NCBI GenBank assembly: GCA_030390025.1
Contig: CM059432.1
Coordinates: 82,834,001-82,898,000 of the forward strand
Origin: Squalus acanthias
Lineage: Eukaryota
DNA length: 64,000 bases
Direction of reading: 5' to 3'
Shown here: one piece after another, positions 1 through 64,000 of the stretch
Layout: every line of letters starts with the position of its first letter
Numbering within the stretch: position 1 is the stretch's first letter
Program-made: the position numbers and the translations under genes
The notes under the pieces: generated by a model
Databases searched by the model: none
Seen by the model: only the letters and a program-made list of their open reading frames with translations
What the model was told of the DNA's origin: nothing

Positions 1-504
1 CTCTTTCACAGCAACTGCCATGTGGTGAAAGGCTTGTCAATGACTCAAATGATCGTGGATGGTCTGAATGCAATCTTCTTTAAAAGTCCCCTGAGGTCTG
101 TATCCATATCTTCATCAGCTGAGGGTGGAAGTGAACTGACCTTCCATGTCAGGTTCCTACTCCTCCTGTGCTACCGCCTTCTGCTCCTGCTCATTCAAGC
201 TGTGGGTATCATCCAGTGCACTCTCCTCATTAGCAATACCCCCAGGGTGGATGTACCTGTGCCACTACTTTGCAGGATTAGATTGCGGAACACAGGGTAC
301 TGTAAGGTGTAAGGTTCTTCCAGGTCACTGGCCCTTGACTCAGCTTCATGTGGCACACACAGCAATAGGAACAAGTGTTACAATGGTGGCAACTTGAGAT
401 GTTGCATTCTGCTGAACAGGAATCACTTGTGATCAGGTGCCCCATATGTCAAGATGGCCAGCACTTGTATCACCTCTTTGTGTTCTCGACACCAATACAA
501 CTTT

Positions 505-931
505 GTCAGAAGGTTGTGGGTTTAAGTCCCACTCCAGGGACTTGAGCAAAAAAATCTAGACGGACACTCCAGTGCAGTGCTGAGGGAGTGCTGCACTGTC
601 GGAGGTGTCATCTTTCAAATGAGACGTTAAACCGAGGCCCTGTTTGCTCTCTCAGGTGGACATAAAAGATCCCATGGCACTATTTTGAAGAGGAGCTGGG
701 GAATTATCCCCCGTGTCCTGGCCAATATTTATCCCTCAACCAATATAATTAAAACAGATTATCTGGTCATTATCACATTGCTGCTTGTGGGAGCTTGCTG
801 TGCGCAAATTAGCTGCCACATTTCCGGCATTGCAACAGTGACTACACTTCAAAAAGAACTTCATTGGCTGTAAAGCGCTTTGGGACATCCGGTGGTCGTG
901 AAAAGCGCTATATAAATGCAAGTCTTTCTTT
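505..931 (+). mobile_element. DeuSINE (SacSINE1/AmnSINE1-like), 5' head partly missing
   Basis: B-box-like ggtttaagtcc, Deu domain (tgagacgttaaaccgaggccc...aaagatcccatggcact...ccccgtgtcctggccaa) and L2-type tail (aagcgctttggg...gcgctatataaatgcaagt). Confidence 0.85.
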
Positions 932-1019
932 CTAAAGACAGCTCAGTGCTCCTGTGCACCTTTATTGTTAAGTTCACACTTATCATAAGCCTGTGTCTCT
1001 CCTCCCTGAAGGTCTGTCC

Positions 1020-1747
1020 CTGGAACACAGGAACGGGAGTAGGCCATTCTGCCCCTCGAGCCTGTTCAACCATTCAATTAGATCATGGTTGATCTGTACC
1101 TTAACTCCATCTACCCGCCTTGGTTCCATATCCCTTAATAAAGTTACCAAAGAAAAATCTATCAAACTCAGTTTTGAAATTTTTGATTGACCTAGCCTCA
1201 ACATCTTTTTGGGGGAGAGAGTTCCAGATTTTCACTACCCTTTGTGTGAAGAAGTGTTTCCTGACATCCCCCCTGAACAGACGTGCTCTAATTTTAAGTT
1301 TATGCCGTCTTGTTCTGGACTCCCCCACCGGAGGAAAGAGTTTATCTACCCTATCTAATCCTTTAATCATCTTAAATACCTCAATTAGAAAACCTCTTAA
1401 TTTTCAATACACAAGGGAATACAAGCCTAGTCTATGCAACCTGGCCTCATAATTTAACCCTTTTACCCCTGGTACCATTCTGGTGAATCTGCACTGCAAT
1501 TCAAGGCCAATATATCCTTCCTGTGGTTAAGTGCCCAGAACTGAACGCAGTACTCTAAACGGGGTCTAACCAGAGCTTTATGTAACATAACTTCCACCTG
1601 TTTATATTCCAGCCCTGTTGAGATAAAGGCCAACATTTAATTACAACAACAACTTGCATTTATATAACACCTTTAATATAGTAAAACGTTAGCCTTTTAA
1701 ATTATTTCTTGTACCCGTCCACTAGCTTAGTGATTTCTGTACTTGGA
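1020..1747 (-). mobile_element. CR1 LINE 3' fragment
   Basis: ORF2 C-terminus (KGLDRVD...RKHFFTQRVVKIWNSLP...FKTEFDRF) and CR1 3' tail. Confidence 0.9.
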
Positions 1748-2234
1748 TGAGCGCAGATCCAACAACACTCAAGAAGCTCCACACCATCCAGGACAAAGTA
1801 GCCCACTTGATTGGCACCCCATCTACCACCTTAAACATCCACTCATCCACCACCGGCGTACCGTGGCTGCAGTGCGTACCATCTACAAGATGCACTGCAG
1901 CAACTCACCAAGACTTCTTCGGCAGCACCTCCCAAACCCGTGACCTCTTCCACCTAGAAGGACAAGGGCAGCAGGCGCATGGGAACACCACCACCTCCAA
2001 GTTCTCCTCCAAGTCGCACACCATCCTGACTTAGAAGTATATCGCCGATCCTTCATCGTCGCTGGGTCAAAATGCTGGAGCTCCCTCCCTAACAGCACTG
2101 TGGGAATACCATCACCACACGGACTACAGCGGTTCAAGAAGGTGGCTCACCACCACCTTCTCAAGGGCAACTAGGGATGGGCAATAAATGCTGGCATTGC
2201 CAGCGATGCCCACATCCCATAAACGAATAAAAAA
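1745..2234 (+). mobile_element. CR1-clade LINE 3' fragment (second family)
   Basis: MSADPTTLKKLHTIQDKVAHLIG...HHRRTVAAVRTIYKMH and a gaataaaaaa tail. Same family as 16695-17975. Confidence 0.85.
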
Positions 2235-3889
2235 CAGTATTAAGTTTTGTCCTAGTCTATAGAAATGATTGAAAATGATTGGGATTCAGGAACTAGGGAG
2301 AAACTCATTATTCTCTCCACAACAAAATAATGCTATTTTCTGAATAAATTTAAATACATTGCATTTTGTTTCAGAAAAGTTATTGCTGCTGCTTGGAGCC
2401 CTCATTGTGTGCCTTGCTCAGAAGCCTCAATGTCACTTGACTTATGGAGTCCTTCCCCTTCTGAAGCTCGCAATACTTTCAGGTTGGAGCAGTTTTGCTT
2501 TTCATACAGAAGGACATTAGGAGGATAATGTTTGCACAGATGACAGTTTAGATCATAAAGGTTTAGATTAAAAGGGGCCGATCAGCCCACTGCACCTGTG
2601 CCAGTAGCAGCTCTTGAACTGGAGCTAACTACTGCGATTGATTTCTGTCCTTTCTCCTTTATATTCTTCCTTTTCAAATACTTATACTCTTTCCTTTAAA
2701 ATTATGTTATAGTCCTTGCCTGAAAATGATGTTATAATCTTTCATAACTGCTCACAATACTCATCACTTTCTTGTTTTTACAATCAGTGTTCTAAAAATA
2801 AAAAAACAGCATTTCATTGCCTTTTTGATGGTCTTTTCTACCTGGACCCTCACCTTTAAACATCTATGCAAATTCTCTCTCAATTTTACTGTTCTTTTTC
2901 TCAAAGATTTTCCTCAGAGACGGCAATGTCCTGAATTTGGTATCTTCAGAAAAGTTCCACATCACTCCTCCAATTATTGCGTTCCCCACTACCAGTGCCC
3001 CCCTAGCATCAAACTCCATAGGACCATGGTCCACTTAGTTCCCGCTAACGCGCTTTTTCTTTTAAGAAATAGCCACCAGAAACTGATTTTCAACCAACAC
3101 ATCACATCCAAAACCAAAGGAGTTGACTAATTCCAGGCCTAATGGGATCCCACCTGGACTGTCCTACTCCTGTTGACATCTTTTGGCTCCATTTCCTTTC
3201 ATTGGTATCTTCTCTGGGCATACCCATACTATGGAATGTCTGGTCTAAAATTTCTCCTCCCCTTAGGAATAACATACTGCACGGAGATACTTCTCAAATT
3301 TAACAATTCGCTGCTCGAGAGTAGTGATTCATTGAGAATTTGCGCAAGTGTCTTCATCCTGTGCACTGCTCAGGTATTCATACTCATTCAAGATCCTATT
3401 GAAGTTTTTCTGGCCATTAACTCATGCAGGGACATACCTAATTTACAATATGGATTTTTCCATATATTACTGTTATTTAACAAACATAGACAAGTAGAAT
3501 GAGAGATCAAGCTTACAGATTAGAGAACAAACCTCTTACTTCAAATTGAGTGCAACCCTGATTACAGTGCTGCTTTCATTCATTACTGCTAATGAGTGGA
3601 TGCATCTTAAGGATTGTGTTGTAGAAAAACCTGGGGATCCTATTCTGTCCAGGATCAAACAAAGTTTCAGCATCTTCAAAAGCCTTCTCAAATAAACCAT
3701 GGTCAACATCAACAATAACTCATTAATTGAAGGACAATACAGATCCAGACAGTTGGGATTTGTTAGAATAAAATAGACAGATTGCATTTACTAGTTACAA
3801 GGATGGGGCAGGGCCCCACTTTTAGAACTTTTCCAAGAGATTAAACTGTGGTACTTAGCTATGTAGTGCTCAATCTCTAGTTTGTGCAG

Positions 3890-5922
3890 AGCCCACTTTC
3901 CCACCCAATCCCAATATCCCTCGACTCCCCTAGAGTCCAAAAATCGATCGATCTCTGCCTTGAATGTACTCAACGACTGAGCCTCCACAGCCCTCTGGGG
4001 CAGAGAATTCCAAAGATTCACAACCCTCAGTGAATCAATTTCTCCTCATCTCAGTCTTAAATGGCCGACCCCTTATCCTGAGACTACATCCCCTAGTTCT
4101 AGACTCTCCAGCCAGGGGAAGCAGCCTCTCAGCATCTACACTGTCAAGTCCCCTCAGAATCTTATATGTTTCACTGAGATCACCTCTCATTCTTCTAAAC
4201 TCCAGAGAGTATAGGCCCAATCTACTCAATCTCTCCTCATAGGACAACCTCTCATCCCAGGAATCAATCTAGTGAACCATCATTGCACCCCCTCTAAGGC
4301 AAGTATATCCTTCCTTAGGTACGAAGACCAAAACTGTGCACATTAGTCCAGTGTGGTCTCACCAAAGCCCTGTACAATTGCAGCAAAACTTCCGTACTCT
4401 TGTACAACCACCTTGGAATAAAGGCCAACATACCATTTGCCTTCCTAATTGCTTGCTGTACCTGCATGTTAACACTGTGTTTCGTGTGAAAGGACACCCA
4501 AATCCCTCTGAACACCAACATTTAGCAGTTTCTCCCCATTTAAAAAATATTTTTTTCTATTCTTCCTACCAAAGTGAATAACCTCACATTTCCCCACATT
4601 ATATTCCATCTGCCAACTTCTTGCCCACTCACTTAACCTGTCTATATCCCATTGCAGATGCTTTGTCCTTCTCACAGCTTACTTTCCCACCTAGCTTTGT
4701 ATTGTCAGCAAACTTGGATACATCACACTCGGTCCCTTCATCTAAGCCATTAATATAGATTGTAAATAGCTGAGACCCCAGTACTGGTCCTTGCAGCACC
4801 CGAGTAACAGCCTGCCAATCTGAAAATGACCTGTTTATTCCTACTCTCTGTTTTCTGTCCTTTAACCAATCCTCTATCCATGCTAATATATTACCAACTC
4901 CATGAACACTTATCAATTTTTCGTATGGCACCTTACTGAATGCCTTTTGAAATCCAAAATATACTACATCCACTGGTTCCTCTTTAATCTACCCTGCGAG
5001 TTACATCCTCAAAAATTAATAGATTTGTCAAACACATTTCCCCTTTCATAAAACCATGTTTACTGTGTCTAATCAGGTTATGATTTTCTAAGTGCCCTAT
5101 TACCACATCCATAATAATGGATTCCAGCATTTTCCCGATGACTGGTGTCAGGCTAACTGGCCTGTAGTTCAGTTTTCTCTCTCCCTCCTTTCTTGAATAG
5201 TGGCGTTACATTTGCGATCTTCCAACATTTGGAACATCACAACCAATGCATCCACTATCTCTGCAGCCACCTCTTTTAGAACCCTAGGATGTAGGTCATC
5301 AGGTCCAGGGGATTTGATGGCTTTTAGTCCCATTAATTTCTCCAGTACTTTTTCTTTACTAATATTAATTACTTTGAGTTCCTCACTCTCATTAGACACT
5401 TGGTTCCCCACTATTTCTGGTATTTTTTTGTGTCTTCTACTGTGAAGAGATACAAAATATTGGTTTAACATCGCTGCCATTTTCTTATTCCCCATTATAG
5501 TTTCTCCTGTCTCAGCCATTAAGGGATCAACATTTACTTTTGCTACTCTCTTCCTTTGTAAGAGCTCTTCAAGTATGTAAAATCTGGTTTTATATTTCTT
5601 GATAGTTTACTCTCATTCTATTTCTCCCTCTATCAATTTGTTGGTCATCCTATACCAATTTGTATGCGGTTCAGGAAGTAAACCAGAGATCACCACCTTT
5701 GAAGTTCTGCTTATTAATTTGGACCCTAACTCCTCAAACTCCCACAGCAGAAGCTCATTCCTAGTTCTACCTATGTCATTGGCTCCTATGTGGACCACAA
5801 CAACTGGATCCTCCCTCTCCCACTCCAAGTTCTTCTCCAACCGCGAGGAGATATCCTTAAACCTGGCACCGGGCAGGCAACACAGCCTTTGGCACTCCCG
5901 GTCGCGGCTGCAGAGAACAGAA
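3890..5922 (-). mobile_element. CR1 LINE, internally deleted: degenerate ORF2 RT plus ORF1 esterase fragment
   Basis: RT motifs (KSPGPDDLHPRVLKE, FQKAF, QGPVLGSQLFTIYING, FADNTKLGG). 5660-5922 encodes CLPGARFKDI...VVVHIGANDIG...VVISGLLP (SGNH-esterase ORF1). Confidence 0.9.
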
Positions 5923-6074
5923 TAAAACCCAAGCAAGGAGTTAACTTTAGCAGGGAAGAAAATTGGAGGGAAAATATAGTTGATTAGCATTTTCTTTCCC
6001 CTCCAATAAAGTTTTTTTTTAATTGCATAGTCTAAGGACTCCGATTTATTTTTAGAATAACAGGGCTCATCTGA

Positions 6075-6430
6075 CTGAGCTGGTTTATGCACCGAGTGGT
6101 TGAGCTAAACCAACCAGGAAGGTCCAGGTTCAATCCTGGTGTGCGGAGTTGGTTAATCACAGCTAGGGTGCTTCAATTGGCCTTTGTACGGTCAAGTTAG
6201 GCCAGAGAAAATTCATCCAACCCCTCCCTGCTGGAAGTGTATGTGTGTGTGTGTGTGTGGATGTCATAGAATCACAGGTCAGAAGGAGGCCATTTGGCCC
6301 AGCATGTCTGCACCAGCTCTTTGAAAGAGCTATCCAAATAGTCCCACTCCCCTGCTCTTTGCCCATAGCCCTGCAAGTTTCTCCTTTTGTCGGGTGAGGA
6401 CAGGATTGGATTTAGTTCTGATGCCTCAGA
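6075..6430 (+). mobile_element. tRNA-derived SINE (family B) interrupted by a CR1 3' tail at ~6265-6390
   Basis: accaggaaggtccaggttcaatcc B-box head and gggtgaggacaggattgg body, shared with the copies at 34940 and 48720. Confidence 0.7.
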
Positions 6431-6435
6431 CATTG

Positions 6436-6601
6436 TGGGTATTTTTCATTTTGCACAGATTGAAAACTGACTTGCAGATCGGCTTTTGCCATTATATACC
6501 CAGTTCGATTTTCCAGTGAAGTCAATGGAAAGGAAAATTAGGTGCCGTGTACACACAGGGCGCACGATTTGCTGCCAGTGCCCAAAGTGGAAATTATCCC
6601 C
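6436..6601. mobile_element. Small palindromic MITE
   Basis: Imperfect TIRs gggtatttttcatttt / aagtggaaattatccc and central palindrome tttccagtgaagtcaatggaaa. Confidence 0.45.
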
Positions 6602-7911
6602 TCTCAGTCAAGGTTCACGAATCAGCACTTATGGAAAGAAGGAAATTAGTGAGGAAGGGGACAAAATCTCTTTACATAGTGTATGCACTATTATGCAGTG
6701 TTTTGCTATATAAAAAAACAATAAAAATGAAAGCTTAAGAAAAAGAGTTGACCTGGCACTACAACACAACTACATCAGCAGACTGCTAATTAGGAAACCC
6801 GAAGCTGTATTTTAGGTCTGACTGGCATTTACACTTCAAACTCGCTGCAGGAGAAACTCAGTCTATTACAGACTGTTTGTTACCAGGAGGCAATTTGACC
6901 AAGGAACAGAACTGAGTGTCTGTAGAACATGTTCATTGGTTGGATTGTCTCATCATCCTAGCCACTCAGAATAGGATGAATACGGTTAACTCATAGTTCA
7001 CAGTTGGGACTGCAAGAGCTGCTCCTCTCGCACCACTCGTCACACTATGGTAGTCAAGCACTGAAGGAGTGGGCTGTTATTCTAGACGTGTCTGAGACAT
7101 GGATCAGATTCAAATATTTACATGAAAATGGCACAATTTGATGCATTCCCCAATTCTATTAACTAGGGTTGTTCCAAGGGCCCACATGACAAGGGTTCAT
7201 AATTGTATTTGGACTAAGGTGAACTTACCTCATTCGTTGATCTTACTCAGCTTTACCGCTACAATTCTGGTTTTCATGGGGTCAATAGAAGCATCTTTCC
7301 GTTACACACTTTATAGGGACAAAGTAACTATTTTATTAACCGTAGCAAAAAAGTATCAATTACTGGTTCCTCCAGTGAAGACAGGGAATTTCACTTCCCC
7401 ATAACTTTCCTTTCGGATACTTAGTCTCTGTGTCTGTTATTCTCCAGTTCTGTTTGCTTATGGTGCATTCTCACTTACTCCAGCAGCTTCTGGACTGTAC
7501 CAGTTGCATGCTTTTCGCATCAGCACCACTTCAACAGCTGATCAACATGATTACTGTACACAAATGTTCTCCGCTGCCCTGGTTCCTGAACAGTTGAACA
7601 ATGTGCATTCAGCAACTTCACAAGATTGAAGAAATAAATCAGATCTGTGTAAGACTTGTGTGACTGGATTGGAAGCTGCTAGATTCAGGGATGCCCATCA
7701 CTGCAGATATCTTAAGGCAGGCCTTTGTGTGCATGTACTGGTTGGAGCAAAGAACAGGGAATTTTTAAATAATATTAATGGTCAACATATTTCCATGTTA
7801 AGTTTGTATAATGTTCCCATCAAAATCTCATGTTTCCTTTTGTGCAACATTCATGTGTAAACTTTGTTGCATTTTCTCTAAAAAAAAATGTAAAATTCAA
7901 AGGAATTAAAT

Positions 7912-7945
7912 TTTATTAAACATCGCAATAACAGGATTCTTTATT
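7912..7945 (-). terminator. Distal polyadenylation signals (two AATAAA)
   Basis: tttatt on + at 7912-7917 and 7940-7945. The A-run at about 7880-7888 is a U-rich downstream element on the transcript. Confidence 0.65.
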
Positions 7946-10900
7946 TACAACAGCATTATTTAACATCAAGTAAGCAAATGACATCAGCAAAAGCAATATT
8001 AGTTAACAACTTGCATAAATGTATTTTTAATTTCTTTGAATATACCTAAATTGGCATAAAATGCTCACAATAAGGATACAAACATGGATGGCAGAAGAAG
8101 AAAAAAAAGGTGTTTAGTGTGAACTAAAAAAATACATCTCTGAACTTGCAACACTGTAAGCCTTCTGCTGAAGAACCTTACTTTACATATTGCTTAGAAT
8201 TTGCAACTCGTCAATATACACCTCAGAGACTTGGGGAAAAAAACATTTTACAAATAGTGACCCACTACTGACCACAAAGGAACAAAATATCAAAAAAACT
8301 AAGCAATAACCATGGGTCCATATTGCAATTAGGGCAACCATTATTTCTATTTATCTGACAGGAAAAAAAATTAATAACTGATGACACATCCAAAAATTTT
8401 ACACAATTCACTATACAAACAATATAATACAACAAACAGCTGCTAGGAATATACAAGACATAAAAACATATCTAAGGCATTATGCTAAGTTTATAGCATT
8501 TGAGGTTCCTGCACTGTACTAAGAAATTGACAGATTTTACAAAACAAGTTCAAGCTCTAAATGAAAAAAGTAGACGGGGTTTGCCTATCAAATTGAAAAT
8601 CCATAGAATAGTTTGTGCAGAGAGTGTGTCTGCATCCAGTCAACAATCAGTTGTGTAGAAATACTATAAAATGATGTTGAACCACACCAACACACCATGG
8701 CTTAGCTGTATTTTAAAATCAACTCAGTGAAATCTTTGGATTTTGCAAACGGAGCTGCATAGCCCTGCTTGTCTGCAATGTACAGCATTACAATACATAG
8801 CTCTTAATGTTAATCTTGCATCATTACTTTAAATCTGTTAGAGGAAAATGTTATAGATTGAACATAATGCAATCAGAGAGATGTTGCTTCCCAATGAAAG
8901 TAGCTCCCATGCGCCCTCTCTTTCCAAGAGAATAGACCTTGATGCATTCAAATCTATAGAAGATATAAATTGGGGTTACACTATACAGAGCTTAAATGAC
9001 CATATGACACACACCTACCCCGCTCCACCCAGATTTTGTTTTAAAAAGCTTTTGGCTCTGTAGGCAACTGCACAGTGGTTATCATTTGCACAATTCCAAC
9101 AGTGTCACATCCAATTGTAAACCATATCTATCAAGTTAAAGCAGAGATATAAAATAGGGTAAATACAGAAAAATTGTTAGGTTATTACATAATGTTCCCA
9201 TAGACACAAATGCAAAGGTCTAGGCTCTAAAGTCCACAAATTAAATGCCTGCATTTCAGAAAACTTTCCTAATTCACAGCAGTATTTACATAAAGCTATA
9301 TCATACCAAAGCAGTCTGAAACACAATGATGTCATTTGAACACACAGAAAGAATACAGTTCTTTATCAACTGAACGATCTGTAGCTGTGAGATGTGGCAG
9401 CACTCCTTCCTAAAAGCAACTGTTGAGGCAAAAACAGGTCTGTATTCAGTCTCTGTACAGTGATCAATATGATCAGCGTGGGTTTTGGGCCTTAAATGAC
9501 AGCATGTTCCATGTAGCCTGACACACAAATACAAAGGCATCAGGAAAGGACCCTATAACAGCTTGATAAACTAACTATGTAAGAAAGCACCTGCTTCCAA
9601 CCTATTCACAAAGTCTTTTTAGTCATACTGTTAGACTGAGAGAAACTATGCAGACCAGAGTAGCAGTTTGTTGGGGGTTTTGGCATGATATTTGCACATT
9701 TTGGGAAACTAAAAATGGTTGCTCAATATCTATCAGAGAAGAGCCAGTTCACTCACTGGCCACACAAATGCTACTGAAACAGACTTGTTAGCTACTTATC
9801 AAGGCATCATGATTCTTTATTTACAAAATAAAAGAGAGATTCACTGCTGCCAAGGTATCTAATGTAATACTGTAGTACCTCACTTTGAACCAGCAGCTTA
9901 AGAACTTCACTTCATCAAAATTCGACAAGTATGTAAAACATATGCTCTCAAGTAAAAGTTATTGCTTAGCTACATACATCAGACTCTTATATACCCAACT
10001 GCTTTCCAAAAGTCATCCTGTCCTAATTTACAAAATACTGTACCATATGAAAATGTTATGGCTGTTTGCTGTATGTTATTTGTGGTGACATCTGATCCTA
10101 GACCTGCAGCATTTTGCATCTGGAAACTGTCACTGACTTTAGGAAATAGTAATGAAGCACTAGGTTTCTGTAGCTTACAAAAAAAGTCTGTCCTCTCTGA
10201 TCCCACAGCACTGTAAAGCTGCAATGAACAATAAGCTATTTAGAACAGCAAGCTTGAACAGCCCATAATATCTTAATTTTTTTTATGGCTCACAAGTGTT
10301 ACTATCCCATGAATGCTTATGCAAGTAAACTCAACTAAACATACCAGTAGCACAGTTGCGAGTGTAAAGATGAAATTCATTAGTTATAGAAAACTTATCA
10401 CACAGGGCTATTGTGTCTGTGTTTATAATTTTTTAGTATGGTATTGAAAATGATGTGGACTAATATACATCGATAAGATAGTGGTGGAGTTAAACTGCTC
10501 AGTAGTGTTTCATTGTTTGATGAATGATCAATTTCAAATGTTTTGACTCATCAGCCCCAATGAAACTGCTGATATTAAAATATTTGGTTTACTGTGCCAG
10601 TAAACTTCACAATTATATATGTTCAACTCTTCAAAGCCAACATTTCAGACTGGCTACAAAATAAATGCAGGATGGCAAAGACCCATACTGAACAGAGGCA
10701 ACACTTAATAGAAACGCATCAAAACCCAAAACAAATTCATGCAGGTCACTAGAATGGCTAGTTTAAATCGGATTTACTCAACATTCTGCATTAGAACAAA
10801 AACCATGTGGCTTGGGACCAGAAAGATTATAAACCGAGGGTAAGTAATGTATTATTGGCTCTATGTACATGAAGGTATTTGCGTCACTTAAATTAATGAG

Positions 10901-11559
10901 GATCTAGTCAAATGCTGATTAATTTTCATGTACATGACTAGGAATTTACAAATGTCTCCAAGAGCACCCTGTGCTTTGCACAGTTCGGTACCATCATCGG
11001 AGGTCAAACCGATTGTTCAGGGGTAGTTATTTAAGAGTGTTAAGAAATTTAAAGAACTCTTTTAGATGAATGTGTTCTAACATTAAATCATTGTGATTCA
11101 GCAATGAATCCAGTTAGCTAGCCTTCACATGATGTTAGCTCAGTTTCAGAAACTCAGCAAAAAGAATAAATTCATCTCATCATTTCTCAAAGTTTCACAA
11201 TTTCTGCACTAGTTCTGGGCTAGTTGACAGTGAACCAATTACTCTTCTGCATCTTCATGCAAATAGAGCCATTATATATTAGTTTCTACAAGTGAACACA
11301 AATAACACATGCTTGCTGCATAAAAACTATACAAAATGGGTAAGCAATGTGCACTAAAAAGGTAGAAGGGAGAGGGGAAATAACTATTAGCCTCGCTTTT
11401 GTTATTTTGTCCCTACAGAATTATTTCAAAGTGCTTATGGTGGAGAAGTACCGGGCAGCTTTCACTGATGCCCCTGAACTCCAGATCACACCTCAGTTTG
11501 GTCTGCGGGAGAAAGTGGCTCACGCTGGAGAGCTGCATGCTGTGCTGTGGTGGTCAGAG

Positions 11560-12110
11560 AAAAGACCAGTTAATGCTGCAAGGTTGCCTGGTCTGCAGAG
11601 ACCAGCTGTTACTCCTGGAAGAGTCTGCCACTGCTGCGAGTGCTGCAAAGTAGCATGGCCTGAGAGAGATCAGTAACTGCTCTGAAGAAGGGGAGGGAGA
11701 GGGAGAGAAGGAAGGAAGCTGGGGGAGGAAATCAGTCCTTAGCTCAAAGGAGGCGAGTTACATTTGTAGGATGGGACCTTTTGTAGAAGAGACCAGCTGC
11801 TGCTATGGGAATAGGAATGTGGACTGGGTGAAAGACAGAACAGTTTCTGCTGTCTCTGCAATGAGGGAAATGGCCATGAGTTCCTGGCTCAGAAGATATC
11901 AGTTGCTTTTGTTGGGTGATGCTGCTGCTACTGGGATTTGGGGGGGGGGGGGGGGGGGGAGGAGGGCGCTTTCCTGAGACAGACCAACTGCCTGAGAGAG
12001 AACGGTTTCTGCCTTTGTTATGTGGGTAGGGTCATTGGTCACTGGCTCAGAAGAAACCAGCTGCTCCTGTGGGAGCCGACGTGGAAACTTGACCAGGGAG
12101 ACCAGTGGGG
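11560..12110. repeat. Degenerate motif array (AGARACCAGYTG-like) with G20 run
   Basis: About 11 related motifs. G20 homopolymer at 11940-11959. Confidence 0.6.
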
Positions 12111-12926
12111 TGGGTGTGTGCGCCTCAGAGAAAAAGAGCCGCAGTTCTGGCATGAGTGGGCTGACTAGATCTGTAACCACTGCAAGGATCAAAATGAGGT
12201 CTTTCTATCTGCTTATGCAACAGGTAGGACAGAGTTGGTGTTTTTATTTTTTCTGTCAACTTGCAACAATAGCTGGAGGACAAGTTATTATGGTGTAATA
12301 GGTGGGGAATCTACAGAGTTGAGAATGTTTAACAGGTAGCCTTGGTCTGTGGAGCCAGAACTTGATAATTGTTAACCGTTGTAATTAAAAATTGAGACAG
12401 AAAAATCATACCTCCTGGATGCTGAGCCATGACTCCACAGAGCAGAACCATAGTATAAAAAGATAATACACTAATTTTTGCTGACATCAACAAACAACCT
12501 ACCTGAAGTCTATTCCCATTTGGTTTTATCAAAAACATAAAAACAATTTCAAATTCCATTGAGATACCTTCCAAACCAAATTCTTTATTCTTACAGCATT
12601 CACTCAGCTTATCTGTAAGTTTTTTTTTTACACACAGCAAAACCTTTCAAAAAGAGGCTTCATTTCTAAATACTGTTGGAGGAAAACATGGCTGAAAGCC
12701 TGCACACTGGATTAAATAGCAGAAAAGTCAGCAACCACTGAGGATCAAAAACAAAAGAGCAAAGATGTGATCATTCTGCAAAATGACGGTAGAAATACAT
12801 TCATCGGACAAGGTTCGAAGCCGATGTCAATCTGTTGTGAGGACAGACTTAAGTCACACTTATGGTGAATGCAATTAATGGACAAAGCAGCTTCAGTAGG
12901 CAAGCATGTTGCTACTAAGGAGCCTG

Positions 12927-13099
12927 TCACTCTGTTAGCAACTCTTGTAACAAACAATTTCTCTAAGACTGGCTAAGAGTTCAATTGGCTGCTGCACTTT
13001 TCTTGGCTTGATCTGGTGGCGCTCGTTTGTTGGTATAATTGCTACCACCTAAATGTTGACCTTGCACTGAACATCAGCAAACACATGGACCTGCTGGAC
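12927..13099 (-). pseudogene. Decayed SRC-1a-type alternative C-terminal coding segment inside the NCOA2 3'UTR
   Basis: VQQVHVFADVQCKVNI, then a 1-nt frameshift, then GGSNYTNK...*...*RNCLLQELLTE*. Compare NCOA1 VQQVQVFADVQCTVNLVGGDPYLNQ...KSLLQQLLTE*. Confidence 0.85.
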
Positions 13100-13134
13100 C
13101 GAGTTGAAGACAGGAGGAATAGCAATCCTGAGGG

Positions 13135-13146
13135 TCAGCAATATTT
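13135..13146 (-). CDS. NCOA2: NCOA2 terminal coding exon portion (KYC*)
   Basis: ttttccattttgcag|AAA TAT TGC TGA. KYC is the known NCOA2/NCOA3 C-terminus, and phase 0 matches the previous exon. Confidence 0.9.
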   Translation of the reverse strand, partial: KYC

Positions 13147-14409
13147 CTGCAAAATGGAAAAGCATGAAATAGGTATTTAATTAACAGAAAAGCGCACACA
13201 ATGTAACATCACAATATTGACATTATCACTATCACAAATATTGAAATCCGCAGAATTAGGAACCTTAAATGACTTTGGAATATGAGCAATTCCTTGCCCA
13301 TTCGTTCTCTTCCCTCTACATCTCTCACAACATGCTTGTTTTTAAAAACACTGCTTTTTAAAAACAGCTTATGTACTCCCAGGATTCTGATGTAATAAGT
13401 TTAAAAATTAAATCATCCAAAATGAACACACACTGATATTAAAACTATTTCATAATACAATCATCTGCAGAATGTTCTTGATATTTTTAGTTTACACTCC
13501 TTGCCGATTATACTGATTATGTTTTATAGAAGAATTCCAATTCCAAAGTGCAAGAGTCAGCAGTAGCAGTGCAGGAATTAATGTCAGTACTGCATACACA
13601 ATGTCGCATGGTTTAAATGTTTTAAAATATTGCCTTTTAATGAGACAGCATAGAAGTTTTGAAAACAAGGAATGTGTTTAGACTTTCTGCTTTTACTATT
13701 CACCATTAGTTAATAAATCTATTCCCTGTACTAATGGAAACACACTCAATTATTTATTGCAACTGGTTATTGTAGCACTCTTGTAATAAATCTTTCTTGG
13801 TGAAGTAGCAAAAAACTTTTAAAGTTCACATCAGCAACAACTAACATCCAAAAGCCAGCTTTGGTGCTAAATATTTTATGTTGTTTAAGAGCTGGAAAAA
13901 ATAATTTACACAGGACTAACAAAGAAACAGCCAACACAATAAAGATAGACCACTTTACATCTTTAGAATGACTAAATTACAAACATCTACAAAACTCAAT
14001 TCGTCCAACACTACTTTCAATAAGAGATTTTCATTTCAAAGATTTAAAATTGTATGTTAAATTAGATTTCCATTGGAAACTTACTTTTCTCTACCTCCTT
14101 ATGCCCAAGTTTATCCAGTATCATATTTTCAATAGAAAGGGGTTACTTAATCTGTGGCCAGAATGCTTCATTTTTTTCTAACTTATCTCCTGATCTGGTG
14201 CATTTCTTCTTTTTGTCGGGTACTCAAGACAGCAGGGATCGACAGTAAGGCACCAGTTAATCTCAATGTCTAAAACAAAATAGTCATTAGCAAGTTATCT
14301 AAAATAACTTGCATATTTTAATCTTTCCTTCCATAAACTAAGAACTTCACATGGTTACTGTAACAAGTACACCTTAACGCTTAATAAACATGGTATAGAG
14401 TGACTAATG

Positions 14410-14730
14410 CAGGAGTGGAATAGCACAGTATCCTTTCATCTCTGGGACCTGGCTTCAAATCCAACCTAGACTGATGGGATAAGTATCATCTGTCTCTGGC
14501 GGCTGCAAGAGTCTTAACACAAAATAGAGGGCAATCTAAACTCAGTTCCTCTTGGGATGGAGCCCAAAGCACAAATTGGCAATTTCAGTTATAGCATAAG
14601 GATGGTAGGTATGGGAAATAGTAAAGGCCTTACTGGTTGGAATTGAGGTACATTGTTGAGGTAAGAGAGTGTGGGGCAGTGGAGGGGGGGTTACTCTGTA
14701 TCTGGCTGTACTATAGCTAATCTGATGCAA
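14410..14730 (+). mobile_element. LF-SINE-like element
   Basis: Ordered blocks cctttcatctctgggacctggcttcaaatccaacc, tctggcggctg, cagttcct, cacaaattggca, ttgaggtacattg and agtgtggggcag resemble the recalled LF-SINE consensus. Confidence 0.55.
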
Positions 14731-14988
14731 ACACTAACTGCAAAAAAAAAGTTCCATTACTCATCACTGATGCCTCCTTTCCTTACTCCATTTTCTCCCC
14801 ATCTCTCCTGAAGATGCTGACTCTCTAGGGTACAGATCCACAGAATCCACCTATTCAAATGGCTATTCTTCATGTCTGAGCTTAGATATTGAATGTTGTC
14901 AGGTTATTCAATCGTGGAAGCCACCATCATGAATAATTTACATTATTTTAATATACTATGTGGAATTTATTTTATGTAAAAATATATT

Positions 14989-15260
14989 GGGCCGTAATTT
15001 GCAGCCCCTATGGGTGTGTACAAGGTGTGTACGTGCCCGTAGGGGCCGCGCAAGTTCCGGGTTTAGGCATGCGATGCGCATGCGCGAAAACCAGGAACTT
15101 GCGATGTCAAGAATTCTCTTGACAGATCATCCGCATCCCCAGGAGAAGGGACTCCGCGGGCGACTTCTGCCCAGCGAATGCCCTTGAAATTCTTACGCTT
15201 GGTAAAAGCAAGGCGTTACGCCTGGTACTGCCGAGTACCAAGTAATACTTTCCTCTCAGT
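14989..15260 (+). mobile_element. Hairpin-rich non-autonomous element end (probably Harbinger-derived)
   Basis: Starts gggccgtaattt, like the Harbinger TIRs in this window. CpG-rich, with several consecutive inverted repeats. Confidence 0.55.
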
Positions 15261-16694
15261 GGAAGAAACAATACATAGCAGATACACTGCGACATACGGA
15301 GACCAGTTAAAGTCCAAAATGGATGATGCGTGCAAGTGCCCTATCCACAAACCAAATAAGATAAGGTAAATCTACCAGTAACTCATACAGGTCACTAGCT
15401 CTTGGTGTTAAGAGGAGGTCAAGTGAAGTAACTGTTCTGAGGGGCAATAGAGGTTATGTGGAGTCCACAGATTCTTGATGCCTTCTTCCAGCTGTGAATA
15501 TTTAACCAGTGGTCCTCTGAGCCTGTATAATTCTTTGTCTGGCCAGGAGTAGAGAACACTTTTATGCTGGGCTGGATCCCAAAGTTCCTCTGCACAGGAA
15601 AAACAAGCTTCAACATTCTTGTACTGAACCATCACCTTCCAGAAAATTAGTCTGCTTCATTAGAATTAGAAAATTAGAAGACAGTGGAGAATTTTATGAC
15701 ACCTGTTTTTGCTGGGAATCATCTGTGGCGTTTGATTTACATTTTTTACTCAGGAGCTTCTATTGCCAAGCTGTTCCAATGGAAATTGACCAGGGTCAGT
15801 CTGATTAGTGCAGAACACAGTGAAACAATAATCAGGATGGTGTCTGAAATAAACACCACAATCACTTTGTAAAAAGAAAAACAAGCTAACTCAAAACTTC
15901 AAAAAGGAACTTTCTCTCCAGAGTTCTAAGACTATAGAAGAGCATTAACAAAGAATTCAAACAATTTTGAACTTTATCTGGTTCAGAAAACAGATCTGCT
16001 GATGACAGAAGATCTAACGAAAAGCTAAAGGTGCGGGCCAAAACAAAACTTTAGATATAGCTGTGGATAGGGCACAGCGACCAATTGACTGTTCAGGACA
16101 TGATTTTCTTAAACTGCAGGATCCCAAGTGACTATGCTCAGTAGGATGACAGAAACTGCATGTAGATTTTGAATAAATGTAAGAATTTATATTTTAAGTA
16201 ATTACTTCTAGATAATTCACAATGTGGTATAATAGTTTTTCAGCATTTGCACACTGTTGCATGATGTTATACAAATTTATTTTGATATAGCAAGTTGTTT
16301 AAAGGACTATAACCTGTGTGATCAGTAAGATGGCTACAATCTGTGTTCACTACCTGTTTCTGGACACTAGATGGTGACGTGCATTAGGGCCGAGAATTAA
16401 TTGTGCAGTTGTAAAACTAATTACCTGTGTAGTCCAGCCATGTCACTTAACAGAATTTGCATCTAAACCATTCATCCACTTCATAATAAACTCAAAATAC
16501 TCACTGGAGAACTCAATGGGAACCCAACAGTCATAATCTACAACAAATCAGTCAGGAATGTGCCACCTTGATGATGCTCATGTTTCTACAAACCCTACAT
16601 GGACAAACTTTCGCAAAATAGTTTATAAATACCAATCGATCTTCCGTGACATTGCTCATGGTGAGTTGGAGGATACACTTTTTATCTCCTTTGT

Positions 16695-17975
16695 AAAAAT
16701 TCATTCCTGGGATGTGAGCGTCGCTGGCAAGGCCAGCATTTATTGCCCTCAAGAAGGTGGTGGTGAGCCGCCTTCCTGAACCACTGCAGTCCGTGTGGTG
16801 ACGGTACTCTCTCAGTGCTGTTAGGAAGGGAATTCCAGGATTTTGACCCAGTGACGATATGTTTCCAAGTCAGGATGGTGTGTGACTTGGAGAGGAACTT
16901 GGAGGTGGTGACGTTCCCATGCGCCTGCTGCCCTTGTTCTTCTAGGTGGAAGAGGTTACAGGTTTGGGACGTGCTGTCGAAGAAGCCATGGCGAGTTGCT
17001 GCAGTGCATCTTGTAGATGGTACACACTGCAGCCACAGTGCGCTGGTGGTGGAGGGAGTGAACGTTTAAGGTGGTGGATGGGGTGCCAATCAAGCGGGCT
17101 GCTTTGTCCTGAATGGTGTCGAGTTTCTTGAGTGTTGTTGGAGCTGCACTCATCCAGGCAAGTGGAGAGTATTCCATCATACTCCTTACTTGTGCCTTGT
17201 AGATGGTGGAAAGGCTTTGGGGAGTGAAGTGGTGAGACACTCGCTGCAGAATACCCAGCCTCGGACCTGCTCTTGTAGCCACAGTATTTATGTGGGCTGG
17301 TCCAGTTAAGTTTCTGGTCAATGGTGACCCCCAGGATGTTGATATTGGGGCATCCGGCAATGGTTACGCCGTTGAATGTCAAGGGGCGATGGTTAGACTC
17401 TCGCTTGTTAGAGATAGTCATTGCCTGGCACTTAAGTGGCAAGTAACATTCGTGTCGCACATCAGCCCAAGCCTGAATGTTGTCCAGGTCTTGCTGAATG
17501 CGGGCATGGACTGCTTCATTATCTGAGGAGTTGCAAATGGCACTGAACACTGTGCAGTCATCAGCGAACATCCCCACTTCTGACCTTATGATGGAGGGAA
17601 GGTCATTGATGAAGCAGCTGAAGATGGTTGGGCCTAGGACACTGCCCTGAGGAACACCTGCAGCGATGTCCTGGGGCTGAGATGATTGACCTCCAACAAC
17701 CACAACCACCTTCCTTTGTGCTACGTATGACTCCAGCCAGTGGAGTTTTCCCTGATTTCCACTGACTTCAATTTTACTAGGGCTCCTTGATGCCACACTC
17801 GGTTAAATGCTGCCTTGATATGAAGGGCAGTCACTCTCGCCTCACATCTGGAATTCAGCTCTTTTGTCCATGTTTGGACCAAGGCTGTAATGAGGTCTGG
17901 AGCCGAGTGGTCGTGGCGGAACCCAAACTGAGCATTGGTAAGCAGGTTATTGCTGAGTAAGTGCTGCTTGATAGC
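16695..17975 (-). mobile_element. CR1-clade LINE 3' portion (RT domain)
   Basis: GVPQGSVLGPTIFSCFINDLP, MFADD, YKAQVRSMMEYSPLAW. Confidence 0.92.
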
Positions 17976-19879
17976 ACCAATCTAATGTACAATATCACAA
18001 GGGTTATTGATTAACAGTGATTGAGTAAGTTAAATTGAGTTTTCATTACGGAATATTGAGTGTTAATGGTATTTTCAGGCTCAATCTGCATGACTGTGCA
18101 CATTTGCACATGATGTGTTGTTTTCTAAAGTGGTGATGAGTGAGAGTAATGGAGAATGTAACATTTTGCTGGTATATTTCAGGGTATGTTGGGATAAAGG
18201 GAATGATAGTTAAAAATATATTAATGTAGAATAAATGGCAGAGAAAATGTAGAAATTCTAATGAAATTAATTTAATTAAGTGAAAACATGAAATTATATA
18301 TTGAAGGTTTTTATATAACTGCAGAGGTTTATGAAGAAAGGGAATGGGAGTTAAAATAAATTTAGAATATATATACCTTGGTGTCCTGAAAACAAACCCT
18401 AACTTACCCCTTGCTTTACCACAATTCAGGTCCTGAGCTGCACATACACACTGTACGCTGCCATGCTGATATCACAAATTTGATGGCCTAGACCTGATTT
18501 TTGGTCGGAAAAGAAATAAAGACTGTTCAATTTAGATTTTTTAAGGGGAACTGGATCTTCTTTTTGGTACTACTGCAAGGACTGTATTCTTTACGCTGCA
18601 GCAAATTCCAGCCTTTCATTCAAAGTTGTGTATGGAGCAAGTACAGCAGTGAATTGGCAAAGTTACAACACTGCTAGTCCCCTTAAGACTGAGGTCATCA
18701 ATTAAAGACCGACTCAGGTCACATACCAAGGCATTGTTTAATACAAGCAAGATTGTAACTGTTCCTTGTGTAGAATCTCTCAATTTTTAATATTCCACTA
18801 TCATAGTAGCAGGTAAGTGGTTCGAGCCACAATAAACATAGGTTCTTCAGCTTCACTTTTAAATTAAAAAAAATCTAGAGGGTTAAGTGAGACTTTGGTG
18901 GTGAGTCCCATAAAAGGGGTGTCCATAAACGGTGTAATTAATTGTGACTTCTCATTTAGCTTAACTATACCTTTTTTTTTTCATGATTTTCTCTGGATTT
19001 GCCCAGGATTTTTCAGACCCAATTATTTCTCATTGATTTTACTCCTGTTTTTAATAGTAAAATTAAAACCGGAAAGCCCCAATTTTTAAAATGGCAATAA
19101 AAACAGGCTTTTAAAATCCTTACAGATACTGCATTTCAATTTTCAAGCACTAGCATCTTTGATCTTGTAGAGCATAAAATTCAGCAAAAATCTGATTGTA
19201 CATCAGTAATGGCAGGGAAACTTAATTCTTGCAATGTTCAGTGTATTTCAACAACTGCACATTCATTATAATTAAAAGTGAGAGGAAACAATATCCTTGT
19301 AGTCACTAGTCATTAGTAAATCTGCTGTCAGTAGCCCTGAAGAAAATTCTGATTAACAAGCAGTCGGCAGAACTGATGGTATAGGCGAGTTTGATTTCTT
19401 CACCTATGACCAGCCTAATGGCCTGCATTGAATGTTGGATGCCTTACGTACTATTTACAGAGATGTTAGCTGATCTGAAAGGGATCTTGATACAAAAAAA
19501 AAGCGAATCAGGTTGGGAAAGACAATAGAATGATTTTTTTTTGTGGTCTCACATGTTTATATAAAACCACTATGTATGTAACTGATCCAATAAACATCAA
19601 GCATTTTTGTCTCCAGACTCGAGGGGAAATGGGATGGAAACTGTATAAGGTTATGACAATTCATGTTGGCATCTAAGTCCTTAGTATTGATTACATTAAT
19701 CTTCCAGAAGGTTACCTCAATGACCTTATTTTAAACTCATACTGGGCTTGCAGTAGTGTGTCTGGTTATGCTGACTAACTTGAAAAAGTATAAAAGCTTT
19801 TGTATCTTCAATTGAAAACATGCCTGCAAAGAAGAGCATAGTATGCCTGCAAAGAAGAGCATTGTATATTCTTTTAACG

Positions 19880-20260
19880 AAACGTCCATCAACCTCCTCG
19901 GCTGCTAACTCAAACTGAATAAGGAAATATGGGGCCCATGGCATCCTGCTCAACCCGGGAGTTCAGCTTCTTCCCCACATCCTGTCCATTACCAAAACAC
20001 ATTAAACCATGTCATCACCGACATACTGATCACCCGGTCATGTCCAAACTCCAGTAACACCCCATGCCCCAGTGTGTTGATTTCAAAATTCTTGCCCTTT
20101 TTTTTTTTAAATCTCAATGGCCAAACCCCATCATGCCTTAGGGATTTCCTTCTGCTTCATGTCCCTGCACACATGTTCCACTCTTAACGCTGGGACTTCT
20201 CCTTATCCCTCGCTCCCTCCACTCCACCACCAATGGTTTCTCAGTCAGCCATGATATCAG
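19880..20260 (+). mobile_element. Degenerate L2 LINE 3' fragment
   Basis: Pyrimidine-rich sequence with gatttcaaaattcttg and ctccaccaccaatgg blocks, similar to the L2 at 49410. Confidence 0.45.
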
Positions 20261-20389
20261 AGACATTATTTGTTTTAAGAAATTCAATAGAAAAAAAGGT
20301 GCCATCTTCAAATAGTAATTATTGTCCTGTCTTGCTAATTTTCTCTCTCCACTTTTGAAAAGGTAAAGTTCCACAGATGATGGCATCTT

Positions 20390-20676
20390 CCAAGTGGTCA
20401 TTTATCATGCATGAGCCATTACAATGAATGTCAGTAAGTTATTTATCCAGGGGTGGGGTAGGAGGGGGAGAGAGAGAAACATAGTTAAGCCCAATTCTGC
20501 CCTCACCTGCACACTTCCAGCAGAGGTTATTAAATATTGATCAGGAATAAGAGCCTTAGCTGACATTCTCCTTCCTAACCTGGGGCACCGAGGCTAATTA
20601 TAGCATTTGACCAGAGACTGAACTGGAGACCTTCCTGATCAGCTACTCATTTGATAAATTCATTGACCCACCAGGT
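20390..20676 (-). mobile_element. tRNA-derived SINE (family B)
   Basis: Reverse complement of family B blocks (gccctcacc, ccagcagagg, gaccttcctg). Confidence 0.6.
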
Positions 20677-20801
20677 AAACTTGAAATGGGCAACAGCATA
20701 CCTCCAATAACTACCATAAAGGAGGGGACAGACCCTATACTTTCTTTGGGTTCACAACTGAAATTCCCCAAATTTTGGTATTACACATATAGTACAATAT
20801 A

Positions 20802-21226
20802 CAGGAAACTTTCGTTTATCCGGCATCGACGGGACCGGCGTGGTGCCGGTTTATCGAAAGTACCGGATAACAGAGAGTTATATCTACCGAGGCTATTTTT
20901 AACAAAGAGACTCCAAGCAGCACAGGAGAATCTACTCCTGCTACTGCAATGTTTCGGACTTGCGACAGCGCCAGGAGGCCGAGTAGTGGCACTTTTGAAA
21001 AGTACCCCTACTGACTAAATCGGCGTTCTCGGACTCTGACTCGGACTCGGGATCGGCAACATTGCCGGTTATTTGAGAGGATTTTTCGGAGCACTCGGCG
21101 TTCGCGAAGACTCGACTGCGACTCGGCAACATTGCCGGTTATTTGAGAGGAGTTTTCGGAGGATGATTTTTGCCGGTTAAGCGAGAATTCCGGATATTTG
21201 GGTGCCGGATAAACAAAAGTTTCCTG
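20802..21226. mobile_element. Tc1/mariner (pogo/Tigger-like) MITE
   Basis: 24-bp TIRs caggaaactttcgtttatccggca / tgccggataaacaaaagtttcctg (1 mismatch), with TA on both sides. Confidence 0.9.
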
Positions 21227-21424
21227 TATTAGGTACAGGAATGAAGAAAAGTACAATTTAATTAAATGTTTCTTAAGTTGTGTGATTGATTTAATCAATC
21301 AGGAGGATATTGGGAGTTCATAGCTGTACCGTGAGGCAATAGTACATGAAAAGCTTTGCCTGACTTTTCTGGTCCCAATTCAAAGTTACTGGTTGAAGTA
21401 CAGCAGTTGGCCTCAAAAGTATCA

Positions 21425-21820
21425 CCTTGGCTCAGTGATAGCACTTTCACCTTGGAGTCAAAGTTTTGGTTCCAGCCCCACAATGGACTTGAGCACATAA
21501 TCTCGGCCAAGGGAGTGCTGCATTGTTTGAGGTGCCGTCTTTTGGTTGAGACGTTAAACTGAGACTCCACCTGCCTTTTCAAGATCCCATAGTACTTTTC
21601 AAAGAGGAGCTGGGGAGTTTTCCCGGTGTCCTGGCCAACATTTTACCAGCAACCAACACCACCAAAAACAGGTAAACTGGTTTGCTGTTTGTGGGCCCCT
21701 GCTGTGTGCAAACTGGCTGCTGGATTTGCCGACATAACAGCGACTACACTTTAAAAGTACTTCTTTGGCTGTAAATTGTTTTGGGATGTCCGAAGAATAT
21801 GAAAGGCACGATAAATACGT
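21425..21820 (+). mobile_element. DeuSINE (SacSINE1-like), near full length
   Basis: A-box tggctcagtgatag, Deu domain and L2-type tail. Homologous to 505-931. Confidence 0.85.
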
Positions 21821-22598
21821 GTTTTTAAGTGACTGAAGCAGTAAAATGTATGTGTAGTATTATAAATATGCATTTCTGACCATTAGATTTCCTCTTAATA
21901 GAAAAATCATAAATGTCTTCTTTATACATGTATTTACAGATTTGCTATAAACAGTTAAGATCTTCGGCCAGATCAGTACAGGCAAATCAAAGAAATAGGA
22001 ACATGGTGGATAACGGATAAAAACTTACAGCCAAAGATTTATTGCTGATCCATTAAGCTTCCAAGTCATAAAATTATCAATTCCAAACTCTAAATGTCCT
22101 AGACCCAGAATTTAGATACAATGAAATTTTAGCCCCTGAATGCTAAATGGAGTATCGTATATATTTAGTAAAGGATGGGATGATTTTCCATTTAGCCAGT
22201 AGAAAGCAGCATATTCTCTGACAATACAATTACATGAATTACAAAAATCTATGTGTTAGCTGCTTTCACAACACAACCTTGAAAGATCAGCCAGCACACT
22301 ACGGCAGATACCTGTTAATGCTCGAGAGTAGTATCTTCTTTCAGTGAAGTCTGATTGCAATAGGAAGTATTCTACTTTTATTATTATTGGTCCCTATCCT
22401 ATCCAAATACTTGAAATGCTTTCCAATACAAAGTCTTTTAGTAAAGTATTTTCATAATCTTAAAATTCCATGATCTTTAGTCTCTAGCCTTTGGTAAAAT
22501 GCATTGGTTGAAGCCTTAGCTGTTGGTCTAACAATTTGCTGTCAACACAACAGTGCTCTGTTTTAATTACATTTAGAAAAAAATTGCTCATCTCTTAC

Positions 22599-22797
22599 CT
22601 GTTCAGCACCCATAGAGGACAATCCTGATGTAGGCACAGAGGTCATTGAGGTCATGCTAATCTGCCCTGACATCTGATTCATGTTGCTCATACCGGCGGT
22701 ATTGGTTGCCATAGAAACACTGATATTCATATTGTTGCTGTACATGCTGGTGTTTGCCTGTTGTCCAAACTGTGGTGGGGACGGCTGTGAAAACATG
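22599..22797 (-). CDS. NCOA2: NCOA2 coding exon (AD2 region)
   Basis: [67 protein letters not shown]. Boundaries acacag| and |gtaaga. 199 nt, phase 2 to 0. Confidence 0.97.
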
Positions 22798-22989
22798 CTG
22801 TGTTGCAAGAGGAGAATAAACAAAAATCACATATTAGATTAAGTATATTTCCTCAAAAACATTTTACTACGTGGGTCTTGTCTGTGAGATGTTATGAACC
22901 GTACAAAAGTTCAGGCACAATTATTTTGCAGTAGACTACATGGGGCATTAGCTGCCAAAATTTTGAGTCACAATAGTCTTGTTTACATT

Positions 22990-23262
22990 TTCACTGCCAA
23001 AACCCTTACCCATGCTCGTCACATCCAGAATGAATTACTCCAACACTCTTCTCGCTGGCCTCATTATCCACAATGCACAAACTCTACTTGCCCAAAATGC
23101 AGCCACCCATAACCTATCCTACACTAAATCTCACTCGCCAATCACCCTCATCCTCACTGGACGACACCGCTCCCTGTCCCCCAACATATCGATATTCCTT
23201 TGTAAAGCCTTGGTATATCTTGTATGTTAAAGCTGTTAAGTAAATGCAAGTTGCTGTTGCTG
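22990..23262 (+). mobile_element. L2 LINE 3' fragments
   Basis: AKTLTHAR...SRMNYSNTLLAGL...QNAATHNL...KSHSPITLIL, with aaatgcaagttgctgttg tail. Confidence 0.7.
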
Positions 23263-23834
23263 CAATCCAGTAGAGAAGTTGTATGAATAATAAAGATTTC
23301 TGTAGACAATACTACAGCTTTGCACCTGCTTGTCTACCAATTGATTTCCGACAACCCCCCACCACAAAACAAAGTAAATATGGCCTGTAATTAAAATGAT
23401 CCAAAAATGAGGTACGTTAGGGTATCAGATTTAACAGCAGCAAGTCAAGGGCAGGTTAGGTCAACATTGATGGTGGTTTTCCTTTCTCCAAGATGCAAAC
23501 AGCTGCTCTCCAAATAAGCACACGATCTGGTCTGCCAGCCAATAAGCTAACTACTCTTTATTTTTTTGATTTGTGCTCAAGATGTTACCAATACTGGCAA
23601 GGCTGTATTTACTGCCCATCCCAAGGTGCCCTGAATGTGGTGGTGGGCCTGTTCCTCAAGACTGCTGCAGTTATTGTGGTGAAGGCATGTCTACAGTGGC
23701 GTTGGGAATTCATACTGTATTTCCATATAGGCTCCCTAGACCCAAGTCTGTTTTACCCACCCCACCCCCGGTTGTAAGTTTCCAGAATACTTTAAAGCTT
23801 AAATTAAAAGATGATGGGAAATGATCAGAAGTAC

Positions 23835-24012
23835 CTGTTTCCATTGATGTTTCCCTGTGGCCAGCCATTAATCTCAGAAGGGGACTGGTAGGTAGGTGTA
23901 GATTGAGACTGCTGCATCATTGGACTCTGTGTATGACTCATCCTTGGGGACATTAATGGGCTTTGGGGGGTTGTAGCCCCACCAAATCCTGCATCAGATT
24001 GCTGACTCATCC
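23835..24012 (-). CDS. NCOA2: NCOA2 coding exon
   Basis: [37 protein letters not shown]...[12 protein letters not shown]. Boundaries tcacag| and |gtactt. 178 nt, phase 1 to 2. Confidence 0.96.
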
Positions 24013-24440
24013 CTGTGAATGAACAAACCAGATTTAGCAATTCTGAAGCAGCTATTATTCTATGCACAATTTTACAATACATACACAGAATATTAAGATA
24101 ATAAATTTCAAACAATTCTCCAATCTAGATAACATTGTTCAGAGTATCAATTAGTAGAGTTGCCAATAAAAAAAATTCCAGTTAAATGTCAACATGGCTG
24201 ACAGAAAAAGGTTTTCCACTTGAAGCTGCAAACACATAATACATTTGCTATAAAAGCTGTTTTTTTTTTAAAAAAGTGCCCGTCACTGCAGTTGTATATT
24301 TTGGCTCCATTGCCCATATAAAGAGAGCAGTACTCCTCTAAGAACAACGAACACCTCCATATAAAATTTGATAACTGGAAGAAGCTAAACAGTAAAACAC
24401 AAGCAGACTTCTAGATCCTTGATCAGTTAACCTTTAGCTA

Positions 24441-24506
24441 AAGCATTCTTGGATTAATTATGAAGCAGTCTTGGATTAATTATGAAGCATTCTTGGATTA
24501 ATTATA
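24441..24506. repeat. 22-bp tandem repeat x3
   Basis: aagcattcttggattaattatg / aagcagtcttggattaattatg / aagcattcttggattaattata. Confidence 0.9.
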
Positions 24507-27339
24507 ATGTTTTAGTGTGATTTGTCTCTCTGCTAATGGCACAAACATATTTTGGTTTACCATTTGGTTCCATTAAAAACATCAGTCTCCAGTTAATCCC
24601 TCATTCTCAATCACACAAAAAAAATCAAATTCCCATTCACAAGCATCTGTTTGAACAGTCTGAAGTGACACCATAAAATAGCCTCTATGCATTTAGAAAG
24701 ATGGACATGAACAGGAATTGATATATAAGGCAGCATCAGCAAGATGAAATCCACATGAACTGCTGAAAACAGGCAAGTGAGAAGATAATGTGACTAAAAT
24801 GTATTGTTTCCCCAACCTCACAACAAGTGTGCTTATTTTTCCTCTTATTTATTTTTAGTGTTCTCAAGTCCAGTGTTTTAACTTGGGATAACCCATTCCT
24901 AGCTACGAAGTGCCATTTAAAAACCTCTTCAAAACCTACTTTATTGACCCAGCCTTCAGTATCCTCCCTTTGCCTCTCTTTCATGTATAATAAAATGCAG
25001 CTCAAGATCAACTTTGGCCATAATTTCACTCCACTGTTATAGAAGATTAATTGTCACAATACCTCACACAAAATTAGCAGTTTATGATGAAGTGTCTCCT
25101 TTAAGTCACATTTCATAAAATAAGCACTTTTCTTAAAAGACTATTTCAATCTACAGTATCTCTTTCTCTCATATCTTCCATCATTTCTCTCCCTTCAGTT
25201 GGCTCGTCAACTTTGAGGCCATTGCAGTCAAGGCTTACCCTGTTCCCACCAAGCAGGGCCGCTGAATAGGAGCATGAATTCTGGGGACACAGAGGTCACT
25301 TGCAGTCAGACGTAATGGCTAATGATAGCTAATTCAGAAGAAGTCATGAATCAGACTTGGGGCCTTCTTAATCTATAAGTTTTTGCCACATTACATGATG
25401 CATTCAGCAGAGAACTGAGGTTACTGTATATTAATAGAATTTACTCCTGATCATCCTTGTCATGGCATCATGTTGTGGGGGAACCGGGTCGAACTCTGGA
25501 GGGGGAGGGTAGAAACGAAAAGTTGCAATTCTCAACCTGCCTAAAGTCAAAATGGGCATGTTCTTGGAAAGTTAGTAGAATTACTGTATTAATAATTCTA
25601 CTACTAGAAGTGTCAAATGAAGGAATGCCATTTCTTTAAAGTTCATCCTATTCCAGGTTAATTTTTTCTTTGGTAAGTTGAATTTACTTTAAGACCATTG
25701 CAATATATAACAAAGGAGTAAAGGAATTAAGGCTGTATAGTTGAGTTGGGATACATTAAATTGCCCAATAACAGCCCATCAGTCCATGATTAATAATGCA
25801 GTTCTCGCATTTGCACAGCAACTTAGGGTCTACTCCTGAAATTGATTAAATTATTTCAAATGTTCAGTCAAAACCTGATACTTTAGGTGCTGCAATAGTC
25901 CCTGTTCTGCTTAGAACAACATTTGGTAAATGGAAACCACTTCCTAATTTCTAAGCTTTGACAATGTGCTTCAGTGTCCTGAAAACCAAAGGGCTCATAT
26001 AGCATTTGAAATTCATTTTAATCCCTAGACCCCTATTGCTGTATTGTTTGGATGCAGAGTCCTATTGTATGATTAACATTTAGTACTGGATTCTTCCAGT
26101 TTGACAACATGCCAATATGCAATGGCTAATGAAAGACTGATTACTGTTAAATTTATAAATGGTACATTATTCCCTAAAGTTAGATCAATTTTGGAACTTA
26201 CCAGTTTCTTTCAAGTTTTGTAACGATAGCAACTACTGAGCAAAGTATTTTGCAATAAAGTAAAAAGTATATTTGTAAATTGGTATTGTTTCATAAAAAT
26301 AGGCTATGATTTCAAATTAGATCTAATTAGCAGTATTTGATAATGTGTTCTCCTTGATAACATTTTAATCAGTCAGGATTTGTAAATATACAACATACTA
26401 GTCCTGTGCCAATATACACAGTGAGTCAAGACCAACTGTAGTGTTCAGGTGTAGTGGGGTTAGAGGCTAGGGATATTGGATCAAAGTTTGCAGAAGTAAA
26501 TCAATCCCCATTTTAATGTCATACATTTCATCCTTATTTTTCTGTAACATTTTATTTATTTATGATCTTGACATGAAAAATGTTACATGTAAATGTACTT
26601 TTTGTCCACATTTTCCATGATAAATTCCTATATCTACATTTATAATGGAAGATGGCTATATAAACGGGTCACATTTATTACACCCATCCCACAGTGGTAG
26701 CGCTACAAATAATATTTCTCACTACCAGTCATGCGAGAGAGAAGATTTCAGTAACTCTGAATAGTTACCCTTGGGGCTGTAACACTGTACTTAACTGAAC
26801 AAATACATCTGAAGAAATGTGAAGCCACTTGTGTGAAATATGGAGCATGTATTTGCTACCACTAAAGTTAAATCTTGTATGTAAACTCTTGGCACATCAG
26901 AATACGTAGGGAGTAACAACTGTTTTAATTCTTATGACAGTGTTCCTTACAAGTAGGATAAAAATCACATTCTCATTACCCTCTGAGTAGTCTCTAAATA
27001 GGTTATTTCTAATAACTTTACAATTATGCTTTCCAAGTATTGTAAATTGGGTAATCTAGATCTGAGAAGCATTAAATAGGTTCCAACGTACACTATATGT
27101 TTGGAATATCTCAGCTACATAAAAAGCTTAATTTTGCTCAAATGCCACCTTCTTTAAACTGGGATTTGTAAATCTTCCTTTCACACCCAAGCATGGCACA
27201 AACATAGATTTATTTATCACTCCACAAATTTGTAACCAAGAGGTTTGCAGGCACATAAAACACAACACCAGGACCGTGGGGTTACGGGGGTAGGGTGGGA
27301 TATGTGTACTGTGGGGATTAAAGCAGGGACAGGGTACTG

Positions 27340-27432
27340 GATTTGGATGATCAGCCATGATCGTATTGAATGGTGGAGCAGGCTCGACGGGCCGAATGGC
27401 CTACTCCTGCTCCTAGATTCTATGTTTCTATG
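27340..27432 (+). mobile_element. CR1 3' tail fragment
   Basis: gatcagccatgatcgtattgaatggtggagcaggctcgacgggccgaatggcctactcctgctcct followed by tctatgtt repeats. Confidence 0.8.
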
Positions 27433-28364
27433 AAATCCAATATAACTAAATACTGCGCAACTGAGTTTTTGTAATTTGTAAACACAAATGCAAAATATTT
27501 TCAGAAGGTCTAGTTTAATAACCAAACACTACTCAACTTTCAAAGGCTAGTAGCTCACAGTAAAATTCTACTACATCCTGTATTATCTCAGGAGCTGATT
27601 TGTAAAACTATACCCCAAAAATCTATCCCTTGGGGAACACCAGATCCAACTCTTTTACATCCTTGTATGTTAGGCAGCAACAAGACTTGCAAGACAAATA
27701 AAGACCACGGTCCTCAACGTAAAAGCTCCTGTGCTCAGTTTAGTTTTCTGTGCTGCTTCAGTATTAAATATAATAGATATCTTTTAAAAAATTGTGCGCA
27801 CTGTAATATTGCTGTTTAAAACTCTCCAGTATTCTACCTTCACATCACTGGGCCTTAATTCTAGATATCTGACTGATTGACTGCTCATACTTAATTGAGA
27901 CTTACTCTACCACAGGTGATATTGATGGAATCATGAATTTTTTTATACAAATACGCGTGTGATCAACCTTTACAAGTTATATCACAGGTATGAAAGTTAA
28001 TTCAACCAATTCAATACTCAGAATGGTTTTCCCCAGCACCAGCTGTGGTGGAATCAGGAACTTGCTTATAGTGAAGCCATTGACTGGCTCTACAATTTTC
28101 ATTAACTTTGCAGAATAGCTTACGCTATGCAGAACACCAAGCAATATGTCTCCGTTGGCTACACAGCACCAGTCAGTGGACAGAAACAAGTACTACAGCG
28201 TTATTTATTTAGGTAAAAAAGGACATTCACAACTCTATTCAGTGATAAGAATTAGATGTTACTGTAGTTACTAGTCAGTCTAGCTCCCAAGCAGAACTTT
28301 TGCTCATGGAGTAGGAATTGATTTGCTGTTTAAAAAAGAGAAAAGGGGAAAATTTAAATATTAA

Positions 28365-31300
28365 GGGTTGAATTTTAACAAAAAGCTCCAAAATTGACCG
28401 CATCAGGAAGCCGGATTCAACCCGCCGGCTTCCGCCTTTAATTCGAGCGCATTAGCTGTGAGCGAGACCCTTTCGGGAGAGGCGGGTTACCTATTTAAAC
28501 CAATTAAGAGCTAGTTAAGAAGTTATTAAGAGCCTTTTTTTAACCTGTGGTTTGACCTTTTACTGGGTGTCTACAGGATTCCCGGGCTTGCTGAACCTCA
28601 CCAGTGAAAGTAAGGCGAGAGCAGAGCGGCAATTGAGGGAGCTGAACTTAAATACTCAGGCCTCACACCTGCTTCCTTGCCCAAGGGAAAGGCTTTTGCT
28701 GACACCACTTGTTCTAAGAGTTTGCAGGTGATTTCCACTACACTGGCGGTCACTCTCGCTACGCTGGAGGATTGTACCGGTGATCTCCACTTTACTTCTG
28801 TAATATATCAAATCAGCATGGGTGCCACTTATGCTGTTTCACCTTGGACCTCAGATGAGGACCAAGATGAGCACCAGCAACACCACCACCAGCAGGAGCA
28901 GCAGCGGCCTTCTCCTCACCAACCTGCCGCTCCACAGGAGGGGATGAGCACAGGGGTGCACCTCACAGGAGGCAATACCCCCAACACAGGGTATGTAGGC
29001 AGAGGATCAGCTTCCTGGACATGACTGAACACCAGTGCCTCAGGAGGCTCAGGCTATCGCGTCAGGTTGTGGCAGACATTTGTAGCCTGCTGGAAGACGA
29101 CCTGCTGCCAAGTGGATCTGGTGGACACGCGTTACCAGTGGCTGTCAGTGACTACCGCCCTCAACTTCTTCACCTTAGGCTCCTTCCAGGGATCTGCAGG
29201 AGATAGTTGCAGGATTTCACAGTCTACGCAGCAGCGAGGATTGGAGCTGCTGGAAGAGCAAGGCACAGAGCCTCTTTGAAGGAGGAGGAGGAGGAACCTG
29301 ATGGCACCAGCAGCAGCGCACACTGCTGCCCGAGGTGGCCTCATAATAGCCCCATTTAGTTGGGTTGCACTAGTGCATCCATATGGCACCCAGATGCTGA
29401 ACCAACTCCCCCGCCCCCCCACCGCCACCCCACAGTACTCCTACATTGACCAAACCATTTTCGTCACACACACCCATTGTTCGCAGTTAAGTCATGTCTT
29501 ACCATTCATTACAACTGACAAGACCACTTGCCAGGCAGCAGGCAAAAATGGGCAAGACGGGAAAGTGGTGCAAAGAAATAATTGTGTGTTCAAATAACAA
29601 TCTTCACGGTGCAACATTGCCTAACACACCCTTGTGCATCTAGAATTCTTTCATCTTCCTCTTCCTACCACTTCTACGTTGTGCAACCCTCGCAGCTTCA
29701 GCAGAGGTAGAGGCAGGATGCTCACTTCCCCGCTCTGACTACTTAGATGCTTTCGGCCGATGTTCTCTGGGTTTTGGAGCCCATGAGGCAAAGACTGCTC
29801 CTCCTGTACCGCGGCGTTCTCGGCCATCGGGAGAGGGGGCAGCATGTAGGGCTGTAACTGGGGGGAGCGGGGACAACGGGGGAGAAGTGGGAGCGCTTTG
29901 AGCAGTGTCCCCACTTCCATGTTCCCTTTCACCATCATCCTTCTCATGGCCCACCCACACTTCCCTGCTAGCAAGGAGCTGGAGAACACTTTGCTGCACA
30001 TTAGTGAGGCGATGAACGGCCAAGTCTAGGTTTCTATACATCCTAGTTAAGGTGGCATTCAGAGTCTGCAAGCTGTTGGTGAGGGCTAGCATGCACTCGT
30101 TTGAATGCCGTGTTTGATGATCCATGCAGGTGGCCACCCTTTTCATGGATGAATACATCATAGCCAGACTCCTCCAGAATCATCCGCTTTGTTGACTGCC
30201 CCAGAGGTTCAGCATCTTCGTCCAGCTAAGCAGAGCTTGGAGTGTCCTGTGCCCTCTGACGAGGACTCTCCACTGCTGTCCCTGTCTGCAACATCTGCTC
30301 CTGCGATGTGAGACACCAGATGACACTACTACTTTCTGATTTACTGATCCCACCAACGTGTGTGTATCTGCACTGGTGCTTGGTGTGCATAGATCCTGTG
30401 CCGGTGCAACCTCAGAGTCCGCAACCTCCTCTGGGGAGTCGTCTTCCTCCTCTGGCTGGACTGTCTGGGCGACACTTGATGGGCCTGTGGGAGAGTAAAG
30501 ACATGAATTAGAACTGTTATGATAAGAATGTATTAAGTGAACATTATGCACATGGTTATATTTCACTGGATGCTAACATGAAGTCAACATGAGTGACTGT
30601 TGTATGCCATGTGGCTGTATGATATTTAATTCTGTCACCAGGTAGCTGGGAGTTCCCCCTCTCTCCATCTCCGACCGCCAGCAACTCGGCAACTCCGCTG
30701 ATCCCCAGCACCTCCTCCTCTGCTGCAGTCAGTGGTGTCATGACTGGAAGGCCACCCCCGGTTCTCTGCCTCTCACGGTTGTTTTGTGCTCTCCTCTCCT
30801 GCAAGGAGGGAAACACGAGACCTTTGAGTGAGTGTCGTGGAATGAGTGGAAGGGATGGACGGGCTACATCTGTAGAAGGTGACTATGAGGGAGAGGCGTG
30901 ACATTGCATTAAGATGAGGATGAGTGTCAGTGGTGGTTAGTCAGATGGGGATGTGAGTAAGTGCATAGACAGGGAGGGATGGGTGCACCTGCCAGGTAGT
31001 TTGGTGTGAGGGGTGATGTGCAGGAGTAGGCTTGGGAAGGCAGAGTGAGGGGGTTGGGGTGACACACACATCAGGATGCAGTGGAATGTGGCATTGTACT
31101 CACCTTTCCTGACCTCATGAGGTCATTAAAGCATTTCCTGCACTGGATCCATGAACTGGCTATCACACTCCTGCCGCTATCTCCAGCCATGCCTTCTTGG
31201 TCTCGACAGCTGGCCTCTTCCTCCTGTCAGCAGGGAATAGGACCTCCCTGCGGGCCCCGACTCCTTGGAGCAGGAGTTCCAGGGAGGCATCACTGAATCA

Positions 31301-31659
31301 AGGGGCAGCTTTTGGTGCTGAGCCTGCATATTTTTATTCTCCAGCAAGATAAATTTCCTTACCAACAAGAAATTCACTATCAACACAATCCACTCTCTTT
31401 CCCAACAGCCTCTCCTAAACCTCCACCAACCTTCAACGGTAATCTGTGCATTACTCCTTTAAATACCTGAGCTGAATTGGAGCCATGTGACACGTCATCA
31501 CGCCCGCTCCCGTTAACTGGTCAGGAAACCCGGAAGTCCGATTCAATTGCAGTGGCTTTGTTAAAAAGCCACTGCAAAACGCACCTCTCCAACGTCCGGG
31601 TTCCTAAGCGACCCAGGGGTCCCCTGCTGCCAGCGCGTTGCAAATGTAAAAATTCTGGC
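28365..31659. mobile_element. PIF/Harbinger DNA transposon, internally deleted
   Basis: Imperfect TIRs gggttgaatttt / aaaattctggcc with taa/tga flanks. + strand HARBI1-like N-terminus ([15 protein letters not shown]...[19 protein letters not shown]). Convergent spliced Myb/SANT ORF on - (ERRAQNNRERQRTGGG). Confidence 0.88.
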
Positions 31660-32424
31660 CTGAATGTCAAAAATAGACAAGGGGGTAGTTCTACAAGCAA
31701 GAGTAAATTTAAGCTCTTTATAGAGTTGACAGCACAGGAAGAAACCATTTGGCCCATCATGTCTGTGCTGGTGCTAGCACTTCAACTGGAGCCGTCTACT
31801 CTAAACCCATTTATCTGCCCTTCCCCATATTTTTACATGATTCCTTTTCCACTCATCCAATTCCCTAATAAATTATGCTACTGTCAACGTCTTAATAGTC
31901 ACTTGTAGTAAAGCATTCCACATTCTAATAACCCTCTTCTTACAAATAAATATGAACCAATTACTGTGAGGTTGGGATCAATATCTTGATCCTGGACCAA
32001 CAATCCTTGTAAATAACTTTTGAACAAGTAAAATTAGAATAAAGTAATTTTAACGTAGCTGAATCTATGGAAAATCTGATCAAGGTGCAGCATAAGTGAG
32101 CTGGCAAAAAATGGGTTACTACTGTCACTTTTTCAAAATTTTAAGGCTTATGCTCTCACAGAACTACAATGCCATTAGCCAGAACTATGTTAGTCAACCA
32201 GTGCATGCAAGTTAGTACTGAAAATCCACATTCACAAAAAAGGGAAGGCAGGTCAGGTTAAATAAGACAAGGTAAAGACATTACAAGCAACAGCTCCACA
32301 CCCAATCCAAAGCCAAAACCAATTCGCTCAATCATTTCCAACACACAAAGAAAAATAATACAATTTTTACAATAAATAGTTTTGCCATTCTAATAGTTAA
32401 CAGCACTCAGAGGAAAGGCAGTAC

Positions 32425-32857
32425 CTGAGCTGGGAAACTGGAAGGCATTGTGCTGCATTTGGGGACTCATTACAGGCCCAAACTGTCCTCCCACATTTCC
32501 TATTATTCCCTGGTTAGCCAGATTCATCTGGGAGCCATGCAAGGAGCTGTGAGAGAGGAGCTGTGACCCAGGATTTGGGGACACTGGGGAGAAAGGACTG
32601 GTGGAAGGTGGTGGGGAAGTAAGCCCAGTACCATAGTTTGGAGGGTATGGGAACTGTTGTGGTGATGCCTGAGGAATCCGAGGAGTGCTCATGGCACCTG
32701 CCATACTGCCAGAGGCTGCCATATTTGGTGGGATGTTCAAACCCTGCTGCCGCATCATCATGGTTCTCTGTTGCACCTGCATCAACTGTCTTTGACGCAG
32801 ATGCTGATTCAAAAGCTCACGCTGTCTCTGGGCCAGCATCTGTGCATTAATAGGTCC
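32425..32857 (-). CDS. NCOA2: NCOA2 coding exon with two in-frame donors (short form ends at 32632, long form at 32425)
   Basis: [24 protein letters not shown]...[10 protein letters not shown] followed by 69 further open codons. Acceptor cttcag|. Both donors read g|gtactg in phase 1. Confidence 0.93.
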
Positions 32858-33739
32858 CTGAAGAACAAATGGAAAATATACCTATAGCATTAACAACATT
32901 CAAATATTTAGTAACCTTTATTTGAACAGTTTCTAAGGGGCTGTGTGTTTCACTGAATATTTACATAGACAAACTTTGCACATCTTTACATCCCTTGTTA
33001 CCTAATGTAGGCCTGTGTGGCCCTGAAAACTAAAGCACAGTTCATTATATTGGTCCTAATAAACAAGAGTGCCCGCAGTAATTATCCACATCAATTCCCT
33101 TATGAATTTCCTGCACTTTTACTTTACAAGATAAATTTATAAAACAAGTGTTTTTCAGTACCTTTTATTTTCCAAAATTACACATAGGTTTTATTCTAAT
33201 AACATTCACGAACAGTTGATTGGCTTTTCCAATTAAAATTCTGCTTTGCGCCTGGCCAACCCGTCAGATTGAGTTATTTTGAGGAATACTATGTTTCTGT
33301 ATATTACAATGGTATCATTTTTTCCCCATTATGCTAAATTAAGTTCATTGCAGCCCCGACTTGTTTCAGAAAAAATGGATATGAATTATTGTTCATCAAT
33401 TTACTGCTCAATTGTTTTTCATTTATTAATCTATGTTGTAAATTGTATCACTACATAGTCAAGTTTCACATCAATATCAGAGACCATTATCCCATCTGGC
33501 ATCATTTCATCCGAATTGGTTTTTTTAAACAGGTAAATTATTTGACTATTGGAAGTACAACTTTCACAGACCTCTCTCTGATATCTACAACTGAAATATA
33601 GATTAGAAATGTAAATGTATGATTCGAAGTAGTTGTTTTAAAATGAGTGCAACTTATAAATTTCCTCTCCCCAAATTTCTTGCTTCCTCACCTGAAAGTG
33701 CCAACTATGACTTAATAAGCCCTTTGTTTAAGGAGGCAT

Positions 33740-34050
33740 TTTTTTTATGTTTAAACCTAACAGTAAGTGTTGGAAGTCTACTTTGGTGAGGACAGGATCC
33801 AGACTCAGCTTGACTAGCCTGCTGATCAATGACCTCTTTCCAGCAGGGTCACTGTAGTCATCAGGGATGAGAACCCTGATCGATTTTCCACCTCCTTACC
33901 ACAAGATGCAGAGGCCAACTGTGATACCCAATCTTCACTCTTATTGAGATCAACCAACTAAGCCAAGACCGGGGATCAAACCTAGAACTTTTCTGAACTT
34001 ATGGGTCAGTACTAGACTACATGGTGTTGTTATCCATTGAGCTAGTGGGG
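33740..34050 (-). mobile_element. tRNA-derived SINE (family B), degenerate
   Basis: ccagcagggtcactg...gaggccaactgt...gatcaaccaactaagccaagaccggggatcaaaccta blocks. Confidence 0.6.
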
Positions 34051-34120
34051 AAAATATTAATCTTTTCTATTAGTGATAAATAAAAGTGAGAAACATCTTA
34101 CAGCAGTTTCTAATGCCTAC

Positions 34121-34210
34121 CTGACCACTCATCTGTGGTGGCACACTAGCCCTTAGAGGTAGATTCATATTGGAGACGGTGGTAAGTGGATTCATTAGTG
34201 GCTGACGATT
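34121..34210 (-). CDS. NCOA2: NCOA2 coding exon (not in ORF track)
   Basis: Manual translation NRQPLMNPLTTVSNMNLPLRASVPPQMSGQ (human [26 protein letters not shown]). Boundaries tgttag| and |gtaggc. 90 nt. Confidence 0.93.
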
Positions 34211-34939
34211 CTAACAAAGCAAATACAAATTATGAAATTTGTTATTAGTATAACAATGTTGAGAGTTTAACAAGATATATAGGATATCAAAATGCAGATG
34301 GCACATGACACTAATTATTTCACAGATCTGAAGAACCAAAATATCCTAAGCATGAGAGATACAAGCGGCTTTACAATTGTCTTTCGGATAAGGGAACGGT
34401 TCAAAAACATCACATCAACGGCCTGATTTTCCATGTATTATATGGGCATTTTTTTTTTAAACATTCTGGAACACATCAGGTGATGCATGCTGTTATGGTG
34501 ACTAAAGTCAAATTTGTTTCTACAGGAGGATGCTCAGAATGAAAACATCAATCATATATTAATAATCTTAATTTTCTGTAAACATTAAATTGAGAACTGA
34601 TTTTACTAAATACCCCCATTGCAATTTAAGGAAACTGCTGGCAACAAAGTAATGTACAAATATCACTACATTAAATATCCCCACCTGTATTTTGTTTTAT
34701 TTACTTTTATACATTTTTCTAAATTACAGATTCATATCAAATAAAAATAACACAAAATTCCCATTTGTAAAGACCCTGGGTGCACATGTTCCCAGTCTTG
34801 AAGCAGGCAAAAAAGTGATAAAAGATTATGCAGATGTGAAATATGAGCTGAACAATCTCTTAATCTGAAAAGATCCTAAAGTACATCTTTACTTGTTGAA
34901 ATTTTACTGCCTTTTCTTAAAAAAAAAAACTATTAATCT

Positions 34940-35260
34940 GAGGCTCCCCCCATGGTTCGTGAGTTTATTTGGCAAGGCCCTGAGCAGGACCAGGAAGATC
35001 CCAGGTTTGATCCCCAGTCTGGGTTGAGTTAGCGGATTTCAGATGGAGTAGCACATCGGGCTTTACAGTTGGCTTCAGCACCCCTAGGTTAAGGAGGGCA
35101 AAATCAACACAGGGCCTCTCTCCTGAGCAGTATTCAGCAAGCCTTGCCAGACACCAGTGCATGTGAATGAGGAAAGGATTGGGTTAGGTTGTGCTGTCAC
35201 CACCCACCTCTCCCTCCTGCAACTGTTGAACAGCCTGCCAAGATTCACCATCAAGGTTGA
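34940..35260 (+). mobile_element. tRNA-derived SINE (family B)
   Basis: gaccaggaagatcccaggtttgatcccc...gagttagcggatttcag...tgaggaaaggattggg. Confidence 0.7.
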
Positions 35261-35724
35261 TAAATTAATAATGGGAATGTGGATGAGGTACTTGAGAGTG
35301 ACCGGGGCTTGTGGAACCAAAATCCAACAAGGTATTAATGCTTCAGGGGAGATAGTTGGAGAGAAAACAGGTTTATCTTTCAGGTAGAATAGCTGAAATT
35401 TTATTGCTACTGGAAATTCTGTTGGATAAAAATGCTTTTAACATAATCTGGAAACTAATCACTTGTAATGCTTATAATGTCCCATGATATTCCTAAACTT
35501 AAATTCTTGATGTGACACCTCAGTATTCACCGATGTGCAAACAGAATATGTGAATGCTTCCCAGCATGCTCCCTTTTGAAAGGGATCCAGTGCTTCTTGC
35601 TTTTTAAAAAAGAAAATTATGTTAAATTAATGAACACAGCTAGAACACTACCAAGACAAATGTAACTTTTTAAGCAGCATAAGAGGAGCAAAAATGAACT
35701 TTGAAATGACTATGTAGGCATTAC

Positions 35725-36021
35725 CATTTGCTGTCCTTGAAGCCTTTGTTGCAGCTGAAGCCGAAGCTGATTGGGCTGGTTGGGTACCATACCAGAAGAC
35801 CTTAGCCCAGGCCTTGGTTGCATACGTAACATTGAGTATCCTGGTCGCTGTCCCATCTGAGTAGCCAAAGGATGAAAATTAGGTTCCTGCATGTTAGAGT
35901 AGTTTCCTTGTACTACTGTAGTCTGAGGACCATATGGCTGATTATAAACTTGAGGCTTTTCTACCATCATTGTGGACTTCTGGCTAGGGAATGATTCTGG
36001 CTGGTGATCCACACTTTGGCT
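35725..36021 (-). CDS. NCOA2: NCOA2 coding exon, Q-rich region
   Basis: SQSVDHQ...[35 protein letters not shown]. Boundaries tcacag| and |gtaatg. 297 nt, phase 0 to 0. Confidence 0.94.
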
Positions 36022-36829
36022 CTGTGAAAACAAGGCAAAACTACAATAAAGCAAGATGTGCTGAATGGTCTTTTCTCATCCTTGCTATTTTTTTTTTTTT
36101 AATATTCATAAATCTGCCATAATGGGCAAATATTTATCAAGCAGATACAAAAATGGTAGTGGTGGAAATTTGACAGAAAATATGAAACTAAACTTGCAAG
36201 CTAAACACAAGAAAAATCTATACTACCTAGTTATATTTAAACAAATAGTTTCTCAAAGAGCTCCAAAAGTATTGTGGCATTCACAATGCAAAAAGCTCTT
36301 CATACAGGATTGCATATAGGTGTAATGATTGTCTTAATTAGCATAGATTGTTACCAACATTAAAAAGCACATTGGCGTAGAAATTCGGGGGTTTAGCACC
36401 GGCCGTTAAGACCCATTTTGATGAAAAATGGCGGCCGACGACTCGCTTCTGCCTGCTTCCGGTTGCTCCCGCGGCGGCTGCCATTTTTGGCAGGTCGGCA
36501 GCACTGCCGTTGCCAGCGCTCACTAGAGAAATGGAAATGAGGCAGATCGTGACGTCAATGAGTGTGCAACGCTCATTTGACGCATGTTCTGCCATTTTCG
36601 ACGTCGCCGCTCCATTTGTCGCGCTCTCTTAACCACAACTGGCTGACCATTTAAAGGGATCAACAACAACTTGCAGCCGACACGGTTTCTCAGTTTGACT
36701 GGCTCTGTCTAAGTATCTGCAACTCTGGTAGCTTTCTAAACTTGTTTAAAGTTGCTAAGGTCACAGAATGTTGGTGCAAGCGGAGAACACCTTCATTCTC
36801 TCATTTGCTCAGTCACGGGGGCTCTACTT

Positions 36830-37898
36830 GCACTCCGCCTCGCGCTCGAGTATCGCTGGGAGAGGGAGCGGAGGCAGCGAAGAGAAGATGCTCGCAGAAG
36901 GAGGAGGGGCAGGAGGGCTCTCAACAGGAGACCTTACCCACCTCGGGTCTTCCGAGAGCACTTCTTATCCCCACTTAAGCCAGGAGCAGTGTATTAGGAG
37001 GCTCCGCTTCACCAAGGTGGTGGTCACGGAACTCTGCCACCTCCTGCAACCAGACCTGCAGCCTCAGACCAGGATGACCACAACTCTCCCAGTGGCCTGC
37101 CAAGGTCACCGCGGCCCTCAATTTCTTCGCCACCGAATCCTTCCAGTCTGCAGCAGGTGACATAGCTAACATCTCCCAGTTCACCGTCCATCACTGCATC
37201 CAGGAGGTCACAGAGGCTCTCTACTCCAGGAGAAGGGAATCCATTGTCTTCTCCCTGAACAGAGAGAAGCAGGACAATGCGCATATGGCTTTGCCAGGAT
37301 AGCGGACTTCCCCATGGTGCAGGGTGCCATCGACTGCACCCACGTGGCTTTGTGGGCACCGCATACCAATCCTGAGATGTTCCGTAACCACAAAGGCTAC
37401 CACTCACTTAATGTGCAGTTGTTGTGAGACCACACCCAGCGTATCATGATGGTGAATGCCCGCAATCCTGGCAGCAATCATGATGCCATCATCCTGCGCC
37501 AGTCCGGTATGCCAGCAATCTTCCAGCCATCACCACGTCAAACCCGAGGGTGGCTGCTCGGAGACAAGAGCTATCTGCTCTGTATCTGGCTGATGACTCT
37601 TCTCAGCAACCCACCACTCGTGGCCAGCAGTCATATAATGACAGCCATGCTGCCACCAGGACCATCATCGTGCAGACCATTGGGGTGCCTTGACCGCTCG
37701 GGAGGAGCCCTCTAGTACTCGCCGGAGCGGGTGTCCCAATTCGTGGTGATCTGCTGCATGCTCCACAACTTGGCCATCATGAGGGCGCAGCCCTGGCCAC
37801 AAGGGACTGCGGGACTGGAGGAGGGAGGAGGGACGAGGGGGCAGGCAGCAAATCCCCGTTCCGGACAGGCTGTCCGTGAACGCCTCCGATTTCAGTGA
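36830..37898 (+). pseudogene. Harbinger DDE transposase (HARBI1-like), disrupted
   Basis: GFARIADFPMVQGAIDCTHVAL, FRNHKGYHSLNVQLL*DH, PGSNHDAIIL, GWLLGDKSY, CLDRSGGAL*YSPERV...CCMLHNLAI, with stops and frameshifts. Confidence 0.9.
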
Positions 37899-38059
37899 AT
37901 GAAACCCCAGATCCCCATTGGTCACCACTTCCCCATCATACCATCCCTGTCATGGAAAACACAGCGTCCTCCTGGGCACAAAGCTAAAATGAGACACACC
38001 ACAAAACACACATTCCAAACAAAAATCCTGAATGCAATCAAAATTACAATATCAACTAT

Positions 38060-39463
38060 TCACCCGTGTGCATTCCCTTAGTGTCTATCTTTCGTGTGCT
38101 TTTACCTACTCTAGTGCTCCCCCAGTGGTTGCAGCATGGCTGGTGGAAGGCTGCCGACTTTCAGTGGGGGAGACTGCAGATGCACAACTACCTCGACCCA
38201 GCTGCAGACTGTACCACCTCGGCATGGGCGGCAGCAGTCTGGACTGGCTGGCTGATAGGCAGTGGCAAAGGCGGAGTGGCAGTGGTGGGAGCAGCAATGC
38301 TGTCATCCTGAGAGTTTCTTGCTCCACAGACCCACTGCCACTCCCCCGGGGCAGCACCTCAGCATTCCTAGCAATCTGTTGGAGGATAGATTGCTGCGAC
38401 ACCCTGCAAGCCCATTTCAACACTCGTAAATCCAGCGATGATGGCAGCAAGCTGAGCCTTCAGGAGAGCAGTCTGCGCACCACTGCAGCACCGAAACATT
38501 GGGTCACTTCCGCTTGTACTGCAATGGAAGCCGTGACATCGCTCATCACACGCAGCATCATGTCTGGGTCCACAAGGTCTCTCCTGGAATTGTCCATCAT
38601 GTCCATCCTGGAAATCATGGGCTCCAAGCTCTGTGCCAAGCCCCGTCCAATGTTGGAGCCGGACTCCTCCATGCTCCTTGACACTGACAAGAGGCTCTCT
38701 GACAGGCTTGCCATTGCACCTAGCATTTCAGAGTGCATGACCATCACCTTTCTTCTGAAGGCCGCTCCATCGAGGTCATCATCTGAGTCCTGTGGAGCAG
38801 AACTCATGTGCAAACTCGCCCTCCGGGGAGCTGGCACCCGAGCTACCCTTTCCCCCGGTCTGGTCGCAGTCCACTTGTCACCAGTGCCTCACCATGTGCA
38901 GATCCCATCTCTATACTACCCTCTACATTCCGTGCAGTGCCGTTTTCTGTGCTGGTGTCTGAGTGTCAAGTGCAGTGCCGGTGTCTCCTCTTCTTTTTGT
39001 GCCTGCCTTAGCTGAACAGCTGCCAGTGTATGCAAGGTGTGAGATGTGGGTGTGAGTGTCGCAGCAGTGGCAACGTTGTGAAGTGAAGCCATGATTGTAA
39101 GGTATGAGTGGTGACAGCTAGAGATTGTTGGTAGGTGAGTGATGGGGGTGTGGTGCATTGAGCAGTGAGAGGATCTTGTGGTGCAGATGCTGGGATATGG
39201 CATTTGCTGAAGCCTTCACTCACCTTGACCTGCCGTGTGAGGACATTAAGCTTTTTTCAGCCCTGGATCCAGGTCCTTGGAACCACACTGGTGACCATGA
39301 CTGAGTCAGCTATCTTATCTCTCAGCCTTGTGAAAATGGCCTTGGATGGTTCCTTGTCACCCTGTGAGTACAGGACAGTCCGCCTTCGTTGCACGGCCAG
39401 GACCAAGGCCTCCAGTGCAGCATCTGAAAACCTTCTTGCTCGCTCCCTTGGTTGCTGAGCCAT
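38060..39463 (-). pseudogene. Harbinger Myb/SANT-like DNA-binding gene, disrupted
   Basis: MAQQPRERARRFSDAALEALVLAVQRRRTVLY...RTWIQG*KKLNVL, then donor aag|gtgagt and a downstream coiled-coil-like segment. Confidence 0.8.
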
Positions 39464-40777
39464 GGCTTGCTCTACAATAACAATGAGGTGCTTCTGCAAC
39501 AAAGCACCTCCCCTTTAAATAGTGCAGCGAGCCTGTGCCAAACATTATTGGCCATCAGACTGCACTTGATATTGGGCCACCCTGTTGAGCGCTAAGCCAA
39601 TCAGCAGCGCGTTCAGCGCTCCAATCATTATAATGAGCAGGCAGCACAAATTTTGCATGCTGCCTGCACCACTTTGAACAGGCGCAGGCAAACAGCGCTG
39701 GCCCGTGACACCGCCCGTTTTTGGGCCATATCCAATTTCTAGGCCATTATTTCTTATTGCAGTTGGCCAAGTTTTCCACAGTGCCATATATTATTGCTAA
39801 TGTGGGAATGGGTCAGAACTCAGTTTATCATCAAGTGAACAGAAATTCTAATTCTGCATCTTTCACACAAGCATTAAACAGACATTCTTCGCAGATCTGA
39901 ACTTAAAGCAGCTGAGGGGCATAAAGATTTAAAAAAAAAATTTGGGTAGTCAATCAACAATAACATTCCCAATCATGTCATTTCAAACCATCACAATTTT
40001 AATATTTCCAATTTTACCCCAGTATTTAAAAGCCTTCTCCAATGTAAAATAGAATGAAATCCTCTTCCTAATATACACAAACTTGGTTTAACAATATCTA
40101 TGTTTCTTCAGTGAATTATAATGTCCCATATATGCCATTGCTCAATAACCTACCATCTATTTTAATCAACACTTTACAGATTACTGCACATCTATGACCA
40201 TTTATACAATAATTTGAACCCTATAAAGGCAGTTTGTTCAGTAGCCAGTGCAGTCTTCATCATGTAACCATAATTTAAACAGTTTACAAATTCTTAATTC
40301 CACTTGCTTTGAGATTATAAATAATTTAAAAATGAAGTCAATTCAGATACTGATGGAACCCATGATATTATACTGTCCTCAGCTAAATGAATTGTTCAGT
40401 CAGTTAGGTGCAACAGAATGTTACATGACACTATATAGCTAACTTCACATTCCAAATACCAAACCAGATATGTAACACATCTTTTAAAAAAATGAAAAGT
40501 AGATTTCATGTAGGAATTTGCAACTCCTAAATCTTACTCATTTAAAATTGTTGAGTATTCATAAAATGTTAAAAATCATGTTTTTAAACCACTTTCGTCA
40601 GCTTTTAATTATTAATCACGTGTGTCAAACTGATCATTTAAACCAATGATTTATAATCACAGTATAAGTTATATTTAAATATTTTTTTCTAAATCCATAA
40701 CAATGGAAAATGACACCTAACAATGATTAATGCTTTTTAACATTCTGTGGGCCCAAACCCTGAACAGAAAGTACACT

Positions 40778-40880
40778 GCGCCCCTGATGACTCAGTGGAT
40801 ATATGCACCATGTGGTCAGAAGGTCCAAGGTTCAATCTGTTCTAAATTTGCTGACCCAGCCAGTATAGCAGTGAGGATGG
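40778..40880 (+). mobile_element. SINE family B head fragment
   Basis: cccctgatgactcagtgga...cagaaggtccaaggttcaatc (A and B boxes). Confidence 0.55.
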
Positions 40881-41667
40881 TACAGTTATCTTGGCGTTCC
40901 TGAGTGGAGAGAAGGAGGAAAGTGGGTGGTACCTGGGAGATTGTACATATGGGACTGAAATTTAGGAGCTCTGCTGTAATTATTTCAAAGACAGCGGCAG
41001 TCACTTAAAGTGAGCCAGGAGCAGTAGTTTGCAAGTAAGTCACTGAAGAGTTCAGCAGCATAAAAAAAATGTAGCATCAAAGCAGAAGAACTGCTGGTAG
41101 ATGAATGAGGTTCATGCCAGCAGGGCTGCCCTGTTTGGAACTCCAGGACACCCTCATCGGGGAGACCCGTGTGCAATTCCTGGTATAAAGTTGCTGCACG
41201 AGTTGGCACAGTGCCTGCAGAACCTGGATACAAAATAAGGAAGGTCAGACCTGGAGAGCTTCGAAGGTAAGGTGGGCCAAAAGTACCTTATACCAAGTAG
41301 CTGAGCCAAGTCAGCATGCCACTCTCTCCTCAATCTACCACACATGTACAAAGCCCTCAGATAACATAACAGTTCTTTCAATGTTTATTGCGCATGGCTA
41401 TACAAAAGCAGGGCAGTCCTTTAAAATTCAGCTCGTCATTCTCACCAGTGTCACATTCATGTCTTACAGCCAGTAACTACACGGTCATGACAGAATGCAG
41501 AATGCCCACTTGGTTATCACTGTATATGTTCTTCAAACTTACAGCACCTCAACATTATTCAGTTTGCAGGTCGAATTGGCTTACAACAGCTGGAAACAAA
41601 CTCACAATGGAGGAGGGCCCACTAATCTTATCCGGCTAGTATAGTTTCAAGAGGCCACGCTGGACAC

Positions 41668-42403
41668 TCCTCTTCTTCTTAGGCAGTCCCTCGGAACTGA
41701 GGATGACTTGATTCCACGTTAAAAATGAGTTCTCAGGTGACTGAGGAGTCCAATGCAGGACCTACAGTCTCTGTCACAGGTGGGGCAGACGGTGGGTGGG
41801 GTGCTTGGGTTGACGTGCGCTCCTTGCGCTGGGCTTCCGGCGAAGAGACTTGAGGTATTCGGCGCCTTCCCGGATGCTTCTCCTCCACTTTGTGCGGTCT
41901 TGGGCCAGGGATTCCTAGGTGTCGGTGGGGATGTTGCACCTTTTTAAGGAGGCTTTGAGGGTGGCCTTGAAGCATTTCCTCTGCCCACCTGGGGCTCTCT
42001 TGCCGTGTCGGAGCTCAGAGTAGAGCGCTTGTTTTGGGAGTCGCGTATCGGGCATGCGGACAATGTGACCCGTCCATCAGAGCTGATTGAGTGTGGTCAA
42101 AGCTTCGATGCTGGGGATGCTGGCCTGAGCAAGAACACTGATGTTGATGCGCCTATCCTGCCAATGGCAGACGTCGATGACGAAGTCCAACACCGCCTTC
42201 AGTGTGCGAGTGCAGCTTTTGGTCGCCTGAGGAAGAGAGTGTTTGAAGACCAGGACCTCAAACCCGGCACCAAGCTCATGGTCTACAGAGCAGCAGTGAT
42301 ACCTGCCCTGCTGTATGCCTCAGAGACATGGACCATGTACAGCAGGCACCTCAAAGCACTGGAGAGGTACCACCAACGCTGCCTCCGCAAGATCCTGCAA
42401 ATT
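41668..42403 (-). mobile_element. RTE-clade LINE, 5'-truncated with inverted 5' segment
   Basis: (AAG)n tail at the low-coordinate end. Inverted part encodes EVQHRLQCASAAFGRLRKRVF...LLYASETW...HQRCLRKIL. 12-bp TSD cacgctggacac. Confidence 0.92.
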
Positions 42404-43998
42404 CACGCTGGACACAATGAATCATCAGCCAACGTGCATTTTTATAACACCTTCAAAGTAAAAACTGTTCCAAGAATCTTCAAAGATAGACATTTATGAG
42501 ATGGACGCCAAATCAGGAAAGGAAAGATTGGAACGGTGGCCAAAAATTTGGTCGCGAGACAGGTTTGAGAGTTGTTGCTGTTGTTGATGGTCATGTTCTA
42601 AACTGCCACTAGCAGTGTCACTACTGTGGTCAAGGTTGTCTGCAGGTCTGTTTTCAGCAGATAGTACAGTTCTGCAACAGCCTCTCTGCTGACCCTGAGC
42701 CAACAAAGACAGCTCTCCTCTGACATTACTAGGTAGCTGTGCCGGTACCTGTCGAGATAGATACTTGGGCAATGGCAGGCACAGGCAGTATGTCTCTGAT
42801 GCAAATCTTTTTGGCATCCCTTCTTTGGTGGTCTTTGTCTCTTTTTCTCAAATCATGAGAGAGAGGAGCAGCGAATCCAATCAATTGTAGCTCAACCATT
42901 TGGCGCAATCCAGCTTTATGAAATGCTTTGCATTCAGCCTAGAATGTAACTGGACTTTTAACACTTAGTTGAATGAATGTACTGAGTGCACAGCTGATGC
43001 GCAGCATAAACTGCAAAATCTTGCATGTTGGCCCACTTGATCTTGATTGACAGTTTTTGAAGGTCAAGGGACTCTGGCATATTCTGTCCTATAGCAAGAA
43101 ACACTGCAGACAACCAAGTCTGCAATTTCGAATGGCGTGTCATCATAGTGGAGGATCCAACCACTTTAATTGCACTCAAAATTCTGAACAACACGTGCCT
43201 GCTTCACTCTGGCAGAATTGTTTCCACTAGCCTGAATTTTTACTCTCAAGGACAATATTGTCCAGCTCTGATAAATAACCCTCACTTTCCAGCCTTCGCA
43301 GGTTGACACTGATTGGCAAGGCTCATATTAAAAATTCCCACTTGGATGAGAATGGGGCGGGGGGCTGGCAATGGACTGATGACAAGACATTTATTACATA
43401 GGAGAAACCTGGAGTGGGTGGTGGGAGTGCAGGAAAGGAGAAAGGAAAAGGAAAGCAAACTAACTACGGGAAGCAAACAGCATAATGAATAAGACATTCT
43501 GGGTTAACTTGCACCAATGTAAGCAGTGATGTTTTAGGAGTCCACCAGAATTCGCATTTACCCTCCAAACACATTCTTCATTTGTTCAGTAATCTAAACA
43601 GTATTGGAAACATATAAACAACTAAAAATAAGGAGCTACAAACCCAGATTTCAAAATTCAAATAGTTGGTAGAGGGTGATGGCAGTGGCCAACTCTCTGC
43701 TTGTGGCTTCACCATAAATTTAATAAGGTTATCTTGTACTAATCAAAAAATACTGCTACTTGCCAGACAGCTCCTCAGTTTATCAATGGCACCCTGTGAC
43801 TAGGATTAGGTGACGTGTACGGGCTCCACCAAAAACCTTTACTCATACACTGAACATAAACTAATAAGGAACGCAGCAGCATGTCCACAGTGGAGAGTTT
43901 CCCTGTTATTAGTGTACACCCTACTGTGATTTCATGAACAAAAATTTACAATGAATCTTCTTGACCTCAGAATCCTTTGTGCATATGTGAACATTTAC

Positions 43999-44170
43999 CT
44001 GGTTAACAAGTTCAGGTATTCCTAAGGCCCGGTCAATTTCCTCCAGACCAAGTTCATCAATATTCTTTAGTGCTGAACGCAGCTGATCCAGAATTGTGCC
44101 TTCATCATTAGGAGTTTCCGTTGGAATAGTTGGACAAAGCAGATCATCTTGAGAACTGCTGTAGGATTGC
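43999..44170 (-). CDS. NCOA2: NCOA2 coding exon, CBP/p300-interaction domain (AD1)
   Basis: Manual translation [57 protein letters not shown]. Boundaries tagtag| and |gtaaat. 172 nt, phase 2 to 0. Confidence 0.96.
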
Positions 44171-45047
44171 CTACTAGTATAAAAAGCATAATATAAAGAA
44201 ACCTAAACAGGTTTTTAAATTGTAAGTGAAAAAAAACAGAAAAAATTACGGCACAGGTATGAACAGAATGATGTCTTTCAAAGAGGTTTTGAAATGAAAA
44301 GTTTTGTGAAAGAGCTTTAATTCCTAGTATACGATGCACATAAAATAGATCAACCACATCTGGATTTTTGTACATCACTGAAAAAGAGATGATTACTATT
44401 CCTCAAGAATTTCACCAAAATTTACATTATTGGAACAAATTAAATGAAAATGCCCAATTACTTTCCATTAATACAAAAGCAAAAAACTGCAGATGCTGGA
44501 AATCTGAAATAAAGAGTATTTCCAGCATTCTCTGTTTTTATTACTTTCCATTAATCATGCCTTCAGCAGCTTTTATCTGCTGGTGTGGAATATTTTTTCA
44601 AACTGTATTTTACTCACCTATCTTGCCATCTTATTTCATGTGTGCCTCGCCTTAAACCTTCATTTCTAAGTTCCATTTTTATGTTGGTTGTTACAACCTA
44701 TTAATTTAGGATAGCCCACCCACTATTATTCATTTAATAAGCAGACACCAACATGAAATCGGGAGAAAGGTAATACTTATACAAAAATCAAAAAGTTCAA
44801 TCAGTTGGGCCAGCATGTGTATGAGCTGAAACCAACAAGGGAGTTCCCTATATCTGCAATTTACTCCCAACAATCTATTAATCCATATGAAAGATATTCC
44901 CTTTGTGGAAATTATTGCCATCACACTACAGTGAATTGAATTGGAAGCGAGTAGACCATTAGAAATGAACTGTGGGAATATGATGTCACAGACAGAATTC
45001 TGCAATGGGTGTTTATCAGAGGACCAAACTTACAGAAAATGTAATGG

Positions 45048-45365
45048 ATACGGTAGCGTAGTGGTTGTGTTAATGGACTAGTATTCCAGACACCTGGACA
45101 AATAACCCAGAGAACATAAGTTCAAATCCCACCATGGCATTCTGAGAAACAAAAATCTGGAATAAAAAGCTGGTACCAGTAAATGTAAGTGACCATGAAG
45201 CTGTCGAATTGCTTTCGAAACCCAACTGGTTCTCTAATTTCCTTTAGGGAAGGTAGTCTGCTGTCCTTACTCAGTCTGGCTTCTGTGTGACCCCAAAGTT
45301 CACATCAATGTGGTTGACCCTTAACTGTCCTCTGAAGTGACCTAGCAAGCCACACAGCTGTAACG
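45048..45365 (+). mobile_element. tRNA-headed SINE / CR1-associated repeat
   Basis: ggtagcgtagtggtt A-box, agttcaaatccc B-box, and aaacccaactggttc...ctttagggaagg body. Confidence 0.65.
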
Positions 45366-45384
45366 GAAACGACTGCAAAGAAAC

Positions 45385-45890
45385 TCATCCACGACTTTGT
45401 TATCTCGATAACTAACATTGTCCTAGCCGGCTCTCTAGCTTCCACAAACTAAAACTCTGCTGCACTTATCCTATCGCCACACCAGGTTCAGTCACGCATC
45501 ATCCCTGCCTTCACTGACCTACATCGCCTCAAATTTTTATCCTTGTATTTGAATCCTTGCCTCACTCAACTCTATAACTTCCTCCACCCCCAAGAAAACG
45601 GCTTCTTGTGCACCCCTTCCATTTGCTGAACTACTGGTGGCCATGTCTTCAGCTGTCTAGGTTCCATGTTCTGGAATTTCCTCTCTAAACCCCTCTGCAT
45701 CTCCATCTCCTCCTTTAATCCCTCCTTAAAATCCACCACTTTTTCCAGCTCTTCGTCACCTCATCTTCCCTTGTTGGCTTTCTCCCATTTTCCCCTGTTG
45801 GCTTTCTCCCATTTTCCCCTATAACTTAGAAAAATATCACATGGTGCTTTTCTAAGTTAAAGGGGCTCCATATAAATAAAAGTTGCTATT
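45385..45890 (+). mobile_element. L2 LINE 3' fragment, degenerate
   Basis: ctcatccacgactttgttatctc..., ggccatgtcttcagctgtctagg..., tataaataaaagttgctattg tail. Confidence 0.7.
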
Positions 45891-46510
45891 GTCAATAATG
45901 TACTCCTTGTCGTGTAACCAATCCCATGCTCATTCCAAAAGGGATCCTCTTTGGACCATTTCTCTAGCTAAATTCTTACCCTCCAGTGCTATGATGATCT
46001 CTCTAATTAATATTGCTAACCCTCCTCACTTTCTTCATCCCCTACTCATCCAGCTGCACCATAATGTTCTATTTTAATCAATGACTCCAGTTCCCCAATT
46101 TATTTCTTATATTCTGTGCATCAATATACCGAGCTTTTAGTTTGGATACCCTTGGTTTTGCAATTTTTCCTTTTCTTTTGTCTTTCTTCTTTTTACTGTC
46201 ACATCCAGTTTAACGTCTCAACATTTTGGTCTCTATTACCTATACAACTTATTTTCTGTTTCACGCAACCAACTCTACTCTCTTACTTTTCCACTTTTCC
46301 TCTCCCCCGCTTAAGTTTTGTGCTCACAGTTTAGGATCTCATTTGAACTCTGATGAAACATTGAACTATTTACTACCCAATAAACTTTTCTCACTATATA
46401 TGAAAATGTGAGATAAAGTTGGATAAATTACTACATTTTTTACTTCATTGCAATTCAAATTACTCAAAAAAGGTTAAAATTCCTATTGTCTTAATAACTG
46501 TGCAACTTAC

Positions 46511-46640
46511 CGATTTTGATTGACAAAAGGTCCCTGATCTATAGGCATTATACTGTCAGGCCAAGGTGCTGTTTGGTTTGGTGGTGCTTGCTGCTGGCTG
46601 TATGGAGGACCTCCCATACCCATCTCAATTTCAGATGATC
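46511..46640 (-). CDS. NCOA2: NCOA2 coding exon (not in ORF track)
   Basis: Manual translation [44 protein letters not shown]. Boundaries aattag| and |gtaagt. 130 nt, phase 1 to 2. The preceding intron is only 162 nt. Confidence 0.95.
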
Positions 46641-46802
46641 CTAATTGATACAAAAAGTAGTAGCAAATATTATTTCCTTTCAAAATGGCATTTTATACTG
46701 ATGTAGCCTTTCAAAGAATAACTACACATTAATTAGCTCCTCAAAGGACATTTGTAACAAAGAAATTCCAATAGCACAAGAAATAAAAATGCTGCAACGT
46801 AC

Positions 46803-47024
46803 CCATCATTTGTGTCTGGAGCATCGGTCTCTGACCAGGCTGACTGTTCGGTCTCATCGGAATACCAGGTGTAGGACTGCATATCATACTGCCTTGCAAA
46901 GTTGCCCTGCTCATTGTGTTGGATCCCGTGCTACCTATGGTGTTGGCAGCAGAGCTGGATTGACCCCAATCTACAGAAGCCATGCTGGATCGAGGGGCAC
47001 CACTTCCCAAACTACTGACCATTC
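46803..47024 (-). CDS. NCOA2: NCOA2 coding exon
   Basis: GMVSSLGS...GIPMRPNSQPGQRPMLQTQMM, matching NCOA2 SIPMRPSSQPGQRQTLQSQ. Boundaries ttctag| and |gtacgt. 222 nt, phase 1 to 1. Confidence 0.92.
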
Positions 47025-48719
47025 CTAGAAAGGAACAATGAAGGTTGGAGAATGGTCCAGTATTTGGAATTCATTTTTCTTCCTCAAGCAGTACACATGG
47101 CTATACATAAACCAAAGAAATATTATGCTTCTTCTACAACATCCTTTTAAACCCATTTATTTTCAAATCTGCAGTTGCTGCCATACTGCAGAGATCTTCA
47201 AGACAAATGCAGTTCCTTGCTGTATGTATAACCGTAAAACATTAATCTTGATAAATTCTTCAAGTAGTTCCGAGTTTAGTCACTGTAATATTATGCTTGA
47301 AGATCACTGAACGTGTAAGCCATCTCTTCTGTACATTACCAATACTGTAAAAACTTGTTGATAGGAAGTGTCGCCTTATGTACTAGTGACAGGTGCTGAG
47401 AAGTGTGGATAACCCCTAACTTCCTTCCTGAGGAAGTGAATCACTTTTGCTACTGAATACGTCAATGCTTTACTTTCCAAATGAGCTGAAGACAAGCTAC
47501 CAAAATCTAACAGTAACACTTCATTTAAATTTAAAACATAGTTTAGCATAACTGAAAAAATGTGTTTTAAAGTTGCTGGCAAACAAGGCCACGAACAAAT
47601 ATTACAGTAATAAAGGGTTAAGCATACAACTTATGGCCGAGTTTTTAAATATTACACAGCACAGGGAAATTACACAAAAAAACTTTCCGATGTTTGTCTC
47701 AAACTGCGATTCATTCCGGGTATATCCTCATCTGGGGAAACCCTTCTCCTTCCATTGTGATCAATGAATCACGTAAATTATTCTCCTCCTTCTACTTAAA
47801 ACAGACCACTTCCAGTGAATTGATCAAAGATAAACTTATGAATGATCTACTTTAAAGCTGGTCATTTAAAAAAAAAATTATAATTTGCCTTTACGTTATC
47901 TTCAAGTGGTATAATGGTGATATAGTTAATGTTTACCTCCACTGACAACCTATAGTCCAGATAAACTTATGACATTTGATCAAGAGATTCCAGACTTAAT
48001 ACAAGGTAATAATGTAAGAAAGTTCAGTATTATGACGACATGCTACACTACACCCTACTAATTACAATTTCCCCCCCTAAAATTTATCAGATAAAATTAA
48101 TAAAAACAAACCAGGATTATAGGACATACAGCCAGAGCATGTTCGGATGCTAGTTCAGTTTTAAGGGCTTTTGGAGTAATACTGGAGCCTTGCAAATACC
48201 ACTTCATAGTTTGGGGTGGGTAGTGTAACTGTTCCAGAAGCTGTTTTTGGCTAGTGGGAGTTAAATAGTGGCTGGGGGAGGGGCTCATAGTACTCATTAA
48301 TCATAATTTTCCTTTTAAACTAATTTCAGTTAGCTGCTAGCTCTTACAGCTCTCACAATAAAAAAGCTAAACTTGCTTCTTTGTAGAGTCAGAAGAATAC
48401 CACCCTGTCAGAAATTACACCAAATACCATGATAATCCTACATTGCTTCTATGTTCTCCACACTCAGGCGCACACATATTGATTCCTAGCAGGTTTCAGA
48501 AAACTATGTTTTGCTTCAACATTTAATTGTATTCCGCCTTTACAGCTGAAAGGAGCCCTTAGAATTCTTTTTTTTTTTTAAAAAGCAAAAACTGCGGATC
48601 CTCAGAATTCTTTGTTGAGAGAGGAAAAGGGAGCATTAGTTACTCTTTCTGGCTTGGGTCAATGGGCAATGTGTAACAAATTTCTTTTGGTCTTTTTTGT
48701 AATAAAATTAACCGTCTGA

Positions 48720-49060
48720 AGCTCCGTGATGGCTCAGTGGCTTTACCTAGAAAGTAGCTAAGCCATATATACCTCAAAAGGTCTACAAGTTCAATCTTCA
48801 GGCTGTACTGAGCTAGCTGATAATAGATTAGGGACAATACGATAGGTCTCCGTTCCCCTAGACTAAGGAGTGGAAATAAAAGTCAGCCAGGGATCCCACT
48901 CATTGCTTTTATCCAACAACACCTGCTAGAAGCGAGTAAGTATGAATGCTGGGTGAAGACAGGATCTGGCTCAGCTGCAGTCCTCTGCATGGTTTATTAG
49001 GCCAAATACAAGGCAGTCAAGGGCCAAACAGCCATTTGGGGAAAGCAGCCGGTGCATCTG
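48720..49060 (+). mobile_element. tRNA-derived SINE (family B)
   Basis: gatggctcagtgg A-box, agttcaatc B-box, and tgggtgaagacaggatctggctcagctg. Confidence 0.7.
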
Positions 49061-49409
49061 TACCCTGCACAATGCCACTGGCAAGTATAAAAATACACAC
49101 ACACCGCTCCAGATTTTCTAGCATCAGGACATGCAAAGGTTGTAACATTTGCCTGGGAAGTGACATTCAAAGGAAGCCTCAAGACTCCACGGGCATAACC
49201 ACTTCAATTTGGTCTGCTTAACTAATGTCCATTAAAACACTGTCCTTGGGTATAAAGACACAAATGGCACAAAATTCTGACTACAATAATACTTGTGTAC
49301 TCAAAGCATCCAGATACAAATTGGTATCAGGAGAACCAAGCAGTGGAACAACATTTATAACATGAACTATGTAAACACTGCAATGGATAAATTTCCTTTA
49401 AATGCCAGA

Positions 49410-51500
49410 CAAGAACAATAACTTGCATTTATATAGCGCCGTAAACATAGTAAAACATCCCAAAGCGCTTCACAGGAGCGATTATCAAACAAAATTTGAC
49501 ACCGAGCCACAAAGAGATATGAAGAAAGCTTGGTCAAATAGGTAGATTTTAAGTAGCGCCTTAAAGGAGGAGAGAGATAGAGAGGACGAGATATTTAGGG
49601 GGGGAATTCCAGAGCTTAGGGCCTATGCAGCTGAAGGCACGGCCGCCAATGGGGGAGCGATTAAAATCTGGAATGCGCAAAAAAAAATAAAGCTCTCAGA
49701 GGGTTGTAGGGCTGGAGGAGGTTAGAGAGAAAAGGAGGGGCAACACCATAGAGGGATTTGAAAACAAGGATGAGAATTTTAAGATCGTGGCATTACCGGA
49801 CCGGGAGCCAATGTAGGCCAGCGAGCACAGGGATGATGGGTAAATAGGACTTGGGGCAAGTTAGGATACAGGCAGCAGAGTTTTGAATGAGCTCAAGTTT
49901 ATGTAGGGTGGAAGATGGAAGGCTAGCCAGGATAGCATTGGAATAGTGAAGTCTAGAGGTAACAAAGGCATGGATGAGGGTTTCAGCAGCGGATGAGCGG
50001 AGACGGGGGCAGAGACGGGCAATGTTACGGAGGTGGAAGTAGGCGGTCTTGGTGATGGATCGGATCTGTGGTTGGAAGCTCATCTCAGGGTCAAATACGA
50101 CACCAAGGTTGCAAATGGTCTGGTTCAGCCTCAGACAGTGGCCTGGGAGAGGGATGGAGTTGGCGACTTGTGAATGGAGTTTGTGGCGGAGACCGAAGAC
50201 AATGGCTTTGGTCTTCCCAATATTTAGTTGGAGCAAATTTCTGTTCATCCAGTACTGGATCTCAGATAAGCAGCATGAATAAATCAGAGACAGTGGAGGG
50301 GTTGAGAGAGATGGTGGCGAGGTAGAGTTGGGTGTCGTCAGCGTATATGTGGAACCTGACACTGGGTTTTCGGATGATGTTAGACTGGATAGATAAGAAT
50401 GGAACCAGCCAAGGGCAGTCACACCCAGCTGGATGACAGAGGAGAGGCTTTGCAGTCAACCATTTCAAAAGCTGCAGACAGGTCAAGGATGAGAAGGGGG
50501 TGTACTACCGTCAGTCACATAGGATGTCATTTGTGACTGATTAGGGCCATTTCGGTACTGTGGCAGGCGTGGAAACCTGATTGGAGGAGTTCAAACATGG
50601 AGTTACGGGAAAGATGGGCACGGATTTGGGAGGCGACAACACGTTCAAGGACTTGAGAGAAAAAGGAGGTTGGAGATGGGGCGGTAGTTTGCAAGGACAG
50701 AGGGGTCAAGGGTGCATTTTTTGAGAAGCGGAGTGATGACGGCAGATTTGAAGGGGAGGGGGACAATATCTGAGGAGAGGGAACCATGAACATCAGCTAA
50801 CATGGGGGCCAGGGAACGAAGTTGGGTGGTCTGCAGTTTGGTGGGAATAGGGTCGAGGGAACAGGAGGTGGCTCTCATGGACAAGATGAGCTTGGAGAAG
50901 GCACGAAGGGAGATAGGAGAAAAACTAGAGAAAGATGCGAGTTCAAGGCTATGGTGGGGGGAACCTTAGGGAAGTTTGGCCCAGTGGGCTAGGGAAAGAG
51001 AGGGAAGTGGCAGAGGCAGCTGAACGGACGGTCTCAATCTTAGTGACAAAGAAGTCCATGAGCGCCTCGCACTTCTTGTTGGAGGTGAGTGTGGAGGAGA
51101 CGGGGGAGAGGAGTTTAAAAAGATGGTATATAGTGGAGGAGAAGATTATCCTGGAATAGTGAGCAGTTTTGGCAGAGGAGAGCAGGGCCTGATGGTGCTT
51201 TATGTGGTCCAGCCAGATCCGGCGAAGAATGGGTAAACCAGTTGTCCGCCATAAACCTTCAAGTCTGCGTTCCTTAGACTAAAGGAAGCGGAGACAAGAG
51301 GGGTGGGGGGAATGACCAAGGTGAGAGAGAGTAATGGTTTTAATGGGGACAAGGGCATCAAAGGTGGTGGTGTGGGTGTGATGGGTTAGATTGGTAGCTG
51401 CAGAAATGTTGTGGTGAATGGAGGGCCAAAGGCTAGATAGTTGGGAATTTGAAAGTGCCATTTTAAGTGACTTGGAGAAGAGATTTTCCAGGGGCAAGTT
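49410..51500 (-). mobile_element. L2 LINE, ORF2 RT region with internal deletions
   Basis: TSCSLDPIPTKL, LANYRPISNL, LQSGFHACHSTEMAL, FHIYADDTQLY, AETLIHAFVTSRLHYSN, LHWLPVR. Tail gcgctatataaatgcaagttattgttc. Confidence 0.93.
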
Positions 51501-51927
51501 GACAGGAGAGAGGTGAAAGGAGGCATGATGACAGGAGAGGGGGGCCTAGGAGGGGTAGAGAGAAAAGAAAGTAAAAGGAACCAGACATGGCTGAGACACC
51601 CGCTGTGGTTAAATATCCTGCTGACATTCACGGTTTAGATTCAGACACAAGGATTGACAACTTGGGCAAAGAGCCAAGGGACGATCACACATGTGGAACC
51701 AGATTTCAGAAAAAGTTAGCTGCTTCAGTAGAGAAATAGAAAAACAAAAAAACAGAACATGCCCTGTGCAAATTTCAAGAAACTTTTCAATAAAATAAGG
51801 ATCCCAGATGATCGTATCCTAATAAACTGTGTTTCTCATTATATAAATGCTTCCTAACTGTTTGTAGAAGGATCAAATGGGAAAAAAACATTTAAGCTAA
51901 AACAAATCTAACACTAAGTGAACATAC

Positions 51928-52128
51928 CTGCATTGGCTGCTAAACTTCCTTGACTGCCCATCATCCCTTGATTACCCATCACTTGCTGTGACATTACTGC
52001 ATATGGACTACTGTTTCGCATTGGTGGGAATGGTCCTGCACTTGTCTGACCTTGCATGTGTATGTCCAATGCCACATTTCGACCCTGTTGTTGTCTGGTT
52101 GGTTGTACAGCTCGAGGATTATTGAAAG
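51928..52128 (-). CDS. NCOA2: NCOA2 coding exon
   Basis: TFNNPR...AGPFPPMRNSSPYAVMSQQVMGNQGMMG. Boundaries ctgtag| and |gtatgt. 201 nt, phase 1 to 1. Confidence 0.95.
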
Positions 52129-52317
52129 CTACAGTTTGAGAGTTAAAAGAAAGGAAAATAAATGTGCATTGGTCAAGAGCTACGTTACCAGTATTAAACA
52201 TTTACCTGGGAAAAGTCTTTCAAGTAAAAAATAAAGGCACCATCAGAACTGTTGTGCTTATGCTATGATAGGCACAAATGCATAAGAGCATTACTGAATA
52301 ACTTCTCGTTTAATAAT

Positions 52318-52530
52318 GGTCCATAATTTGCTGTCAAAAATAATGGCGAGTGCAAACTTAAGCGCAAATGCTACAGCAACTTCAGACGAGGGCAGATGCG
52401 TGGTTAAACACGGAAATCCACATGCTGTCTGAGATGCGTCACTCCGCCATTAGCTTCGCAAAAACTGCATCTCTCTGCCTGGCTCACCATTGGCATGCAT
52501 TGAGCGGTGTGAAGTTGCTGTAGTTGCACG
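52318..52530 (+). mobile_element. Non-autonomous DNA transposon end (Harbinger-like)
   Basis: ggtccataatttgctgtc start, shared with 53083, plus internal inverted repeat ctacagcaacttca / tgaagttgctgtag. Confidence 0.45.
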
Positions 52531-53082
52531 CTATACGAACTAAACAAAGTTAAGACATTTTAAAATAATTATTAAAACTTTTCCTTTGTCTCTTTTTCTC
52601 TCTCTCTGCTTTGACACCCTTTTGGAATGATGTATCCTAGGTTGACGAGTACTCACACTTAATGGGTGAGAAGTAGATGATGTACAGCCCAACAAAGGGC
52701 AGCAGTCTGCATCTGGGCTGCAGAAAGACAAAATAGCTGAAGAAAGCAGCAGCGCCAGGAAGCTTTGATGGCCGAAGTCTGTCAGTAGAACTGAAGACAT
52801 TGGAGAGAGCTGTAGTAGCAGAATGACTCTTCCTTTTTATCACTTTACCGCAGAGCAAAGTGAATAATGATGCAATAGTTAAAGGTACTAACCCAATTTT
52901 TCGCAAATACAATTGTACTATGGTTCAAAATGACTCATGCCTACAAAAGCTGATGTTTATGGCAAAACAAATTACTGCCCAAAAAAGGCATGTGGCTAGA
53001 AATAGGATTTGAAATATTGTCCAATTTGGTAGAAAATTTAATCCAATGTTCAGTTTGCTTCACATATGGAAATGTAAACATT

Positions 53083-53390
53083 GGGACATAATTTGCTGTA
53101 GCAGGGCAACTAATGGCGTCTGCCATTAGGTAGACTTGCCCTTGCATGTTTAGGCATCTAAAATTTGTGTGTGGTAAGTTGCTGAAAGTGCGAGCTGATA
53201 ACGTTGCAACGAGCGAAACTGGGTATCTGGGACCTGAGTGAACAGGACAAGCAAGTGTATATCTCCTTAACCAATCAGACTGAAGGACTGAGAAGGAAGT
53301 GTAAATTAGAGTGGGTGAATTCCATGTCAAGTCAGGTACAGGAAGAGAAATAAAAGAAAGGGAAAGATAGATTGGATTAATAGAGAGGTG
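53083..53390 (+). mobile_element. Non-autonomous DNA transposon end (Harbinger-like)
   Basis: gggacataatttgctgta start and short internal hairpins (ctaatggcgtctgccattag). Confidence 0.45.
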
Positions 53391-56160
53391 CCACATCCTG
53401 CCTCAATGTCAAGGGCAGTCACCTCTAGAATTCAGCTCTTGTCATGTTTAGACCAAGGCTGTAATCAGGTTGGGAGAAGAGTGGTCCTGGCGGAACCCAA
53501 ACTGAGCATCGATGAGCAAGTTATTGCTGAATAAGAGCTCCTTGATAGCACTGTTAAAGACTCCTTCCAGCACTTTGCTGATGATTTAAGAGTAAACTGA
53601 TGGGGCGGTAATTGGCCGGGTTGGATTTGTCCTGCTTTTTGTAGACAGGACATACCTGGGCAATCTTCCACATTGTCAGGAAGATTCGAGTCCTTTGGAT
53701 GTACTGGAACAGCTTAGCTAGGGGCATAGCTAGTCCTGGAGCACAGATCTTCAACAGTACAGCCAGGATGCTGTCGGGGCCCATAGCCTTTGCTGTGTCC
53801 AGTGCATTCAGCTGTTTTTTGATGTCACATGGAGTGAATTAAATTGGCTTAAGACTGGCATCTACGATGGTGGGGACCTCAGAAGGAGGCCGAGATGGAT
53901 CATCCACTTGATATTTCTGGTTGAAGATAGTTGCAAATGCTTCAGCCTTGTCTTTTACACTCACATGCTGGGCTCCACCATCATTGAGGAAGATCATGGA
54001 GCCTCCTCCTCCCCCCATTAACTTAAATTGTCCATCACCATTCACGACTGGATGTGGCAGGGTTGCAGAGCTTTGATCTGATCAGTTGATTGTGGGGTCG
54101 CTTAGCTCTGTCTAAGCATGCTGCTTTTGTGGTTTAACATGCATGTAGTCCTCTGTTGTAGCTTCACAAGGTTGGCACCTCATTTTCAGGTATGTCTGGT
54201 GCTGCTCCCGGCATGCTCTTCTACACTCCTCGTTGAACCAGGATTAAATTTATGGAGTAGTGAGGGATATGCCAGGCCATGAGGTTACAGATTGCGGTGG
54301 TATACAATTCTGCTGCTGCTGCTGCTGATGGCCCACAGTGCCTCATGGATGTCCAGTTTTTGAGCTGCTAGATCTGTACTTAGAGTCATAGAGTTATACA
54401 GCACAGAAAGAGGCCCTTCGGCCCATCGTGTCCGCGCCGGCCATCAAGCCCTGTCTATTCTAATCCCATTTTCCAGCACTTGGTCCGTAGCCTTGTATGC
54501 TATGGCGTTTCAAGTGCTCATCTAAATGCTTCTTGAATGTTGTGAGGGTTCCTGCCTCTACCACCCTTTCAGGCAGTGAGTTCCAGATTCCAACCACCCT
54601 CTGGGTGAAAAAGTTTTTCCTCAAATCCCCTCTAAACCTCCTGCCCTTACCTTGAAACTATGCCCCCTGGTTATTGACCCCTCTACTAAGGGGAAAAGTT
54701 CCTTTCTATCTATGCCCCTCATAATTTTGTACACCCCAGTCAGGTCCCCCCTCAGCCTTCTCTGCTCCAAGGAAAACAACTCCAGCCTGTCCAGTCTCTC
54801 CTCATAGCTGAAGCGCTCAAGCCCAGGTAACATCCTAGTGAATCTCCTCTGCACCCTCTCCAATGCAATCACATCCTTCCTATAGTGTGGCGACCAGAAC
54901 TGCACACAGTATTCCAGCTGTGGCCTAACTAGCGTTTTGTACAGCTCCATCATAACCTCCCTGCTCTTATATTCTATGCCTCGGCTAATGATGGCAAGTA
55001 TCCCATATGCCTTTTTAACCACCTTATCTACCTGCCCTGCTGCCTTCAGGGATCTATGTACATGCACACCAAGGTCCCTCTGATCCGCTGTCCTAGGGTC
55101 CTACCATTCATTGTGTATTCCCTTGCCTTGTTAGTCCTCCCAAAATGTATCACCTCACACTTTTCAGGGTTAAATTCCATTTGCCACTGTTCTGCTCATC
55201 TGACCAACCAGTCTATATCGTCCTGTAGCCTGGGGCTTCCCTCCTCGCTATTTACCACTCCACCAATTTTCGTGTCATCTGTGAACTTACTGATCATACC
55301 GCCTACATTCATATCTAAATCATTAATGTACACTACAAACAGCAAGGGACCCAGCACCGATCCCTGAGGTACACCACTGGACACAGGCTTCCAGTCACAA
55401 AAACAACCTTCGACCATCACCCTCTGCCGCCTGCCACTAAGTCAATTTTGGATCCAATGTGCCAAATTGCCCTGGATCCCATGGGCTCTTACCTTTTCCA
55501 TGACTACCTTAAATTTCACCGAATTATGGTCACCGTCACCAAAATGCTCTCCTACTGACACTTCTACCACTTGCCCGGCTACATTCCCTAGAATTAGGTC
55601 CAGTACCACCCCCTCTCTTGTAGGACTTTCTACATGCTGGCTCAAAAAGCTCTCCTGGATGCACTTTAAGAATTCTGCCCCCTTTAAGCCTTTCACACTC
55701 TGACTATCCCAGTTAATATTGGGGAAGTTGAAATCCCCTACTATTATTACCCTATTATTTCTACACTTCTGAGATTTTCCTACATATCTGTTCCTCTATC
55801 TCCCCCTGACTGTTTGATCTATCCCACTTAACATGGTGGTAATGCCACAGGACACGACTGAAGGTATCCTCAGTGTGAAGAACTATTTGGCCTCCACAAT
55901 GATTGCATGGTGGTAACACCCATCAATGCGGTCATGGGCAGATGCATATGTGACAGGTAGATTGTTAAGGACGAGGTCAAGTAGGTTCTCAGTCTGGCAG
56001 CTACGAACTTCAGGATTCAGCCAGCTTGTTCAGTGGTGGTATTACTGTGTCACTCTTGCTGATGGACATGGAAGTTCTCCACCCAGAGTACATTCTGTGT
56101 TGTTGCTACCCTAAGTGGCATTCAATATGGATAAGCACTGATTCATCAGCTAAGGGAGAG
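53390..56160 (-). mobile_element. CR1-clade LINE (second family), split by a nested CR1 insertion
   Basis: GPDSILAVLLKICAPGLAMPLAKLFQ...KQDKSNPANYRPISLL in 53390-54380. The element resumes at ~55817. Confidence 0.85.
54385..55815 (-). mobile_element. CR1 LINE (nested, internally deleted)
   Basis: SGVPQGSVLGPLLFVVYINDLD and [19 protein letters not shown]. Endonuclease fragment GDFNFPNINW/PTREGVVLDLIL. catagagt tail. Confidence 0.92.
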
Positions 56161-56437
56161 CTTTTTTGTTTTGAACTTGTTCAGTGATTTCTGCTCCACG
56201 ATCTCCCCCTAGGAGCCTCCTTCTTATGACATGGTAGGAGTTGGATTTGTGAATTTCTTTGATTGTCACCAATGTAATTCTGTGTTGAGAAACAGCTGCT
56301 CATCTACCTGTTCTAAGATACGAGGTCACTTACTATGAACTTCAGTTGTTCCTCTTCACTAATCCTGTGACTAGGAAACTGTTAACCTACCATCCAATTT
56401 TCCCCATCAATAACAGCAGCCAAAGAGAAGTCAACCC

Positions 56438-56553
56438 AGATGTTGGCCTCAGTACTGCACTGAAGTGTCAATCTAAATAATGTGCTCAATTCTCTAGAGT
56501 GGAGCTTGAACCCATGACCTAACTCAGAGGCGAGAATGCTACAACTGAGCCAA
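56438..56553 (-). mobile_element. DeuSINE head fragment
   Basis: Reverse complement of ttggctcagttgtagcattctcgcctctgag...ggttcaagctccactc...gagcaca. Confidence 0.7.
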
Positions 56554-58352
56554 AGCAGACTCAGATGGTCTGCAAAATGCCTAACAAACGTATTTGTTTG
56601 ATTAATGCTACAGCTACTCGCTATGGCACCAGAAATCCTGATGAAGGATATAGCATTATTTTTTTCCTCATATCTCCTTCAATTTTATTAAAATGAATAT
56701 ATTACAGATGACTGGCACAGAGGTGTAGATGAAGTATGTTTGCAACATGTCTCTGTGAGAAAGGAACTAAGACAGAATATTGTTTGTGAACCTTAAAAAT
56801 TCAATTGTGGCTTTTGAAAGTTACCCTGTCAGTCTGTTTTAAAATGAGACACACAACAATTAAAAATATCAACTGGCGAAAGGAACAAAGGTGTGCAATC
56901 ACAGCACCTCCCTCAGGTTATTTAGTTAAATCTAAAAGAAATTCAGTAAAGGTTCCAATAAATCAGCATTTATGCACCTATGAGCATGAATTCACAAGAA
57001 GTGTGACATCACCATAACTTAAATCCCCTGATCTTATTAGACTGGAGAGTGAATTAAAAAAGTGATACTACATTAAACCACCTGCCCCCATTCAAGATAA
57101 CAAGCACCCAGAAAGCATTCTACATCTTTGGAACGCATTCCAAATTATAGCTGCTATTCTTTTTGTTGCAAGAAGTTAGTCTGGCTACTCCACGGAATAC
57201 TACATCTCCGACGCAAAACCACATCTCCAAGGCAAAACTAATCAGTAAGATGACATACTGTGCTCCCCACAAACTTGCCAGTGATGAGCTCCTTTAGCCA
57301 TTACAGTCACATTGCATTAGTCAGAGTGAAAACGGTGAGGCAAAAGGAGATAAATGGGAGTTACAAAATAAAATTAAAAATAGCTGCAGTTCCTACTCAC
57401 AACAGCAGATGGTGTTCTCTCTATACTACCAAAACTTTGCGCAAAACAGGACTTGTATATTTCTACATAATTTATAAAAAGGACAAAAAAAGCAGCTTCA
57501 AAGATCCAGCAGTAGAGGTGGAATTCTCATTCTGTATCACCCATTCTCCAACCAATTACAGGCCTTCAAACTGAGCACCCTGTAAATGGACAATTTTCAC
57601 TATTTCCCAGACAGGCTGCTTGATGGAACTCTATTATTGTACAGCACTCCATAGTGAGAAGAGAAGCAAGCTGAACCCTCTTGTTGGTAGGATGGAGCAG
57701 CACTGGCAGTAGCTGCAGTCTAGTAAATAATCCAGACCGTAAATCGTCTGGCATGCAAACCAAAATATAGTCAGGTGTTTAGAAGAACTGAAACAGCAAG
57801 ATTAGGTAGTAATATATTCTGTGCAATGCATAAAAATATGAAAGATCACACATCTTCACTATTTTACATCGTTATCAAACCAGTCAATCCCACACGAATA
57901 TTAAGAGTCACTTTTAGGTAGGGGTAACAGCTGGCTGAAGAGGATGTAGAAGGCGGCAGCAGTAAGTTGAGGAATGTAGGGATGCAGATACTGGCACCTA
58001 ATCTCACCAAGATCTGCTCTTCACCTCCACTTCATTTACTAATAGGCAGAGGGTGTGGTACATAGATACATGCATGCATACCTCCAGACGGATCAATGTA
58101 ATCCTGGTCTTCATTTTGGTTGAACAATGTAGATCAAAATAGGGTACATTATCAAAAGTAAACACTGTTTAAAATGTGCCAACAAATATCACTCTCTGCT
58201 CAGTTGTCTGAGTTTTCCATTTTACAAGATTATACGAATTGTAGACTTAGAAACTGTACATTTTAAAGTCCACAATGATAGAGAAAAGGGATAACATATA
58301 CTAAAAATGCAAAGGACATTTACATTCTAGAGGTTAAAAATATAAAACTTAC

Positions 58353-58563
58353 TGTTGTGTAACATGCCAGGTAATGGATTCTGTGTTCCAAGAGGTGGGG
58401 CAGAGACACTTTCATTGCCAATTTGCAGAAGGTCTTGGAAGATGGTCTGTTTGTCAACTGGTACGCTGGCAGGTGCCGTCTTCGTGCCTGGGAAAAGCTG
58501 TTGTAACTGACTGTTCTGCAGGTCATCAAGAATTTCTTCTAAGTTATCCAAGTCACTGCTGAT
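58353..58563 (-). CDS. NCOA2: NCOA2 coding exon (approx. human exon 12 equivalent)
   Basis: Encodes [25 protein letters not shown]...VDKQTIFQDLLQ, matching NCOA2 [22 protein letters not shown]. Acceptor gacagcag|, donor |gtaagt. 211 nt, phase 0 to 1. Confidence 0.95.
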
Positions 58564-58739
58564 CTGCTGTCAACAACAAGGCCAATTACCACCCGTCAAT
58601 TTTGTGTTCAAGCCCAATCAGTGGATTTGCGAAGAAACTAATTAAGTACCATGGCCTATTTAATTTTTTTTTTTTTAATTATTCCCCCCTCCCCCTCAGT
58701 TCTCTCCTGAAGGTATGAATTTTTGTTGGGGTAAAATCT

Positions 58740-59030
58740 CACGGCACCAGGAACCCTCCAGTACATGTGACAATCTAGAGATTGTCACGACTATGAAGGG
58801 CACTTCAGTCAAGCTTGAACCCATCATCTGTCAATGTCCATGCACACACACACACTCCAGCATGGGTGACCAGATAGGAAATGAGAACCCATGTTATTTT
58901 TCCCCTTCAAGGCCCAGGGAAACTCAAGCAATCGTAGAATCCTGGCTGAGATCAGCTAACTCAGCGCAGACTGAAAGCGGGACCTTCAGATCTATAGGGC
59001 TTATTTGGTGCATTTACCCACCAAATCAGT
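58740..59030 (-). mobile_element. tRNA-derived SINE (family B)
   Basis: ggctgagatcagctaactcagcgcagactgaaagcgggaccttc block. Confidence 0.6.
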
Positions 59031-60079
59031 GGAAGAGCTATCTACACTCTTATGTAAAGCACCTGTCGGTGAACTTCAATCCAAACAAGATGTCTACCAT
59101 CCTAAATCAAGAGAGCAAAGCTCTTGTAGTGTATGGACCTGGAGATGGGATAATACAGGATTTTCTATAAAAACAGTTCAGAAACACATGGGGTATAATG
59201 ACTACGCAAAACTCACCTTGCTGCATACCATTAAGGTTGTCTATATTTTGAGAGTACCACCTAGTATTGATGAGAATTTAGTAAATATGATACTTCAGTT
59301 AGTTGCAACTTAGCACTTTCTAGGAATTCAGTTAAAAACTAGATACCCCTTAGTGAATTACATAGCAGTAATCCGGAGGTTCAGACATCATAAATTTTAT
59401 TTCTCATGATTTAATACAATATACATCTTGATCGGATTAGTCCATTTCAATTCAATGGCAGGTAACCAACACTGTTTGTAGTGTATACAGCATAATGAAT
59501 TTTGATTAGAATTATTTTTTAGATTTACAGTACTGTTTTTCGGTTTCAAAATGCTTAGTGCCTGATGAAATATTGTATATTGAATTTATAATACTGGAAT
59601 GCAGATGTGCTAAACTTCTGACAAAGGACATGCAGTTATTACCTAGATATCGCTAGGAGTTACAGGAAACTGCAATCAGTTGCTTGGATTATACTTCAAT
59701 ATTTCAAATGTACATTTTCAGACAGGAAATTAGATAGTTGACAGTACAAGGCATTAATTAAACCAAGCCATTTTGATGGGTTCATAGACTGAGAGCAATA
59801 TAAAAAAACACCAGGATAGCCCCAACATTGTATTACGTCAAGCCAGACATTTGATATTCTTTAGAATAGTTACAATTTTTTAAATATATAGTCAAACTGA
59901 GTACAGTGGAGGTGGCATAGGAACAATGGATACCATGATAAACGTCTTCTCCTCACATCCATCAAGTAGAATATAGGAAAACATGGAGTGCATTATAGAC
60001 GGTGTAACACTGCACATACCATCAGAATCATAGCTTTTGTATAAAGGGAATATACGCGATTATTTTAAGGAAGGGACGG

Positions 60080-60272
60080 GCTTGCATTTAGGTTTTGCTT
60101 TCACGTCTCAGGACATCCCAAAGCGCTTCACAGCCAATTAATTACTTTTGAAATGCAGTCGTTACTATTTACACAGCAGCCAATTTGTGCACATTAAACT
60201 CCCACAAACAACAAATGAGTTAAATGACCACCTGTTTCAGTGGTGTTGGTTGAGGCATGTCAGCCAGGACAC
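60080..60272 (-). mobile_element. DeuSINE 3' fragment
   Basis: cttgcattta...tcaggacatcccaaagcgcttcacagccaat...ggttgagg...gccaggacac. Confidence 0.75.
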
Positions 60273-60477
60273 TAGGGCTACACTTTCAAAAATAGCAGAG
60301 GAATAAAATTGGTCAACTAGGCAACCCTATTAGGTGGTGATAGCAACTATTCAGATGACAAATGGAGTATCTTTAAACCAATCCATGCAAAAGGAAGCCA
60401 CATATGCCCCCGGCAAAGGGCACGTGGTCAAACCAAGCTAAGGTGGCTAACTGGTGATGTGCAAGAAAAAGGATAGC

Positions 60478-61920
60478 TAACATAATACCTATATTTAAGA
60501 AGGGAGATAGAACATGTCCAGGGAACTATAGACCAGTCAGCTTAACATTGGTGGTAGGAAAAATAATGGAACCCTTACTAAAGGGGAAAATGGAAGAACA
60601 TCTAGAAACCAAAAATATAATAAATAGTCAGCATGGATTTCAAAAGGGAAAATCTTGCTTGACCAACATCATTGAATTTTTTGAAGAGGTAACAGAGAGA
60701 GTAGACAAGGGTAATGCAGGAGATGTAATTTATCTAGATTTTCAAAAGGCCTTCGATAAGGTACCACATAATAGACTAATGAATAAGGTCAGAGAATGCA
60801 GAGTCAGGGGACAAGTAGCAGAATGGATAGCTAGCTGGCTTAAAGACAGAAAGCAGAGAGTAGGGGTAAAGGGTAGCTATTCAGAGTGGCAGAAGGTGGG
60901 AAGTGGTGTTCCACAAGGATCAGTGCTGGGACCACTGTTGTTCACAATTTATATTAACGATTTAGACTTTGGAATCAAAAACACAATTTCTAATTTTGTG
61001 GATGACACCAAATTGGGGGGGGGGGGGGGGATAGTCAATACTGAGGAGGACTGCAACAAATTACAAGAAGATATTAATAAACTTGCAAAATGGGCATATA
61101 ATTGGCAAATGCAATTCAACACAGATGTGAGGTATTACATTTTGGTAGGAAGAATAGGGAGGTCACATTAGTTGGAGGGTGTGAATCTAAGTGGGGTAGA
61201 GGAACAAAGGGATCTCGGAGTACAAATACACAAATCACAAAGTTGTGACACAGGTTAGCAAGGCCATAAAAAAAAAAACCAAGCACTAGGATTTATTTCT
61301 AGAGAGATAGAATTGAAAAGTAGGGAAGTTATGCTAAACTTGGATCGAACCTTGGTTAGACCACACTGAGTACTGCGTACAATTCTGGTCGCCATATTAC
61401 GAAAAGGATATAGAGGCACTGGAGAGGGTGCAGAGAAGAATTACAAGGATTATACCAGAAATGCGAGGGTATACCTATTAGGAAAGGATGAACAGGCTGG
61501 GTCTCTTTTCTCTTGAAAAGAGAAGGCTGAGTGACCTAATAGAGGTCATTAAAATCATGAAAGGTTTTGATAGAGTAGATACAGAGAGAGTGTTTCCACT
61601 TGTGGGAAAGAGCAAAACTAGAGGCCATCAATATAAGACAGTCACCAAGAAATGAAATAGGGAATTCAGAAGAAACTTCTTTACCCAGAGAGTGGTGAGA
61701 ATGTGGAACTCGCTACCACAGGGAGTGGTTGAAGCGAATAGTATAGTTGCATTTAAGGGGGGCTTAGATAAGCATATGAGGGAGAAGGGAATAGAGGGTT
61801 ATGCTGATAGTTAGATGAGGAAAGACAGGAGGAGGCTCGAGTGGAGCATAAACGCCGACATGGACTGGTTGGGTCAAATGGCCTGTTTCTGTACTGTATA
61901 TCCTATGTAATCCTATGTAA
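60478..61920 (+). mobile_element. CR1 LINE 3' half (RT)
   Basis: PGNYRPVSLT, SQHGFQKGKSCLTN, YLDFQKAFDKVPH, GVPQGSVLGPLLFTIYIND. (tcctatgtaa)2 tail. Confidence 0.95.
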
Positions 61921-61937
61921 AAGAACTAATCAGACTT

Positions 61938-62868
61938 ACATAAGAACAAAAGAAATAGGAGCTGGAGCAGGACATTCGCCCCTTCGAGCCTGCTCCGCCA
62001 TTCAATATCATGGCTGATCTTCTACCTCAACTCCACTTTCCTGCACTATCCCCATATCCTTTGAATACCCTTAATATTCAAAAATCTATCGATCTCTGTC
62101 TTGAATATATTCAACAACTGAGCCTCCACAGCCCTCTGGGGTAGAGAATTCCAAAGATTCACCACCCTCAGTGAAGAAATTTCTCCTCATCTCAGTCCTA
62201 AATGGCCTACCCCTTATTCTGAGACTGTAACCCCTGATTCTAGACTCCCCAGCCAGGGGAAACATCTTCCCTGCATCTACCCTGTCAAGCCCTATAAGAA
62301 TTTTGTATGTTTCAATGAGATCACCTCTCATTCTTCTAAACTCCAGAGAATATAGGCCTAGTCTACTCAATCTCTTCTCATAGGACAATCCCCCATCCCA
62401 GGAACCAGTCTGGTGAACCTTGCTTGCACTCCCTCTATGGCAAGTATATCCTTCCTTAGGTAAGGGGACCAAAACTGTGCACAATACTCCAGGTGTGGTC
62501 TCACCAGGGCCCTATATAATTGCAGTAAGACGTCTTTACTCTTAGACTCAAATCCTCTTGTAATAAAGGCCAACATACCATTTGCTTTCCTAATTGCTTG
62601 CTGTACCTGCATGTTAACTTTCAGTGATTCATGTACAAGGACACCCAAGGTCCCTCTGAACACCAACATTTCCCAATCTCTCACCATTTAAAAAATACTC
62701 TGCTTTTCTATTTTTCCTACCAAAGTGGATAACTTCACATTTCTCCACATTATATTCCATTTGCCATGCTCTTGCCCCACTCACTTAGCCTGTCTATATC
62801 CCCTTGAAGCCTCCTTGCATCCTCCTCACATCTTACATTCCCACCCAGCTTTGTATCATCAGCAAACT
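61938..62868 (-). mobile_element. CR1 LINE 3' fragment, tail-to-tail with the previous element
   Basis: KANGMLAFITRG...LYRALVRPHLEYCAQFWSP and acataagaa tail. Confidence 0.93.
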
Positions 62869-62869
62869 T

Positions 62870-63560
62870 CTTGAGCAGAAATACGACTACAGATTCAAAG
62901 AAAACAACTTTCAAGTGAACAGGGATAGGTATCGTGCTCAGCTAAAAGAAACAAAAGTTGCTATCAGAGCGGTCAAAAGGTCAGTAGAGTTGGTTGCGGA
63001 CAATTATGGTAGGAAAAGTTAAATTTTTTAGATACAGTAGGAGTCAGTGGGCGATAAAGAACTGCTAAAGGATTCTTCAGGGCAGATTCAGGTGGACTTC
63101 CAGGACATGGTGGAGGTTTTAAGTGCATCAATCTTTACTCCTGTACACTGTGTTCAGTTCCCATTCATACAATATGTAGTTGACACAAAAGTTATTAATG
63201 TTAAAGTAAAGATTTAGATGAAGATCTGATGAAGAGAACAAGGGGTTTTAAATCAGATCGAGCTGTTGGTCCAGATGGCATCTACCCGAGATTACTTAAA
63301 GAAATGGAACTGTGCTAAGTGAGCCCCTTGCTCATATATTCAGACCAACTTGACAGAGAAGGGGATATCAGGGACAAAGAACATGGCTTTTGGACAAGAA
63401 CGCCATGTCTTAATAACCTTGTGGAATTCTTTGAGAAGGTTACTAGGTTGATGGATGAAGGTATCACGGTAGACATTATATTTGGACTTTTGATTAAGGT
63501 GTCTCAACAGGTTGCTCTACAAGCCCTACGACAAGGTCTTCCTTCTCTTGACGGGGTACT
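62870..63560 (+). mobile_element. Old CR1-like fragment
   Basis: VGPDGIYPRLLKE and HGFWTRTPCLNNLVEFFEKVT remnants. Confidence 0.65.
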
Positions 63561-64000
63561 GAAAGAAAATAAATCTTTGGGAGGAACTTGCAGCCATAAG
63601 TAAATTGACAGGAATGAGCAAGAGTATCCAACAATATTGGTTTACTCCTGTTGAACTCAATTTTGTTTCCTTCCCTCAGTATTTGAACTATGTACGTTAC
63701 CATCACACTGGCAATTTCTAATACTGATCTCAAACTTTTCAGATCTGCATCTGAATGCACCAAGAACATACAACAGATTGTTGTATTCTGTTGCTCAGCA
63801 ACAACCTGCCCTCTCAGCTCAAAATGGTTTCAAGTTTTATTTTTTCTCTGCATACCAGTGGTGTTTACACTTTTAATCTACTACTTTAGGGAAAAGGGAG
63901 TACAGGGACAATTTATAAACAGTCAGTAACATTTTACTATTGTTCTCTGCTTTTTCAGAAGCCAGTTTCTGAACACCCTCATATGCTTAAAAATGTGAAG

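Follow-up and report, generated by a model that had tools for sequence, protein, structure and literature searches.

The terminal LXXLL box of the p160 coactivators is, to our knowledge, usually treated as a speciality of NCOA1. A locus in Squalus acanthias calls this into question. In the window (the whole 64,000-nt stretch of DNA that was analysed), the minus strand carries, just past the K-Y-C stop of NCOA2, a broken reading frame that resembles the SRC-1a tail of NCOA1. Is this segment a true homologue of the SRC-1a terminal exon, how and when did it cease to be coding, and is any part of it still in use?

The NCOA2 tail segment and its homology to the SRC-1a exon

Judged by sequence identity, the gene in the window is the p160 coactivator gene NCOA2 of a shark, because its exons match shark NCOA2 best (about 0.83–0.87 against the proteins), ray NCOA2 less well (0.75–0.82) and NCOA1 least (0.44–0.50), all values taking in intronic overhang; the exon at 32420–32860 has 97% identity to shark NCOA2. 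The window is located on contig C8 of the 3.71-Gb genome, and the other p160 genes lie elsewhere, NCOA1 on C680 and a third p160, ending in KYC, on C11. The NCOA2 introns also hold open reading frames (16500–17800, 28600–31500, 36300–39500, 54600–55800 and 60400–62700) that we take to resemble LINE reverse transcriptases or Harbinger-like transposon genes.

The features of the last exon are collected in Table 1. Its proximal and distal acceptors lie 47 nt apart, and read-through of the KYC stop was ruled out as a route into the tail, since it leads into the wrong frame. The short penultimate exon (VNxP..RGGNL...) of chimaera and bony vertebrates had no match in NCOA2 of this shark (window 13147–22598) and is also absent from the shark and ray NCOA2 isoforms among those listed. 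NCOA1 of this genome is without the equivalent short penultimate exon seen in amphibians (L002 1370–1500); its short last intron contains a 25-nt look-alike of the tail-exon start, reading HVQVFTDV (L002 1461–1485), which may be a short tandem duplication or an additional AG.

Table 1. Features at the 3' end of NCOA2 in the window
Feature	Position	Strand	Evidence
Penultimate NCOA2 coding exon, ending ...MGAEQ; phase-0 GT donor at 22598	22599–22799	-	Spliced join to the KYC exon readable in 3/4 runs; consensus of the fourth run mixed
Proximal 3' splice site, in use: pyrimidine tract and CAG (13149–13147)	13147–13168	-	Contigs of 4/4 runs end here; 16/20 pyrimidines
Live terminal codons K-Y-C-stop	13135–13146	-	58/58 shark isoforms among those listed end in KYC
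Spacer of 35 nt between KYC stop and tail, last two bases CG	13134–13100	-	Sequence
Remains of the distal 3' splice site: putative branch-point-like CTGAC overlapping the KYC stop, pyrimidine tract (16/20), probable AG decayed to CG at 13101–13100	13100–13138	-	Sequence and comparison of organisms
First 16 codons of the SRC-1a-type tail and frameshift-created TAG, reading VQQVHVFADVQCKVNI then stop	13049–13099	-	Untranslated here; protein terminus by annotation in five batoid species
Site of 1-nt deletion (two bases opposite an NCOA1 codon)	13050–13051	-	No indel in 4/4 runs
Dead second part of the tail, in the other frame; TGA 12983–12981, TAG 12965–12963, original stop 12929–12927	12927–13049	-	Alignment to NCOA1
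Fossil NR box LLQELLTE, 7/8 residues as in NCOA1; LLQELL at 12953–12936	12930–12953	-	LXXLL pattern present; decaying in organisms C and D

The original prediction, that a homologue of the SRC-1a tail begins 35 nt after the KYC stop, depended on a significant alignment to the NCOA1 tail. Such an alignment was obtained. A tblastn search of the window with the NCOA1 tail P0176 (caecilian isoform X1) gave two collinear HSPs with a sum E of 6.9e-6, one at 13099–13052 with 13/16 identical residues and one at 13052–12930 with 34% identity over 41, while the next-best match in the window was no better than E 1.5. At the DNA level, the fossil aligned to the intact NCOA1 tail of the same genome with a score of 3543, reached by 0/2000 shuffles (maximum 1797); the score of the part after the frameshift, taken alone, was reached by 2/2000. 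A HMMER scan with the shark NCOA1 tail over 1.84 billion representatives gave 24 hits, and a frameshift-aware profile was built, without NCOA2 sequence, from 18 intact tails (17 of the 24 representatives plus P0176; the repetitive, 3267-aa P0318 was left out as spurious). The fossil aligned to this profile end to end, with a score of 95 against a shuffle maximum of 31.8 and with a single 1-nt deletion immediately after V-N-I. True homology of the segment to the terminal SRC-1a exon of NCOA1 is thus confirmed.

The likeness extends to sequence, length (the C-terminal 56 residues of NCOA1), order, position after a phase-0 intron and terminal stop, and the similarity is collinear over the whole tail. 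In the same genome, however, the NCOA1 tail is intact behind an AG, with contigs splicing into it in two of the four runs described below, whereas the NCOA2 segment is frameshifted, contains two stops, has no open frame from acceptor to LXXLL, shows CG in the window where an AG should directly precede the first Val codon, and is untranslated. The KYC codons and spacer were also considered as a homologue of the 3' end of the NCOA1 intron, a possibility that was rejected because 1744/2000 shuffles scored as high. A DNA search of the genome with the segment matched only the window itself. With the NCOA1 tail as protein query, the genome yielded the NCOA1 locus and two chance matches; this search missed the remnant in NCOA2 and the one in NCOA3 described below, and is thus insensitive.

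Lesions and sequence change in four organisms

Four runs of 24 were compared with the window, one each from organisms B, C, D and E; these are RNA by guess, and their contigs join exons. The contigs end at the proximal acceptor in all four runs, reach the penultimate exon in the three that have a readable loose end, and carry the tail as UTR in all four. No indel at 13051 and no change at either internal stop was seen in any of them. Because 4/4 runs have the frameshift and both stops in spliced contigs, these are not assembly errors, and the predicted lesions passed this check on reads via contigs. That the exon is intact and live, its frameshift and stops being mistakes of the assembly, might be suggested by the short T run that adjoins the deletion, but this reading is refuted by the unchanged lesion sites in four organisms and is opposed by ray proteins that stop at the same residue. 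A weak search with the post-frameshift frame, X included, as query points the same way, giving two candidates, none scored, and no intact protein. We assign this reading practically no probability. The tail in this shark is 3'UTR of the KYC mRNA and is unable to yield an LXXLL peptide, because it is frameshifted, carries two stops and lacks the AG.

Both stops had been proposed to be single C>T changes. This fits the internal TAG, which aligns with a CAG in NCOA1, but not demonstrably the TGA, which falls in a variable linker. The proposal that the CG at 13101–13100 is a decayed splice AG fared better: these positions read AG in organism D, AA in E, and CG in B, C and the window, which supports decay of an acceptor at this site and indicates that the distal AG was lost at least twice, by two different changes. 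D and E are probably sharks, because ray-specific residues are absent from both. No NCOA2 contig entered at 13099, 13093 or 13090 in the four runs, though contigs drop rare splice forms. In a separate observation, record 2 of run X13, a low-depth contig of 213 nt, aligns to window 13071–13149 with six differences and has the distal AG intact; its upstream sequence is intron-like but unlike the intron of the window, and the contig may come from another organism or from unspliced RNA.

The original prediction had taken the legibility of the segment as a sign of recent loss or of continuing constraint. Across the four organisms, 12/122 sites are variable in 13048–12927 compared with 5/271 in the downstream UTR (Fisher p = 7e-4), so that variable sites are about five times denser in the LXXLL half, and continuing constraint on this half is not supported. 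Its changes comprise six that alter amino acids, including one nonsense change, and five that are synonymous. The nonsense change, in organism C, lies inside the last codon of the box, and organism D has lost the terminal stop. The synonymous share of codon changes in this dead half (5/11) is a little, though not clearly, above the neutral expectation (p 0.07–0.20). With disabling lesions fixed across species and neutral-like change, 13049–12927 is a vestigial (pseudo) exon. Recent loss is likewise not supported, in view both of the lesions common to the four runs and of a truncation point common with ray isoforms, which is discussed below.

The first 51 nt behave differently, with two variable sites, both of them synonymous (2/2, chance 0.04–0.07; few changes). 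A purely neutral shark copy would not be expected to show synonymous changes only in these 16 codons and to be nearer to NCOA1 than the ray copy is. This scarcity of change could instead mean that the stretch was kept by RNA-level constraint, as a UTR element, and not by a coding past combined with a slow clock. We consider that unlikely, given the fivefold higher variability of the part after the frameshift relative to the downstream UTR and the clustering of differences from NCOA1 at synonymous positions. For 24 conserved codons, pS between NCOA2 and NCOA1 is 0.90 and pN is 0.12, although all of the synonymous changes could lie on the NCOA1 branch. This disparity suggests that the NCOA2 tail stayed coding well after duplication, and it also counts against a recent copy of NCOA1.

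Downstream of the fossil, the UTR at 12656–12926 is itself strongly conserved (five variable sites in 271 nt in the four organisms), suggesting a regulatory UTR element.

Ancestry of the tail

The HMMER scan found a full tail, ending in LLQQLLTE, in a p160 fragment of the hagfish Eptatretus burgeri that is not assignable to a paralogue. The 16-residue motif that begins the tail is nearly invariant in the 18 intact tails, from hagfish to birds. Ten of the 24 hits had names that were looked up, and none of these was NCOA2 or NCOA3. No invertebrate p160 was among the 24, and the available text of the Taiman paper (PMC4214675) does not settle a pre-vertebrate origin. One further tail, that of the NCOA1-like C-terminal fragment P0320 (Logan protein), ends in ...QRNSLLQQLLME and has R-N before the box, as in the NCOA2 fossil.

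The third p160, on C11, is NCOA3 by exclusion. Its last exon (L011 from about 6155 downwards, minus strand, G000:C11:14437654) starts with K-Y-C-stop, with CTCAGGA just past the stop, as in NCOA2. A 12-codon ungapped match to the profile lies 63 nt past the stop, compared with 65 nt in NCOA2. Its score of 31.8 was reached by 0/300 shuffles and 0/722 genomic windows (best genomic control 30.7), and at the laxest gap setting 1/232 controls scored higher; the profile test was chosen after the alignment had been seen. When the NCOA3 UTR was aligned as plain DNA, the score lacked significance, being equalled by 117/2000 shuffles against NCOA2 and by 1177/2000 against NCOA1. With NCOA2 the match has in common V-H-V, I and a Y-T-x-K...A-P-P stretch, and it is continuous where NCOA2 has its deletion. 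There is thus marginal evidence that NCOA3 of this shark retains a fainter remnant of the tail at a matching offset. The likeness of this remnant to NCOA2 fits the tree in the consulted part of PMC10515491, in which the first genome duplication separated NCOA1 from NCOA2/3.

The full hagfish tail, the NCOA1 tail and the two remnants together make the SRC-1a tail look ancestral in vertebrate p160 genes, whole only in NCOA1 among the jawed-vertebrate proteins examined. A very unlikely alternative is that the segment came later into the NCOA2 UTR of elasmobranchs, as an insertion or gene-conversion tract from NCOA1. It would account for the lack of the tail in every bony-vertebrate NCOA2 protein examined, and the NCOA3 remnant that speaks for ancestry is weak. 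Against such a transfer, the segment is separated from the homologous ...EQ exon by a phase-0 intron and shows acceptor anatomy of its own, its synonymous sites are near saturation relative to NCOA1 (pS as above), the NCOA3 remnant lies at the same offset with residues common with NCOA2 rather than NCOA1, and the hagfish has the tail.

The claim that the ancestral p160 gene already had an alternative LXXLL tail can be kept only in part. Ancestry of the tail is favoured by the hagfish protein, the NCOA3 remnant and the tree in the portion of PMC10515491 consulted, but its use as an alternative end in the ancestor is conjectural: the KYC end is seen in NCOA2 and NCOA3, and SRC-1e is described in the relevant section of PMC3551673 as arising in mouse through cassette exon 22, which is separate and carries a stop, whereas NCOA2 has two acceptors within one exon.

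Predicted stub isoforms in rays and skates and the probable order of loss

Use of the first 16 codons in rays, which the original prediction missed, appears in database proteins. None of the 120 best homologues supported a frog or zebrafish NCOA2 ending in an LXXLL tail, which was rejected, but two of the 120, from Amblyraja and Narcine, end in ...MGAEQ-VQKVHVLADVQCKVNI, the product of splicing to the distal acceptor, with a stop exactly where the shark frame stops. The chondrichthyan NCOA2 isoforms among those listed (up to 15 per cluster; RefSeq predictions, protein level only) were tallied. This stub ends 4/4 isoforms in Amblyraja, 2/2 in Rhinoraja, 3/4 in Pristis, 3/3 in Mobula hypostoma and 14/15 in Narcine (e.g. 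XP_032875228.1, XP_069777358.1 and XP_051878804.1), and thus occurs in five of eight ray and skate species among the isoforms listed, in two skates as the only end. It was not found among the isoforms listed for M. birostris (0/4), Hypanus (0/6), Hemitrygon (0/5), nine shark genera (0/58) or Callorhinchus (0/4), and no bony-vertebrate NCOA2 protein examined had either tail or stub. The 16 codons and stop are the same as in this shark, annotated as protein in rays and UTR in the shark, with 14/16 identical residues in Amblyraja. In several rays, splicing of the first 16 codons into the mRNA thus appears to persist.

The identical protein stop position suggests that rays and sharks carry the same deletion. 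The skate, electric ray and sawfish lines are dated as splitting about 209–212 My ago, and the elasmobranch ancestor is placed at 265–349 My, in the consulted part of bioRxiv 2025.02.26.637739, which also refers to a very low mutation rate in elasmobranchs. If the shared stop reflects one event, the frameshift would predate the elasmobranch ancestor and be at least about 265 My old.

We judge it probable that the segment is a vestigial terminal exon that was inherited from the ancestral p160 gene and killed in steps. The ancestral vertebrate p160, as reconstructed from hagfish, NCOA1 and both remnants, would have ended in a 55-residue tail with a C-terminal LXXLL box. The ancestor of NCOA2 and NCOA3 would then have gained the acceptor 47 nt upstream, giving the short KYC end and making the tail either UTR or an alternative end. 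The NCOA3 copy would have decayed early after the second duplication, while the NCOA2 copy stayed longer under coding selection. The 1-nt deletion after V-N-I, observed in the window and in four runs and probably older than the split of sharks and rays, would have severed the LXXLL box. Several rays, according to database annotation, would still use the distal acceptor for a 16-residue stub without the box, and shark lineages would have lost the distal AG on the two or more occasions seen above. The two acceptors may compete, and the CTGAC over the KYC stop could, by its pattern, be the distal branch point. The fossil would still be legible because it was long conserved as coding and because elasmobranch DNA changes slowly. 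The tail thus looks like a dead exon in this shark and a still-spliced stub, of putative function, in rays. There appears to be a small chance that the downstream frame is still open in NCOA2 of some chimaera or ray.

Alternatively, the stub might serve elasmobranch NCOA2 as a functional second C-terminus under selection, providing a short binding motif distinct from the LXXLL box. Sharks would then perhaps still produce it at a low level, through the AG of organism D or through two in-frame CAGs just downstream. Its annotation across what we take to be four batoid orders, its status as the only end among the isoforms listed in two skates, the near-invariance of the motif in intact tails and the synonymous nature of both changes among organisms B to E all favour this. 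On the other hand, rays have L in place of an aromatic residue that is F or Y in 18/18 intact tails, and three further changes, which leaves the untranslated shark copy nearer to NCOA1 than the annotated ray copy. The stub is moreover not among the isoforms listed in three of eight batoid species or in any shark, the distal AG was lost twice, and the contigs showed no entry into the tail, which for contigs cannot prove absence. We therefore regard a functional stub as possible but doubtful, and retain stepwise decay of an inherited exon as the preferred reading.

Vestigial exons and the partitioning of splice forms between ohnologues after genome duplication form a known kind of event, and as in that general case an ancestral element is kept by one paralogue while it decays in its sisters. 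Unlike the general case, three stages of decay (intact, readable and faint) are seen in one genome, with a partial live form in a sister lineage. The NCOA2 remnant and the ray stub are thus a new case, adding evolutionary detail and not a new mechanism; no report of either was found in a literature search confined mostly to journals outside subscription. The NCOA1 system is alike in that one gene has two ends, SRC-1a and SRC-1e, with and without the tail, chosen by splicing, as stated in the accessible text of PMC13199265. The two isoforms are described as differing in activity (PMC13199265, PMC6469829, text seen in part), and their ratio as altering glucocorticoid responses in brain (PMC6469829, same part). 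The NCOA1 box is a genuine receptor-binding peptide, which binds steroid-receptor ligand-binding domains (MR fusion chains 5l7e and 5mwp; the consulted part of PMC10297449 lists GR structure 3BQD for it), and binding is known for the NCOA1 peptide only.

The evidence turns the usual polarity round, in that the tail appears to be the ancestral state, from which NCOA2 and NCOA3 departed at different times. The 16 residues ahead of the box may form a motif of their own, one that the ray NCOA2 isoforms isolate. More tentatively still, all three vertebrate p160 genes may have begun with an SRC-1a tail of two separable elements, of which rays and skates would keep the first 16 residues as a regulated, selected NCOA2 C-terminus without the box, possibly the main form in skates. 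If the ray stub is indeed selected, nature would have carried out a deletion experiment here, with the implication that human SRC-1a has an interaction site so far unrecognised.
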